Assembly: GCA_947630245.1 (NCBI GenBank)
Contig: CANRGR010000001.1
Coordinates: forward strand, 11,175 to 75,174
DNA length: 64,000 nt
DNA from: an uncultured Clostridia bacterium
GTDB lineage: Bacteria; Bacillota; Clostridia; Christensenellales; Borkfalkiaceae
Direction of reading: 5' to 3'
Numbering within the stretch: position 1 is the stretch's first letter; every line of letters begins with the position of its first letter. Position numbers and translations under genes: made by a program. This document shows, piece by piece, positions 1 through 64,000 of this stretch. The notes under the pieces are model-generated. The model made no database searches. It saw only the letters and a program-made list of their open reading frames with translations, and was not told the origin of the DNA.

Positions 1-229
1 AATTTTTCGCGGGCTCGCGTTTCGCAAGCCCGATGATAAACCTTCCGTTTCCGCATCCCACTTCGAGCTCGACGGGATTATCGTTCCCGAAGAGTTCGGA
101 AAAATCGAGAAGGGCGCGGTAATGCTCCGCCGCCTCCCGAAGGTTGGGCATGGGTCTGCCGCGTGCGACGAGCAAGTCGGCGCACGCCTCCAACCGCGGC
201 TCCAAATGCCGTTTTCTCCGCATCCGCAT
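1..229 (-). CDS. trmB: tRNA (guanine-N7)-methyltransferase TrmB, N-terminal part; gene runs off the left edge
   Basis: Own translation from ATG at 229 (minus): MRMRRKRHLEPRLEACADLL...FGNDNPVELEVGCGNGRFIIGLAKREP. The FGNDNP-x3-EVG-x-G-x-G start of the SAM-binding fold is typical of TrmB. Absent from the ORF track because there is no stop inside the window. Confidence 0.8.
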   Translation of the reverse strand, partial: MRMRRKRHLEPRLEACADLLVARGRPMPNLREAAEHYRALLDFSELFGNDNPVELEVGCGNGRFIIGLAKREPAKN

Positions 230-239
230 TATCTTACCT

Positions 240-668
240 CTATCTGCCCGTGGATCCGAATCCGCCCGCGCCGCGGACGGTCTCGGGAAGGGTCTCCGCC
301 TCGGTAAATTCCGCCGTGTAATAGGGTGCGATCACGAGTTGGGCGATGCGCTCGCCGTCCGAGACCGTTTGGACGCAGCTCCCGTGGTTGTGCAGCGAGA
401 CAATCACCTCGCCGCGGTAATCGCAGTCGATCACCCCCACCTTGTTGGCGGGGGCAAGGTCGCGCTTGCTCGCAAGCCCGCTCCGCGCATAGATGAGCCC
501 GACCGTTCCCTCGGGCAATTCGAGCGCGATCCCCGTGTGCACAAAGACGGTCTGTCCCGCCCCGACGGTATACTCCCCGCAGGCGTACAGATCCGCGCCG
601 GCGGCAAATTCCGAGCCGTATGTGGGCAATTTCGCCCTGTCGCTGAGTTTTTTGACGTTGACTTTCAT
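240..668 (-). CDS. dut: dUTP diphosphatase (dUTPase)
   Basis: Internal Met of ORF 240..848. MKVNVKKLSDRAKLPTYGSEFAAGADLYA...ARSGLASK...GVIDCDYRGEV...RGAGGFGSTG are the classic trimeric dUTPase motifs. Start moved to the ATG at 668; the upstream extension is Arg-rich noise. Confidence 0.9.
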   Translation of the reverse strand: MKVNVKKLSDRAKLPTYGSEFAAGADLYACGEYTVGAGQTVFVHTGIALELPEGTVGLIYARSGLASKRDLAPANKVGVIDCDYRGEVIVSLHNHGSCVQTVSDGERIAQLVIAPYYTAEFTEAETLPETVRGAGGFGSTGR

Positions 669-842
669 CTGTTTCCCTCCGCGCGCCGCGCGTACGCCTC
701 TATGATACGAAAAACGAAGGAATTTGTCAAGAGGAAAACGGAAAATGGCGCGTCCGCGCCGCCGTCCCGTCCGTTTCCGCCGCCCGGATGCAAAATCTTC
801 CCTCTCCTCGATCGGTCGCGGGCAACAATCTTCCCATTTTGC

Positions 843-871
843 TTGCAAAATGCGCGGGAAAATGTTATAAT
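843..871 (+). promoter_or_regulatory. sigma-A type promoter for hybrid kinase 1
   Basis: TTGCAA (843-848), 17-nt spacer, TATAAT (866-871), about 75 nt upstream of the ATG at 948. Confidence 0.55.
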
Positions 872-947
872 CGACATATCATACGGACAAAACTTTTTCT
901 GCTCTGTCCGGCATGGAATCCTCTCGGTGCAAGGAGGAGAGATCCCG

Positions 948-3938
948 ATGAAAAAATGGCTCAACCGAATCATTCCGCCCGCCGTGACGCTTGTCGTCGT
1001 CGGCATTGTCGTCATGATCATCGTCGGTTATTTCCGCTTCATTTCCGTGCAGGTCCGCACGGACAGCGAACGGCATCTCAAAGAAGTCTACGGACAGGTC
1101 ACCCGCTCGTTCCAATCCTTTATCGACAGCAACTGGGGCTTTCTGGAAAGCTGTAAGGAATATTACGCCGCCGTCTCTTCGGACGAGAATCCCGACGATC
1201 CCGCGCAGATGAGACCGTTCATCGAAGCGCAGAAAAAGTATTGGAACTTCACCGAATTCTTCTTCCTCGATGAAAATAGAAATTACTATGCCTTCGGCGC
1301 GGATCAGCGGAGCGGGACGCCGCTTAAAAACGCGCCCGATTCCATGATCCACAACAAGGCTCCCATCATGATGGGCGAAGAGATCAACGGCACGGAAGTC
1401 ACCATGTTCGCCGTTGCGGCGGACGGGGTGTACAAGGGATTCCCGTTCAGCGCGGTCAGCGTCTCTTATACCAATTCCGATCTCGCCGCCTCGCTCGACG
1501 CGGACGCCTTCGAAGAGGACGGCGAATCGCTCGCGGAATGCTACGTCATCCGTCCCGACGGGAGCGTGCTCCTCTCCACCGAAAAGGGCGGGGGCTCCAT
1601 GCGGAACTATTTCGACTATCTCGACGGAATGCTCGACGGGATGGAAATCGCAAAGATCAAGGAAGATCTCAATCGGCTCGCGGAAGAAAAGAACGACGAC
1701 AAAAGAGAGAGCTACGGATATCTGCAATGCAAGATCATGGGCGAGGACCGCTGTCTCATCTATATGCCCATCGACTACGAGTATGCGGATTACTTCTTGC
1801 TCGGCGACGTTCCGCAGACCGCGGTGAGCCAGGGCTTCCTGCTCGCCCAGCGCGCCACGATGCGGGTACTGCTCATCATCTTCTCCCTCATCCTCGCGGC
1901 GCTTCTCATCATTCTCGCACTGCGCATCATCCGTCAATCCAAGCGCAGTAAAAAAGAATTGCAGTACCGGGAGCGGATGTTCGACGTCCTCTCCAACAAC
2001 GTCAACGATATCTTCCTCATGCTGGATCCGCAGACGCAGAAGGTGGACTATATCAGCCCGAACATCGAACGTCTCCTCGGCATCAGCGTCAAAGTCGCCC
2101 GCAGTAACATCCGCGCGATGGCGGCGTGCGCGGTCGATTACAACATCGTCGTCCCGGACGAGGAACTGCGCGCCATCCGCATCGGCGAGAACAAGAGCTG
2201 GGAATGCGAGTATATGCATCAGGCGACGGGCGAACGCAGATGGTACCGCGTCATGATCTATCACATGAGCATTCAGGGCATGGAGAAGTACGTCATCGTC
2301 ATGTCCGACCGCACGCTCGACAAACAGCTCAACCAGAAGTTGCAGGAGGCGCTCGACGCGGCAAAGAGCGCGAACGAGGCGAAGAGCAACTTCCTCTCGA
2401 ATATGTCGCACGACATCCGCACGCCGATGAACGCGATCGTCGGGTTCTCGGTGCTCCTCGAACGGAACGCTTCGGAGCCCGAACTTGTGCGCGAATATAC
2501 GCGCAAGATCATGGCGTCGAGCCATCATCTGCTCTCCCTCATCAACGACGTGCTCGACATGAGCAAGATCGAGAGCGGCAAGACTTCCCTCAATCTGGAA
2601 CGGTTCAGTCTGCCCGACCTGCTCGAAGAGATCAACATCATCATCACGCCGCAAGCGAAGGCAAAGGCGCAGGAATTTTGCATCCACACGCAGGGAATGC
2701 CGCCCAACGACCTCATGGGAGACCGTCTGCGCCTCAACCAGATTCTCTTCAACCTGCTCTCCAATGCCGTCAAATATACGCCCACGGAAGGCAAAATCGA
2801 CTTTACCGTGCAGGAACTGCCCGAACCGTCGCCGCAGTTCACAAAGCTACGCTTCATTGTCAAGGACACCGGCATCGGCATGAGCGAAGAGTTCATCCAA
2901 GAGATCTTCCAGCCGTTCAGCCGCGAGAAAAATTCCGTCGTCAACAAAATTCAGGGCACGGGGCTCGGAATGGCGATCACAAAGAGCCTCGTCGATCTGA
3001 TGGGCGGCATCATCCGCGTGGAGAGCGCGCCCGGGAAGGGAAGCACGTTTACGGTGGAACTCTCCTTCTCCCGCGTCGAAGAGGAGACGCAGGACGCATG
3101 GTTCCGCCAGAAGATCACGCGCATGCTCGTCGCGGACGACGAGGAGGAAATCTGCCTGAATATCCGCGAAATGATGCACGACACGGGCGTGGATGTCGGC
3201 TATGTGACGGACGGTCGCGCCGCCGTGGACGCCGCGGTCCATGCGCACGAACGTCATTCCGATTTCGACGTCATCCTGCTCGACTGGAAGATGCCCCAAA
3301 TGGACGGCGTGGAGACGGCGCGGGCGATCCGCGAAAAGATCGGCTCGGACGTCCCCATCCTCGTGCTTACGTCCTACGATTGGAGCGATATCGAGGCGGA
3401 GGCACGGCAGGCGGGAATCAACGCCTTTATGCCGAAGCCCTTCTTCACGTCCACCTTCTTCCAGACGATCAAACCGCTCTTCTTCCCCACGGAGACGGAG
3501 CCGCAGTCCGCGCCGAGCGGCGTCATGGACGGAAAGCTCTTCCTCGTTGCGGAGGACAACGAGCTCAATGCGGAGATTCTCACCGAGATGCTGCTCATCG
3601 AGGGAGCAAAGTGCGAACTTGCGCAAAACGGCAAAGCCGCCCTCGAACTGTTCGAAAACTCGGAGCCCGGGCGGTACGATCTCATTCTGATGGACGTACA
3701 GATGCCCATCATGAACGGCTATGAGGCGACGCGGGCGATCCGCGCCCTGCCCCGCCCCGACGCAAAGAGCATTCCCATCGTCGCCATGACCGCGAACACC
3801 TTCGCCGAGGACGTGAAAAACGCGCTCGACGCGGGCATGAACGCCCATCTTGCAAAACCGATTGATATGGACGCCGTGAAAAAGACCGTTGCGCGGCTCC
3901 TTGAAAAACATGATTCTTCCGGAGGAGAGACCAAATGA
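948..3938 (+). CDS. hybrid sensor histidine kinase with two C-terminal receiver domains (HK1)
   Basis: ATG at 948 preceded by AAGGAGGAGA (931-940). Architecture: TM, about 280-aa extracytoplasmic region, TM, PAS-like segment, H-box [11 protein letters not shown], HATPase (GTGLGMAI), REC1 (ILLDWKMPQMDG), REC2 (LILMDVQMPIMNG). The ORF-track start at 144 is an upstream extension overlapping dut. Confidence 0.9.
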   Translation: MKKWLNRIIPPAVTLVVVGIVVMIIVGYFRFISVQVRTDSERHLKEVYGQVTRSFQSFIDSNWGFLESCKEYYAAVSSDENPDDPAQMRPFIEAQKKYWNFTEFFFLDENRNYYAFGADQRSGTPLKNAPDSMIHNKAPIMMGEEINGTEVTMFAVAADGVYKGFPFSAVSVSYTNSDLAASLDADAFEEDGESLAECYVIRPDGSVLLSTEKGGGSMRNYFDYLDGMLDGMEIAKIKEDLNRLAEEKNDDKRESYGYLQCKIMGEDRCLIYMPIDYEYADYFLLGDVPQTAVSQGFLLAQRATMRVLLIIFSLILAALLIILALRIIRQSKRSKKELQYRERMFDVLSNNVNDIFLMLDPQTQKVDYISPNIERLLGISVKVARSNIRAMAACAVDYNIVVPDEELRAIRIGENKSWECEYMHQATGERRWYRVMIYHMSIQGMEKYVIVMSDRTLDKQLNQKLQEALDAAKSANEAKSNFLSNMSHDIRTPMNAIVGFSVLLERNASEPELVREYTRKIMASSHHLLSLINDVLDMSKIESGKTSLNLERFSLPDLLEEINIIITPQAKAKAQEFCIHTQGMPPNDLMGDRLRLNQILFNLLSNAVKYTPTEGKIDFTVQELPEPSPQFTKLRFIVKDTGIGMSEEFIQEIFQPFSREKNSVVNKIQGTGLGMAITKSLVDLMGGIIRVESAPGKGSTFTVELSFSRVEEETQDAWFRQKITRMLVADDEEEICLNIREMMHDTGVDVGYVTDGRAAVDAAVHAHERHSDFDVILLDWKMPQMDGVETARAIREKIGSDVPILVLTSYDWSDIEAEARQAGINAFMPKPFFTSTFFQTIKPLFFPTETEPQSAPSGVMDGKLFLVAEDNELNAEILTEMLLIEGAKCELAQNGKAALELFENSEPGRYDLILMDVQMPIMNGYEATRAIRALPRPDAKSIPIVAMTANTFAEDVKNALDAGMNAHLAKPIDMDAVKKTVARLLEKHDSSGGETK

Positions 3939-5185
3939 GAAAATTCTTCCCCATCGGATGCGCCCTTCTGGTTGCGCTCGCGCTTTCGGGCTGCGGCGGA
4001 ACCGGGGAGGACGCGCTCACGCTCATGGGTAAATCGAGCGATCTGCAAAAGCCCTACATGAGAGAAATTTTCGATCATTTCAAAGAGACCACGGGGAAAG
4101 ATCTCGACATCCTCGCCATTGAGGACGCGGAATACGAGACGACGGCGCTCGATCTCCTCCAAAAGGGCGAACTGCCGGACATCTTCCTGCATTTCCATAA
4201 TGCGGATCTCAACCGCTTCGACGTTGCGGAGAACTTCTGTTATCTCAACGACGAAGCGTGGGTGAATGATCTCACGGACAGCGCAAAGGCATACTGCACG
4301 GACGCGGACGGCAACCTGCTCGGGCTCCCCTTCTGGGAGAGCTCCGTCTCGGGCTGTTATTACAATACCAAACTGCTCAAAGGGTTGGGCGCGCCCGCCA
4401 CGCAGGAGGACTTTGACGGGCTCTGCAACGCGCTTTTACGCAAGGGGATCACCCCCATCTGCTGGCCTGCGGACGGCTGTTCCTGGATGGCGCAGTTCGG
4501 GCTCGATCCCATCTTCGCGGACGACCCCGCGCTCCTGCAATCGCTCAACCGCAACGAAATCACCTACGCGGAAATCCCCGCGGTGACAAACATGGTGCAA
4601 TGGATCGCCGACGCGGCGGATCAGGGTTGGTTCGGGGACGATTTCCTCAAAACGGGATGGGACGACATCAGTCCCGCGCTGAGTTCGGGAAAGGCGGCGA
4701 TGACCTTCATCTGGGACACTTGGTTCTATACCGACTTCAAGCCCGGAAACTACACCGTGGACGACTTCGCGCTCATGCCCGTCTTTATGAATACCACCCC
4801 CGGCGGGACTTACGAGGGCGGAAATCTCAATATGATGATGGTGAACAAAAAGAGCGACAAGAAAGATCTCGCGCTCGAATTTCTCTCCTTCTGCGCCACT
4901 CCCGAAAATTACAACGTCGCGTTCTCGGGAATCTCCACCGTCAGCGTATTCAAGGGACAGACGACGAACATCCAATCGGCGATGGTGACGAACGCAATGC
5001 AATCCATCGCCGCACACGAGCGGGTCTCCACGGCGAGCACGAAGATCATCGGATACAGTGCGGAAAACACCGTTGCGGCGCTCAACCGTCTCCTGCGCAA
5101 AAATATCAGCGTGGCGCAATGCATCGCGTCTATGGATTCGGACCGCATCAACGCCGCCGCAAGCCTCGGCACGCCCGGATTTTAA
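3935..5185 (+). CDS. extracellular solute-binding lipoprotein (family-1, sugar-type ABC SBP), orphan
   Basis: Lipobox LALSGC at the N-terminus; length and composition fit sugar-binding SBPs. Its start overlaps the HK1 stop (ATGA at 3935-3938) with GGAGGAGAGA at 3921-3930. No permease or ATPase genes adjacent. Confidence 0.8.
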   Translation: MRKFFPIGCALLVALALSGCGGTGEDALTLMGKSSDLQKPYMREIFDHFKETTGKDLDILAIEDAEYETTALDLLQKGELPDIFLHFHNADLNRFDVAENFCYLNDEAWVNDLTDSAKAYCTDADGNLLGLPFWESSVSGCYYNTKLLKGLGAPATQEDFDGLCNALLRKGITPICWPADGCSWMAQFGLDPIFADDPALLQSLNRNEITYAEIPAVTNMVQWIADAADQGWFGDDFLKTGWDDISPALSSGKAAMTFIWDTWFYTDFKPGNYTVDDFALMPVFMNTTPGGTYEGGNLNMMMVNKKSDKKDLALEFLSFCATPENYNVAFSGISTVSVFKGQTTNIQSAMVTNAMQSIAAHERVSTASTKIIGYSAENTVAALNRLLRKNISVAQCIASMDSDRINAAASLGTPGF

Positions 5186-5212
5186 GTTAGCCGCCGAAAA
5201 TCCAAAATTTTA

Positions 5213-5235
5213 CCGCCCCGCAGGGCGGTTTTTTT
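5213..5235 (+). terminator. rho-independent terminator after the SBP gene
   Basis: CCGCCC-CGCA-GGGCGG followed by TTTTTTT. Confidence 0.8.
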
Positions 5236-5241
5236 ACGGCA

Positions 5242-5266
5242 AAGCCGACCGCAATGCGGTCGGCTT
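5242..5266 (-). terminator. hairpin downstream of pilO (convergent terminator)
   Basis: 11-bp stem AAGCCGACCGC / GCGGTCGGCTT with a 3-nt loop, 17 nt past the pilO stop. Confidence 0.6.
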
Positions 5267-5282
5267 CCGAAGGTTTTACGGA

Positions 5283-5876
5283 TTAACCGTTATCGAGTTC
5301 GTAGAAGTCGATGACGACCGTGACGCCGATCGACGCGCTATCCGGCAGATTGTCCGACCCGCCCGCGAGGCTCAGCGAGGACATCGAGCAGCGGTAACCC
5401 GTCGTCATGAGCGCCATCACGAGATCTTTCGCCCTGTCGTACACGCTCTCCGCGTCGTACTTGTAGGCTTCGTTCACGGTGAAGCGGAAGGTAACTCTCC
5501 GCGTGCGGACGCCGTCCGAGGGCTCGGAGATATTGAAACCGATGTCCGCCTTCATGTCCGCGAAGATCGTATTGAAGATCGCATTGAGCGTTTCCTGTTG
5601 CTCGTTGTTGTTGTAGTCGGGCATTCTGGTCTCGTCGCCGCTCGCCTTGATCTTTTCAAGTTCCTCTTTCATGCGGTCGTATTCGACTTTGAGCGCCTTT
5701 GCAACGTCCATCTGCAACTGGACTTCTTCGAGCTGTTCGTTGACTTCCGCGGTACGGGCGGAGATGGGATAATAGACGAGCCCGAAATAGAGCCCGACGA
5801 GGAGCACCACGAGGAGTACGACGAGAAGGATTTTCTCGCGCAGAGTAAAGCGGCGTTTCAGATACTTATTTGCCAT
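5283..5876 (-). CDS. pilO: PilO-like type IV pilus assembly protein
   Basis: 197 aa with an N-terminal TM (ILLVVLLVVLLVGLYFGLV), a coiled-coil segment and a C-terminal alpha/beta region. It is the last gene of pilM-N-O in a T4P operon. The name rests on context and architecture. Confidence 0.65.
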   Translation of the reverse strand: MANKYLKRRFTLREKILLVVLLVVLLVGLYFGLVYYPISARTAEVNEQLEEVQLQMDVAKALKVEYDRMKEELEKIKASGDETRMPDYNNNEQQETLNAIFNTIFADMKADIGFNISEPSDGVRTRRVTFRFTVNEAYKYDAESVYDRAKDLVMALMTTGYRCSMSSLSLAGGSDNLPDSASIGVTVVIDFYELDNG

Positions 5877-5881
5877 TTCGA

Positions 5882-6511
5882 TTACCTCCCCTCCGAAGGA
5901 TCGTTAAACACGATCGTCATGGTAACGCCCGCGCTCTCGCCGTCTTCGAGATTCGTCCGCGAAACAAAGACGTTGAACACGAGATCATCTTCGCGGATCT
6001 CCTTCTGCATGGCTTCGAGGTCATCACGGGAGACGTCGGCGACATTCAGCACAACGGTATTGTTGCTCGAAATGTTGACGCTCGTAATCTTGCCGCGCTC
6101 GAACACCGTTCTTTCGAGGAGGGCGAGGATCTCCGCGCGGTCGACAATGTTGCGCGGGAAGTTCTCATAGTTGTATTGGCGGTAATCCGCACGGATCTGA
6201 TCGCGGTCGCTCATCGAATTTTGAAGCTGGGAAAGTTCCGTCTCATTCGCGGCGAGCTGTTTTTCCTTTTGTTCGATCTCGCGGTACGGGAGATATGCGC
6301 CGAAATACTCGATGACGAGGAGAACCGCAAAGAAGATGATGAGGATGATGAAAAAGGTTTCGTAAGAAATGCTTTTTCTCTCCTTCATGCAGAGATTGAC
6401 GGTCTCTTTCGAAGAATATTTCGGCGGAACGGGAGCGGCGCCTTGCGCCGAATGGGACGCCACATCGTATTCAACGACCTTGACATCGGCTTCCTTGACT
6501 TTTTTCGCCAT
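5882..6511 (-). CDS. pilN: PilN-like type IV pilus assembly protein
   Basis: Start at the ATG at 6511 (MAKKVKE) with a GGAGGAAAC RBS. Single TM (FFIILIIFFAVLLVIEYF) followed by a coiled coil; lies between pilM and pilO. Confidence 0.65.
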   Translation of the reverse strand: MAKKVKEADVKVVEYDVASHSAQGAAPVPPKYSSKETVNLCMKERKSISYETFFIILIIFFAVLLVIEYFGAYLPYREIEQKEKQLAANETELSQLQNSMSDRDQIRADYRQYNYENFPRNIVDRAEILALLERTVFERGKITSVNISSNNTVVLNVADVSRDDLEAMQKEIREDDLVFNVFVSRTNLEDGESAGVTMTIVFNDPSEGR

Positions 6512-6524
6512 GAAAGTTTCCTCC

Positions 6525-7508
6525 TTATTGCAGAGCGACGCCCGCGGCGGTGGCAATGAGCGGGAAGTCGATTGCGTCTTTGGATTGATTTTCCCCGAAG
6601 AACTCGCTCATATCGGTGAGCGGGATGGGCAGCGTGCCGCGGAGCGTGTTCATGAGCGCCTCGTTGTGGGCGCCGCCGCCGCAGCAATGCAGATGTTCGA
6701 GAGAGCTCCCGCCGTTGAAACGGTAGAAGTTGATCGCTTTGAGCACTTCGAGCGCCATAGCGCCGTACACGGTGCGGCAGGCGTCGAGCTCGTTCGCGCC
6801 GTTGAAGTTGTTCTCGCGGTACGTCCCCGCCATGAAGGAATCGACGCCGAACTTCTCGGAGATGATCTCGTCGAGCGCATTGCAACCGTAGTCGATGACG
6901 CGCACGCCCTCGAAGAGAGTGCCGTCGTAGAGGAAGAGCTTCACGGCGTTGTGTCCGATGTCGAGAATGCCGTGATGATGCGGCGGAACGGACGCCTTGC
7001 GCAGAAGATTCACATAGGCGAACTCCTCGGGAATGATGGTTTTGAGTTTGAATCCCGCCTTGTGGAACATATTGATGTAATCTTCAATCACTTCTTTGCG
7101 GGCGGCCGTTGCGAGCACGTCGAACTCGGGCAGATGATCCTCTCCCGAGCGCACGGCGTTGAGGACGGCGCAGTCGAAGAAGTAATTGCTCTTGTCGTCC
7201 GTGATGAAATCGCGGAATCCGTAGGGCAGATTGAACATCAACTGCTCGCGGGTATTTGCCGCAACGAAGAATCTGCGGCAATAGCAGAGCGGCGCGGGCA
7301 AGATGAGCGCGGCGTTGCGCGTGGGCAATTTCTGCGTCTTGCGGATCTCTTTGAGGAAATCGGACATCGCCTCCAAAGATGTGATGACGCCGTTCTTCAC
7401 GAGATCGGCGGCGATCCGCACGGAAATGCCGCGCACGATCGAGCCCTTCTTCTGGACCGCGATGTGTACCGCATGATTCCCGATGTCGAAACCGATGCAA
7501 TGCTTCAT
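6525..7508 (-). CDS. pilM: PilM, actin-like type IV pilus assembly ATPase
   Basis: 327 aa. N-terminal IGFDIGNHAVHIA and a later GILDIGHNAVKL are phosphate-1/2-like motifs of the actin/HSP70 fold. Position directly after pilD. Confidence 0.8.
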   Translation of the reverse strand: MKHCIGFDIGNHAVHIAVQKKGSIVRGISVRIAADLVKNGVITSLEAMSDFLKEIRKTQKLPTRNAALILPAPLCYCRRFFVAANTREQLMFNLPYGFRDFITDDKSNYFFDCAVLNAVRSGEDHLPEFDVLATAARKEVIEDYINMFHKAGFKLKTIIPEEFAYVNLLRKASVPPHHHGILDIGHNAVKLFLYDGTLFEGVRVIDYGCNALDEIISEKFGVDSFMAGTYRENNFNGANELDACRTVYGAMALEVLKAINFYRFNGGSSLEHLHCCGGGAHNEALMNTLRGTLPIPLTDMSEFFGENQSKDAIDFPLIATAAGVALQ

Positions 7509-7523
7509 GAACGTTCTCCTTTT

Positions 7524-8306
7524 TTATAAAATGAGCGAAAGATACAAATCTATCAGGTCCTGCCCTACGAGGAGGGTGATCACCGTTGCAATCGCAATGG
7601 ACGGACCGAACGGAAACTCCTTTTTGTCCCCCTTCCGCATGGAGAAGGAACAGACGAGCCCGATGATACAGGCGAGCAGGAGCATCAGCAGTCCGCCCAC
7701 GGGACCCGTGAACAGCCCCAACATGGCAAACAGTTTGATGTCCCCTCCGCCGAGGGTCTCCTTTTTGAGGACCATGTCCATCAGCAGGGACAAGACCAAC
7801 GTGCCGCCGCCGTAGATCGCCGCGCCGAGCAACCCGTCCTGTACGCGGGAAGCCGCGCCCCCGTGGGGATACAACATCACCGCAAACAGCACCGCGCCGC
7901 TCACCGTGAGCCCGTCGGGAATCTCCATCGTGTCGTAGTCGATGAGCGAAACGGCAAGGAGCACAGAGAACAGAATGAGATATTCGAGCGTGACGAACGT
8001 GAATCCGAAACGCAGGAAGGTGGCAAGATACAGGAGCGCGCACAAAAGCTCGGTAAAGAGACATCTCGCGGGAATGGGCGCGCCGCAGTTCCGGCACTTG
8101 CCGCGCAGGAACAGGTAGCTGAAAATCGGAATGAGATCGAGCGCGCCGAGCGTTTTGCCGCAGACGGGACAATGACTCCTCCCTTTGAGCACGCTCTCCT
8201 TTGCGACATAGCGATCCGCCGCACAGTTGATGAAACTGCCGAGACAGGCGCCTAAGCAAAAGAGAACAATCGCAAGATAGAGCATGACCGCCGAAGGCAA
8301 TTCCAT
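7524..8306 (-). CDS. pilD: prepilin peptidase (A24 family)
   Basis: Start at the ATG at 8306 (MELPSAVM) with a GGAGGGAAG RBS. N-terminal Cys motif CPVCGKTL...CRNCGAPI, multiple TM segments, GGGDIKL catalytic-Asp region. Confidence 0.9.
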   Translation of the reverse strand: MELPSAVMLYLAIVLFCLGACLGSFINCAADRYVAKESVLKGRSHCPVCGKTLGALDLIPIFSYLFLRGKCRNCGAPIPARCLFTELLCALLYLATFLRFGFTFVTLEYLILFSVLLAVSLIDYDTMEIPDGLTVSGAVLFAVMLYPHGGAASRVQDGLLGAAIYGGGTLVLSLLMDMVLKKETLGGGDIKLFAMLGLFTGPVGGLLMLLLACIIGLVCSFSMRKGDKKEFPFGPSIAIATVITLLVGQDLIDLYLSLIL

Positions 8307-8329
8307 TGATATTCTTCCCTCCTGCGGGA

Positions 8330-8764
8330 TTTGCGCTTTCCCGTCATTCCGCCATTCTTTCCTGTCATTCCGAGGGCACGCAGTGCCCGCCCCGCCCGCA
8401 TTCTTTTTCACGAAGGGCGGCACGAGGAGCGCCAGCGACGAAGTAGTGAATCCCCTCGTTCAAAGCGAACTTCGTATTGGGGGATACACTCCTCCCTCGC
8501 TCCGCTCGGTCGTCGGTATGACAGCGGGGTGCGGACTGCGCTCTTCCTGTCATTCCCCTGTTCTTTCCTGTCATTCCGAACCCCCGAAGGGGGTGAGAGA
8601 ATCCCCTTGTTCAAAACGGACTTCGTATTAGGGGATACACTCGCTACGCTCGGTATGACAGCGGGGCGCGGACTGCGCTCTTCCCTGTCATTCCCCTGTT
8701 CTTTCCTGTCATTCCGAACCCCCGAAGGGGGTGAGAGAATCCCCTCGGTCGATGTTCTTCCCTG
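8330..8764. repeat. intergenic repeat array R1 (about three tandem composite units)
   Basis: Repeated modules: GTCATTCCGA-[hairpin core]-GAGAATCCCC (8364-8455, 8570-8606, 8708-8744), ...ACTTCGTATnnGGGGATACACTC, and GCTCGGT(CGTCGG)TATGACAGCGGGGnGCGGACTGCG. The same modules recur at five other loci. Confidence 0.9.
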
Positions 8765-9040
8765 TCATTCAAGAGAAAGGTCGTTCCATGCAGGATTCCC
8801 CTGCGCTATGAGCTTTACTTTATTGTTATGAGAAAGTTTTTTCACAACTTTCTCGCGTGTAATCGCGTCCTCAATTTGCGTGTACGATTCAAAATAAACC
8901 AACTTCTTTATTTGGTATCTCTTGGTGAACCCGTCGTTCACACCGTTTTTATGCTCGTAAACTCGGCGATTGAGATCGTTTGTGACTCCCGTGTACAACA
9001 CAGTATTGTGTTGGTTTGTCATAATGTAAACGTAATACAT
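8765..9040 (-). CDS. GIY-YIG nuclease family protein (UPF0213/COG2827-like)
   Basis: MYYVYIMTNQHNTVLYTGVTNDLNRRVYEHK... carries the GIY (YVYIM), YTG(V) and R-x3-EH motifs. Clearly more AT-rich than its flanks and embedded between repeat arrays. Confidence 0.85.
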   Translation of the reverse strand: MYYVYIMTNQHNTVLYTGVTNDLNRRVYEHKNGVNDGFTKRYQIKKLVYFESYTQIEDAITREKVVKKLSHNNKVKLIAQGNPAWNDLSLE

Positions 9041-9070
9041 TCAACGCCGTCTTTTTTCACGCCTGTTTGC

Positions 9071-9279
9071 GCCGTCATTCCTCTGTTCTTCCCTGTCATT
9101 CCCCTGTTCTTTCCTGTCATTCCGAACCCCCGAAGGGGGTGAGAGAATCCCCTTGTTCAAAGCGAACTTCGTATCAGGGGATACACTCCTCCCTCGCTCC
9201 GCTCGGTCGTCGGTATGACAGTGGTGTGCGGAACTCGCTCCGCTCGGTCGTCGGTATGACAGTGGTGCGCGGTATGACA
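9071..9279. repeat. intergenic repeat array R2
   Basis: Same modules as R1: GTCATTCC variants 9074-9120, full hairpin module 9113-9152, GGGGATACACTC, and three TATGACA units. Confidence 0.85.
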
Positions 9280-9418
9280 ATTTACGATGTGATAACAGCC
9301 GCAAGGGGGTGCGGGTGTTATGACATCGGGGGGCTTGCGCCCTCCAATGCAACTCTCCGATCCGCCGCATCCCTCATCCCTGTCCGGCGGATCAAAGAGT
9401 TTATGTTTTCAGAATTGA

Positions 9419-9889
9419 TTAGGATTTAGGAATATCCGTAACACTGGTTTCCGTCAAGAGCAATTTAACCGTGTAACCACCGTTGTCGGCTTTCTTTGCT
9501 TCACCCGCAGTCGTATAGGTTGCAGTACCGGTATAGCTCTTATCCGTCTTCGCGACACCAGTCGCAATCGGAGTGACTACCAGTTTCGTAAAATCACCGT
9601 TTGAGGAAATCGTTGCGTCAACCGTCCATGCTCTGACATTGTTTTCGGTACCTTGACCAGTAGGCGCTGCCCAAACTTCACCTGCAGCAGTTTTCTCACT
9701 GTTTTCAAGAAGATAAACAATAGCCGTGCTACGGGTAGTGCGGATATTAGCATCCTTAGTAGCATCCTCTGCCTTGCCAAGCGCACCCACAAAGAGCGGG
9801 ACTGCAATCGCAACAAGGACTGCGATGATCGCAACAACGATCAGGAGTTCGGCAAGGGTAAAGCCCTTGCGGTTCTTTCTTTTCAACAT
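9419..9889 (-). CDS. pilA: type IV major pilin (prepilin with class III signal)
   Basis: MLKRKNRKG|FTLAELLIVVAIIAVLVAIAVPLF has the canonical G/F cleavage site, Glu+5 and a hydrophobic alpha1-N. 156 aa, with GC visibly lower than the neighbours. Confidence 0.9.
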   Translation of the reverse strand: MLKRKNRKGFTLAELLIVVAIIAVLVAIAVPLFVGALGKAEDATKDANIRTTRSTAIVYLLENSEKTAAGEVWAAPTGQGTENNVRAWTVDATISSNGDFTKLVVTPIATGVAKTDKSYTGTATYTTAGEAKKADNGGYTVKLLLTETSVTDIPKS

Positions 9890-9974
9890 AGTTTCATTCT
9901 CCTTATAAAATCATGATTTTATTTCTACCGCCTACGGGATGAATAGGCGTTCGAAACCTTGTTTAATGGGGCCC

Positions 9975-10427
9975 CCCCTCGCTACGCTCGGTATGACGGC
10001 GGGGGCTCCCGCTTGGCGCCCCTCGCAGGGGAGCTCCGCCCGCAGGGCGGTGAGGGGTTTCTGAAACCCTTTCGGCTCACTCCGTTCGCCACTTCCCCTA
10101 TAAGGGGCAGCAAGGGTGCGGACTGCGTATCAGGGGATACACTCCTCCCTCGCTCCGCTCGGTCGTCGGTATGACAACGGGGTGCGGACTGCGCTTTCCT
10201 GTCATTCCGAACCCCCGAAGGGGGTGAGAGAATCCCCTTGTTCAAAGCGGACTTCGTATCAGGGGATACACTCGCTACGCTCGGTATGACAGTGGGGTGC
10301 GGACTTCGTATCAGGGGATACACTCCTCCCTCGCTTCGCTCGGTCGTCGGTATGACAGTGGGGCGCGGACTGCGTATCAGGGGATACACTCGGGCTCCGC
10401 CCTCGGTATGACAACGCGGGTGCGAGG
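9975..10427. repeat. intergenic repeat array R3
   Basis: Contains the about 110-bp module GGCTCCCGCTTGGCGCCCCTCGCAGGGGAGCTCCGCCCGCAGGGCGGTGAGGGGTTTCTGAAACCC...CCCCTATAAGGGGCAGCAAG (10005-10114), one GTCATTCCGA hairpin module (10198-10237) and four GGGGATACACTC/TATGACA units. Confidence 0.9.
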
Positions 10428-10428
10428 A

Positions 10429-11649
10429 TCAATAACTGCCGGCGATGCCCGTGGACATCGTGAAGATGGGAACGTAGATCGCGATGACGATGAATCCGAC
10501 GACAACGCCGAGAATGATCGTAATCATCGGCTCGATCAACGAGAGCGCCTTATCGGACGCGGCAATCGCCTCTTCCGAATAGAACAGCCCGATCGAACGG
10601 AGCGTATCCTCCAACATACCCGAGGATTCCCCTACCGTGATCATTTCGATGAGCATCGGCGGAAGATAGAGCGATTCCTTCAACGATTCCCCCAAACTCA
10701 TGCCGCTTTCGAGCTTGACGATCGACTCGTTCAGCTCTTTGCCGACGCAACGGGTATCGAGGACGCGGCTCACGATATCGAGCGCGCGCGTGACGGGAAG
10801 TCCCGCCGCGAGCAGCGTTGCAAGCGTATTCGCCGTCTGCGCCGCCGCGTTGAAGCGCGTAATCTTGCCGAGAACGGGCATTCTGATGCGGATTTTCGAA
10901 TATACCATTCTGCCCCGCTCGGTTCTTCCGAAGAGGAACAGCCCGAGAATGAGCGCCGCAAGCCCGATGAGGACGAGATACCACCAATTCTTGAAGAATG
11001 TGGAGATTGCAATGAGAATGCGGGTAACGAGCGGGAGCTCGGTTCCGATTCCCTGCAACGTCTCCGTCATTCTCGGCACAAGCACGACCATGACGATGCC
11101 GATGACGACGATCGCCAACAGCAGGACGATTGTGGGATAAGTGAGGGCGGATTTGACCTTTTTCTGCGTTTTATGCGCGCGGGAATAGTATGCTTCGAGG
11201 CTCTTGAACGATTCTTCCAATGTACCGGATTCCTCGCCCGCCGCCACGGTCTCAATAAACACCGCGGGGACTTTTTTGCCGTTCTTGCGGAGACTGCCCG
11301 CCAACGAATAGCCCGCGGCGACGTCTCCCGCGCAAGCGCGCAGAATGCGGCGCATGAGTTTATCGTCGCTCTGGTCGGCGATGAGCTCGATCGTGCGCGT
11401 CATGGTGAGCCCCGCTTTGAGCATGATGGCAAACTGGTTTGCCGTGAGCGAAAGCGTTTTATTGCTGACCCAAAGCGGCTCGTTGATGTCGATATTGACC
11501 CGCCGTTCTTTGCGGACGGGTTTGATGGAATCGACAATCGCGTACGTTTTGCGGATTTCGTTCACCGCTTCGAACTCGTCGTACGCCTCGATTACGCCGT
11601 TCACCGTGGTTCCGTCTTTCGCGATCGCACGGTATTTATACGTCTGCAT
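10429..11649 (-). CDS. pilC: type IV pilus platform protein PilC (T2SS-F family)
   Basis: 406 aa with duplicated T2SSF-type halves and three TM regions. Lies between pilT and pilA. Confidence 0.9.
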   Translation of the reverse strand: MQTYKYRAIAKDGTTVNGVIEAYDEFEAVNEIRKTYAIVDSIKPVRKERRVNIDINEPLWVSNKTLSLTANQFAIMLKAGLTMTRTIELIADQSDDKLMRRILRACAGDVAAGYSLAGSLRKNGKKVPAVFIETVAAGEESGTLEESFKSLEAYYSRAHKTQKKVKSALTYPTIVLLLAIVVIGIVMVVLVPRMTETLQGIGTELPLVTRILIAISTFFKNWWYLVLIGLAALILGLFLFGRTERGRMVYSKIRIRMPVLGKITRFNAAAQTANTLATLLAAGLPVTRALDIVSRVLDTRCVGKELNESIVKLESGMSLGESLKESLYLPPMLIEMITVGESSGMLEDTLRSIGLFYSEEAIAASDKALSLIEPMITIILGVVVGFIVIAIYVPIFTMSTGIAGSY

Positions 11650-11686
11650 ATACCCTCCTTTTCGTTATTTTTTCGAATTTTGTTCG

Positions 11687-12736
11687 TCAATATACGTTTT
11701 TCTTCACATATTCGGGATCGTGCGCGGCGGCTCTCGCCGTCTCCGCCGAAATCACCCGCTGACGGTACAGCGCGATGAGCGAATTGTCCATCGTCACCGA
11801 ACCCTCCGCCGCCGACGTCGCCATAGAGCTTGCGATTTGCGGCGTCTTGCCCTCGCGGATGAGATTGCGGATTGCGGGGGTTACCATCATGAGTTCGCAT
11901 GCCGCCACGCGCCCGCCGTTCTTCCGCGGCAACAACTGCTGCGACAGCACCGCCATGAGCGTTGTGGAAAGCTGCATACGGATTTGCTTCTGCCGCATTT
12001 CGGGGAACACGTCCACGACGCGGTCGATGGAGTCGGGCGCGGAATTGGTGTGCAGTGTGGCAAAGACAAGGTGTCCCGTCTCCGCCGCCGTCAACGCCGT
12101 CTCGATGGTGGACAGATCGCGCATTTCGCCGATGAGAATGACGTCGGGGTCCTCACGCAGGATCGCCCGCAGACCGGTTGCATAGCTCTCGGTGTCCGCG
12201 CCGATTTCGCGCTGGTTGATGACGCAGCGGTCGGGCTCGTAGATGTACTCGATAGGATCTTCGAGGGTGATGATGTGCCCGTTGAGAGTATGGTTGATGC
12301 GGTTGAGCATCGCCGCAAGCGTCGTCGATTTACCGGAACCCGTTTCACCCGTCACGAGCACGATTCCGCGGTTCAACGCGGGAAGCGACTGCACCATCGG
12401 CGGAAGCCCGAGAGAGTCGAGCTCGGGAATCTTATCCGAAAGGATACGGATCGCCGACGACACCGCGCCCTGCTGGCGGAACAAATTGATACGGCAACGG
12501 ATGTGCCCTTGAAACGTCAACGCAAGGTCGAGTTCGCCCATCTTCTCGATGGAGGCGTATTCCTCTCCCGCCATCTGGCGCGCGTAATATTCGCAATCGG
12601 CAGCCGTGAGCGGCGCGCCGAAATCCTGCAATTCGCCGTCTACCCGGATTCGGGGCGGAAGATTCCGCACAAGATGAATATCCGACGCGCGCATATCCCT
12701 CGCCTGTGCGATCATTCTGTTGAGTTCCATCGGCAT
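11687..12736 (-). CDS. pilT: PilT-type retraction ATPase
   Basis: 349 aa. SDIHL motif, Walker A GETGSGKST, Asp/His boxes (ITLEDPIE, GHLVFATLHT). No GspE N-terminal domain. Confidence 0.9.
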   Translation of the reverse strand: MPMELNRMIAQARDMRASDIHLVRNLPPRIRVDGELQDFGAPLTAADCEYYARQMAGEEYASIEKMGELDLALTFQGHIRCRINLFRQQGAVSSAIRILSDKIPELDSLGLPPMVQSLPALNRGIVLVTGETGSGKSTTLAAMLNRINHTLNGHIITLEDPIEYIYEPDRCVINQREIGADTESYATGLRAILREDPDVILIGEMRDLSTIETALTAAETGHLVFATLHTNSAPDSIDRVVDVFPEMRQKQIRMQLSTTLMAVLSQQLLPRKNGGRVAACELMMVTPAIRNLIREGKTPQIASSMATSAAEGSVTMDNSLIALYRQRVISAETARAAAHDPEYVKKNVY

Positions 12737-12775
12737 AATGTTTTACTCTCTCCTCATAAACGATATTTTTCGGTC

Positions 12776-14470
12776 TCAGTCGATATTTGCATTGAAGAGG
12801 TTGATGACCTCTTCCGCCGACGTCACGCCCGCAAGAACCAGCCTGCGGCAGTCGTCGGAGAGGGGCGAAAACGTCCCCTGTTTTACATTTTCGGAAAGCT
12901 GCGTCGCATGACGTCCCTCGGCGATCGCGCGCTTGAAGTCCTTGTCGAGCAAGAGCACTTCGAACACCGCCGTCCGTCCGACGTATCCCGTATGATAGCA
13001 ATGCGGACAGCCCTTTCCGCGGTAAAATCTGATTCCCTCCGCCTTCGGGTCGCACCCGATCGCCTCCAACGTCTCGGGAGAGGGCGTGTACGCCTCCTTG
13101 CAGTGAGGGCAGATCCTCCGCACGAGCCGCTGCGAAATGATTCCGTTCAGCGCGTCCGCGATGAGATAGGGCGCAACGCCGATATCCACGAGACGGTCGA
13201 TTGCGGAGAGTGCGTCGTTCGTGTGCACCGTGGAGAGCACAAGGTGACCCGTGATTGCCGAACGGATCGCGATTTCCGCCGTTTCGCTGTCGCGGATTTC
13301 GCCGATCGCGATGATGTCGGGGTCCTGACGCAGGATGGCGCGAAGCCCGCCCGCGAACGTCATGTTCACTTTTTCGTTGATCTGAACCTGATTTACGCCG
13401 TCGATGTCGTACTCGACGGGGTTTTCCAGCGTGACAAGATTCACTTCATCGGTGTTGAGGGAGCGGATCATTGTGTACATCGTGGAAGATTTGCCCGAAC
13501 CCGTGGGACCGACGATCAGCACCATGCCGTGCGCCGAAGCGAGAAGTTTGTTGTATTTTTCGAGATTCTCCCCTTCGAGCCCGATCGCATGCGCGTCGAG
13601 CAGTTGCGCGGATTTATCCAACAGACGGATAACCACTTTCTCTCCGTACATTGCGGGAAGGGTTGACATACGAAGGTCGATATTGTGTCCCTTGACGAGC
13701 ACGTTCGCACGCCCGTCCTGCGGAAGGCGCGACTCGGTGATGTCCATGCCGCCCATGATCTTCAAACGGGAAATGACGGTGCGTTTCAGCTCATCGGGCA
13801 CGGTGAGAACGGTGCGCAGCTTGCCGTCGATTCTCATGCGGACGACAACTTCCTCCGCACGGGGCTCGATGTGGATATCGCTCGCCCGCTCGGCGGACGC
13901 GCGTTCGAGAATGGAATTGACGAGACGGACCGTCGGCGCGGACTGCTGCGACTCCTCGGTGACTTCCTCGCTTTGGGGGCGTGCGGCAGCCGTTTCGCGG
14001 GCGCCGGAATCCCGCATCTCTTCGATGGCGCGGGCAACGCCCTCGTTCCCGTAGAGGGTTGCAATCGCCTTGTTCACCGCCACCGTCGTGGCGATCTTCG
14101 GCAGGATCCGCTTCCGCGTCGCCGTACGGACTTCTTCGAGCGCAACGAAGTTGAGCGGGTCAGACATGGCAAGCGTGAGCTCGTCTTTGTTCAGCCGCAC
14201 GGGCACGACGCCGTGACGGCGCGCGATGCTCTTGGGCACGAGCGAGGCAAGCTCGATCGGAATGCGCACTTTGGAGAGATCAATAAAATCAATCCCGAGC
14301 TGCAATTCGAGCGTCTCGATGAGCAACTGTTCGTTGATGATGCCCTCTTCGATCAGGATTGTGCCGAGACGCTCATGCTTCGTCTTTTGAAGCGCAAGCG
14401 CCCTGTCAAGCTGTTCCTGCGTGATTGCACCGTTGTTGACGAGTATGTCGCCCAAACGGAAATATTCCAT
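12776..14470 (-). CDS. pilB: PilB/GspE-family pilus extension ATPase with an MshEN-like N-terminus
   Basis: 564 aa. Walker A GPTGSGKSS, tetracysteine CPHC...CPHC, GHLVLSTVHTN. N-terminal residues 5-57 hold two tandem RLG-x8-G...L-x3-L-x2-Q motifs. Confidence 0.9.
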   Translation of the reverse strand: MEYFRLGDILVNNGAITQEQLDRALALQKTKHERLGTILIEEGIINEQLLIETLELQLGIDFIDLSKVRIPIELASLVPKSIARRHGVVPVRLNKDELTLAMSDPLNFVALEEVRTATRKRILPKIATTVAVNKAIATLYGNEGVARAIEEMRDSGARETAAARPQSEEVTEESQQSAPTVRLVNSILERASAERASDIHIEPRAEEVVVRMRIDGKLRTVLTVPDELKRTVISRLKIMGGMDITESRLPQDGRANVLVKGHNIDLRMSTLPAMYGEKVVIRLLDKSAQLLDAHAIGLEGENLEKYNKLLASAHGMVLIVGPTGSGKSSTMYTMIRSLNTDEVNLVTLENPVEYDIDGVNQVQINEKVNMTFAGGLRAILRQDPDIIAIGEIRDSETAEIAIRSAITGHLVLSTVHTNDALSAIDRLVDIGVAPYLIADALNGIISQRLVRRICPHCKEAYTPSPETLEAIGCDPKAEGIRFYRGKGCPHCYHTGYVGRTAVFEVLLLDKDFKRAIAEGRHATQLSENVKQGTFSPLSDDCRRLVLAGVTSAEEVINLFNANID

Positions 14471-14508
14471 TACGCTGTCCTCCTTTCGCGGATACCAAAC
14501 CGCATTAC

Positions 14509-14537
14509 ATGATACAACAATCGAGCTTTCTTGTCAA
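14509..14537 (-). promoter_or_regulatory. sigma-A type promoter for pilB
   Basis: On the minus strand: TTGACA (14532-14537), 17 nt, TATCAT (14509-14514). An AAAGGAGG RBS precedes the ATG at 14470. Confidence 0.6.
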
Positions 14538-14599
14538 GAAATTCGGCAGGGAATCCGAATTTTCCGCTATTTTGTTGAAAACGCCAAATTTATCCGAAC

Positions 14600-17263
14600 T
14601 CAATCCTCTTCCTTCGGAAGGTGGACTTTCAACACCTGTATGAGCTGGGGAATGTCGATCGGCTTTGCGACGTGGGCGTTCATGCCGCACTCCGCCGCTT
14701 TCCGTCTGTCCTCGTCGAAGGCATTTGCGGTCATGGCGACGATGGGCACGGAGGCAAGTTTCGCGTTGGGAAGCGCGCGGATTCTGCGCGTCGCCTCATA
14801 GCCGTCCATCACGGGCATCTGAATGTCCATGAGGATGAGATCGAAATGTCCCGGCTCGGACGATTTCACCTTTTCGACGGCGACGGAACCGTCCTCCGCC
14901 GTCTCCACCGCAAACCCGTTCTCGGTGAGCAGTTCCTCCGCGATCTCGCGGTTGAGTTCATTGTCCTCGACGAGCAGGACGCGCCTGCCCCCGAATTCTC
15001 CCGGATCCGCGGGAGTCTCGCCCTCCGCGGCTCCGTCCGTGCCCGCGTCGATGACCGACTGCAACGTGTCGCGCAGTTCGGAGAGGAAGATGGGCTTGTT
15101 GCAATAGGCGGTGACGCCGATGTCCTTCGCCTCGTCCATAATCGCCGAGACGTCGTATGCGGAAATGATGATGATCGGGATCTCGTCGCCGACGAGTTTC
15201 CGGATCCTGCGGACGATCTCGAAGCCGCTCAGGTCGGGCATGACCCAGTCGATGATGTAGACGGCGAACGAGTCGCCCACGTCGACCGCCTGATGGGCGC
15301 GGAGCACCGCTTCTTTGCCGTACATCGTCCACTCGGCGCGCATGCCGATCTGCATGAGCATCTTGCTGACGCTGTCGCAGGTGTCGAAATTGTCGTCCAC
15401 GACGAGGGCGCGGAGCCCTTCGAGCTCACGGATCGTCTCCGTATTTTTATGCTGTGTTTGCAGACGGAACTGCAAATTGATGATAAATTCGCTCCCCTTG
15501 CCCTGTTCGGTGACGAGATCGATCTTGCCGCCCATCGTGTCGATGATGCTCTTCGTGATCGCCATGCCGAGCCCCGTCCCCTGAATGCCGCTGACGGTTG
15601 ACGTCCGCTCCCGTTCGAAGGGTTCGAAGATGTGTTTCGCAAATTCCTCGCTCATGCCGATTCCCGTATCCTTGACGCGGATCTCATACGCCCCGTAGCC
15701 CGTCGGCGCGCCCGCCTTCTGGCGGACCGTCAACGAGATGGAGCCTCCCGCGGGCGTGAACTTGATGGAATTGGAGAGCAGATTCAAAAGAACCTGGTTG
15801 ACGTGCAGTTTGTCGCAGTAGATGTCCTCGTCGACAACGTCCATCGTATCCATGAAGAAATTGAGCTGTTTGCTCTTCATCTGGGTCTGGATGATGTTGC
15901 GCATGTCGCGGAAGATATCCGAGATACTGCACGGTTTTTCTTCGATGTTGAGTTTCCCGCTCTCGATGCGCGACATGTCGAGAATGTCGTTGATGAGCGA
16001 GAGCAGATGATTCCCGGACGAGAGGATCTTTTTGAGATAATCCTGTACCCGCTCCCTGTTGTCGATATTCGTCTCGGCGAGAGCGGCAAAGCCGAGAATG
16101 GCGTTCATGGGCGTGCGGATATCGTGAGACATGTTCGAGAGGAAGGTCGTCTTGGCGCGCTCCGCCGCCTCCGCCTTGTGCAGTTTCTCTTCGAGCACCG
16201 CGCGCTCCACCGACTTATTCACCGTCTCCCGCGCGACATGGCGCATCCAGAAGAAGTAGGCGACGAGCGCCACGAAGAAGATGACGCCCACAATGATGAA
16301 CACGATCCGCACCTGCTCGACGTTTCCGAAGGCGACGTCCGAGGGAACGGCGATGCAGATGGACCACTGGTTGACCGCCTCGTCCTCCTCCGCAATCGAC
16401 GCAGCGGGAGCAAACGGTGCATAGTAAACGTATTCCCATTTGCCGCTCCTCTCCGATTTGAGTTCGGTATAGCCGCTCAGTTCGAGCCCGAGCATCTCTT
16501 CCGTGACCTGCCCGGCGGACTTGCCGCGCGTTGTGCGGTTTAAGAGCCCAAAGTCGTCGAAACTGCCGAATTTTTTCGTCTCGGGATCGGGACCGTTCAG
16601 AGTGTCCATGATCGTCTCGTGCCCTGCGCTCGAAAGATCGAACACCATGACGCCCGCGTTCCCGTTGTAGATGTTGTCCGTGCGCAGAAGAGCGGGCAGA
16701 GAAGAGAGCGCGGTGACGCCGTAAAGAAGCGCGACAATCTCCCCGTTCTTTTCCACCGGCACAAAATGGGCGATGAGCTGTGTGCCCTCCACGCCCGCGC
16801 GGTGGCTCTCGAACCGGTGCGAGATGTGCTTCCCGTGCGTCTTTTCCTCTTCGAAATCGAACTGTCCGTTTTCGACGGTATTGTCGTCGGGAAGGAAGAT
16901 GACGCCCGACGGCACGAGAATGCGCAGATTCATCGTAAGCTGCAACGGTCTGAGTTCGGAGAGCGACGCGGTGAGAAGCTCCCGGAACTGCTCGGAGTTT
17001 GTATCTTGCAGGTCAAACGCTTCGGACGCGGAGAGAATCTGCGCCATCGAATCGAGCACCTCCCCGTCCCGCTGGAACTTGGAAGCGATCTGGTCGATGA
17101 CGGTGTTCGCCGCGTCCTCGAACTGATCCAGCCCCCGTTCCCGCGTGATTTTGTCGCACCCGAAGTATGCCGCAAGAATCCCCGCAATAATCACGACGAT
17201 GAGAATTACGGTCGCAACCATAGATTTATCGCCGAGCATATAACCTTTGAGCTTATTTTTCAT
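14600..17263 (-). CDS. hybrid sensor histidine kinase with two receiver domains (HK3)
   Basis: Start at the ATG at 17263 (MKNKLKGY) with an AAGGAGT RBS. Architecture: TM, about 300-aa extracytoplasmic region, TM, H-box [11 protein letters not shown], HATPase (GTGLGMAI), REC1 (YIIDWVMPDLSG), REC2 (LILMDIQMPVMDG). Confidence 0.9.
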   Translation of the reverse strand: MKNKLKGYMLGDKSMVATVILIVVIIAGILAAYFGCDKITRERGLDQFEDAANTVIDQIASKFQRDGEVLDSMAQILSASEAFDLQDTNSEQFRELLTASLSELRPLQLTMNLRILVPSGVIFLPDDNTVENGQFDFEEEKTHGKHISHRFESHRAGVEGTQLIAHFVPVEKNGEIVALLYGVTALSSLPALLRTDNIYNGNAGVMVFDLSSAGHETIMDTLNGPDPETKKFGSFDDFGLLNRTTRGKSAGQVTEEMLGLELSGYTELKSERSGKWEYVYYAPFAPAASIAEEDEAVNQWSICIAVPSDVAFGNVEQVRIVFIIVGVIFFVALVAYFFWMRHVARETVNKSVERAVLEEKLHKAEAAERAKTTFLSNMSHDIRTPMNAILGFAALAETNIDNRERVQDYLKKILSSGNHLLSLINDILDMSRIESGKLNIEEKPCSISDIFRDMRNIIQTQMKSKQLNFFMDTMDVVDEDIYCDKLHVNQVLLNLLSNSIKFTPAGGSISLTVRQKAGAPTGYGAYEIRVKDTGIGMSEEFAKHIFEPFERERTSTVSGIQGTGLGMAITKSIIDTMGGKIDLVTEQGKGSEFIINLQFRLQTQHKNTETIRELEGLRALVVDDNFDTCDSVSKMLMQIGMRAEWTMYGKEAVLRAHQAVDVGDSFAVYIIDWVMPDLSGFEIVRRIRKLVGDEIPIIIISAYDVSAIMDEAKDIGVTAYCNKPIFLSELRDTLQSVIDAGTDGAAEGETPADPGEFGGRRVLLVEDNELNREIAEELLTENGFAVETAEDGSVAVEKVKSSEPGHFDLILMDIQMPVMDGYEATRRIRALPNAKLASVPIVAMTANAFDEDRRKAAECGMNAHVAKPIDIPQLIQVLKVHLPKEED

Positions 17264-17294
17264 ACTCCTTCCATGCAAGGATCCACGGATCCGC

Positions 17295-17657
17295 TCAACC
17301 CGCGAGACCGTCCGCAAATTGCGCGATCGCGGCAACGGTGCGCTCGTAGTCCGCGCGCACGGCGGGCAGATATTCGGCATAGCCGTCGAGACTTCCGCCG
17401 CGGAGCGATTCCGTCAACGCCGTCGCCGACTTTTCAAGCAACGTAAAACTCAGATTCTGGCACATTCCCTTGATGGTATGCGCCGCACGGAATGCCTCTT
17501 GCGCATTTCCCTCTTCGAGCGAACGCAAAAGCAGTTCATAGCTTCCGTCCGCAGGGAATTTGAGCACAAATTTTTGCACGAGTCTCTCGCTGCGCAACCG
17601 ACCGATCACTGCGTCGTAATCCCCGCCGAGCGCCCGATAACATTCCGTAAGCGTCAT
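17295..17657 (-). CDS. Hpt (histidine phosphotransfer) domain protein
   Basis: Start at the ATG at 17657 (MTLTECY) with an AGAGGTG RBS. AAHTIKGMCQNL is the Hpt phospho-His motif; about 120-aa helical protein. Confidence 0.8.
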   Translation of the reverse strand: MTLTECYRALGGDYDAVIGRLRSERLVQKFVLKFPADGSYELLLRSLEEGNAQEAFRAAHTIKGMCQNLSFTLLEKSATALTESLRGGSLDGYAEYLPAVRADYERTVAAIAQFADGLAG

Positions 17658-17679
17658 ATCGTCACCTCTTTTTTGGATC

Positions 17680-19764
17680 TCAATCAACCGTTTTGGGAGA
17701 ATCGGGCAGATCCGCGTCCTTCAACGCGGCGTCGTCCTCCATAGATTCGTCATAGAACCGGTACCGCGACCGTCCCTGCTTCTTTGCGGCATAGAGCGCG
17801 ATGTCCGCCTTGCGGAACAGTCCCTTGTACTCCTCGTCCGCGGAGCTCTTTTCGCAGATTCCCATGCTCACCGTGAGCGCAAAATCCCCCACCGCGCCGC
17901 AGATCGCTCCGAACACACGCGCGATGATGGGATGGATGTCGGTATCGTACTCAAAGACGATGAGAAATTCGTCGCCGCCGATGCGCGCGCAGAGATCCCC
18001 TGCCCGCGTGCCGTGAATGAGGCGGTCCGCCACGACGCGGAGCACCCTGTCTCCGAAGAGATGACCGTAGGTGTCGTTCGCATTCTTGAAGAAATCAATG
18101 TCGAACACGGCGACGGCATATTTATGCGCGGGATAATTCGCAAGTTTGCGGTCGATTTCCTCGCCGACGCCGTTGCGGTTCAGAAGTCCCGTGAGCGGAT
18201 CGCGGATGGAGCTCTCCTTCAAAGACGCCAGCTCGTTGTGCAGTTCATGCACGTCCATCAGTTTTCCGATGGCGCTCGTGATCCGCGGCTCGATGTCGTC
18301 CGACCAGATCGCGCGCACGATGACGCGGTACCAGCGCAGTTCGCCGCCGATGGGAAGCTCGCATTCGTAGCGGAATTCGGGGTCTTGCGGCGACGTTTTC
18401 CGGAAAAATTGTATGATTCCTTCGAACCACGTCTTTCCGAGCTGTTCGCGGAGCCGAAGATCCTCGGCGGGGTGCAGAAGCTCGGTCTCGACGCCGAACT
18501 TTTTCGCTCCCGACGGCGAAAGTTTGAGAAGATCGTCGTCGACAAGGTATTCGAATTGGACCTCTTCGGTCAATTCGGCATAGAAATTGAATTTCATCCG
18601 CTCGTAATCGAGCAGTTTCAACGTGCGTTCGGACGCGCTGACGCCCTTTGCGTGATGCACCGCCTCCGCATAGTTGCGGATTTCGCGCCGCGCCGCGTTC
18701 GCCTGTGCGTCGTGCGACAGCTCGTCGCGGATGCGGTCGAATTCGTCCGACAGGCATTCGAGAAGGAGCGGGTTGAACGTCCCGCACTTTCCCGCAAGGA
18801 TCATCTCCTTCGCCTCTTCGGGCGGAAGCGGCGGTTTGTAGACCCGTTCGCTGGTGAGCGCGTCATAGACGTCCGCAAGCGCGACGATCTGGGCGGAAAT
18901 GGGGATTTCGTCCCCCTTCAATCCGTCGGGGTAACCCCTCCCGTCCCAACGCTCGTGATGCCAACGGCAGATCTCATAGGCATGCTGCACAAGCGGATTG
19001 TCCTTATGGGCGGAGAGCCCTTCGAGCATATTCGCCCCGATCATGCTGTGGGTTTTCATAACGGCGAACTCCTCATCTGTGAGTTTGCCGGGTTTATTGA
19101 GAATTTTATCGTCGATCCCGATCTTGCCGATGTCATGCAGGGCGGACGCCTTTGCGATGACGGAGATATCGCGGTCGGTCAGCGGATAGCGGTCCGTCTT
19201 GCGGACCAGTTTGCGAAGCAGAAAGTCGGTGATCGTGCGGACATGCAGGATATGCAGTCCGCTCTCGCCGTTGCGGAATTCGACGATGTGGCTCAGAATG
19301 TCCACCATCATGCTGCTGTCGCGCTCGTTCTCGTCGATCTGCTGTTCGATGATCCCGAGAAGCTGGCGCTGTTTCACATAGAGGAAGATCGTATTGAGCA
19401 CGCGGCGATGGACGATGGAGGCGTCGAACGGGCGCATGATGAAGTCCGTCGCGCCGAGTGAGTATGCCCTCTCGATCTGATCGGACGCCGTCTCCGCGGA
19501 GACCATGATCACGGGAAGATCTTCGATGAGACGGGTGCGGTTCATCTCCGAGAGCACGTCGAAACCGTCTTTCTTGGGCATTACGATGTCGAGCAGAACG
19601 AGAGAGAAGGTTTTCGCGCTGCGGTCAAGGATCGCAAGCGCCGCTTCGCCGTCCTCCGCTTCCTCGATGTCGAACTCATCCGCCAACATGTCCGCGAGAA
19701 TGGAACGGTTCATCTCGGAATCGTCTACGATCAGTATTTTTTCTCTCCCCTTCCCCTTCTGCAT
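17680..19764 (-). CDS. response regulator with HD-GYP phosphodiesterase and GGDEF diguanylate cyclase domains
   Basis: REC (ILIVDDSE...LLDIVMPKKDG), HD-GYP (ALHDIGK...HHERWDGRGYPDGL), a middle PAS-like region, and GGDEF (RAGDLCARIGGDEFLIV, i.e. RxxD I-site five residues before an intact GGDEF). Confidence 0.85.
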   Translation of the reverse strand: MQKGKGREKILIVDDSEMNRSILADMLADEFDIEEAEDGEAALAILDRSAKTFSLVLLDIVMPKKDGFDVLSEMNRTRLIEDLPVIMVSAETASDQIERAYSLGATDFIMRPFDASIVHRRVLNTIFLYVKQRQLLGIIEQQIDENERDSSMMVDILSHIVEFRNGESGLHILHVRTITDFLLRKLVRKTDRYPLTDRDISVIAKASALHDIGKIGIDDKILNKPGKLTDEEFAVMKTHSMIGANMLEGLSAHKDNPLVQHAYEICRWHHERWDGRGYPDGLKGDEIPISAQIVALADVYDALTSERVYKPPLPPEEAKEMILAGKCGTFNPLLLECLSDEFDRIRDELSHDAQANAARREIRNYAEAVHHAKGVSASERTLKLLDYERMKFNFYAELTEEVQFEYLVDDDLLKLSPSGAKKFGVETELLHPAEDLRLREQLGKTWFEGIIQFFRKTSPQDPEFRYECELPIGGELRWYRVIVRAIWSDDIEPRITSAIGKLMDVHELHNELASLKESSIRDPLTGLLNRNGVGEEIDRKLANYPAHKYAVAVFDIDFFKNANDTYGHLFGDRVLRVVADRLIHGTRAGDLCARIGGDEFLIVFEYDTDIHPIIARVFGAICGAVGDFALTVSMGICEKSSADEEYKGLFRKADIALYAAKKQGRSRYRFYDESMEDDAALKDADLPDSPKTVD

Positions 19765-19785
19765 CCTTTCGTCCTTTTTGACCGC

Positions 19786-21519
19786 TTATTCGGTCTTTCC
19801 CTCTTCCGCCGCGGCAACTTCCGCCTCGGGCGTCTCCGCGTCTTGCTTTGCGAGATTGTCGAATGTCCCGCCGTCGACGAAGAACCGTTTCGCGAGACCC
19901 CTATCTACGAGTTCATGTATCCCTTCATAGGGCAGATAGTAATCCTCTTCGGGATGTTCGGCGCGTTCCGTGCCGATCCGCTCCATGCACACGGCGATGA
20001 GTTCCGCCGCACGCTTTGCGCGCCTGTCGTTCTTGATGCGGTACATGCAGGGCGTATCCTCGACCGATTTGTTCTCGGAGACGTCCTCCACCTTGTATTT
20101 GGATTCGAGATAGTCGTTGGCGTCGAGCGGGAGGAAGAGGCAGAGCGACTTGCCGCGGAATCCGAATCTCGCGACGCACTCCCTGCCGTAGCGGTAGGAC
20201 TCCCGTTTCCAGCTCATGCGGCTCTTGATCTTGCGATAGGAGAGCAGTTCGTTTTTGAGCTGACCGTACCAACGCTTCGTATCGTCGCTCGACTGGATGA
20301 GCCGCGCGGTGAAGCTGCGGTCGTAGCAGAGCAGAGTGACGTCCTCATCCTCGGGCTGCGGGAGAACGACGGTGACGGTGTAGGACGCCGTCTTGTCGAG
20401 ATAGCGGATGATAACCTCGTGTTCCCCCTCCGCCGTCATGTCGGGCGCCTCCACTTCATAGTCGACGAGCTGTTCGCTGTACGGCTCCGCGTCGTAGTCC
20501 GCCGTCACGATGAGCCCCATGCTGTTGAACTCTTCGCCCGCCGTAAATTCGCGGCGCACGACGCTCGTATCGAGAGAGATCCCCACGAGCGCGCGCCCTT
20601 CGGCGACGAACACGGGGTAAGTCTGTGTAAATTCGCGGTAATGCACGACGACGTTCGTCATGCCCTTCACCGAAAGATCGGGCGGATCGACGGTGAAATC
20701 GGTCACGCGTTCCCCTTCGGCTTCCCCTTCGTAGCGGGCGATCACGCCCAGCCCGTTGCAATCGAATTCCTCGCCGACGAGGAAATCGGTCTTGACGAAA
20801 TCGAGATCGAGATCAATCCCGACGAGGGTGCGCTCCGCCGCGGGCAGAACGTTGATGGTGTAAAATTCGATGAAATCGTCAAAGCGGACGGCGACGGATT
20901 TTTCTCCCGGCACGTCCATATCCGGTTCGTCCACGGAATAGCTGTACACTTCTTCGGAAAAAGGTTCTTCGTTGTAATTTGCGCGAACGACGAGCCCGCC
21001 GCATTCGAAGGGCTCGCCCGCATGAAATTCCGTATGAACGGCGGAGACGTCGAGCACAATCCCGATGACCGACCGCTCCGCCGCGGGAACGACGTCAATG
21101 GTATACATTGCGGAAAATCCGCCGTATCTGACCGTAACCGAGGGGCTTCCCGCCGCGTCCAGCGAAGGAGGATCGACCAGATAATCCGTAATCGGCTCCA
21201 TCAGACCGTCGCTGTACCGCGCGTTGACCGTGAGCCCGCTGCATTCGAAGGCGTCGCCCACCGTGAATTTGCGTCTGACGGCAGAGGCGTCGAGCACGAT
21301 CCCGACGAGCGCATGTTCCTCCCGCTCGCCTTCCGCAGTATTCGCGACGAGGATCGTCTGCTTTGCCCTGCCGAAGGAATGCTTGCGCAACAGGATGATG
21401 ACGAGCGCAAGGATCGCCACGGCAACAATCACGAGCTGCGCGAACATCAGGATCAGGACCGCGGTGGAAACGGTCCATTCGAGTTCCAACCCGAAGATGC
21501 TGAAACATAAATTCGACAT
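19786..21519 (-). CDS. membrane-anchored protein with four tandem Ig-like repeats and a conserved uncharacterised C-terminal domain
   Basis: Start at the ATG at 21519 (MSNLCFS) with a GGAGAAAGGAGAA RBS. One TM (AVLILMFAQLVIVAVAILALVIILL). Four repeats of about 80 aa fitting LVGI-LD-S-V---F--GE-F---GL-V-A-Y...V-DY-VD-PD(M/L)---G---V-V-Y. The last 170 aa or so is K/R-rich (RSFTARLIQSSDDTKRWYGQLKNELLSYRKIKSRMSW...). Confidence 0.8.
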   Translation of the reverse strand: MSNLCFSIFGLELEWTVSTAVLILMFAQLVIVAVAILALVIILLRKHSFGRAKQTILVANTAEGEREEHALVGIVLDASAVRRKFTVGDAFECSGLTVNARYSDGLMEPITDYLVDPPSLDAAGSPSVTVRYGGFSAMYTIDVVPAAERSVIGIVLDVSAVHTEFHAGEPFECGGLVVRANYNEEPFSEEVYSYSVDEPDMDVPGEKSVAVRFDDFIEFYTINVLPAAERTLVGIDLDLDFVKTDFLVGEEFDCNGLGVIARYEGEAEGERVTDFTVDPPDLSVKGMTNVVVHYREFTQTYPVFVAEGRALVGISLDTSVVRREFTAGEEFNSMGLIVTADYDAEPYSEQLVDYEVEAPDMTAEGEHEVIIRYLDKTASYTVTVVLPQPEDEDVTLLCYDRSFTARLIQSSDDTKRWYGQLKNELLSYRKIKSRMSWKRESYRYGRECVARFGFRGKSLCLFLPLDANDYLESKYKVEDVSENKSVEDTPCMYRIKNDRRAKRAAELIAVCMERIGTERAEHPEEDYYLPYEGIHELVDRGLAKRFFVDGGTFDNLAKQDAETPEAEVAAAEEGKTE

Positions 21520-21618
21520 ACGGTTTCTCCTTTCTCCGATTACGGTTTGCAAAAACAGCTTCCGCTGAGATCTTTTTCCGTTGCACTCCATGCAAAATCA
21601 TTGAAATTGCACAGAGTG

Positions 21619-21647
21619 ATTATAAGACATATTTCGTCAAAATGCAA
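21619..21647 (-). promoter_or_regulatory. sigma-A type promoter for the Ig-repeat / c-di-GMP / Hpt / HK3 operon
   Basis: On the minus strand: TTGCAT (21642-21647), 17 nt, TATAAT (21619-21624). Confidence 0.55.
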
Positions 21648-21668
21648 GTAAAAACGTAAGATTTCGGG

Positions 21669-21694
21669 AAAAAATTCCCGTCGGGCGGACGGAA
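21669..21694 (-). terminator. terminator after SBP2
   Basis: On the minus strand: TTCCGTC-CGCCC-GACGGGAA followed by TTTTTT. Confidence 0.6.
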
Positions 21695-21767
21695 TTGCGG
21701 AAAACAGACCCCTTCCGCGCATTTCCGAGAATAGTTTTATGTAGTTTTCGCCCTCCGTATGCGGACG

Positions 21768-23060
21768 CTATTCCTCGGACAGGCGGGGAAATCCCTTGAT
21801 CGCCCCGGCAATATCGTCCCCCGCGCCCACGCGTTGCAGAAGTTTCCACCACGCGCTGCGCGCCTCCGCCCAGTGGGGCGTGATCTGATAATAGTCCCCG
21901 AGATAGCGGCTGAAAGACGCATATTCGGTCATGAGCTCGTCGTTTTCGTAGGGATCGCGCTCCATCGTACGCACGGGCAGATAGGAGGAAAGCGTCACCG
22001 CCGCCGAATAACTGTCGCCGTTGATGAAACGGATAAATTCTTTCGCCGCCGCGATGCGGTCGTCGTCGCCGTTGTCAAAGATGCCGAATCCCCAGATGCC
22101 GCCTTGCAGGGAAGGTTCCCCCTCGCCCGTCGGAAACGCCATCGGCAGAATGTCGAAATCAATGTTGGGATTGGTGACCGTCTGCGTGACTTCCGCGGCG
22201 ACGTTCCAACAGAACGCCATCGCCATTTCCTTGTCGCAGAACGCGATAATCTCATCGGAGCCGACAAACGTCGGGTCGAACCGGATCCCCTCCGTCTCTT
22301 TCAGAAGGCGGAGCGCCGCGATATTTTCGGGGGAATCCACGGTGTAGACCGTGTGCTGCGGGTCGGTAAAGCTGCCGCCGCAGAGATTTGTGACGAGCGC
22401 GCGCGTGCCCTGGTCGCCGCCCTGCCCGCCGCAGTAGACGACCGCGACGTCCTTGTCGAGCCCCTGCTCCTCATAATAGCTACGGATCGCTCCGACCGCC
22501 TTCACGAAATTTTCCGTCGTCCAGGTGTGGGTCGTCTCGTCGAGATACTTCAACGCCCCTGCCTCTTCGAACAGATCGCGGTTGATTGCCATGCAATGGG
22601 TCGTCATGCAGAGCGGATAGATGAAGTAGTCGCCCTTTCCGTCGTGGCATGCCTCCGCGACGTTCCGCCGGATCGACGACGCCGCGTCCTCCTTCCAGAG
22701 GTCGTTGAGATCTGCCATCAGACCGCGCGCACCCCAGGTTGCGACGAGGCGCTCGGGACCTTCGAGTACGAGATCGGGCGCGGTGCCCTCCTCGATCGCG
22801 CTCTCGATTTCTCCGTCCCCCGTGGAGTAATCCACGCATTTCACCGTGACGCGGATCTCGGGATGGATCTGGCGGAACGCCGTGAGGAAGGGGGCGATGG
22901 TACTGCTCTTGTCCCATCCCCCCACGGGATACGTCCAAAGGGAGATCTCCACTTCCGTGGGCTCTTCCGTCCCGCTTTGACCGGGACCGTCCCCGGCGGG
23001 AGAACACGCCGCGCCGCACAGCAACAGAAGTCCGGCGATGATACATGCGAATTTTTTCAT
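21768..23060 (-). CDS. extracellular solute-binding lipoprotein (family-1, sugar-type), orphan (SBP2)
   Basis: Signal peptide MKKFACIIAGLLLLCGAAC; 430 aa with sugar-SBP-like composition. Start lies 5 nt after the HK2 stop. No permease or ATPase genes adjacent. Confidence 0.8.
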   Translation of the reverse strand: MKKFACIIAGLLLLCGAACSPAGDGPGQSGTEEPTEVEISLWTYPVGGWDKSSTIAPFLTAFRQIHPEIRVTVKCVDYSTGDGEIESAIEEGTAPDLVLEGPERLVATWGARGLMADLNDLWKEDAASSIRRNVAEACHDGKGDYFIYPLCMTTHCMAINRDLFEEAGALKYLDETTHTWTTENFVKAVGAIRSYYEEQGLDKDVAVVYCGGQGGDQGTRALVTNLCGGSFTDPQHTVYTVDSPENIAALRLLKETEGIRFDPTFVGSDEIIAFCDKEMAMAFCWNVAAEVTQTVTNPNIDFDILPMAFPTGEGEPSLQGGIWGFGIFDNGDDDRIAAAKEFIRFINGDSYSAAVTLSSYLPVRTMERDPYENDELMTEYASFSRYLGDYYQITPHWAEARSAWWKLLQRVGAGDDIAGAIKGFPRLSEE

Positions 23061-23065
23061 TTTCT

Positions 23066-25228
23066 CTATTTTCCCTCTTCGAAATATTCTTTCAGAAGTT
23101 TGCAGACAAGCGCCATATCAATCGGTTTTGCCGTATGCGCATTCATGCCGCACGCAAGACAGCGGGAGACGTCGTCCGAAAAGGCGTCTGCGCTCATGGC
23201 GATGATGGGAACCGTCTTTGCGTCGGGACGGTCCATCGCGCGGATCGCCTCCGTCGCCTCATAGCCGGACATGACGGGCATGCGGATATCCATAAAGATC
23301 ACATCGTAATAGCCGACGGGAGACGCTGCGAACAGATCGGCGCACAGTTTTCCGTTCTCCGCCGATTCGACGATGAGCCCGACTTCCGAGAACAGCTCCT
23401 CCGCAATCTCGCGGTTGAGTTCGTTGTCCTCGGCGAGAAGAACGCGCTTCCCGCCGAAATCCGCCGCCTCTTCCTCGGGGGAGAGAGCAAGCTCTCCGGA
23501 GCGCTCAAAATCGAGCGTGACGCGGAATTCCGTGCCCTGTCCGGGCGCGCTGTCGAATTCGATCTCGCCGTGCATCGAGTCGACGATATATTTCGTGATC
23601 GCCATTCCGAGCCCCGATCCCTCGATTTGATGGACCCGTCCGCTGTCCTCGCGGGCAAACGCGTCGAATACCTGCTTTTGGAAGTTCTCCGTCATGCCGA
23701 TGCCCGTGTCCTTCACGCGAAAGACGACCCGCACGAAATTCTCCCCGCGCGGGGAATCCTCCTCCCGGCAGACGAGCAGGATCGATCCCTCCTCGGGCGT
23801 GAATTTCACCGCGTTGCCGAGCAGGTTGAGCAGAATCTGGTTGAGCCGCACGCCGTCGCAACGGACATTTTCGACGGTCAGCGCGTCGATCTCGGTTTCG
23901 AAGTTCTGACCCTTTGCACGGGTCTGCGGCTGGATGATGCCGACGACGTTCCCGAGCGTCTCGCGAAGGGAGACCGTCTCCTCGTGCAGTTCGAGTTTTC
24001 CGCTCTCGATCTTGGACATGTCGAGAATATCGTTGATGAGCCCGAGCAGATGACGGCTCGACATGGCGATCTTGTCGAGACAGTTTTTCACCTGTTCCTC
24101 GTTTCCGACATTGCTGCGCGCGATCGCGGTCATGCCGACAATGCCGTTCATGGGCGTGCGGATGTCGTGGCTCATATTGGACAGAAATTCGCTCTTCGCC
24201 CGATTGGCATGCTCCGCCTCTTTGCGCATCTGTTCCAATGCGCGCATTTGACTGCGGGTGAGACGGTAATAAAAGACGAACACGACGAGGAGCGCAATCA
24301 GAATGACGAGACAGCTGAGAACTGCCGCCAGGCTCCACGACTGCCCGAGGGCGTTGACCGTCGTATTGAGCGGTCCGTAGGGCAGGAACAGCAAAAGATA
24401 CCAATCCGAATAGGGCAGCGCCGTCTCGTAGGAAAACCGCCGCTCGCCGTCGAGCGTAAACTCGACCGAAAACTCCCTGCCGTCCTCCATCGCGCTTTGC
24501 AGTTCTTCGAGATATACTTCCTTTTCGAGTTCTTCTCCGTCCTTGCGGATCGCGCCGTAGCGGCTGCGGACGCGGTCGAAAAAATTTGCCTCATCGCTCT
24601 CGATTCCGCCGCGGAGAATGATCGTCCCGTCCCCGTCGACGATGAAATAATAGATGGACATGCTCGTGAGGTCCACCGAGAGCGCGTCGCTGATGTAGGA
24701 GATGGGACGGGTTGCGACGAGCGCGACGCTCGTTTGTCCGTCCGACATGGGATAGGCGGCGGGGACCCCCATCACGACGAAACGCTCGCCATAAGAATCG
24801 CTCCCGCTCGACATTGTCTCCCCGCCCGAGACGAGAATGTCCAGAAAGTATTCCTCGCGGTCGATCGAGAGCGTACTGCCGTACAGCATATCAATGGAAC
24901 CGTCGGCGGCGATCAGCGCAAGACGGTCGAACCCGCGGTTGCGGGCGTGCGACCGCAGCGCCGTGTGCAGCGCCGCGGGTTCGAGTTTGCTCTCGGGCGG
25001 AACGGCGTCGATGATTGCGCTGACCTGCGAAAGCCTGAGTTCGAAAGTCGTCCCGAAATGAGCGGCGGACTGTTTGCTCATGTCCGCCATATAAATAGAG
25101 CCGAGTTTGCCGATCGCATCCGCGCCTCGTTTGTTCATGACATATGCCATGAACAGAAAAACGGCGACGCACAGAACCGAAATACAGACGATGCTGACGA
25201 GCAAAAAACGGGCTGTTTTGTTTTTCAT
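23066..25228 (-). CDS. hybrid sensor histidine kinase with one receiver domain (HK2)
   Basis: Start at the ATG at 25228 (MKNKTARF). Architecture: TM, extracytoplasmic region, TM, H-box [11 protein letters not shown], HATPase (GSGLGMAI), REC ([13 protein letters not shown]). Confidence 0.9.
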
Positions 25229-25413
25229 GGAACCCCCCGTATCTCTCCGCCGTCCGACGATTGTGTCCGGACGGCACGGAAAATCCGTGATCGGATAAAA
25301 CCACGGATCCTCATTTGCAGATACAGCTATTCTATCATTATCCGAAATCATTTGTCAATAAAAAACATGAAATTTGTTGAAAAACCGCTCATTTTGTCCC
25401 GCAAAATCCTCTC

Positions 25414-25437
25414 ACGGGGGCAAAAAAACTCCCCCGT
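25414..25437 (-). terminator. hairpin downstream of guaA
   Basis: ACGGGGG ... CCCCCGT stem with a T-rich loop on the minus strand, about 50 nt past the guaA stop. Confidence 0.45.
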
Positions 25438-25485
25438 TTGCATCGGCGGAGGAGTTTTTTGCAAGATATTACACAAAATCCGGCG

Positions 25486-27021
25486 TCATTCCCATTCAAT
25501 GGTTGACGGGGGTTTGCTCGTGATGTCGTAGACGACCCTGTTCGCGTGTTTCACTTCGTTGGTGATGCGGTTGGAGACCCGCTCCAACACGTCGAAGGGA
25601 ATGCGCGCCCAATCGGCGGTCATGGCGTCTACGCTCGTGATTGCGCGCAGGGCGATCACGTTTTCATAGGTGCGGAAATCCCCCTGAACGCCCACCGTCT
25701 TGCTGTCCGTGAGGACGGCGAAGTACTGCCAGATCTCCCTTTCGAGCCCCGCGCGGGCGATCTCTTCGCGGAAGATCGCGTCCGCGTCGCGTACGATAGC
25801 GAGTTTTTCGCGCGTGACGTCCCCCATGATCCGGATCGCGAGCGCGGGTCCGGGACAGGGCTGTCTCCAAATGATCCTGTCGGGAAGTCCGAGCTCGGCG
25901 CCGACCCGCCGCACTTCGTCCTTGAAGAGATCCCGCAGAGGCTCCACGATCTCACGGAAATCCACCACGTCGGGCAATCCGCCCACATTGTGATGGGATT
26001 TGATGACCGCGCTCTTCCCCTTTCCGCTCTCGATGACGTCCGGATAGATCGTCCCCTGAACGAGAAAATCGACTTTGCCGATCTTCTTTGCCTCCCGTTC
26101 GAACACACGGATGAACATTTCGCCGATGACGCGCCGTTTTTGCTCGGGATCGGAGATCCCTTCGAGCGCGCCGAGAAACTCCTCCGCCGCGTCCGCTTTG
26201 ACGAGATTCATGCCGAGCCCGTCGCGGAATACGGACATGACTTCCTCCGGCTCGTTCTTCCGGTGCAGACCGTGGTCCACAAAGACGCAGACGAGGCGGT
26301 CTCCCACCGCCCAGTGCACGAGAGTTGCGGCGACGGCGGAATCCACGCCGCCCGACATGGCGCAGAGCACCCTGCCGTCCTTGATCTTTTCGCGCAGCGC
26401 GGCGATCTGTTCTTCGACGAAGTTGCGCATCGTCCAATCCCCCCGTGCTCCGCAGACGCGGTAGAGAAAGTTGCGGAGCATCCCGTTTCCGTACTCGGTG
26501 TGCGCGACTTCGGGATGGAATTGCACCCCGTAGATCTTCCGAACGGGATCCCCGAATGCGGCGACGGGACAGCTTTCGGTGTTTGCGAGCGTCCCGAAGC
26601 CCGCGGGAAGTTCCGTCACGAGATCGGTGTGGCTCATCCAGCAGACGCTCCGCACGGGAATATCCTCCGAGAGCGGGCTCTGCCGCACAAAGGAGACATC
26701 GCGCTTGCCGTATTCGCTCTTCGCGGCGCGGACGACCTTTCCGCCGAGCGTATATGCGATAAGCTGTGCGCCGTAACAGATCCCGAGGACGGGAATGCCG
26801 AGACGGAGAATCTGCGGCGGAATGCGGGGCGCGTTTTCGTCGTACACGCTGTTGGGTCCGCCCGTGAAGATGATGCCGATGGGAGCGTATTTCTCAATCT
26901 CCATAGCGCTCATGTCGCACGGTTTGAGATCGCAATACACGCCGAGATCGCGCACCCTGCGGGCGATGAGTTGGTTATACTGCCCGCCGAAATCGAGGAC
27001 GAGCACTTTCTGATGATCCAT
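25486..27021 (-). CDS. guaA: GMP synthase (glutamine-hydrolysing)
   Basis: 511 aa. GATase-1 N-domain (GICYGAQL), ATP-PPase SGGVDS, and the C-terminal dimerisation domain ending PPSTIEWE. Confidence 0.95.
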
Positions 27022-27035
27022 ATCGTGTCTCCGTT

Positions 27036-27064
27036 TTCAAAAAACGTCCCGCAGAGGGACGTTT
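27036..27064 (-). terminator. intrinsic terminator-like hairpin between guaB and guaA
   Basis: On the minus strand: AAACGTCCC-TCTGC-GGGACGTTT plus TTT run, immediately followed by the guaA RBS (GGAGA). Confidence 0.6.
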
Positions 27065-27131
27065 GATTTTGATGTTCCGAAAGCCGAACGCAAAATCTTT
27101 CCCAAAGAAGAGGCGGATTTTGCGAACCATA

Positions 27132-29247
<2,116 letters not shown>

Positions 29248-29345
29248 TCGACCGTGCCTCGATTATTATCCCATATTGTAACATACCGCGGAAAAAAAAG
29301 CAACCGATTCGGCATAAAAAACCTGTATTTTCATATCCATAGAGC

Positions 29346-29999
29346 ATGAAAAAATCTATCGGCTGTCTCATTTTGGGGCTTTCGCTCCTTCCGCTCTTCT
29401 CCGCATGCGGAAAATACGACTACCTCGCCCATCTCTCGGACGTGCGGAGCGACATCTTCCTCGCCGAGACGGAGGACTTCACGCTCACGGTGTCTTGTCT
29501 CGAACGGGAGCGTCCCTTCGCCGCGGACGGAATCGCCGCGCCGCGCGGCAAGACGGTGGAAGCGGTCCTCTCCGAGAAAGTTCCCTCGGGCGCGGAGTAC
29601 GAGCTGTATTTTCTCGGGGATACCCCCCGCGGGGGAGACATGTCCTTCCGCAACGTCACCGACGACTACTACTATTCGCGCGGGGTGAGCGAATTTCCGC
29701 AGGGCGCAATCTCCCTCCGCGTGGTGAAAGACGGCGCGGGGACCGAACTCGTTGCGACGAGCGTCAAAAACGAGGCGACGCTCTCCCCGGAAGAGGCGCT
29801 CGATTCGGCAATCAAAGCGGAAAAGGAGACCGTGGATCCGCTCATGCAGGGGGGAATCTTCCACGGGGAATTTCATGTGCGGCTCGTCCGCCGCGACAAA
29901 AATTATTATTACGTCGGAATCGTGGACGAGCGTGGCGGGACGACGAGCCTTCTGCTCGACGGCGAGAGCGGAGCGGTTCTTGCGCGGCGAAAAAATTGA
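29346..29999 (+). CDS. hypothetical lipoprotein
   Basis: Signal peptide with lipobox LFSAC; 217 aa. The C-terminal third looks PepSY-like (weak call). Confidence 0.6.
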   Translation: MKKSIGCLILGLSLLPLFSACGKYDYLAHLSDVRSDIFLAETEDFTLTVSCLERERPFAADGIAAPRGKTVEAVLSEKVPSGAEYELYFLGDTPRGGDMSFRNVTDDYYYSRGVSEFPQGAISLRVVKDGAGTELVATSVKNEATLSPEEALDSAIKAEKETVDPLMQGGIFHGEFHVRLVRRDKNYYYVGIVDERGGTTSLLLDGESGAVLARRKN

Positions 30000-30071
30000 A
30001 TCCGATGGCAGACCGTTGACATTTTCCGCAAAAAAGGGTATACTGAAAGCGGATACATAGGAGGAAACGCC

Positions 30072-30914
30072 ATGCGGGGATTTCTGCGCCGATTCGGATT
30101 GGGACTGCTGGGAACGTTCACCGTTCTCTTTGTCTTTCTGTCGTTTGCGGCGGCATTCCTCGCCGTGGCGGATCTCTTTACCGAGCGTTCCGCGCGGACG
30201 ACGCCCTCCTATGAAAAGGCGGATCTTTCCGGACTTCTCCGCAAGGAGAGCTGGACGCAGGAGGATTACGATCTGCTGTATTACCAGACGGGTCTGCGCC
30301 CCGCCGCCCTCGACGTCCTCTCCCGTCCCATGATCACGGAATTTCAGACCGCGCTCTTTCATCAGGGGACGGTCGTGCACGATATGGCGTCTCTCGTCAC
30401 GCCGCACGACCGCGTCCTCCGGTATTCCGCTCCCATTGCGCCGCTCGAACGCGGGGACGTGCTCGTCTCTTCCTCCTGCCATACGCTCGGCTGGCGGAAC
30501 GGACACGCGGCGCTCGTGGTGGACGCGGCGGGACAGAGGGTGCTCGAATCGGTCGCGCCCGGGATCGACAGCGAGATCGGCTCGGCGTCGTGGTTCGCGT
30601 CGTCCTCGAACTTCCTCTTGCTGCGGCTGAAAGGCGTCGCCGCCGAGGAACGAGCGAAGATTGCGGACTGGGCGGAGGAACACATGCTCGGGATCCCCTA
30701 TTCCCTCTTCCCCGGGCTCCTCTCCCCGAAGGACGAAGGGGAGAACGTCACGGTGACGAACTGCTCCCATCTCGTATGGCAGGCATACCGTCATTTCGGC
30801 TACGACATCGACGCGGACGGCGGTCCCGTCTGCACCCCGCGCGACATCGCCAATTCCCCTCTCTTTGAGGTGATTCAGGTGAACGGGTTCGATCCGGACA
30901 AGCTGTGGAGCTGA
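30072..30914 (+). CDS. permuted papain-like amidase (YiiX/C92, NlpC/P60 superfamily-like) with N-terminal TM
   Basis: NGHAALVV ... NCSHLVWQAY shows the His-before-Cys order typical of the permuted papain fold. Confidence 0.6.
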   Translation: MRGFLRRFGLGLLGTFTVLFVFLSFAAAFLAVADLFTERSARTTPSYEKADLSGLLRKESWTQEDYDLLYYQTGLRPAALDVLSRPMITEFQTALFHQGTVVHDMASLVTPHDRVLRYSAPIAPLERGDVLVSSSCHTLGWRNGHAALVVDAAGQRVLESVAPGIDSEIGSASWFASSSNFLLLRLKGVAAEERAKIADWAEEHMLGIPYSLFPGLLSPKDEGENVTVTNCSHLVWQAYRHFGYDIDADGGPVCTPRDIANSPLFEVIQVNGFDPDKLWS

Positions 30915-30938
30915 CCCGTTTCGTGATTTCTTTTGAAA

Positions 30939-30986
30939 CGCCGCCCGCGCTCTTTTCAAAGAGCGCGGGCGGCGATTTTGTTTTTT
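30939..30986. terminator. bidirectional terminator between convergent genes
   Basis: 16-bp stem CGCCGCCCGCGCTCTT / AAGAGCGCGGGCGGCG followed by ATTTTGTTTTTT. Confidence 0.8.
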
Positions 30987-31000
30987 ATGAGATCTTTCGG

Positions 31001-32113
31001 CTATTCCCCGATGAAATCCATGAGGATGCGGTTCTGCACATAGAGATATTCGTCGAGAAACTTCGTACGGTCCCCGTCCTCTTCGAAATAAGCGCGGTTT
31101 TTTGCATACGGTACGGCAAAATCGCTCTTCCAATCGCTCCCGAACGCCTCCCGGTAGCGCGCCGCGGAGATCCCGTCCGACGTCCTGAGCGCAAGCATCA
31201 CAAACTCGGACTTTGCGTCCTTCCCCTCCACTTTCTCGTTTTCGACGACGGGCAGAAATCCCGAGAGAATGCACTTCATGTACTCGTCGAGATCGAACGT
31301 GTTGGTAAATCTGCGTCCGAAGAAGAAGGAGCTCGCCGAAACGCCGACGCCGATGTACTCCCCCCGCCGCCAATAGTTGAGATTGTGGCGGCTGCGGAAT
31401 CCCTCTCTTGCGAAATTGCTGACTTCATACCGCTCGTATCCCTCCTTCCGAAGGAGCTGACAGGCGTAATCGTACAGCTCCCGCACTTCGTCGCCGTCGG
31501 GCAGTTCCCCGTTGAGATAATCGGTGTAGATGGGCGTGCCGTCCTCGGGCGTGAGCGCGTACATGGAGATATGGCTCGCGCCGCTCCCCGCCGCGATCGC
31601 AATCGTCTTTCGAAGGTCCTCTTTGGTCTGCCCTTTGAGCCCGAGCATGACGTCCGCCGAGAAATTCTCCCCTTTCAGAAGGGACGTGCAGTAGAGATAG
31701 TCCCTGACGTTATGAATGCGCCCGAGTTCTTCGAGCTGGCTGTCGATCGCCGTCTGCAAGCCGACCGAAAAGCGGTTGATTCCCGCGCGCTTATAGATTG
31801 CGATCTTCTTTTCGTTGACCGTCCCGGGGTTCATCTCGATCGTGATCTCGGGGTCTTTGGAGAGACGGAAGCACTTCTTGATCTGCTTCATCGCGCCATA
31901 GATGTAATCGGGATCAATGACGGAGGGCGTTCCCCCGCCGAAATAGACGGTGTCGAAACAAACGTCCCCGAGCTCCTTTCCCCTGAGTTCGAGCTCCTTG
32001 AAAAGACACGCCATGTACGCTTCGGCAAAATTGAGGCGGTTGGGGAAGGACGTAAAATCGCAGTATCTGCATTTTTGTCTGCAAAACGGAATGTGAAGAT
32101 AAATTCCCGGCAA
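31001..32113 (-). CDS. hemW: radical SAM heme chaperone HemW (HemN-like)
   Basis: YLHIPFCRQKCRYCDF (CxxxCxxC) at the N-terminus; 370 aa. Confidence 0.85.
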   Translation of the reverse strand: MPGIYLHIPFCRQKCRYCDFTSFPNRLNFAEAYMACLFKELELRGKELGDVCFDTVYFGGGTPSVIDPDYIYGAMKQIKKCFRLSKDPEITIEMNPGTVNEKKIAIYKRAGINRFSVGLQTAIDSQLEELGRIHNVRDYLYCTSLLKGENFSADVMLGLKGQTKEDLRKTIAIAAGSGASHISMYALTPEDGTPIYTDYLNGELPDGDEVRELYDYACQLLRKEGYERYEVSNFAREGFRSRHNLNYWRRGEYIGVGVSASSFFFGRRFTNTFDLDEYMKCILSGFLPVVENEKVEGKDAKSEFVMLALRTSDGISAARYREAFGSDWKSDFAVPYAKNRAYFEEDGDRTKFLDEYLYVQNRILMDFIGE

Positions 32114-32114
32114 A

Positions 32115-32423
32115 TCAGTTTCCCTCCCAGAGATATTTGTTAAGATCGACGTATCCGCTTTCGACTTCCACGCCCTCGGCGCGGAGGAGCCTTGCCTGCA
32201 TGTCCGATCCGCCGAAGGCGAAGGCGGGCGCGAGCCTCCCCTCGCGGTTGACGACCCTGTGACAGGGCACGACGACGGGCGTCGGGTTGCGGTGGAGGGC
32301 GTTCCCGACGAGACGGGACGCCCGAGGTCTCCCGATCGCCCGCGCGATCATGCCGTAGGTGACGACCTTCCCCCTCGGCACGCTCTTTACATATTCATAG
32401 ACAGATTGATCGAAATTGTTCAT
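32115..32423 (-). CDS. MGMT-family protein (methylated-DNA-protein-cysteine methyltransferase DNA-binding/active-site domain only)
   Basis: Start at the ATG at 32423 (MNNFDQS). VPCHRVVN active-site motif; 102 aa. Confidence 0.75.
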   Translation of the reverse strand: MNNFDQSVYEYVKSVPRGKVVTYGMIARAIGRPRASRLVGNALHRNPTPVVVPCHRVVNREGRLAPAFAFGGSDMQARLLRAEGVEVESGYVDLNKYLWEGN

Positions 32424-32540
32424 AAGATTTCTTCCTTCCGCCGTCAGATCGCGCTGCGGCGGCAACGCACCCGGTTTAACAATCCATCGAGCGATGCTTT
32501 TCGGCACTGTTCAAGGGGATCATCTCGGGCTTGTCTCTCG

Positions 32541-33115
32541 GTACGACAGCGGAGCGAACTGCGTATGAGGGGATACACTCGACTCCGCGCTTTGCGCTCC
32601 GCTCGGTATGACAACGGAGAGAGGGCGCGTGTCGGTATGACAGCGAAGGCTCTCACTTGGCGCCCCTCGGGGTCCCCGCAAAAAGACGTAGTATTTTTGC
32701 GGGGTGGTATAGGGGAGCTCCGCCCGTAGGGCGGTGAGGGGTTTCTGAAACCCTTTTGAAACCCTTTCGGCTCACTCCGTTCGCCACTCTCTCATGTGGG
32801 TAGAACCCCGCATTCGGTCACCGTTCGCGCGGCAAATGCGCTCACTCATGTCGCATTGCGCCAACAGTTATCAACTGTTGGCAGGATGCAATGCTCCACC
32901 CTTTCAGGGGCAGCAAGGGGGAGGGAGCAAAGAATTTCGTGAACATCTCTGCGCGGAGCAGGGTTCCCCTGCGGTAGCGCCCACAATTTGCGCGATACTT
33001 CGCGCTTGTTGTCCGATGAAACGAAGAAGAGGTTCGGCAAGTTAAGGCGCGAGAGCACTTTTCCTCGAACGATTCTTTTCGACGCAAGCGAAGCGAGCAA
33101 GCAAAGAATCGTTCG
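32541..33115. repeat. intergenic repeat array R4
   Basis: Holds GGGGATACACTC, TATGACA units, the 110-bp module interrupted by an extra hairpin module (32649-32790), and CCCACAATTTGCGCGATACTTCGCGCTTGTTGTCCGATGAAACGAAG...GTTAAGGCGCGAGAGCAC, which is shared with R5 and R6. Confidence 0.9.
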
Positions 33116-33121
33116 AAACCC

Positions 33122-34930
33122 TCAATCTTTATTCGTCTTCAAAATCTGCATGAATACTTCGCTCGGGACTTCGACCGTACCAATCTGCCGCATCCGCTTT
33201 TTGCCCTCTTTTTGCTTTTCGAGGAGTTTCTTCTTGCGCGTGATGTCGCCGCCGTAGCACTTGGCGAGGACGTCTTTCCGCACCGCCTTCACCGTCTCGC
33301 GGGCGATGATCTTTCCGCCGATCGCCGCCTGCACGGGAATCTCGAACAGCTGCCGCGGGATGGCGTCCTTCAAGTTCTCGCACAGAATCCGCCCTCTTCC
33401 GTACGCTCTGTCCTCGTGCACGATGATCGAGAGCGCGTCGCAGATCTCCCCGTTCAGAAGAATATCCATGCGGACGAGCTTGCTCTTTTCGTAGCCGACG
33501 AGCTCGTAGTCGAAACTCGCATAGCCGCGGGTGCGGGATTTGAGCCCGTCGAAAAAGTCATAGACGATCTCATTGAGCGGCAGACGGTATTCGAGTTTGA
33601 CCCGCCGCGCGTCGAGATAGGTCATGTCCTTGAACACTCCCCGCTTGTCCTGACAGAGCTCCATGATCGACCCCACATAGTCGGGCGGGGTAAAGATCTC
33701 CGCCTTGACGATCGGCTCTTCCATGTAGTCGATGTCCGAGGGGGGCGGAAGGTGGGAGGGATTGTCCACATAAAAACTCGTGCCGTCCGTCTTGTGGACG
33801 AGATAGGAGACGGAGGGCGCGGTCGTGATGATGTCGAGATTGAATTCCCGCTCGATGCGCTCCTGAATGATCTCCATGTGCAGAAGTCCCAGAAATCCGC
33901 AGCGGAAACCGAATCCGAGCGCAACGGAATTATCCGGTTCGAACACGAGGGACGCATCGTTGAGTTTGAGTTTCAGGATCGCCTCTTTGAGGTCGAGAAA
34001 TCTGGATCCGTCGAGGGGATAGATCCCGCAAAAGACGACGGGCTGCACTTTTTTATAGCCGGGAAGCGGCTCCGCCGCGGGGCGGTCCGCGCTCGTGACG
34101 GTGTCGCCCACGGCGACGTCCTCAATGGACTTGATACTCGCGGCGATATAGCCGACTTCGCCCGCCAGAAGCCGATCCTTCGGTTGCAGGGAGGGCGCAA
34201 ATGCGCCGACTTCGGTGACATCATAGGTCTTTTCGGAGAGGAACGCCCGGATTTTGTCCCCCACCTTGACCTTCCCGTCCATGATCCGCACAAAGAGAAT
34301 GACGCCCTTGTAATTGTCGTAATAGCTGTCGAAGATGAGAGCTTTGAGGGGCGCCTCGTCGTCGCCGTCGGGGGGAGGAATGAGCTTGACGACCGCCTCC
34401 AAGATGTCGCGGATGTTCGTCCCCTCCTTTGCGGACACACAGGGACAGCCCTCGCAGTCCAGCCCGATGACTTCCTCGATCTCCTGCTTCGCCTCGTCGA
34501 CGCGGGCGGATTGAAGGTCGATTTTATTGATGACGGGCACGATTTCGAGATCGTTTTCGAGGGCGAGATAGACGTTGGCGAGGGTCTGCGCCTCCACGCC
34601 CTGCGTCGCGTCCACAACGAGAAGCGCGCCCTCGCAGGCGGCAAGGGAGCGGGAGACTTCATAGGTGAAATCCACATGCCCGGGCGTGTCGATGAGGTTG
34701 AATTCGTACTCCTGTCCGTCGAGGGCGGTATAGTACATTCTCACGGGCGCAAGTTTGATCGTAATCCCGCGCTCGCGCTCGATGTCCATGCTGTCGAGAA
34801 GCTGTTCCTCCATATCGCGCTTCGAGACCTGTCCCGTCAGTTCCATGATGCGGTCGGCGATCGTGCTCTTGCCGTGGTCGATGTGAGCGATAATGCAAAA
34901 ATTTCTTAAATTCGGATTTGCCTTTGCCAT
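33122..34930 (-). CDS. lepA: translation elongation factor 4 (LepA)
   Basis: [30 protein letters not shown], plus the LepA-specific C-terminal domain; 602 aa. Confidence 0.95.
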
Positions 34931-35023
34931 TGCGTTCCTTTCCTGTTTTCCCCATTATAACTTTTTTCCGAAAATTTTGCAACCGCTATTGCGATTTTCT
35001 TTTGCGCGTGATACACTGTTCTC

Positions 35024-35755
35024 ATGAATTTTTTACGAACAATCCCTATTGCGCACCGCGGACTGCACGGGAAAGACGTCCCCGAAAACAGCCTCGCCGC
35101 CTTTTTGCGGGCGGCGGAAGCGGGGTATGCCGTGGAGACGGACGTCCGTCTCTCCAAAGACGGGACGCTCGTCGTCTTTCATGACGATACCCTCACCCGC
35201 ATGACGGGCGATCCCCGCGCCGTGTCCGCCTGCACGCTGCGCGAACTCAAAGAGCTCTCCCTTTGCGGGACGAAGGAAAAAATCCCGACGTTTGCCGAAT
35301 TTCTCGCCGCGCTCGGGGAGGTTCCCCTGCTCCTCGAAATCAAGAACATGCCGCAGGTCAAGGGCGGGCCGCTTGCGGAGCGGATCGCCGCGGAATTTGC
35401 CCGCTCGGGATACCGCGGCGAATATGCGGTTCAATCCTTCCAGCCGCTGTACGTCCGCGCCTACCGTACCCTGCTCCCGCACATTCCCTGCGGAGTACTC
35501 TCGGCGGGGCATCTCCCCGCCGACGGCTTTTCGCCTCCGTTTGCGCGGATCAAGCGGCGGATCGTCACCCATATGAGCCTGAACGCTTGGGTAAAACCCG
35601 ATTTTATCAGCGTCGCCTTCGGCGATCCGCCCCGCGGGACGGAGAAATTCAAAGGCGTGCGGCTTTCGTGGACGGTCCGCTCCGAGCAGGACGAAAAAAG
35701 GGCCCGCGCGCTTGCGGACAACATCATTTTCGAGGGCTACCGCCCGAAACTTTGA
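35024..35755 (+). CDS. glycerophosphodiester phosphodiesterase family protein
   Basis: IAHRGLHG..PENSLAAF...AVETDVRLSKDGTLVVFHDDTL is the GDPD catalytic motif pattern. Confidence 0.8.
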   Translation: MNFLRTIPIAHRGLHGKDVPENSLAAFLRAAEAGYAVETDVRLSKDGTLVVFHDDTLTRMTGDPRAVSACTLRELKELSLCGTKEKIPTFAEFLAALGEVPLLLEIKNMPQVKGGPLAERIAAEFARSGYRGEYAVQSFQPLYVRAYRTLLPHIPCGVLSAGHLPADGFSPPFARIKRRIVTHMSLNAWVKPDFISVAFGDPPRGTEKFKGVRLSWTVRSEQDEKRARALADNIIFEGYRPKL

Positions 35756-35773
35756 TCCGGGACCCCGATTCGG

Positions 35774-35809
35774 GAATGCCGCCGAGGGCTTTTGCCCTCG
35801 GCGGCATTC
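35774..35809. terminator. bidirectional terminator hairpin
   Basis: 16-bp perfect stem GAATGCCGCCGAGGGC-TTTT-GCCCTCGGCGGCATTC between convergent genes. Confidence 0.75.
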
Positions 35810-35811
35810 GC

Positions 35812-38109
35812 TTAAAGATTCCAGATGAGTTCCGCATACTCCTTCACGGAGCGGTCGGCGGAGAACTTGCCCGCGGCGCAGATGTTGAAAAGACACTTCC
35901 TGTCGAACTCCTCGGTGCCGTAATCGCGCAGGAGCTCCTCCTTCACGCGGACATACTCGGCAAAGTCATAGAGGACGAGATAGCGGTCGGGCTGGTAATC
36001 GCTGAGCAGGGAATCGTGCAGGCGTTTGAGCATGCCCTTTTCGTCCGGGAAGGTGCCGTCCACAAGCGTTTCCACGGCGCGTTTTAAGCGGGGATTGGTC
36101 TCTGTGAGCTCCCGCGGACAGTAGAAGCGCTTGACGGCGGCGACTTCCTCGACCGTCGCGCCGAAGATATATTCGTTCTCCGCGCCCGCCTCCTCGCAGA
36201 TTTCGACGTTCGCGCCGTCCATCGTGCCGAGGGTGACGGTGCCGTTGAGCATGAACTTCATGTTGCTCGTCCCCGACGCCTCCATGCCCGCCAGCGAAAT
36301 CTGCTCCGAGATGTCCGCCGCGCAGACGATCTTTTCGGCGTAGCTGACGTTGTAATTCTGCACAAAGACGACCTTCATCTTATCCGAGACTTCTTCGTCC
36401 GAATTGACGAGTTTTGCGATCTCGTTGATGAATTTGATGACCGCCTTTGCGTTATAGTATCCCGGGGCGGCCTTCGCGCCGAACAAAAACGCGGTGGGCG
36501 GGAACTCCTCGATCTCGCCGTCCTTGATCCCGAAATAGAAATAGAGAATGGAGAGCGCGTTGAGGAGCTGCCGTTTGTATTCATGGAGCCGTTTCACCTG
36601 AACGTCGAAAATGAAATCGGGCGAGAGTTCCACGCCCTCGTGTTCCTTGATATAGGCGGCGAGCCGCTCCTTGTTCCGCCGTTTGAGCGCGCGGAAGGCG
36701 GGAAGCATCTCATCCGCAAAGGGCGTGAGCCGACGGAACTGCGTCAGATCCGTGTGCCATTCCTCCCCGATGCGCAGATCAATCTCGTGCGCCAGCTCGG
36801 GATTGTTGAGCAGCAGCCATCTTCTCGGCGTGATGCCGTTGGTGATGTTGACGAATTTTTCGGGATAGACCGCATACCAATCGGCGAACGTCTCGGTTTT
36901 GAGGATGTCGGTATGGATGCGCGCGACGCCGTTGACTTTTGCCGAGACGTAGATCGCGAGATTCGCCATGTGGATGACGTTGTCGCGGATGATGAAACAG
37001 CGGGCGGGATCGAGCCCGTCGCTTTCGAGCTGTTGCTGGCAGCGGACGATCTGGGCATAGACGTCGGGCAGAAGATCGGAGAGCGCGAGCGCGTCCCACT
37101 TTTCGAGCGCCTCCGCCATGATGGTATGGTTGGTGAAGTTGAAGCACTTGCGGCAGAGCGCAAACGCCTCCTCAAAGGAGAGCCCTTCCTTCTGCAACAG
37201 GCGCAAAAGCTCGGGGATCGCCAGAACGGGATGGGTGTCATTGAGCTGGAAACAGAAATAGCGGTCGAGCTCGCGCAGATCGTGCCCCTTCCGCTTCTCG
37301 CCGCGGACAATGTCTTGCAAAGAGGCGCTGACCATGAAATACTGCTGTCTGAGGCGGAGCATCTTGCCCACCATCGTATTGTCGTTGGGATAGAGCACGT
37401 CGCAGATCTTCGTCGCGGCGAAATTTTCCTCCGCCGTGTGCTCGCCCTTCATCTCGTTGAACGCCGAAAAGTCGAACGGCTGTACGGGCTCACTGCTCCA
37501 AAGGCGGAGATTGTTGATCACGCCGTTGCGGTAACCGAACACGGGCGCGTCGTAGGGCACCGCCTTCACGCTCCGGTCCGCAAATTCCACAATGACGGAA
37601 TCGCGCTCGACGCGCATCCCCCACGGGTCGCCCCATTTCGTCCAATCGTCCCCCTCTTCATGCTGATAGCCGTCCTCGAAGGTCTGTTTGAAGAGCCCGT
37701 AACGGTAGCGGATCCCGTAGCCGTCGAGGGGAATGCCCATCGTCGCCGCGCTTTCGAGATAGCAGGCGGCGAGCCGTCCGAGCCCTCCGTTGCCGAGGGC
37801 GGCGTCCTCCACGTCCTCGAAGCGGTTGAGATTCTGCCCGATCGAGGCAAACGCCTTGCGCGCGTCGTCGAGCAGTCCGAGGTTGAGCAGATTCGCAAAG
37901 ATGGAGCGCCCCATCAGAAATTCCGCCGAGAAGTAGGCGCAGCGCTTGCCCTCGGCGGGCGCCTTCCGGTCCGCCAGAACCAACCGTTTGACCGCCTTTG
38001 TGAGCGCGACGTACATCTCCTTTTCTTCCGCCGAAGAAAGGGTTGTGCCGAACTCCGTTCCGAGGATGGCGTCGATCTCTTCCAGAAAACGTTTCCCGTC
38101 GAATTTCAT
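35812..38109 (-). CDS. glgP: glycogen/alpha-glucan phosphorylase
   Basis: 765 aa with the PLP-site signature EASGTSNMKFMLNG. Confidence 0.95.
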   Translation of the reverse strand: MKFDGKRFLEEIDAILGTEFGTTLSSAEEKEMYVALTKAVKRLVLADRKAPAEGKRCAYFSAEFLMGRSIFANLLNLGLLDDARKAFASIGQNLNRFEDVEDAALGNGGLGRLAACYLESAATMGIPLDGYGIRYRYGLFKQTFEDGYQHEEGDDWTKWGDPWGMRVERDSVIVEFADRSVKAVPYDAPVFGYRNGVINNLRLWSSEPVQPFDFSAFNEMKGEHTAEENFAATKICDVLYPNDNTMVGKMLRLRQQYFMVSASLQDIVRGEKRKGHDLRELDRYFCFQLNDTHPVLAIPELLRLLQKEGLSFEEAFALCRKCFNFTNHTIMAEALEKWDALALSDLLPDVYAQIVRCQQQLESDGLDPARCFIIRDNVIHMANLAIYVSAKVNGVARIHTDILKTETFADWYAVYPEKFVNITNGITPRRWLLLNNPELAHEIDLRIGEEWHTDLTQFRRLTPFADEMLPAFRALKRRNKERLAAYIKEHEGVELSPDFIFDVQVKRLHEYKRQLLNALSILYFYFGIKDGEIEEFPPTAFLFGAKAAPGYYNAKAVIKFINEIAKLVNSDEEVSDKMKVVFVQNYNVSYAEKIVCAADISEQISLAGMEASGTSNMKFMLNGTVTLGTMDGANVEICEEAGAENEYIFGATVEEVAAVKRFYCPRELTETNPRLKRAVETLVDGTFPDEKGMLKRLHDSLLSDYQPDRYLVLYDFAEYVRVKEELLRDYGTEEFDRKCLFNICAAGKFSADRSVKEYAELIWNL

Positions 38110-38270
38110 ATCATTTCCTCCTCCGCATAAAGCGGACTTCTTCCTCCCGATTATAAACGGAAGCTATTTTACCAAAAACGGATCGTAAAGTCAATGCCTT
38201 CCAAAACATTTATGCCCGCAATTTCCTCATTTTTTCTATGCGAAATTCCCTTGAATTTACCGAAAGTCTC

Positions 38271-38299
38271 TTGAAATCTTTGCGGGATTGTGATATAAT
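38271..38299 (+). promoter_or_regulatory. sigma-A type promoter (extended -10) for the hydrogenase operon
   Basis: TTGAAA (38271-38276), 17 nt, TGaTATAAT (38291-38299). Confidence 0.6.
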
Positions 38300-38381
38300 A
38301 CCCCCAACGAAGCGAATATCCCGCTGTTTTTCCGGATTCCGAGGAAAAACGCGGCGCAGAAGATTTTCAGGAGGTTGAAGA

Positions 38382-38876
38382 ATGGAACATTGTGCAGCGT
38401 GCGGTACACCCGAGCAAGCGGCGGCTTTGAAGACGCTTATCGAAGAATCGCGCTCCACGCCGGGTTGCCTCATGCATATCTTGCAGGAAGCACAGGCGAT
38501 CTACGGTTTCCTGCCCCTCGGCGTACAAAAGACGATCGCGGAAGGGCTCGGAATCTCTCTCTCGGAGGTGTACGGCGTCGTCACCTTCTACTCGCAGTTC
38601 TCGCTCAAACCCAAAGGAAAGCACCGCATCAGCATGTGCCTCGGGACGGCTTGTTACGTCAAGGGCGCGGATAAGGTGCTCGCGGCGATCGAGGAAGAGA
38701 TCGGCATCAAGTGCGGCGAATGCACTTCGGACGGACTGTTCTCCATCGACAGTTGCCGTTGCGTCGGCGCATGCGGGCTCGCGCCCGTCATGATGATCGG
38801 CGAAGAAGTTTACGGCAGACTTACGCCCGACAGGGCGAAGGAGATCCTCAGAGAATACAAGAAGGAGGAAGCGTAA
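38382..38876 (+). CDS. hydC: NuoE-like [2Fe-2S] subunit of NADH-dependent [FeFe] hydrogenase
   Basis: 164 aa. CLGTACYVKG ... CRCVGACGLAP is the thioredoxin-like ferredoxin Cys pattern. Confidence 0.85.
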   Translation: MEHCAACGTPEQAAALKTLIEESRSTPGCLMHILQEAQAIYGFLPLGVQKTIAEGLGISLSEVYGVVTFYSQFSLKPKGKHRISMCLGTACYVKGADKVLAAIEEEIGIKCGECTSDGLFSIDSCRCVGACGLAPVMMIGEEVYGRLTPDRAKEILREYKKEEA

Positions 38877-38877
38877 G

Positions 38878-40791
38878 ATGACAGTACAGGAACTTGACGC
38901 CATCCGTCAGAAGAAAAAAGAACTCATCGAAGTGCGCCGCGTCATCCGCGAGCAGGGCGAAAAGCTCGCCGAACATACGGGGTACAGAAAACAGGTCCTC
39001 GTCTGCGGCGGCACGGGCTGCACTTCCTCCCATTCCATGAAGGTCATCGCCCAGCTCGAAGAATCCTTCAAAGAACTCGGCATCGACGACGTGCTCATCG
39101 TCAAAACGGGTTGCTTCGGGCTCTGCGCGCTCGGTCCCATCATGATCGTCTATCCCGAAGGCGCGTTCTATTCCCAGATGACCCCCGAACATGCGAAAAC
39201 GGTTGCGGAAAAACATCTCGTCAAGGGCGGCGAGATCGTCAAAGAACTGCTCTATGCGGGCACCGTGCATGAGGACGGGTCGATCATTCCCTTCGCGGAA
39301 ACTCCCTTCTATAAGAAACAGCTCCGTATCGCGCTCAGAAACTGCGGCGTGATCGCGGCGGAGGACATCGAAGAGGCAATCGCCGCGGGCGACTATGCGG
39401 CAATCGAAAAAGTGCTCACGACGATGACGCCCGACGACGTCATCAACGAAGTGCTCGCGTCGGGGCTTCGCGGCAGAGGCGGCGCAGGCTTCCCGACGGG
39501 CAGAAAGTGGATGTTTGCAAAGGCTTCGCAGGGCGACGTCAAATACGTCTGCTGTAACGCGGACGAGGGCGACCCCGGCGCGTTCATGGACCGTTCCGTG
39601 CTCGAAGGCGATCCCCACTGCGTGCTCGAAGCCATGACGATTGCAGGATATGCGATCGGCGCGCATCAGGGTTACATCTATGTGCGTGCGGAATACCCCA
39701 TCGCCGTCGAACGTCTGAAAATCGCAATCGGACAGGCGCGCAAATACGGTCTGCTCGGCAAAAACATTTTGGGACTCGGCTTCGATTTCGACATCGAGAT
39801 CCGTCTCGGCGCGGGCGCGTTCGTCTGTGGCGAGGAGACCGCGCTCATGACTTCCATCGAGGGTCACCGCGGCGAACCCCGTCCCCGTCCTCCGTTCCCG
39901 GCGGTCAAGGGTCTGTTCGAAAAACCCACGATCCTCAACAACGTCGAGACGTGGGCGAACATCAACCCGATCATCATGAAAGGCTCGAAGTGGTATTCTT
40001 CGATCGGGACCGAAAAGTCGAAGGGCACGAAGGTGTTCGCGCTCGGCGGCAAGATCACGAACGTCGGGCTCGTGGAAGTTCCGATGGGAACGACGCTTCG
40101 CGAGATCGTCGAGGAGATCGGCGGCGGCATCCCGAACGGGAAGAAGTTCAAGGCTGCCCAGACGGGCGGTCCCTCCGGCGGCTGTATCCCCGCGGAATAC
40201 ATCGACACCCCCATCGACTTCGACAATCTCGTCGCAATCGGCTCCATGATGGGCTCGGGCGGACTCATCGTCCTCGACGAGGACACCTGCATGGTCGATA
40301 TCTCGAAGTTCTATCTCGAATTTACGGCGGATGAATCGTGCGGAAAGTGCACGCCTTGCAGAATCGGCACCAAGCGCCTTTTGCAGCTCCTCACCAAGAT
40401 CACGGAGGGCAAGGGTGAACCCGAAGATCTCACCAAGATCGAAGAACTTGCGGAGCACATGAAGTCCTCCTCGCTCTGCGCGCTGGGACAGTCCGCTCCC
40501 AACCCCGTGCTCTCGACGCTTCATCATTTCAGAAACGAGTACGAGGATCACATCTACAACCACCACTGCACGGCGGGCGTCTGCAAAGCGCTCCTTTCGT
40601 ACACGATCGACAAGGAGAAGTGCATCGGATGCGGCATGTGTTCGAGAAACTGCCCCGTCTCGGCGATCGCAAAGACGGATTATACCGCGCCCGGTCACAA
40701 GCTCCCGTCCTACCAAATCGACACGGCGAAGTGCATCAAGTGCGGCGTGTGCCTCTCCAACTGCAAGTTCAAAGCAGTCGAGAGAAAGTGA
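38878..40791 (+). CDS. hydB: NuoF-like flavoprotein subunit of NADH-dependent [FeFe] hydrogenase
   Basis: GLRGRGGAGFPTGRKW (FMN/NADH site), SLCALGQS, and C-terminal 2x[4Fe-4S] (CIGCGMCSRNCP, CIKCGVCLSNC). Confidence 0.9.
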   Translation: MTVQELDAIRQKKKELIEVRRVIREQGEKLAEHTGYRKQVLVCGGTGCTSSHSMKVIAQLEESFKELGIDDVLIVKTGCFGLCALGPIMIVYPEGAFYSQMTPEHAKTVAEKHLVKGGEIVKELLYAGTVHEDGSIIPFAETPFYKKQLRIALRNCGVIAAEDIEEAIAAGDYAAIEKVLTTMTPDDVINEVLASGLRGRGGAGFPTGRKWMFAKASQGDVKYVCCNADEGDPGAFMDRSVLEGDPHCVLEAMTIAGYAIGAHQGYIYVRAEYPIAVERLKIAIGQARKYGLLGKNILGLGFDFDIEIRLGAGAFVCGEETALMTSIEGHRGEPRPRPPFPAVKGLFEKPTILNNVETWANINPIIMKGSKWYSSIGTEKSKGTKVFALGGKITNVGLVEVPMGTTLREIVEEIGGGIPNGKKFKAAQTGGPSGGCIPAEYIDTPIDFDNLVAIGSMMGSGGLIVLDEDTCMVDISKFYLEFTADESCGKCTPCRIGTKRLLQLLTKITEGKGEPEDLTKIEELAEHMKSSSLCALGQSAPNPVLSTLHHFRNEYEDHIYNHHCTAGVCKALLSYTIDKEKCIGCGMCSRNCPVSAIAKTDYTAPGHKLPSYQIDTAKCIKCGVCLSNCKFKAVERK

Positions 40792-40802
40792 GGTGAAAAC
40801 AA

Positions 40803-42527
40803 ATGGCTAATATGATCAATCTCAAAATCAATAATATTCCCGTCTCCGTTCCGGAAGGCTCGACGATTCTCGACGCGGCGCGGGCGGCTCACATCGAGAT
40901 CCCCACGCTGTGCTATCTGAAAGACGTCTCCTGCGTCGGCTCCTGCCGTATGTGTCTCGTCGAGGCGACGGGCGCGCGCGGGCTCGTTGCGGCATGCGTC
41001 TATCCCGTCTCCGAGGGCATGGAAGTCAAGACCAACACGGAAAAGTGCAGAAAGAGCAGAAAGATGACCCTCGAACTCATGCTCTCCAAGCACAAGAAAG
41101 AGTGCCTCGCCTGCGAACGGGCGGGCAACTGCGAACTTCAAAGACTTTCGACGGAATACGGCTGCGATCCCAACTATTTCGAAGGCGAAACGCTCGACAC
41201 CCCGCTCGATCTCTCGGCTCCCTATGTCGTGAGAGACAGAGATAAGTGCATCAACTGCAACCGCTGCGTGGCGGCGTGCAAGAAGCAGGCGGTCGGCGCG
41301 ATCGGTCCCATCGGCAGAGGATATTCCGTTCATATCGGCAGCGCGTTCGAGATGAGCCTCATGGAATCCGTCTGCGTGGGCTGCGGACAGTGCATCGTCG
41401 CCTGCCCCGTCGGCGCGCTCAAAGAACGCACGACCGTGGACGAAGTCTGGGCGGCGCTCGGCAATCCGGACAAGAAGGTCGTATTCTTCACGGCTCCCTC
41501 CGTCCGCGCAACGCTCGGCGAGGCGTTCGGGCTTCCCGTCGGCACAAACGTCGAGGGCAAGATGGTCGCGGGCATCCGCAGACTCGGACCCGATTATGTG
41601 TTCAATATGGACGTCACGGCGGACCTTACGATCATGGAAGAGGCGACCGAGCTTCTCAACCGCATCCGCACGGGCAAACCCATGCCCATGTTCACTTCCT
41701 GCTGTCCCGCTTGGGTCAAATTCGTGGAACAGAAGCATCCCGAGATGATCCCCCATCTTTCGACCTGCAAATCCCCGCAGGAGATGTTCGGCGGGCTCTT
41801 GAAGAGCTATTGGTGCGAAAAGAACGGCGTCGATCCCAAAGATCTCTACGTCGTCTCCGTCATTCCCTGCACGGCAAAGAAATATGAATGCCACCGCCCC
41901 GAAATGAACGGCGAAGTGGACGCGGCGATCACGACGCGCGAACTTGCACGCATGCTCAAAACCGCGGGCATCAAACTCGCGGAACTTCCCGACGAGGAAT
42001 TCGACAATCCGTTCGCAACCTGCTCGGGCGGCGGGACAATCTTCGGCGCGACGGGCGGCGTGATGGAAGCGGCGCTCCGCGTTGCGGCAAAACTGCTCGA
42101 CGGCGAATTCAAGGTTGTGGACTTCCCCGAAGTGCGCGGCGTGCTCCCCATCAAGGAAGCGACGTACAGCGTTGCGGGCAACACGGTGCGCGTTGCGGTT
42201 GCGAGCGGGCTCGCAAATGCGGAAGAGATCATCCGTCGGCTCGAAAGCGGCGAAAAGCAGTATGATTTCATCGAGATCATGGCTTGCCCCGGCGGCTGTG
42301 TGAACGGCGGCGGTCAGCCGACCCTTCCGGACAGCATCCGCAATACCGAGGATCTCAAATCGCTCCGCGCGCAGGCGCTGTATGCGAGCGATAAGCAGAA
42401 TGCGCTCCGCCGCTCTTCCGACAGCCCTGTGATGGATCTTGTGTACAACGAATATTTCGGCGCGCCCAACAGCCACAAGGCGCACGAAATTCTGCACACG
42501 TCCTATCGGGCAGATAAGAGAATTTAA
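40803..42527 (+). CDS. hydA: [FeFe] hydrogenase catalytic subunit
   Basis: N-terminal 2Fe-2S plus 4Fe-4S Cys clusters, and H-cluster motifs TSCCPAW, PCTAKKYE, EIMACPGGCVNGGGQP. Confidence 0.95.
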   Translation: MANMINLKINNIPVSVPEGSTILDAARAAHIEIPTLCYLKDVSCVGSCRMCLVEATGARGLVAACVYPVSEGMEVKTNTEKCRKSRKMTLELMLSKHKKECLACERAGNCELQRLSTEYGCDPNYFEGETLDTPLDLSAPYVVRDRDKCINCNRCVAACKKQAVGAIGPIGRGYSVHIGSAFEMSLMESVCVGCGQCIVACPVGALKERTTVDEVWAALGNPDKKVVFFTAPSVRATLGEAFGLPVGTNVEGKMVAGIRRLGPDYVFNMDVTADLTIMEEATELLNRIRTGKPMPMFTSCCPAWVKFVEQKHPEMIPHLSTCKSPQEMFGGLLKSYWCEKNGVDPKDLYVVSVIPCTAKKYECHRPEMNGEVDAAITTRELARMLKTAGIKLAELPDEEFDNPFATCSGGGTIFGATGGVMEAALRVAAKLLDGEFKVVDFPEVRGVLPIKEATYSVAGNTVRVAVASGLANAEEIIRRLESGEKQYDFIEIMACPGGCVNGGGQPTLPDSIRNTEDLKSLRAQALYASDKQNALRRSSDSPVMDLVYNEYFGAPNSHKAHEILHTSYRADKRI

Positions 42528-42543
42528 CCTCCGTTTGCATAGA

Positions 42544-42578
42544 TAAATCCCCGCGTTCTACGCGGGGATTTCTCATTT
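42544..42578 (+). terminator. rho-independent terminator after hydA
   Basis: AAATCCCCGCG-TTCTA-CGCGGGGATTT followed by CTCATTTT. Confidence 0.8.
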
Positions 42579-42620
42579 TCGGGCAAATGCCGCCCAAATG
42601 CAGGGCTCTACCCGCGGGCG

Positions 42621-43338
42621 GAGTTCCTCCTCTTGGCGCCCCTCGGGGTCTCCGCAAAAAGACGTAGTATTTTTGTGGGGTGGTTGTTTTTCTTGTCATT
42701 CCGAGGGAGCCGTAGGCGACTGAGAGAATCCCCTTCTCCAAAGCGGACTTCGTATCGGGGGATACACTCGGGCTCCGCCCTCGGTATGACAGAAAAGGCT
42801 CTCGCTTGGCGCCCCTCGCAGGGGAGATGTCACGAGCTTGCGAGTGACAGAGGGGTTTCTGAAATCCTTTCCCTCTCACTCCGTTCGAGGACTTCCCCTA
42901 TAAGGGGCAGCAAGGCGCGGCGCGGGATTCTCCCGCGCCGCGCCATTTTCAAATCACGTCATGTTGAGCGCAGTCGAAACATCGCCTTGATTTTTTAAGA
43001 CCTTGCACCTTGGGCGGCAGGGACCGCCGCAAAGCGGTCGCGCCCGCCAGCGCTCCTGTCACGAGACGCTCACAGCGCACCGCGCTGTTGAGCAGAATGC
43101 CTCGCTCCACCTCGACAAGTTCAGAGTGACATAATCAGAACGCATTCTTGTTCTCCTCTGTCATTTCGAGGGAGCCGTAGGCGACTGAGAGAATCCCCTT
43201 CTCCAAAGCGGACTGCGTATCAGGGGATACACTCGCTCCGCTCGGTATGACAGCTAAAAATCTTATGCGCGTTGGAAAACCACGCTTTTCCATAAGCGCC
43301 CACAATTTGCCGCATACTTGCGGCTTGTTGTTTGCGCA
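42621..43338. repeat. intergenic repeat array R5
   Basis: Two GTCATT(C/T)CGA-GGGAGCCGTAGGCGACT-GAGAGAATCCCC modules (42695-42733 and about 43159-43198), GGGGATACACTC/TATGACA units, a 110-bp module variant (42797-42914), GTCATGTTGAGCGCAGTCGAAACATC, and the CCCACAATTTGCCGCATACTTGCGGCTTGTTGT module (about 43300-43335). Confidence 0.9.
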
Positions 43339-43467
43339 AGGCAGATTGTAGGCGGGCGAATGGGTTTCATGAAATCAAATCGCTTAACCCCTCACGAAAT
43401 TTTTCCGCAAGGAAAAATTTGTGAACCCCTTCTCTTGAACCATGCGCGCGCGTGGTTTTCTTTTAGA

Positions 43468-43498
43468 CAAAAAGAGCAACGGTTTTTTGCCGCTGCTC
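43468..43498 (-). terminator. rho-independent terminator after the 80-aa gene
   Basis: On the minus strand: GAGCAGCGG-CAAAAAA-CCGTTGCTC followed by TTTTTG. Confidence 0.7.
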
Positions 43499-43555
43499 AA
43501 AAATGCAATTCCGCCGTTCCGCGGTTCTTCTCTCTGTCCCGTTTGCGTTTCTCCG

Positions 43556-43798
43556 CTAAAAGATCTCCTCCACGCCGATCCGAAAATTCTGTCCGTTGCG
43601 GAATCTGACGATCAAAGCGTTCCCCTCGCAGGTGCTGTCCGCGTCGAACACTTCGTCCGCGAAGATCAAGAGATCGTATAGGACGTTGGATTCCGTGAGG
43701 ATATAGTCGTCCGGATGCGCCGAGATCGCGATCTCCTCCTTGCTTTCGAGCCGTTCGAGTACCGTTTCGATAATTCGTTTTACGTGTTCATCTTCCAT
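43556..43798 (-). CDS. hypothetical small acidic protein (80 aa)
   Basis: Start at the ATG at 43798 (MEDEHVKRII) with an AGGAGAAACA RBS; low-GC context; no family recognised. The ORF-track start at 43879 lacks an RBS. Confidence 0.55.
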   Translation of the reverse strand: MEDEHVKRIIETVLERLESKEEIAISAHPDDYILTESNVLYDLLIFADEVFDADSTCEGNALIVRFRNGQNFRIGVEEIF

Positions 43799-44052
43799 AT
43801 TGTTTCTCCTTTGCGATAAAATTAAAGCGCATCCCGCAAAGAGACGCGCTCCATCGGCGGTGTTTGTTTGCGACAACAACCGAAACTTTTGCTAAAAACA
43901 CAAGTTTTTACCGCGCAATGGCAATCTTACCTTGTGTCCTCATGGCAAAATATATTCGATTGTTGTCGCAGTTTCAGTATAACACGGTTTAGTTTGGTTG
44001 TCAAGAACTTTTTCACGCCTTCAAAATGACCGCACTTTCTCAATCACAAGAC

Positions 44053-44084
44053 AGCGCCGCGCGGGCGACTGCCCGCGCGGCGCT
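44053..44084 (-). terminator. GC-rich hairpin directly after the XRE gene stop
   Basis: 14-bp stem AGCGCCGCGCGGGC / GCCCGCGCGGCGCT with a 4-nt loop, 4 nt past the stop. The T-run is weak. Confidence 0.5.
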
Positions 44085-44087
44085 AAA

Positions 44088-44291
44088 TTATTTTCTCTTG
44101 ATTTGCAAAAGCTCATCTGCACTGATATCAAAGTACATGCAAAGAATCCGTATTGACCGAAAGTCGGGCAATCTTCCGGCATTTAGCCATCCACTGATCG
44201 TTGTCTTTGGAATGCCGGTATCGCGCGACAATTTTGCCTGTGTAATCCCAAATTCCGTCAGCAAATTTTGTAATAATTCCGAAAAAGTCAT
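44088..44291 (-). CDS. XRE-family helix-turn-helix transcriptional regulator (67 aa)
   Basis: FGITQAKLSRDTGIPKTTISGWLNAGRLP is a typical Cro/CI-type HTH. No SD precedes the ATG. Confidence 0.85.
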   Translation of the reverse strand: MTFSELLQNLLTEFGITQAKLSRDTGIPKTTISGWLNAGRLPDFRSIRILCMYFDISADELLQIKRK

Positions 44292-44310
44292 AAAAATATT
44301 ATATGTAAAT

Positions 44311-44354
44311 TACCTAATTAGGTATTGACAATACCTAATTAGGTATGATATAAT
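44311..44354. promoter_or_regulatory. divergent promoter region with two identical 14-bp palindromic operators
   Basis: TACCTAATTAGGTA at 44311-44324 and 44332-44345 flank TTGACA (44325-44330). TGaTATAAT follows at 44346-44354 (18-nt spacer), then the AAGGAGA RBS at 44361-44367. Confidence 0.8.
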
Positions 44355-44373
44355 CAAGTTAAGGAGAATGCAA

Positions 44374-45498
44374 ATGATTCGATGCAGATTTTGTGGAACG
44401 GAATTTGACGGAAATTTTTGCCCAAATTGCGGAAAAAAACGACAGGAAACCTATTTTTGTTCTCATTGCGGTGCGCGGCTTGTGGAAAATTGGAAATTTT
44501 GTACCGAATGCGGCTTTCCGACTGATTCTGACTCTCCCATTTTACACACAAATCCCATGTCCGATAAGAAGCGATCGCAAGAACTGCCTGTTAAAAGCAT
44601 TTTTCAAAAGATTGCGCTGTTTATGCCCGATCTTTTTCTCCTGCTCTTTTCTTTGGCGTCGTTCTTCTTTTTTCTTGCGCCCATCGCCGTAATGCCCGGC
44701 GGAGAAATTCTCGGAGAAAAGATTCCGGCTGAAAGTTTTGGCAATCTCTATCAACTGATAAAACCAAGCGAAGAAGGCACTTTGTCTCCCTTGATCATTT
44801 TCCCTATTGTTGCCGCGGTTTCCGCTCTTTTTGCCGCCTACAATCTGTTCTTCTCCCAAAAACACCCCGTCCGTATCGTCATTCGATATTTATTCTTCCT
44901 ATTTTTCATTGTATATGCAAGCGTAATCATTGCAATCATAAATGCCACAGACGAAGGAATGGGGTTGATGGCGGTCGGAAATTGTTGTATCTTGATTCTT
45001 TCCTTTTCCGTTATCTTTTTTGTTTTTTCTCTCGCATTCGATCTGTACCTTCTTTTCAATCCTCCGGAAAAGGATTCTGTGGCGGCTTCCATCTGCCTTT
45101 CCCCATCGCAATCCGAAACATCGGACGAAATATCGGATAACGCATACAGCGAACGTGATGATCTATATTCTGTCAAAATCGAAAAAGGATATCGAAGTAT
45201 AGGGAAAGAAGCGTTCCGCGACTGTTTAAGACTATGCTCCGTCTCCGTCGGAGAGGGATTGACTTTCATCGCAGATAACGCTTTTCTCGGCTGCGTCTCC
45301 TTAAAGGAAATCGTCTTGCCCGCTTCGCTCAGGGAGATCGGATGGTATGCCCTTTGTAATTGTATCGCGCTTGAAAAAATCGAATTCAACGGCACAACAG
45401 AGCAGTGGAAACATATCAGCAAGGGTGGAATGTGGGACGATCAGAGCGGAGAATATCGTGTAATTTGTTCGGACGGCATATTGCAAAAAGAACAGTAA
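44374..45498 (+). CDS. double zinc-ribbon / multi-pass membrane / BspA-type leucine-rich-repeat protein
   Basis: CRFCGTEFDGNFCPNCG and CSHCGARLVENWKFCTECG zinc ribbons, about five hydrophobic segments, and a C-terminal IGKEAFRDCLRLCSVSV..IADNAFLGCVSLKEIVLP..IGWYALCNCIALEKIEF (LRR_5-like). The ATG at 44374 is preferred over 44368 on RBS spacing. Confidence 0.8.
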   Translation: MIRCRFCGTEFDGNFCPNCGKKRQETYFCSHCGARLVENWKFCTECGFPTDSDSPILHTNPMSDKKRSQELPVKSIFQKIALFMPDLFLLLFSLASFFFFLAPIAVMPGGEILGEKIPAESFGNLYQLIKPSEEGTLSPLIIFPIVAAVSALFAAYNLFFSQKHPVRIVIRYLFFLFFIVYASVIIAIINATDEGMGLMAVGNCCILILSFSVIFFVFSLAFDLYLLFNPPEKDSVAASICLSPSQSETSDEISDNAYSERDDLYSVKIEKGYRSIGKEAFRDCLRLCSVSVGEGLTFIADNAFLGCVSLKEIVLPASLREIGWYALCNCIALEKIEFNGTTEQWKHISKGGMWDDQSGEYRVICSDGILQKEQ

Positions 45499-45652
45499 TC
45501 TTTGTTACTGCCTCTCTCTTCCTCCTAAATGTACCCGTCGCTTAGCGGGTGGTTCCTGTTCCAAAGAAGCGGCGTTGGTTCAGTTCATCAGCCCTATGAA
45601 CATCCTTTCCGCGCCCGAATAAATATCCAAATAGGTCTCAAAGGAAACAAAA

Positions 45653-45673
45653 CCCCCGTGGGGTTCACGGGGG
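45653..45673. terminator. hairpin between convergent genes
   Basis: CCCCCGTG-GGGTT-CACGGGGG. Confidence 0.5.
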
Positions 45674-45695
45674 GGCGACAAACGGAACGAAAAAA

Positions 45696-47039
45696 TCAGC
45701 GGAACAGCTCTTCTCCGTTGGTTTCGATGACCTTTTTGTAGAACGCCGCGCTCTTTTTGGGCGTGCGTTCGAGGGTCTCGGGGTCGAAATGCACGAGCCC
45801 GAATTTCTTCGAGAAGCCCTCCGCCCATTCGAAGTTATCGTAGAGCGTCCAATAGAAATAGCCGTAGATGGGCACCTCGCACGAGGCGCGGAACATTTCG
45901 CGCAGATAGCGCTTCAAAAAGTCGATCCTGCAATCGTCGTTGATCTCTCCGTTGAGATCCTTCCACTCCGAGAGCGCCACGCCGTTTTCGGTGTAGATGA
46001 TGGGAAGCCCGTAGCGTTCAAAGAGGAATTTGGGACCGTAATACATGACGTCGGGATAGACGTTCCAACGGGTGTCCGTCTTGGGCGTGGCGGGGGTGGG
46101 CGTGAGCGTAATGATTTTCCCGTTCTGCTCCCTCACGCGGTTGCCGGAGTAGGTATTCACCCCATAGAAGTCGATCTTCGAGCGGATGATCTCCATATCG
46201 CTCTCGGGATAGGAGAATCCGCACTCCTCCTGCCATGCGCGGAACTCTTCGGGATATGTTCCGAAGATGAGCGGATCGGTGTAATAGTTGACCGAACCGA
46301 AATCCCTGTGGCAGGCGAACGTGTCCTGTTTTGCCACACGGTAGTCGTCGGGGGTGTCGGGAATGGACGGCCAATACGCCTGCGACGTGCCGACTTTGAT
46401 CGGATGTTTGCATGTCTTGCGGAGCATCTTTTCCCCCAGCCCGCAGGCGAGCAGGACATGGTGCGCCGCGCGCATGACTTCGCCGTCCGAGAGCCTCAGA
46501 AACGGCGCGTGCGTCCCCGCGGAATGTCCGAGTCCCAAAAAGACCTGCGGTTCGTTGATGAGGATGAAGTGCGAAATGCTGTCGCCGAACAGCTCGGCGA
46601 CGACGCGGGCATATTCCTCGAACCATTTGGGACTTTCGGGGTTAAGCCAGCCGCCGCGCAGATAGAGGGCGTACGGATAATCCCAATGGAAGAGGGTGAC
46701 CCACGGTTCGATCCCCGCCTCCCGGAGCGCGGCAAGGAGTTCGCCGTAAAACCGCTTTCCGTCCTCGCTGACCTTTCCGACACCCTCGGGCAGGAGCCGC
46801 GCCCAGTTGATGGAAAAGCGGTACGCCTTGATGCCGAGCTCCTTCATGAGCGCGACGTCCTCGCGGAATTTGTGGTAGTGGTCGCAGCCGACGTCGCCGC
46901 GATGACCTTCAAAGATGCGCCCCTCGGTCGCGGAGCCGACGTCCCAGACGTTGAGCCCCTTGTCTGCCTCATGGGCGCCGCCTTCGATCTGATAGGACGC
47001 AGTTGCCACGCCCCAGACAAAGTTTTTGACAAAAGACAT
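45696..47039 (-). CDS. GH1 beta-glucosidase / 6-phospho-beta-glucosidase
   Basis: Start at the ATG at 47039 (MSFVKNFVWGVATASYQIEGG) with a GGAGGAGAA RBS. Acid/base LINEP and nucleophile YTENG. Confidence 0.9.
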   Translation of the reverse strand: MSFVKNFVWGVATASYQIEGGAHEADKGLNVWDVGSATEGRIFEGHRGDVGCDHYHKFREDVALMKELGIKAYRFSINWARLLPEGVGKVSEDGKRFYGELLAALREAGIEPWVTLFHWDYPYALYLRGGWLNPESPKWFEEYARVVAELFGDSISHFILINEPQVFLGLGHSAGTHAPFLRLSDGEVMRAAHHVLLACGLGEKMLRKTCKHPIKVGTSQAYWPSIPDTPDDYRVAKQDTFACHRDFGSVNYYTDPLIFGTYPEEFRAWQEECGFSYPESDMEIIRSKIDFYGVNTYSGNRVREQNGKIITLTPTPATPKTDTRWNVYPDVMYYGPKFLFERYGLPIIYTENGVALSEWKDLNGEINDDCRIDFLKRYLREMFRASCEVPIYGYFYWTLYDNFEWAEGFSKKFGLVHFDPETLERTPKKSAAFYKKVIETNGEELFR

Positions 47040-47056
47040 ATCATTCTCCTCCAAAT

Positions 47057-48979
47057 TCAAAGATTGTCGATCTCCCGCAGCCAGAGATCTGCCGATGCGT
47101 CGGACGGCATCCGCCAATCGGCGCGGGGAGAGAGGCTCACCGAGCCCACTTTCACGCCGTCCGGCACACAGTTGCGCTTGAATTGCTGCGCAAAGAAGCG
47201 CCGATAGAAGTTCTTCAACCATTTCCGCAGTTCGGAACGGTCATATTTGTCCCGGAACGCATATTCCGCCAGATAGAGCGTCTTGGCGGGACTGTCTCCG
47301 CGGCGCAGAAAATGCCAGAGATAGAAGTCGTGCAGTTCGTAGGGACCCACGAGATCCTCCGTCTTTTGCGCGATATTTCCCTTTTCGTCGGGCGGAAGGA
47401 GCTCGGGAGAGATCTCCGTGCTCAGAATTGATTTGAGCACGACTTCCATTCTTCCGCCGAGCCGCTTCGCCTCATATGCGACAAGCGATCTCACAAGCGT
47501 CTTGGGAATGGAGGAATTGACGGCATACATGCTCATATGGTCGCCGTTATACGTGCACCAGCCGAGCGCGAGTTCGCTCAGATCCCCCGTCCCGACGACG
47601 AGCCCTTGCGTTTCATTGGCGATGTCCATGAGCACCATCGTGCGGTATCTCGCCTGCGCGTTCTCATAGGTGACGTTCCTGTCCTCGGGATCGTGGTCGA
47701 TGTCGCGGAAATGGCGGTTCACCGTCCCGCCGATGCTGACGGAGCGGACAGTCACCCCCGCCGCCTGCATGAGCGACATGGCGTTGTTGCGGGTCTTGAC
47801 GGAAGTCCCGAAGCCCGGCATCGTCACCGCGACGACGTGCTCCCTGTCCTTTCCCAAAAGGTCGAACGCGCGGCAGGCGACGAGGAGCGCGAGCGCGGAA
47901 TCGAGCCCGCCCGAGATCCCGATGACCGCGCTCTCGGCACGGGTATGTGCGAGCCGCTTCGCAAGCGCGGACGACTGCATCGAGAGAATGAGCCCGCATC
48001 GCCGTTCGAGTTCCTTGCCCTGCGGCACAAAGGGAAGTTGCGGCACCTTGCGCACGGTGAGATCGCCCTCGCCCACAAAGTCCGCCCACTTCTCCGCGGG
48101 GATCCGATCTCCCTCGCCGTGAGAGAAGGTCGTCTGCTTTCTGCGCTCCGAAACGAGGAATCCGACGTCCACTTCCGCGACCGCCGTCCCACCCGAGAAG
48201 GGCAGAGCCTCCGCAAGGCAAGCGCCGTTTTCATAGATGAGATTGTTGCCCGCAAAGACCATGTCGGACGTGCTCTCCCCCGTGCCCGCGTCGGCATAGA
48301 TATAGGCACAAAGATTCTTGCCCGACTGCGCGGCAAGGAGCGTCTTTCGGTATTCCCTCTTCCCCACCGTCTCGTTGGAGGCGGAAAGATTGACGATGAT
48401 TGTCGCGCCACGGCGGCAGAGGGAGACGGAGGGCGATTCGGGCGCCCAGAGATCCTCGCAGATCTCGCAGCCGACGGTGACCCCGGGGTGATTTTTGTCG
48501 CGGATGAGAAGTTCGCGGTCCATGTAGGGGATTTCGCCGTTGAAAGTCGCCTCAAGGATGAGGACCGGTCGCTCCTCGGGCGCGGGCGAAAAGTAGCGCG
48601 CCTCGTAAAATTCATTGTAATTGGGAAGGTAGGTCTTGGGGACGAATTCCAAAATTTTGCCGTCCGCAAGCGCCGCGGCGCAGTTATAGAGCTTGCCGCC
48701 GTGGCTGAGCGGGAGCCCGACAAAGACGAGCATCTTCTTGCCCGCCGTCGCCCTTGCGATCGCTTTGAGCGCGTCAAGACAGCCGTCCAAGAGGGTCTGC
48801 CGCAAGAAGAGATCGCCGCAGGTGTAGCCCGAAATACAGAGCTCGGGAAAGACGAGGAGCTCCGTACCGTTTTCGGCATGTTCCCCGATGATCTCAATGA
48901 TCTTTTTCGCGTTGAATTTCGGATCGGCAACCCGCAGTTCCGGGCTCGCCGCCGCAACTTTTACAAATCCGTATTTCAT
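47057..48979 (-). CDS. nadE: glutamine-dependent NAD+ synthetase
   Basis: Start at the ATG at 48979 (MKYGFVKVAAASP) with an AGGAGGAAA RBS. N-terminal CN-hydrolase (FPELCISGY) plus a C-terminal NAD synthetase domain (ISGGLDSAL). Confidence 0.9.
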   Translation of the reverse strand: MKYGFVKVAAASPELRVADPKFNAKKIIEIIGEHAENGTELLVFPELCISGYTCGDLFLRQTLLDGCLDALKAIARATAGKKMLVFVGLPLSHGGKLYNCAAALADGKILEFVPKTYLPNYNEFYEARYFSPAPEERPVLILEATFNGEIPYMDRELLIRDKNHPGVTVGCEICEDLWAPESPSVSLCRRGATIIVNLSASNETVGKREYRKTLLAAQSGKNLCAYIYADAGTGESTSDMVFAGNNLIYENGACLAEALPFSGGTAVAEVDVGFLVSERRKQTTFSHGEGDRIPAEKWADFVGEGDLTVRKVPQLPFVPQGKELERRCGLILSMQSSALAKRLAHTRAESAVIGISGGLDSALALLVACRAFDLLGKDREHVVAVTMPGFGTSVKTRNNAMSLMQAAGVTVRSVSIGGTVNRHFRDIDHDPEDRNVTYENAQARYRTMVLMDIANETQGLVVGTGDLSELALGWCTYNGDHMSMYAVNSSIPKTLVRSLVAYEAKRLGGRMEVVLKSILSTEISPELLPPDEKGNIAQKTEDLVGPYELHDFYLWHFLRRGDSPAKTLYLAEYAFRDKYDRSELRKWLKNFYRRFFAQQFKRNCVPDGVKVGSVSLSPRADWRMPSDASADLWLREIDNL

Positions 48980-49030
48980 AATTTCCTCCTTCCCGCGCGT
49001 TGAAACACCACGCTTCCGGTGCTTTCCCAC

Positions 49031-49620
49031 TCTTTTTGTCATTCCGAACCCCGAAGGGGGGGGGTGAATCCCTAAGTCACTGTTTTTCCTGTCATTCCGA
49101 ACCCCGAAGGGGTGCCCCGCCCGCATTCTTTTTCACGAAGGGCGGCACGAGCACGCAGTGCGAAGTAGTGAATCTCCTCATTCAATACGGACTGCGTATC
49201 GGGGGATACACTCGGGCTACGCCCTCGGTATGACAGCGAAGGCTCTCGCTTGGCGCCCCTCGGGGTCCCCGCAAAAAGACGTAGTATTTTTGTGGGGTGG
49301 TATAGGGGAGCTCCGCCCGCAGGGCGGTGAGGGGTTTCTGAAACCCTTTCGGCTCACTCCGTTCGCCACTTTCCCTTTCAGGGACAGCAAGCGTTCCCAC
49401 AAATTCCCCGCGAGCAGAACCACGCTTCTGCGTAGCGGGACACAATTTGCCGCATACCTGCGGCTTGTTGTCCGATGAAACGAACGAGAGGACAAACAAG
49501 TTAAGGCGCGGAAGCACGTTTCTTCACGGAAATTCTTTACGAAGCGCGGCGGCGCGCCGCTTGCGGCAAGCCGCAAGCGAGCAAAGAATTTCGTGAAAAA
49601 GCAAGGAATTTCGTGAAAAA
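49031..49620. repeat. intergenic repeat array R6
   Basis: Holds GTCATTCCGAACCCCGAAGGGG modules, the long-core variant shared with R1 (…CGCATTCTTTTTCACGAAGGGCGGCACGAG…GTAGTGAATC), GGGGATACACTC/TATGACA units, the interrupted 110-bp module (49241-49391), and the ACAATTTGCCGCATACCTGCGGCTTGTTGTCCGATGAAACGAA...GTTAAGGCGCGGAAGCAC module. Confidence 0.9.
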
Positions 49621-49626
49621 CAAATT

Positions 49627-50649
49627 TTATTCCTCTCCCCCGGCGACGTCGGCAACCGACGCGCCTTTGGCGGCGACGCGGATCTTCTCTTCGATCTCCT
49701 GCGAGAGTTCGGGATTGTCTTTGAGGAACTGGCGCATTTTCTCTCTTCCGTTGGCGACCTTGTTGTCGTTATAGCTGAACCATGCGCCGCTCTTCTTAAT
49801 GATGTCGTATTGGATTCCGAGGTCGATGAGGCACCCCTCCTGCGAGACACCCTCGCCGAACATGATGTCGAATTCCGCCTGACGGAAGGGAGGCGCGAGC
49901 TTGTTTTTGACCACCTTGGCGCGGGTACGGTTGCCCGACGCGCCATCGGCGTCTTTGAGGGTGTCGATCTTCCTCACGTCGATGCGCACGGACGCATAGA
50001 ATTTGAGCGCCTTGCCGCCGGGAGTGACTTCGGGATTGCCGAACATCACGCCCACTTTTTCGCGGAGCTGGTTGATAAAGACGACGCACGTCTTGCTCTT
50101 GTTGACGATTGCGGTAAGTTTCCGAAGCGCCGGCGACATGAGCCGCGCTTGAAGTCCCACATGGGAATCCCCCATGTCCCCCTCGATCTCCGCCTTGGGC
50201 GTGAGCGCGGCGACGGAGTCCACGACGATGATGTCCACCGCGGAGGAACGGACAAGGCTGTCCACAATGTCGAGCGCCTGTTCGCCCGTGTCGGGCTGGG
50301 AGACGTAAAGTTCGTCGAGATTGACCCCGAGATGCTTGGCATACACGGGATCGAGCGCGTGTTCCGCGTCGATAAACGCCGCGATTCCGCCCGCCTTCTG
50401 TGCCTGTGCGACCGCGTGGAGCGCGACCGTCGTCTTGCCCGAGGACTCGGGGCCGTAGATCTCGATCATTCTGCCGCGGGGAAGTCCTCCGACGCCGAGC
50501 GCGAGATCGAGCGCGAGGCACCCCGTCGGAATGACGTCGATGTCCGTGTTCCCCGCCTCGTCGCCGAGTTTCATGATCGCCCCCTTGCCGTACTGCTTTT
50601 CGATCTGTGCGAGCACGGCGTCGAGCGCTTTGAGCTTGTCTTCGTTCAT
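49627..50649 (-). CDS. recA: recombinase RecA
   Basis: [16 protein letters not shown] (Walker A); 340 aa with full-length RecA signatures. Confidence 0.97.
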
Positions 50650-50681
50650 ATATTTTTCTCCTTCGATGGTTTTCCCCGATC

Positions 50682-51758
50682 CTAACGGATCTCTTTATAG
50701 GCATGGAAGAGCGCGAGATTGACCGCCTTCCGCGTGACCGCGCCGCGGTCCCCTTCCAGACGGTATTCGAATACGCGCACTCTCTCCCGCGTACCGACGG
50801 CGATGTAGCAAAGTCCCGCCGGTTTGCCGGAGGCGTCCGAATCCGGTCCCGCAATGCCCGTTGTGGCAACGGCGACGTCGCAGACCCCGTCGCGGAGCAA
50901 TCCCGCCGCCATTTCGTACGCCGTCTCGTTGGAGACCGCGCCCTTGTTTTTGAGCGTGTATTCGCTCACGCCGAGGCGGGCTTTCTTTGCCTCCTCGTCA
51001 TAGACGTTGAGTCCCTCGTAAAATACCTTGCTCGCCCCGGGGTTGGACACGATCGCCTGTCCCACGCCGCCGCCCGTAAAGGATTCCGCCGTCGCGATTT
51101 TCAGGCGGTGCAGTTTCAGCGCGGCAAAGAGCCGCTCCGCGATCGGGACGTCTTCGAGGGCGTACACATAGGGTTCGAGCTCGCTCGCGAGAATCCTCAC
51201 TATTTCGTCGACGGTCACTTTGGGCGTGTTGCCGTCGTAGATGACTTCGATCCTGCCGCAGCCGTCAATTTCGCTCGCATGGATCGAGAGCGTTCCGTCC
51301 GCCTCGTCCTGCGCGTCGGCGACCGCCGCGAGCACTTTCTCCGCCGGTGCGGCGACCGTGCGTACCACGACGCTGCCGTAGGACGTTCCCCGTCTCTTGT
51401 CCACGGCGGGAATGATTTCGGCGCGGGCGATCTCCCCGCCGCGCTCCCCCGCAGGCAGTACCGCAAAGAGACAGGTCGGCGTTTCGAGGAGCGTTCCCGT
51501 AAATTCCTTGCCCACGGCGACGGACACCGCCTCCCGTGCGGGAGAGAGAAGCACCTTATCGCAGATGACAAAGACGCCGTCGCACTCCCGCGCGAGGCGC
51601 GCGATGGAGTTTGTGACGGCGGCGGGGGCGTCATAGGGCAGAAGAACGACCTCGTCGAGCAGGACGCCGCCCGAGAGCAGAGCATCCGTCACGCAAGCGT
51701 AGTTCACGGACGAGACGGAATGATTGAGATTGCGTAGCACGACTGCCGCGTATTTCAT
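50682..51758 (-). CDS. cinA: CinA-family protein (PncC-like nicotinamide-nucleotide amidase C-domain, divergent N-domain)
   Basis: The C-terminal [14 protein letters not shown]...ATTGIAGPD is a typical CinA_C. In the N-terminal half I could not find the usual MoCF-type GTE/GGLGPT motifs. Classic cinA-recA adjacency. Confidence 0.75.
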
Positions 51759-51759
51759 C

Positions 51760-52371
51760 TTACTTCTTCTCTTTGGTTTCTTCGCGGAGAACTTGTCTGT
51801 TCCCGATGATATAGTTCATTCCCGAGAGAATGGTGAGCCCGGTCGCAAGCAGAAGCATGGCAAACCCGACGACCGCGGCGATCTTTCCCGCTTCGGTTTC
51901 GGGGAAGGAGGAGGCGACGACGAGAATGACGAGCGCAAAATCCTGCGCGACCGTTTTGAGTTTACCGAAAATGTCGGCGGCGAGCACGATTTTGCACTCC
52001 GCGGCGACCATGCGGAATCCGCTCACGATGAGTTCCCGCGCGAGAATCACGGCGGTGCAGACGCCCGCGGCGATCAGTCCCCAGCCCGCAAGATATTCCG
52101 TTTCGAACACGGCGGGAATGGCGAGCAGGAGAATGAGCGCGGTGGAGACGAGCACTTTATCCGCGATGGGGTCGAGAAATTTCCCGAGATTGGTGACGAG
52201 ATGGCGTTTGCGCGCGATGTATCCGTCGAGAAAGTCCGTGGATGCGGCGAGCGCAAAGACAATCCCCGCAATGAGAAAATTGTAGGGAAGAACGCCGTCT
52301 AAACAGAAAAAAACGGCGAAAACCGGGATCATCAAAATTCTTGTCAACGTGATTTTATTCGGTAAATTCAT
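51760..52371 (-). CDS. pgsA: CDP-diacylglycerol--glycerol-3-phosphate 3-phosphatidyltransferase
   Basis: Start at the ATG at 52371 (MNLPNKITLTRI). DG-x2-AR-x8-G-x3-D-x3-D motif (DFLDGYIARKRHLVTNLGKFLDPIADK). Confidence 0.9.
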   Translation of the reverse strand: MNLPNKITLTRILMIPVFAVFFCLDGVLPYNFLIAGIVFALAASTDFLDGYIARKRHLVTNLGKFLDPIADKVLVSTALILLLAIPAVFETEYLAGWGLIAAGVCTAVILARELIVSGFRMVAAECKIVLAADIFGKLKTVAQDFALVILVVASSFPETEAGKIAAVVGFAMLLLATGLTILSGMNYIIGNRQVLREETKEKK

Positions 52372-53683
52372 GGATGTTCTCCTCGGTATGTCCATACAAG
52401 TCATATGTATCGGCGCGGTCGATCAAGACCGTACAGATCTTTCCCTCCTCCGCCTGCGGCGCGTGAAAGTACGTCACGCCGTCGATCTCGGGAGCCTGAA
52501 AATAAGTTCTTCCGACAAAGCAGTTCCGTTTGAAATCAATCCCGTCGCAGAGCACGGGAATCCGCGTTCCGACGAATCCCCCGAGAAATTCCCGGGAAAC
52601 CCCCTCCTGCGCCGCATACAGTTCTCTGCGGCGGCGGTTTTTCACGCGCGCGGGGATCTGTCCCGCCATGCGGTAGGCGGGCGTATCCTCCTCCCGCGAA
52701 TAGGCGAAGAACCCGGCGTTTGTGAGGTTCGCCTCGCGCACAAAGGAGACGAGCGCGGCGTGTTCCTCCTCCGTTTCGGAGGGAAACCCCGTCATGAACG
52801 TCGTGCGGAGCGCGATCCCCGGAATCCGCTCTTTGAGGCGTCTGACGAGCGCGAGATATTCCGCGCGGCTCCCCTGCCGCCCCATGAGTTTCAGAATCCT
52901 GTCCTCCGAATGCTGCAACGGAATGTCGAGATATTTGAGGACCTTCGGATTGTCCGCTATCTCCCGGATCAATTCCTCCGTCACCCGCTCCGGATAACAG
53001 TATAGCAGTCTTATATGACAGATATTGTCAAGTTCGGAAATTTTTTTAATGAGTTTTACGAAATTATTTTCGCCCTTGTCCTCGCCGTAGCGGGACGTAT
53101 CCTGCGCGACGAGAATGAGTTCCTCGGTTCTGCCGAGCGAGCGCGCCTCTTCGACGAGCGTCTCGATCGGATAGGACGTATATTTCCCGCGGATCTTCGG
53201 AATCAGGCAATAGGTGCAGTGATTGGAGCAGCCCTCCGCGATTTTCAGATATTTGTAGTGCGGAGCGGTGGAGACGAGGCGGCTGCGTAAAGTCCCGTCG
53301 CCCTTTCCGACGGCGTCGACCCGCTCGCCCGCATATGCCCGTTCGAGCGCGGGGAACAGTTCCGAGACGTCGTTGATTCCCAAAAAGACGTCCCCCTCCG
53401 TGAGGGCGGGAAAGAGCTCGGAGATGAAGTGTTGGGGCAGACAGCCCGCCACAACGATCTTTTCGAGCGCGCCGCCGCGGTAGCGGTTCCCTTCGAGGAC
53501 GGTTTCGATCGCCTCCTTGCGCGCCGCATTCAGAAATGCGCATGTGTTCACAATGAGGATCTGCGCTTGGGAAAGGTCGTTGGTGATCGTACATCCGTGA
53601 GAGGCGATCTCCCCGAGCAGACGCTCGCCGTCCACGCGGTTCTTGTCGCAGCCGAGGGAGATCATTCCGAAAATTTTCTGCAT
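52355..53683 (-). CDS. rimO: ribosomal protein S12 methylthiotransferase RimO
   Basis: MTTase N-domain (SLGCDKN), radical SAM CSNHCTYC, C-terminal TRAM; 442 aa. Confidence 0.85.
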   Translation of the reverse strand: MQKIFGMISLGCDKNRVDGERLLGEIASHGCTITNDLSQAQILIVNTCAFLNAARKEAIETVLEGNRYRGGALEKIVVAGCLPQHFISELFPALTEGDVFLGINDVSELFPALERAYAGERVDAVGKGDGTLRSRLVSTAPHYKYLKIAEGCSNHCTYCLIPKIRGKYTSYPIETLVEEARSLGRTEELILVAQDTSRYGEDKGENNFVKLIKKISELDNICHIRLLYCYPERVTEELIREIADNPKVLKYLDIPLQHSEDRILKLMGRQGSRAEYLALVRRLKERIPGIALRTTFMTGFPSETEEEHAALVSFVREANLTNAGFFAYSREEDTPAYRMAGQIPARVKNRRRRELYAAQEGVSREFLGGFVGTRIPVLCDGIDFKRNCFVGRTYFQAPEIDGVTYFHAPQAEEGKICTVLIDRADTYDLYGHTEENIHEFTE

Positions 53684-53695
53684 GCGTGCTCCTTA

Positions 53696-56600
53696 TCAAT
53701 CGAGAGGACCGTATTTGCTCTCGAACTCTTCCTTCGTGAGGAGCACCGCCCTTGCGCGCGCCTTCCCGTCGAAGGGGGAGACATACCCCATCGTCTCCAT
53801 CCATTCCATGATCTTGCCCGCGTGGTTGTACCCCACCGAGCATCTGCGCTGAATGAGCGAGATGGACGCCGATCCGAGCTTGACGACCATGCCGAGCGCG
53901 CGGATATATTCGGGCGTGATCGCGCCGCCGCCATCCTCGTCGTCATCGTCGTAATTCTCCTCCGCCTCCTCGTTGCGGTTGATGTAATCGGTGACGTCGG
54001 GATCGAAATACGCCTCGTTGTGCGTCTTGATCTCCTCGACGATCGCCTGAACTTCCTCCGACGATATGAACGCGCACTGCACGCGGGAACAGTAGAACAT
54101 TCCCTCCGACTTATAGAGCATATCGCCGTTGCCGAGCAGTTTCTCCGCGCCCGATTCGTCGAGAATGGTACGGGAGTCCACTTCCTGAATGACGCGGAAC
54201 GCCATACGGGTGGGCAAATTCCCCTTGATGACGCCCGTGATGACGTCCACCGAGGGACGCTGGGTTGCGATGATGAGATGGATTCCCGCGGCGCGCGCCT
54301 TCTGCGCGATGCGCTGGATGCGCTCCTCGATGTCCTTCTTGGCGACGGACATGAGATCGGCGAGCTCGTCCACGACGATGACGATCTTGGGAAGTTTCTG
54401 ATCGCCTTCCGAGAGCGTGTCGTTATATTCGTCGAGATTGCGCACGACCGTGCCCGAGCGCGTCGTCTGCTCGAAGAGATCGAACCTGCGCTCCATCTCC
54501 TTGATCGCCCAGTTAAGCGCCATCACCGCCTTCTGTGCGTCCGCGACGATCTCGTTGATCATGAGATGAGGAAGTCCGTCGTAAACGGTGAATTCCACCT
54601 TCTTGGGGTCGATGAGAATGAGCCTCAAATCCTCGGGGGAATATTTGCAGATCAGGCTGATGAGAATCGCGTTCAGACAGACCGATTTCCCCGAGCCCGT
54701 CGCGCCTGCGATGAGCATATGCTTCATCTTGGTGATGTTGCCGCACACATTTCTGCCCTCGATGTCCTTCCCGATGGCAAACATGAGCGCGTCCCGCGTG
54801 CCGCCGAGATATTCGTTCGCCTGCATGACGGAGCGGAGCCCGACCGTCGCGCGCACGGAATTGGGCACTTCGATGGAGATGAGCCCGGATTCGTTGTTGG
54901 CATACATATTCACGCCGTCGCGGGCATGCAGCCGCATGGCGATCTCCCCGCCCCTGCGGGTGACCGTGTTCAGGGAAATGTTGTGCGGAATATCGAGATC
55001 GTAGCGCGTCACGGAAGGACCCGTCGTAACCCGCATGATCTCCGCGTCCACGCGGAATCCCGCAAGCGTCTCGATGATGATCTCCGAATTCCGCTCGACC
55101 TCCTCGGGCGGGACGGCGATCGTATCGTCGTACTGGCGGAACAGCGCCATCGAAGGCTGCTGGTAGGGACGGTAGACATGTCTCTCGGGACGGGGCGCCG
55201 CTTTGGACTTTTTCTCCGCAGGGCGCGGCGCGCTCTCCTCCGGGGGAGCGTCGTCATCAAAGAGATTCGCATCCGATCTCCGCAATCTGCCGATCGCACG
55301 GCTGTCCCCGAGATCTTCCTCCTCCGCGCTCTCTCTTCCGCGCGGCTCTTCAAACGTCTCTCTTCCGCGCGGTTCCTCGAACGATTCACTCTCCTGCGGC
55401 TCTTCGAAGGTCTCCCTTCCCCGCGGTTCCTCGAAGGTCTCCCTTCCCCGCGGTTCCTCGAACGTATTCTTTCTGCGCGGCGTATAGTCGTCCAATCCGC
55501 GGAGACCGCCGTATTCGGGGGGATCGTCGATCTTGTCGAGGAAATTCTTTTCTTCCCCCCTTCCGAACTCTCTTCCGAAGGAGGGATCAATCCTCGTGCG
55601 CTCCGCCCTCGGGCGGGAGAAGAGACTGCGGAACTCATCGTGCAGTTCATCCTTTTTCTCTGCGGGCTCCGCGGAGACGGGAGGATGCTCGCTCTTGACG
55701 GGCTCGGGTTCGGGGCTGACGGGCGCGCGTTTCACCCGCTCGGGCTCCTCCGTCCGCACATCTTCCGCGGCGGACGGTTCGTCGAAAATATTCGGCGCGG
55801 ACGTGAACTCCTCCTCAAAGGGAACGTCTTTGGCATAGCGGTCATGCGGCTCCTCCGGGGGCGTGATCGGCGCGCGATAGGAGGGCTTTGCGGGATAGTT
55901 GATATCCTCCGCCCGCACGGTATAGCCGTCGGGACGGGAGTCCGGTCTCTGTTCCACGATCTTGCGCGGCATCGGCTCGCGGGTGAGTTCCGCCTGCGCG
56001 CCGTAACGGTCGGTGTAGCTCGGCGCCGACCCGCCGCTCTGCCGGGGCTCCGTCCGCTTTTCGAAACTTGCGGGAATGCCGTAATCGGTTCTGCGCGCGG
56101 GAGAATCGCTCGGTTCGATGCTGCTCCTGCGCACACGGGAATTGAAATAGGAATCCTGGTTGTAAATCAAATTGCGCTTGAAATCCTGCGCGGGAGACGA
56201 ATACAGAATATCCATTCCGGAATACCCGCCGAACAATCCCGCGTCGTCCGCGGGCGCGTTGTACTGCGGCTCCGACGGCTGTTCGTACCGCGGTTGTTCA
56301 TATCTCGGCTGTTCATACCGCGGCTGTTCGTATTGAGGCTGTTCGTATTGAGGCTGTTCATAGCGCGGTTGTTCATATTGAGGCTGTTCGCGCACGGGCG
56401 CCTCTGCAGGGGGGGCGGTGCGGTAACGGACGGTACGGGGCGTCGGTGCCGCGTCTGCCTCGGAGACGTTCTTGCCGCCCGTTTTCTTCTCCTTTGCGGG
56501 TTTCTCCGCGCGCGGACCGCGGCGGGAGAACGCCAACGCAAAAAACGGTTTCAAGAGGAAGAATGCGCAGACCGCGAGGAGCAGGGAGAACAGAACGTAC

Positions 56601-57076
56601 GCTCCCACGGGCGAGAGAATCGCCTGCACGGGGTAGACGAGGAGCCCGAGAAAGACCCCGCCGGGCGTGGAAGCCGAGGCGGACGTCTCCGCCGCGTTCC
56701 AGCAGTGCGACATATACGCCCCGAATCCGCCGCCGAGGGAGGCGGACGTCAGGGCGAGATGGACGATGAGAAAGACGCACACCGTCGCCGCCGAGCCCTT
56801 CAAAACCCAGCGCCACGGGAGTAATTTCCTTCCCGAGATCATGACGACGGAGAGATAGAGGCAGAGGACGAGCGCGGGATAGACGAAAAATCCGAGCGCG
56901 CCGAAAAGAAACGCCGTGATCGACGTGCCGATCTCGCCGAGTATGTAATTCCCTATGATTGAAATGACGAGCAGGATGACGCTGAACAACAGCAACGTCA
57001 TGCCGAAGGTTTCCCTCGTGATGACGGAGCCGACGCCCGGGCTTTTCTTGTCCTCCCCGCGACCGTAACCGTTCAA
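53696..57076 (-). CDS. ftsK: DNA translocase FtsK/SpoIIIE with a long repetitive linker
   Basis: TTG start at 57076 preceded by GGAGG. N-terminal four or so TM segments, an about 450-aa low-complexity linker, the motor domain (Walker A GATGSGKSV) and a C-terminal gamma winged helix. Confidence 0.9.
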   Translation of the reverse strand: MNGYGRGEDKKSPGVGSVITRETFGMTLLLFSVILLVISIIGNYILGEIGTSITAFLFGALGFFVYPALVLCLYLSVVMISGRKLLPWRWVLKGSAATVCVFLIVHLALTSASLGGGFGAYMSHCWNAAETSASASTPGGVFLGLLVYPVQAILSPVGAYVLFSLLLAVCAFFLLKPFFALAFSRRGPRAEKPAKEKKTGGKNVSEADAAPTPRTVRYRTAPPAEAPVREQPQYEQPRYEQPQYEQPQYEQPRYEQPRYEQPRYEQPSEPQYNAPADDAGLFGGYSGMDILYSSPAQDFKRNLIYNQDSYFNSRVRRSSIEPSDSPARRTDYGIPASFEKRTEPRQSGGSAPSYTDRYGAQAELTREPMPRKIVEQRPDSRPDGYTVRAEDINYPAKPSYRAPITPPEEPHDRYAKDVPFEEEFTSAPNIFDEPSAAEDVRTEEPERVKRAPVSPEPEPVKSEHPPVSAEPAEKKDELHDEFRSLFSRPRAERTRIDPSFGREFGRGEEKNFLDKIDDPPEYGGLRGLDDYTPRRKNTFEEPRGRETFEEPRGRETFEEPQESESFEEPRGRETFEEPRGRESAEEEDLGDSRAIGRLRRSDANLFDDDAPPEESAPRPAEKKSKAAPRPERHVYRPYQQPSMALFRQYDDTIAVPPEEVERNSEIIIETLAGFRVDAEIMRVTTGPSVTRYDLDIPHNISLNTVTRRGGEIAMRLHARDGVNMYANNESGLISIEVPNSVRATVGLRSVMQANEYLGGTRDALMFAIGKDIEGRNVCGNITKMKHMLIAGATGSGKSVCLNAILISLICKYSPEDLRLILIDPKKVEFTVYDGLPHLMINEIVADAQKAVMALNWAIKEMERRFDLFEQTTRSGTVVRNLDEYNDTLSEGDQKLPKIVIVVDELADLMSVAKKDIEERIQRIAQKARAAGIHLIIATQRPSVDVITGVIKGNLPTRMAFRVIQEVDSRTILDESGAEKLLGNGDMLYKSEGMFYCSRVQCAFISSEEVQAIVEEIKTHNEAYFDPDVTDYINRNEEAEENYDDDDEDGGGAITPEYIRALGMVVKLGSASISLIQRRCSVGYNHAGKIMEWMETMGYVSPFDGKARARAVLLTKEEFESKYGPLD
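55329..55463. repeat. 27-bp in-frame tandem repeat inside ftsK
   Basis: Five or so units encoding FEEPRGRET variants. Confidence 0.85.
56266..56392. repeat. 15-bp in-frame tandem repeat inside ftsK
   Basis: Eight or so units encoding YEQP(Q/R). Confidence 0.85.
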
Positions 57077-57128
57077 AATATTCCTCCGTTCCCCGAAAAG
57101 ACAGGGTATCGCTATTTTCTCATGTTAT

Positions 57129-57157
57129 AGTATAACATTTCGCGGCGGAATTTTCAA
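57129..57157 (-). promoter_or_regulatory. sigma-A type promoter for ftsK
   Basis: On the minus strand: TTGAAA (57152-57157), 17 nt, TATACT (57129-57134). Confidence 0.5.
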
Positions 57158-57246
57158 CGATATTGACATGGATTTTTTGCGGGAAATAAAAAAATATTTG
57201 TAGACGGGACATGCTATCGCGCGAAAAATGTTGCTCCGCAGGCAGA

Positions 57247-57286
57247 GAGACCGCCCCGACGGACTTTCCTCCGCCGGGGCGGTCTC
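57247..57286 (-). terminator. hairpin after the spo0A-like gene
   Basis: 12-bp stem GAGACCGCCCCG / CGGGGCGGTCTC, about 20 nt past the stop. No strong T-run. Confidence 0.55.
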
Positions 57287-57308
57287 CCCCTTTCCTTATC
57301 TATCCGAC

Positions 57309-58070
57309 TTATACCATGCTTTCGAGGATGAGCTTGTCCGCCACCAGCGCGATAAACTCGCTGTTGGTCGGCTTTTCGGTGCCGATATAGACCCGTGCGC
57401 CGAAGATTGCGTTCACGGCGTCGATCCTTCCGCGGTTCCATGCCACCTCAATCGCATGACGGATCGCACGTTCCACTTTGCTCGCCGTCGTGTGAAATTT
57501 TTCGCCGATGATGGGATACAGTCCCTTTGTGACGTTGTTGATGATGTGAGGATCCTCCACCGCCATCTTGATCCCCTCGCGGAGGTATCCGTACCCCTTG
57601 ATGTGGGGCGGAATCCCGATCGAGATGAAGATGCCCGAGATGCGTTCGTCGAGAGAATTGGCGCGTCTGCGCTCCACGCTTTCGCGGACGGGCGGTTCCT
57701 CCTCGCCCACAACTTCCGCCACGCGGTCCGCCACGACGGACGCCGAAACGGGTTTCATCAGATAGTACTTTGCGCCGAGCGAGATCGCGCGGTTGATGAT
57801 CTTATCGTCCGAAAAGTTCCCCATGACGATAAAATCCGCCTTGCGCTGTTCTTTGCGCGCCTCCTCCATGACGGTGAAACCGTCGAGATTCCGCAAAAAG
57901 AGACTGAGCACGACGATCGACGGACCGGCGGACTTCATCAGCTCGATCCCCTCCGCGCCGTCGTCGCTCACGCCGCAGACATTGAACCCGTTTCTCGCCG
58001 AGAGCTCTTTTCTCAATTCTTCCGCAAATGCTTCGTTGCTTTCCAAAATCAAAATCTGTACTTGTTTCAT
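57309..58070 (-). CDS. spo0A: Spo0A-like transcription factor with a degenerate (pseudo-)receiver domain
   Basis: The C-terminal domain is unmistakably Spo0A_C (IGIPPHIKGYGYLREGI...TTASKVERAIRHAIEVAW...KPTNSEFIALVADKL). The N-terminal receiver fold has E10-S11, S56 and G in place of D-D, D and T. Start at the ATG at 58070. Confidence 0.85.
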   Translation of the reverse strand: MKQVQILILESNEAFAEELRKELSARNGFNVCGVSDDGAEGIELMKSAGPSIVVLSLFLRNLDGFTVMEEARKEQRKADFIVMGNFSDDKIINRAISLGAKYYLMKPVSASVVADRVAEVVGEEEPPVRESVERRRANSLDERISGIFISIGIPPHIKGYGYLREGIKMAVEDPHIINNVTKGLYPIIGEKFHTTASKVERAIRHAIEVAWNRGRIDAVNAIFGARVYIGTEKPTNSEFIALVADKLILESMV

Positions 58071-58292
58071 ATTCCGTTCCCCCCGCTTCATTTCATTACG
58101 GTATCATTATAGTACCTCCGACCGGAAATGTAAAGCAATTTTTGTACAAAATTCATCTATTTTTTTACGAAATTCATAGAATTATGTACAGAATTGTCGA
58201 ATGATGACGAATCTCTCGTCACAGTTCCGAAATTGACTGAAAATAAAGAAAATTTCCTTCGTTTCGAAGGAAATTTGTCTGTTTTCGGAAAA

Positions 58293-59870
58293 TTACTCGC
58301 TCACCGAATCGAGATACTCGTCGAACGTGATGCGTTTATCGAACACTTTCGTGCCGTCGAGGACGATGATGCGGTTGCAGACGGTGTTCATGAGCTCCTG
58401 GTCGTGGGACGTGAGCAACATGCAGCCCTTGAAGGAGGTCAGCCCGTTGTTGAGGGATGTGATGGATTCGAGATCGAGGTGGTTCGTGGGCTCGTCGAAG
58501 ATGAGGAAATTCCCCCCTTCGAGCATCATTTTGGCGAGCATACAGCGCACCTTTTCGCCGCCCGAGAGGACCTTCGCCTCTTTGAGCGCCTCCTCGCCCG
58601 AGAAGAGCATGCGCCCGAGCCAGCCGCGCAGGTACTCCTCATAGTGGTCTTTGGAAAAGCGGGAGAGCCACTGCACGAGCGTCAGATCGCACCCGTCGAA
58701 AAATTCGCCGTTGTCCACGGGGAAATAGGAATAGTTGATCGTCTTTCCCCACTTCACCGTCCCCTCGTCGGGCTGCTGTTTGCCGGTGAGAATGTCATAG
58801 AGCATGGTGACCGACGTGGATTTATCGCCGAGAATGCCGATCTTGTCCCCCTTCTGCACAGTGAATGAGACGTCCTCGAAAAATCCCTTCTTTGTGAGCC
58901 CCTCTACCATGAGGATATCGTTTCCGATCTCCCGTTCGTACTTGAATTCGATAAAGGGATACTTTCGGAGGGAGGGTTTGAAGTCGGAGATCGTCAGTTT
59001 TTCGAGCTCCTTCTTTCTCGCCGTCGCCTGCCGAGACTTGGAGGCGTTCGCCGCAAAGCGCGCGATGAACTCTTTGAGCTCCGCGGCGCGCTGTTCCGCC
59101 TTCTTGTTCGCGTCGCGCTGCTGCCGCGCCATGAGTTGGGACGTCTGATACCAGAAATCGTAATTCCCGAGATAGAGTTCGATCTTGCCGAAATCCACGT
59201 CGCAGATGTGCGTGCAGACCTTGTTGAGAAAGTGGCGATTGTGCGAGACGATGATGATCGTATTTTCGAAGTCGAGAAGGTAATTTTCGAGCCAACGCAC
59301 CGTTTTGAGGTCGAGGTTGTTGGTCGGCTCGTCTAGGAGCAGGACGTCGGGGTTGCCGAAGAGCGCCTGCGCAAGCAGTACCTTCACCTTCTGTTTGCCG
59401 TCGAGTTCCCCCATCATCATGGAATGATATTCCGAGGGAATGTCCAGCTCGTTGAGAAGGGTCTGCGCTTCGCTCTCCGCCTCCCAGCCGCCGAGTTCGG
59501 CAAACTCGCTTTCGAGCTCGGAAGCGCGGACGCCGTCCTCCTCGGTAAAGTCGGTATGGGCATAGAGCGCGTCCTTCTCGTCCATGATCTCGACGAGCCG
59601 CTTGTGCCCGAGCATCACCGTGCGGAGCACCGTCTCGAAGTCGTACTTATTTTGGTTTTGCGCGAGAACGGACATGCGCTCGTTCTTGTCGAGCGTGACG
59701 TCCCCCTTGTTCGGCTCGATCTCCCCGGAGAGCACTTTGAGGAACGTGGATTTTCCCGCGCCGTTCGCGCCGATGATCCCATAGCAGTTGCCTTTCGTAA
59801 ATTTGAGATTGACTTCCTGAAATAATTTCTTGCTTCCGTATTGCAGACTGACGTTGTTGACCTGTAACAT
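58293..59870 (-). CDS. ABC-F family ATPase (YbiT-like)
   Basis: Two ABC cassettes without TM domains. NBD1 Walker A is GANGAGKST; the inter-domain linker is FIARFAANASKSRQATARKKELEKL; NBD2 has signature LSGGEK and Walker B FLIFDEPTNHLD, but its Walker A is GILGDKSTS. Confidence 0.85.
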   Translation of the reverse strand: MLQVNNVSLQYGSKKLFQEVNLKFTKGNCYGIIGANGAGKSTFLKVLSGEIEPNKGDVTLDKNERMSVLAQNQNKYDFETVLRTVMLGHKRLVEIMDEKDALYAHTDFTEEDGVRASELESEFAELGGWEAESEAQTLLNELDIPSEYHSMMMGELDGKQKVKVLLAQALFGNPDVLLLDEPTNNLDLKTVRWLENYLLDFENTIIIVSHNRHFLNKVCTHICDVDFGKIELYLGNYDFWYQTSQLMARQQRDANKKAEQRAAELKEFIARFAANASKSRQATARKKELEKLTISDFKPSLRKYPFIEFKYEREIGNDILMVEGLTKKGFFEDVSFTVQKGDKIGILGDKSTSVTMLYDILTGKQQPDEGTVKWGKTINYSYFPVDNGEFFDGCDLTLVQWLSRFSKDHYEEYLRGWLGRMLFSGEEALKEAKVLSGGEKVRCMLAKMMLEGGNFLIFDEPTNHLDLESITSLNNGLTSFKGCMLLTSHDQELMNTVCNRIIVLDGTKVFDKRITFDEYLDSVSE

Positions 59871-60048
59871 TGCTCTCCTCTTTCGCGGCGTCTTTTGCGC
59901 ATGCCGCCGAAATCAAAGAGCATTATACCATATTTCTCCCGTTTTATCAAATAAAAAGCGCCGCCGCAGAGAGATTTGTTCTCCAAAGCGCATTGAAAAT
60001 CGCTCCGAAAAAAATTGCATGAATAGTTCACTTTATGAATAAAAATAC

Positions 60049-60077
60049 TTGACAGACTTCCGATGGGGAGCTATAAT
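60049..60077 (+). promoter_or_regulatory. perfect-consensus sigma-A promoter
   Basis: TTGACA (60049-60054), 17 nt, TATAAT (60072-60077). An AAGGTG RBS precedes the ATG at 60109. Confidence 0.75.
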
Positions 60078-60108
60078 ATATCAAGATAATTTGAAAAAGG
60101 TGAAAACG

Positions 60109-62691
60109 ATGAAAAAGAAGATGAATTTTTTACGTCGGGTCAAATGCCGTGCGGTTCAGACGGTATTCCGTCTTGCGATTCCGTTCATGCCCTACCGTGC
60201 GCCGCGCCTCCTCGACAGCTGTGCCGACGCCGCCGAGCTCGCGGACAGAAAGAAGAGGACGCGCGCGCTGATCGTGACGGACGGGGGCGTGCGCGGACAC
60301 GGACTGCTCGATCCCGTTCTCGCCGCGCTGGGGGAGAAGGGAATTTCCTTTGAGATCTTCGACCGGACGCCCCCGAATCCGACGGTCGCCGCGATCGAAG
60401 AGGCGCTCGGAATGTATCGGGAGAAGAAGTGCGATTTCCTCATCGCCGTGGGAGGCGGATCCCCGATGGACTGCGCCAAAGGGGTGTGCGCAAGGATCAT
60501 CAAGCCGAAGAAATCGCTCGCAAAGATGAAGGGCGTTCTCAAAGTGCGGGGACGGCAGCCCCTCTTTATCGCCGTGCCGACGACTTCCGGCACGGGCAGC
60601 GAGGCGACGGTCGCCGCCGTCGTGACCGACGAAAAGACCCACTACAAATTCACGATCCTCTCCTTCTGCCTCGCGCCGAAATACGCCCTTCTCGACCCCG
60701 TGATGACGCGCACGCTCCCGCCCGCGCAGACGGCGGAGACGGGGCTCGACGCGCTCACCCATGCCGTCGAGGCATACATCGGGAGATCGACGACCCGCGC
60801 CACGAGAAAGCTCGCGGTGCACGCCGTCTCCCTCATCAAGGACAACCTGCTCCCCGCGTTCCGGAACGGAGACGATCTTGCCGCGAGAAAGAATATGCAG
60901 ATTGCCGCATACGAGGCAGGGCGCGCCTTCACGATCTCCTATGTGGGATATGTGCACGCGCTTGCGCATGCCCTCGGAGGCATGTACAACGCTCCGCACG
61001 GAAGGACGAACGCGACCCTCCTGCCCATCGTGCTGAAAGCGTACGGAAAATCGTGCCAAAGGCGGCTTGCGAATCTTGCGCGGAAGAGCGGCGTGTGCGC
61101 GGAGAGAAGAAACGACGTCTGCGCGGACGCGATGATCGCTTGGGTGGAGGAACTCAACCGAAAAACGGGTATTCCCGCAGCGCTCGACGTGTGGGAAAAG
61201 GACATTCCCGTCCTTGCAAAGCGCGCGGACCGGGAGGCGAATCCGCTCTATCCCGTTCCCCTGCTCATGAACCGGCTTCATCTCGAAGAACTGCTCCGTC
61301 TCGCCCGCGCGCCGAAGGCACGCACGCCGCAGGAACTGCTCTCTCTGCAAAGGGAGTACTTCGAAAGCGGCGCGACCCTTTCCGTCGCACGGCGGAAGAT
61401 GTGGCTGAAAAAGCTGTATGCCGCGATCAAGGCGCATGAGACCGAGCTCCACGCGGCAATCCGCGCCGATCTCGGCAAGAGCGACATGGAGAGCGTCATG
61501 TGCGAGACGGGGCTCGTCCTCTCCGAGATCTCCTTCATGCTCAAACACATGAAGCGGTACGCAAAGGAGGAACGGGTGAAAACGCCGCTCGCGCAGTTCC
61601 CCTCGCGCAGTTTCCGCAAGCCTTCGCCCTACGGCAACACGCTCATCATGAGCCCGTGGAATTATCCCTTCCTGCTGACCGTCGAGCCCCTTGTGGACGC
61701 CCTCGCCGCGGGAAATACGGCGATTCTCAAACCCTCCGCCTACTCCCCCGCCACGGGTGAGGCGATCGCGAAGCTCATCGGGGAAGTCTTTCCGCCCGAA
61801 CTCGCCGCAGTGGTGCTCGGCGGACGGGCGGAGAACGGGCTGCTCCTCGATCTCGCTTTCGACAAGATCTTCTTTACGGGGAGCGCGGCGGTCGGGAGAG
61901 AAGTGATGCGGCGGGCGAGCGAACGGCTCATTCCCGTCACGCTCGAACTCGGCGGAAAGAGTCCCTGCATCGTGACGAAATCCGCCGACGTCAGGCTCGC
62001 CGCAAAGCGGATTGTGTTCGGGAAATTCCTCAACTGCGGGCAGACCTGCGTCGCTCCGGACTACATTCTCGTGCACAAAGACGTCGAAAAACCCCTGCTG
62101 TTTGAGCTGAAACGGCAGATCGGACTGCAATTCGGGAAGGATCCGCTCGGCAATCCCGACTACGGGAAGATCATCAACGAAAAACACTTCCGAAGGATCT
62201 GCGGGCTGATCGACGAAAAAAAGATCTATTGCGGCGGAAGGCGGGACGAGGCGGCGCTTCGGATCGAGCCGACCGTGCTCTCGGGCGTGACCTACGACGA
62301 CGCCGTCATGGGCGAAGAGATCTTCGGACCCGTCCTCCCCGTTCTGACCTATACGGACGACGAGGCGATCATCGCCAAGATCAATGCGGGGAACTCGCCG
62401 CTCGCGGCGTATCTCTTCTCCTCCGATAAAAAGCAAATCGGGATGTTTCTCTCCCGTCTCCGCTTCGGCGGCGGATGCGTGAACGACGTCGTCATCCATC
62501 TTGCCACGCCCTATATGGGCTTCGGCGGCGTGGGCGAGAGCGGAATGGGAAGCTATCACGGCAAAGACGGGTTCGATTGCTTCACGCATAAGAAGAGCGT
62601 CGTCGGGAAGAGCCGTAAAATCGATCTCCCCATGCGCTACCAGCCCTATCGCAAAGGTTACGAGAAACTCGTGCGATTCTTTCTGAAATGA
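60109..62691 (+). CDS. fusion protein: N-terminal iron-containing alcohol dehydrogenase + C-terminal class-3-type aldehyde dehydrogenase
   Basis: The N-half has GGGSPMDCAK, PTTSGTGSE and the His-rich metal site (HAVEAY..HALAHALGG). The C-half has WNYP, ELGGKSP (catalytic Glu), CGQTCVAPDY (catalytic Cys) and EEIFGPVLP. Linker at about 61290-61335. Confidence 0.85.
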   Translation: MKKKMNFLRRVKCRAVQTVFRLAIPFMPYRAPRLLDSCADAAELADRKKRTRALIVTDGGVRGHGLLDPVLAALGEKGISFEIFDRTPPNPTVAAIEEALGMYREKKCDFLIAVGGGSPMDCAKGVCARIIKPKKSLAKMKGVLKVRGRQPLFIAVPTTSGTGSEATVAAVVTDEKTHYKFTILSFCLAPKYALLDPVMTRTLPPAQTAETGLDALTHAVEAYIGRSTTRATRKLAVHAVSLIKDNLLPAFRNGDDLAARKNMQIAAYEAGRAFTISYVGYVHALAHALGGMYNAPHGRTNATLLPIVLKAYGKSCQRRLANLARKSGVCAERRNDVCADAMIAWVEELNRKTGIPAALDVWEKDIPVLAKRADREANPLYPVPLLMNRLHLEELLRLARAPKARTPQELLSLQREYFESGATLSVARRKMWLKKLYAAIKAHETELHAAIRADLGKSDMESVMCETGLVLSEISFMLKHMKRYAKEERVKTPLAQFPSRSFRKPSPYGNTLIMSPWNYPFLLTVEPLVDALAAGNTAILKPSAYSPATGEAIAKLIGEVFPPELAAVVLGGRAENGLLLDLAFDKIFFTGSAAVGREVMRRASERLIPVTLELGGKSPCIVTKSADVRLAAKRIVFGKFLNCGQTCVAPDYILVHKDVEKPLLFELKRQIGLQFGKDPLGNPDYGKIINEKHFRRICGLIDEKKIYCGGRRDEAALRIEPTVLSGVTYDDAVMGEEIFGPVLPVLTYTDDEAIIAKINAGNSPLAAYLFSSDKKQIGMFLSRLRFGGGCVNDVVIHLATPYMGFGGVGESGMGSYHGKDGFDCFTHKKSVVGKSRKIDLPMRYQPYRKGYEKLVRFFLK

Positions 62692-62694
62692 CCC

Positions 62695-62736
62695 CGCGCG
62701 CCGCCCCTTCCGAACCCACGGAAGGGGCGGCGCGCG
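62695..62736 (+). terminator. GC-rich hairpin after the ADH/ALDH gene
   Basis: 18-bp stem CGCGCGCCGCCCCTTCCG / CGGAAGGGGCGGCGCGCG. The T-run is weak. Confidence 0.55.
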
Positions 62737-62854
62737 TTCGGGGCGAATTGCGCCAAAGTACGTCAAATCGCTTGCAATTATAGATTCGTTATGATAAAAT
62801 ATCCGTAAATAAATTCTTTTTTATCGGCTTATATTTATAATGGAGGTATTTTTG

Positions 62855-64000
62855 ATGCACAAATGCAATCGGTGCGGAGCCGAGTTCGAAGGCAAGACCT
62901 GCCCCGAATGCGGATGGAAAGCGGCGTCCTCTCTGCGGGCGCTCCTGTCCTTCGCATTCTTTCTGCCCCATCTCACCCCGCGCGAGAAGCGGACGGAACG
63001 GATCGGCAGTCTGAAATTTTTCTCCGCATTCCTCTTTCTCATCTTTTCCGTCGGGCTGTTTCTGCTCTTCATCGCCCCCGTGTTCGAACTTTCGGGCGAC
63101 AAGGCGGACGTCTGGAACGGCTATTCGCTCTACGGATTGCTTGCGGGCGCAAGGGAAACGGCTGAAATCGTCGCGTTCGCTCCCGCCCTCCTCGTTCTTC
63201 TCTATGGATTCCTCTCCCTCGCGGCGGCGATCGTCTGTCTTGTGTTCCGCATCAAGCGCAAGACGGGACGCTTGGAACCCCTCTTCATCGCGCTCCCCTA
63301 CGTTTTCACGCTCTGCGGCGCGCTCATCGGGATTCTCTTTTCGGCGCTCCTTCCCGCAAAGGCGAGTTCCGGACTTCATCTCACGGAGGGCGGCTCCGTC
63401 GTCTCCCCCTTCTCCACCGCGATTCTCGCGATCTCTCTCATCGCCGCGGCGGTTCTCTGCGTGTGCGATCTTCTCTGCCTGCACGCAAAGTATCTCGATG
63501 ACTATCGCTATCACACCGCAAAGGGCGAGAAACTGACGGAGACGGCGGCGCAGATCAACAACATCTCCGCGCGTGGAACATTCACCATGCGGAACATCCT
63601 CAAATACATCACGTCCGCAGTCTGCATTCTGTTCTTTGTCGTATATCTCGCACTCTGCTTTTTGCCGGGCGGCGTCCTTGCGAAGCTCTCCGAGGCAAAG
63701 GAGACCCTCGCGTGGGCGGAGACCCTCACCGACACCGAGCGGCAATTCGAGGCGCAAAAGATCGCACAGGCAAACGCCGTCGCTCCGGCGGGTACCGCGG
63801 CGTTCGTTCTCCTCGGGATCTTCCTCGCCTGCGCCATCGCCGTTTTTGTCTACCGTCTCGTGAAAAAGGACAAGAAGATTTCGTCCTTCTTTACCGCGGC
63901 GCCCTTCGTGCTCTACGGGCTATTGGTGTTCTTCGGTCTGATCTTTGCGATGGATCTCATGAGCGGGGCGACCTTCCTCTGCGCCGTTGTCATTCCCACG
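62855..64000 (+). CDS. zinc-ribbon multi-pass membrane protein, 3' end beyond the window
   Basis: Own translation from the ATG at 62855 (GGAGG at 62842-62846): MHKCNRCGAEFEGKTCPECGWK... followed by several hydrophobic segments. The frame stays open to position 64000. Absent from the ORF track (no stop); the antisense ORF 62789..63757 is judged spurious. Confidence 0.7.
   Translation, partial: MHKCNRCGAEFEGKTCPECGWKAASSLRALLSFAFFLPHLTPREKRTERIGSLKFFSAFLFLIFSVGLFLLFIAPVFELSGDKADVWNGYSLYGLLAGARETAEIVAFAPALLVLLYGFLSLAAAIVCLVFRIKRKTGRLEPLFIALPYVFTLCGALIGILFSALLPAKASSGLHLTEGGSVVSPFSTAILAISLIAAAVLCVCDLLCLHAKYLDDYRYHTAKGEKLTETAAQINNISARGTFTMRNILKYITSAVCILFFVVYLALCFLPGGVLAKLSEAKETLAWAETLTDTERQFEAQKIAQANAVAPAGTAAFVLLGIFLACAIAVFVYRLVKKDKKISSFFTAAPFVLYGLLVFFGLIFAMDLMSGATFLCAVVIPT

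Follow-up and report, generated by a model that had tools for sequence, protein, structure and literature searches.

We have found that the spo0A gene on the reverse strand of the window, by which we mean the whole 64,000-nucleotide stretch of DNA analysed here, encodes a full-length Spo0A whose receiver domain has lost its phospho-acceptor aspartate. Replacement of Asp56 by Ser, of the second metal-binding aspartate (DD2) by Ser, and of Thr84 by Gly has dismantled the catalytic set for His-Asp phosphotransfer, and since the residue pattern is a typical pseudo-receiver signature, a phosphorylation-independent mode of action is suggested. The reading that we favour, and hold to be somewhat probable from the sequence, is that of a pseudo-receiver Spo0A which would bind DNA independently of His-Asp phosphotransfer, with the receiver as a fixed module and activity set by expression or by a partner.

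Gating by a phosphorelay is classically illustrated by Spo0A, whose occurrence in a genome is commonly taken as a marker of sporulation potential. A conserved Spo0A that, in many species, cannot be phosphorylated on an Asp would mean either kinase-free control of entry into the Spo0A programme or a conserved role outside sporulation. In both cases, forecasts of sporulation in gut microbiomes may go astray if they rely on the mere presence of spo0A, or on the label "sporulation transcription factor Spo0A", in these metagenome-assembled genomes (MAGs). The stepwise series of lineages described below (DD2 loss, Asp to Asn, Asn to Ser) would also amount to a natural experiment in the conversion of a receiver to a pseudo-receiver, a class of bacterial proteins whose mechanisms a recent review has called "a mystery".

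Identity of the gene and its product

The open reading frame spans positions 57309-58091 of the reverse strand. The ATG at 58070 is the second in frame; homologs support it as the start codon and a G-rich ribosome-binding stretch lies 5' of it, while the in-frame ATG at 58091 is probably unused. The coding sequence (57309-58070) accordingly comprises 253 codons and a stop. The product scored 248.6 bits against the NCBIfam model TIGR02875 (spore_0_A; cutoff 200), with model positions 2-259 of 262 covered, and gave Pfam matches to Response_reg (PF00072; 2.8e-14, residues 6-116) and to Spo0A_C (PF08769; 8e-39, residues 144-247, the full length of the model). The passing of the TIGR02875 cutoff, the Spo0A_C domain and the receiver fold identify it as a full-length Spo0A.

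The DNA-binding and trans-activation domain (residues 139-253, positions 57312-57656, reverse strand) had been described in an earlier note on this DNA as a textbook Spo0A_C, a description borne out by the PF08769 match and by 55-59% identity to the crystallised C-domains of PDB entries 1fc3 and 1lq1, to which the model also aligned in Foldseek with a TM score of 0.88-0.94. Alignment to 1lq1 and 1fc3 placed the recognition-helix segment, TTASKVERAIRHAIEVAW, at 57438-57491 (reverse strand); it differs from that of Bacillus subtilis Spo0A by one Lys/Arg exchange and is invariant across the clade. The domain is joined to the receiver by a variable linker (residues 123-138, positions 57657-57704, reverse strand) of low model confidence.

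Loss of the catalytic residues of the receiver

The receiver (residues 1-122, positions 57705-58070, reverse strand) was delimited by PF00072, AlphaFold2 and Foldseek. Its residues were mapped by a phmmer alignment to the B. subtilis Spo0A receiver (PDB 9phz) that is free of gaps at the key sites, and read E10-S11, S56, G84-N85 and K106, their B. subtilis counterparts being D10-D11, D56, T84-A85 and K106. The sequence CVADDNR of B. subtilis is aligned with LILESNE, so that DD becomes ES; LVLDIIMPHLDG is aligned with VVLSLFLRNLDG, in which D56 becomes Ser; MLTAF is aligned with VMGNF, T84-A85 becoming G-N; and ILKPF is aligned with LMKPV, in which K106 is retained. On the reverse strand, the codons of E10-S11 lie at 58038-58043, where the first metal-binding position (DD1) stays acidic and DD2 is gone, the AGT codon of Ser56 at 57903-57905, those of G84-N85 (positions T and T+1) at 57816-57821, and those of Y103 to V108, which include the aromatic switch Y103, K106-P107 and a Val instead of Phe at K+2, at 57747-57764. 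Three catalytic positions have been lost: the acceptor Asp (to Ser), the metal-binding Asp of DD2 (to Ser) and the Thr (to Gly). Secondary changes were found at T+1 (Ala to Asn), D+4 (Pro to Arg) and K+2 (Phe to Val), all of which are typical of pseudo-receivers (PMC12632262).

In the AlphaFold2 model, built with 36 homologs, the receiver has a pLDDT of about 90 and the canonical (beta-alpha)5 fold. Since strands beta1, beta3, beta4 and beta5 are formed by residues 4-9, 52-56, 79-84 and 100-105, the residues E10, S56, G84 and K106, at the ends of these strands, occupy the places of the catalytic residues. Foldseek aligned the receiver part with the Spo0A receivers 5wq0 and 1qmp at a TM score of 0.86-0.90, and the effector likewise matched Spo0A structures. 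A PF00072 match and a (beta-alpha)5 fold are therefore combined in this protein with loss of the acceptor and of other catalytic residues, as in aspartate-less receivers, and of the set that marks a canonical Spo0A receiver (D56, D10-D11, Thr or Ser at 84, and K106) K106 alone is left, a state found clade-wide.

The substitutions D10-D11 to E10-S11, D56 to S56 and T84 to Gly, as well as the position of the AGT codon, had been proposed in the earlier note and agree with the gap-free alignment. Two of its statements need to be narrowed. The acidic pocket was said to be absent; the acceptor and DD2 are indeed lost, but the pocket is only partly de-acidified because its first acidic position survives as E10. 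Similarly, Lys was said to be the sole residue retained; K106 is kept, but so is the aromatic switch Y103. The earlier note had named as a refutation a structure-based alignment that places another Asp at the active site, and in the AlphaFold2 model no alternative Asp or Glu was found at the end of beta3. As for individual candidates, D63 is an ordinary conserved Asp-Gly that opens alpha3 and is shared with B. subtilis, and D36 and D37 are not conserved.

Conservation and selection within the clade

In the best 120 database homologs (73-99% identity), Ser56 was present in 115, Glu10 and Gly84 in all 120, and Lys106 was invariant. We also scanned one genome per GTDB species; the best 80 matches fell in 80 assemblies with one locus each, and among these species-level genomes of the closest relatives Ser56 was found in 76. 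All 80 are MAGs from the gut of rabbits, chickens or mice; some are labelled Candidatus Gallimonas and others uncultured Christensenellaceae or Clostridia. The four exceptions have Asn (L041 and L049), Gly (L037) or Asp (L036). The Asp of this last clade member is an observation that counts against the Asp-less reading. The question raised earlier of whether the S56 state is clade-wide among related Spo0A proteins can thus be answered in the affirmative, and with so wide a distribution a sequencing error or a strain-specific mutation can be ruled out.

A comparison of 95 sequences gave AGC (57), AGT (26), AAT (6), GAY (5) and GGG (1) as codon 56. Invariant within the clade are E10, N12, G84, Y103, K106 and P107, and N85 is nearly so, while position 11 is occupied by Ser, Gly, Ala or Asn. 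Sequence entropy was 0.34 at S56 and 0-0.6 at the pocket positions, as against a receiver mean of 1.05. Ser56 is conserved beyond what a tolerated small residue needs, which leaves room for a specific role. The most conserved face of the receiver is beta4-alpha4-beta5, whereas alpha1, alpha2 and alpha5 are variable. By pairwise Nei-Gojobori estimation within the clade, dN/dS came to about 0.08 in the DNA-binding domain, 0.23 in the receiver and 0.49 in the linker; with dS close to saturation, at about 1, these values are approximate. Purifying selection acts on the receiver fold, on the former pocket (E10, N12, S56, G84, N85 and K106) and most of all on the beta4-alpha4-beta5 face.

The promoter region

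The region between spo0A and the ABC-F ATPase gene upstream (abcF, 58293-59870, reverse strand) contains, in order toward spo0A, the terminator-like hairpin that closes abcF (58250-58276, reverse strand), a perfect 0A box, the conserved TTTGTACAAAA repeats (58138-58150 and 58185-58190) and a sigma-A-type promoter. Because abcF ends in a terminator-like hairpin, spo0A has its own promoter; this was recognised as TTTACA-17 nt-TATAAT (58106-58134, reverse strand; 11 of 12 matches) and is conserved across the clade. A second terminator-like hairpin lies 3' of spo0A (57234-57247, reverse strand). The 0A box, TGTCGAA on the forward strand (58195-58201; TTCGACA on the gene strand), lies 131 nt 5' of the start codon and precedes the -35 hexamer by about 60 nt.

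Within the same 50-nt zone of 83 clade loci, a perfect 0A box was present in 46 and a box with one mismatch in 31 more (0.55 and 10.5, respectively, in shuffles), a conservation that may have causes besides Spo0A binding because the whole promoter region of about 130 nt is conserved, and this although synonymous sites are saturated. A box at the conserved position 5' of the promoter was also seen in both sister clades. Over the 64-kb window 0A boxes were not significantly enriched (18 found vs 13.6 expected), and of these 18 the one upstream of spo0A is the sole box that we placed before a promoter. The conserved upstream box fits autoregulation, such as is seen in canonical Spo0A, and together with the helix TTASKVERAIRHAIEVAW it indicates that DNA binding is probably intact.

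Genomic context and order of the changes

The usual context of spo0A, next to spoIVB and with recN nearby, was not encountered; its neighbours are abcF and the genes ftsK-rimO-pgsA-cinA-recA. Downstream lies the gene of an FtsK/SpoIIIE-family translocase (53696-57076, reverse strand), a neighbour conserved within the Ser56 clade, in which the gene order is spo0A-ftsK-rimO-pgsA-cinA-recA-nadE. Upstream, abcF is a conserved neighbour that served us as a marker of positional orthology: it is directly 5' of spo0A in most of the Ser56-clade loci for which sequence 5' of the gene was captured, in the Asn56 sister lineage (signature ESNSNK; GC 49%) and in a more distant lineage with Asp56 and E10-R11 (ERDSEK; GC 37-39%). 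The promoter region is likewise common to the Ser56, Asn56 and Asp56 lineages. By its abcF-spo0A position, the gene studied here is the positional ortholog of the spo0A of both sister lineages.

In a neighbour-joining tree the Ser (AGY) clade was innermost, with the Asn (AAT) lineage as its sister and the Asp (GAY) lineage outside both. The most economical series of changes at position 56 would run from D through N to S, one base at a time. The metal-binding Asp would, on the simplest path, have been lost before Asp56, as E10-R11 occurs together with Asp56 in lineages that keep the spoIIIA operon, and the change of Ser/Thr84 to Gly would have accompanied the last step, from Asn to Ser. The spoIIIAA-AH operon was found in the Asp56/E10-R11 lineages and in a related lineage, L101, where spo0A itself was not captured; it lies a short distance 3' of polA-coaE, the gene pair that follows spo0A where spo0A was captured. 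As the Asp56/E10-R11 lineages carry spoIIIA, the wider group includes members in which sporulation genes accompany an eroded Spo0A pocket.

Sporulation potential of the clade

No sporulation-specific family was found by Pfam or NCBIfam in 43 further ORFs of the window (E-value cut-offs 1e-5 to 1e-40; 12 of the 43 had no match at these cut-offs), nor in the annotated flanks of three other Ser56 genomes. A tblastn search with SpoIIIAA, SpoIIIAB and SpoIIIAC of L087, the sister-lineage locus that carries spoIIIA, against the window and 94 loci (1.5 Mb) detected L087 alone. When homologs of SpoIIIAA were sought, all of the best 120 matches had a low- or mid-GC amino-acid composition, and the two that were looked up belong to relatives of the Asp56 group with a GC content of 37-42%. 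The composition of these best 120 matches points to reduced sporulation, but is suggestive only, as orthologs of the Ser56 clade could rank lower. A published classifier assigned most Christensenellales MAGs to the non-sporulating class and some to the sporulating class, including one of family CAG-74. Our literature search returned nothing specific on sporulation in Gallimonas or Christensenellales. We lean slightly towards the possibility that the sporulation programme of the Ser56 clade has been reduced or lost and that Spo0A has been kept as a general regulator.

Proposed mode of action and alternative explanations

In the mechanism that we propose, the Spo0A protein would still bind 0A boxes and regulate transcription, that of its own gene included, and this regulation would proceed without phosphorylation of an Asp. 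The receiver would serve for dimerisation or as an architectural element, fixed in a probably active-like state. The level of active regulator would be set by transcription, through autoregulation and growth-phase control of the promoter, and not by a kinase or phosphorelay, and a protein partner might add to the control of its activity. According to the earlier note, this protein cannot be activated by the canonical phosphorelay or by orphan kinases; that canonical His-Asp phosphotransfer is impossible here is supported by its sequence, by the structural model and by the conservation across the clade. Of the alternatives put forward in that note, constitutive activity or control by other means would be the best fit.

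It was also suggested that Ser56 might be a site of modification. Ser56, or another receiver residue, would undergo reversible phosphorylation by a Hanks-type Ser/Thr kinase, or some other modification, and phospho-Ser56, held by K106, would stand in for phospho-Asp, so that gating would be preserved through a different class of enzyme. Other response regulators are known to be phosphorylated on Ser or Thr, and K106 touches the phosphoryl group in canonical receivers. The invariance of K106 and E10 and the retention of Ser56, with both AGC and AGT in use, in 83 of 87 clade sequences at an entropy far below the receiver mean would be in keeping with such a switch. We know of no Ser/Thr phosphorylation of a response regulator at the Asp position, however, and no Ser/Thr kinase gene was present among the window ORFs scanned or in the annotated flanks. 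Moreover, other Asp-less Spo0A representatives have Gly, Glu, Asn, Thr or Tyr at this site, and the Asn at T+1 is expected to impede access to it (PMC12632262). The replacement of Ser56 by Asn, Gly or Asp in some members of the clade, and the uniform Asn56 of the sister clade, weaken the proposal, which we regard as quite unlikely. A broader form, in which a Spo0A-dependent developmental or stationary-phase programme, possibly sporulation, would persist with an input through the pocket (Ser56 phosphorylation, a ligand or a partner) in place of His-Asp phosphotransfer, appears unlikely. If it were true, the roughly 18 losses of Asp56 discussed below, taken as independent, would mark a recurrent and unrecognised class of phosphorelay-independent Spo0A.

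The gene might also be a decoy or accessory paralog, as was put forward in the earlier note, with a canonical, phosphorylatable spo0A elsewhere whose action it would modulate, for example through heterodimers or by competition for 0A boxes. Galperin et al. found two spo0A paralogs in 10 Clostridiales genomes and three in one, and the scattered loss of Asp56 could be read as if some of these genes were paralogs. Yet the best 80 genome matches were spread one each over 80 assemblies, the equivalog cutoff of TIGR02875 was passed, the DNA-binding domain is very strongly constrained, and the promoter with its 0A box matches that of the sole spo0A that was seen in either sister lineage, Asn56 or Asp56. 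The positional orthology with the spo0A of the Asp56 lineage disfavours a paralog, which we consider decidedly improbable. Loss of sporulation could instead have left spo0A to drift towards a pseudogene with an eroding receiver, and the faster evolution of the receiver relative to the DNA-binding domain, the lack of sporulation genes near spo0A in the ORFs scanned and the annotated flanks, and the published description of cultured Christensenella species as non-spore-forming could be taken in this sense. Such a relic would not be expected to show intact full-length ORFs in more than 80 species at near-saturated synonymous divergence, dN/dS far below 1 in both domains, altered pocket residues that are nearly invariant and a conserved promoter and 0A box. 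The selection data contradict and largely refute the idea of a decaying relic, to which we give hardly any credence.

Comparison with known systems

On the reading that we favour, the protein would be a well-known regulator in a pseudo-receiver version. No description of an Asp-less Spo0A was found in literature searches, in reviews of aspartate-less receivers (ALRs) and pseudo-receivers or in the sporulation-gene surveys of Galperin; the ALR survey contains no Asp-less Spo0A and cites Spo0A as a canonical example only (PMC4395418), and the name Spo0A does not occur in the pseudo-receiver review (PMC12632262). The nearest 122 Spo0A-like cluster representatives, a set biased toward relatives of the clade protein, comprised 53 with a canonical pocket, 40 with Asp56 that lack another catalytic residue and 29 without Asp56. 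On a rough tree of these representatives, about 18 changes between Asp and non-Asp were counted at position 56.

Like canonical Spo0A of B. subtilis and Clostridioides difficile, the clade protein has a two-domain architecture with the same effector and recognition helix, its gene has a 0A box 5' of its own promoter, and K106 and the aromatic switch are kept. Unlike canonical Spo0A, it has neither the acceptor Asp nor DD2 nor Thr84, it carries Asn at T+1, a residue other than Pro at D+4 and Val at K+2, and its gene adjoins abcF and ftsK rather than spoIVB and recN. In laboratory alleles such as the sad67 deletion and N-terminal truncations, Spo0A can activate transcription without Asp phosphorylation, inhibition by the receiver being relieved (see also Green et al. 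1991). The sad67-type alleles are deletions or mutations made in a sporulating host, whereas the receiver of the clade is full-length, altered by point substitutions and naturally kept in many species.

The nearest parallels to the receiver itself are the pseudo-receivers HP1043/HsrA, ChxR, actinobacterial GlnR, RitR, FrzS, BldM/WhiI, Rem and CmrT, in which catalytic residues are likewise missing from a PF00072 fold. In ALRs the acceptor is replaced by Ser in 15% of cases, triad-1, Lys and Tyr/Phe are usually retained and triad-2 is usually lost (PMC4395418), a pattern that the clade protein follows with its acidic triad-1, Lys and Tyr kept, triad-2 and Thr lost and Ser in place of the acceptor Asp. 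It was reported that the change of Phe to Val at K+2 is linked to active-biased conformations, and that many pseudo-receiver proteins form dimers constitutively and are regulated through their abundance or through partners (PMC12632262). A similar mechanism may apply here, although, unlike the regulators listed above, the clade protein has Spo0A_C as its output domain.

Spo0A variants and the spo0A locus

Among the Spo0A-like cluster representatives from uncultured samples (P0121-P0270), many lack Asp56, where Ser, Gly, Glu, Asn, Thr or Tyr is found, or lack the second acidic residue. Several representatives of the same set are long proteins in which 2-4 distinct segments gave matches; the best-matching segments aligned to the Spo0A_C region, as if the Spo0A_C domain were repeated in these proteins. 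The Spo0A of locus L036 (match at 2520-3278) was found to have Asp (GAT) at position 56, although it is nested within the Ser56 clade, and to retain E10, S11, G84 and N85. This Asp56 may have arisen by reversion or may be a variant that is tolerated.

The adjacency of spo0A and the ABC-F ATPase gene (58293-59870, - strand) was kept throughout the window and loci L003-L098, across which the ABC-F ATPase gene showed an identity of 83-93% between lineages, whereas that of Spo0A was only 52-86%. On the other side of spo0A lies a gene coding for an FtsK/SpoIIIE-family protein of 1126 aa (53696-57076, - strand), in which a low-complexity linker about 500 aa long bears EQPRY/EQPQY tandem repeats and ETFEEPRGR repeats. 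Upstream of spo0A, 2-3 palindromic TTTGTACAAAA-like copies are conserved between the -35 hexamer and the 0A box in loci L001-L098, those of the window being located at 58138-58150 and 58185-58190. These elements are common to the Ser56, Asn56 and Asp56 lineages and agree with the 0A box in 5 of its 7 positions. They could be weak Spo0A sites or the sites of another regulator.

Genomic GC increases along the lineage series, as seen when loci L081-L088, L098 and L101 are compared with the window and L001-L080. Lineages that have Asp56, or that have spoIIIA beside polA-coaE, are at 37-42%; the Asn56 lineage is at 49%, and the Ser56 clade reaches 53-61%.

Gene content of the window

Three hybrid histidine-kinase/receiver genes (144-5185, +; 14600-17380, -; 21768-25351, -) and a GGDEF-domain response regulator (17680-19764, -) are present in the window, and none of the four showed likeness to an orphan sporulation kinase. 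Two of the three hybrid genes are adjoined by genes for extracellular solute-binding proteins. A type IV pilus cluster (5283-14470, -) includes PilM-like, prepilin peptidase, PilC, PilT and PilB members. Positions 43556-45498, encoding a zinc-ribbon and BspA-type leucine-rich-repeat protein, have a third-position GC of 0.44-0.66, much below the approximately 0.77 found elsewhere, and may have been gained by horizontal transfer.

The lepA and hemW region of the window (31001-35755) lacks the gpr-spoIIP pair. In B. subtilis and many clostridia this pair is located upstream of lepA, a position occupied in the window by genes for GDPD and glycogen phosphorylase.
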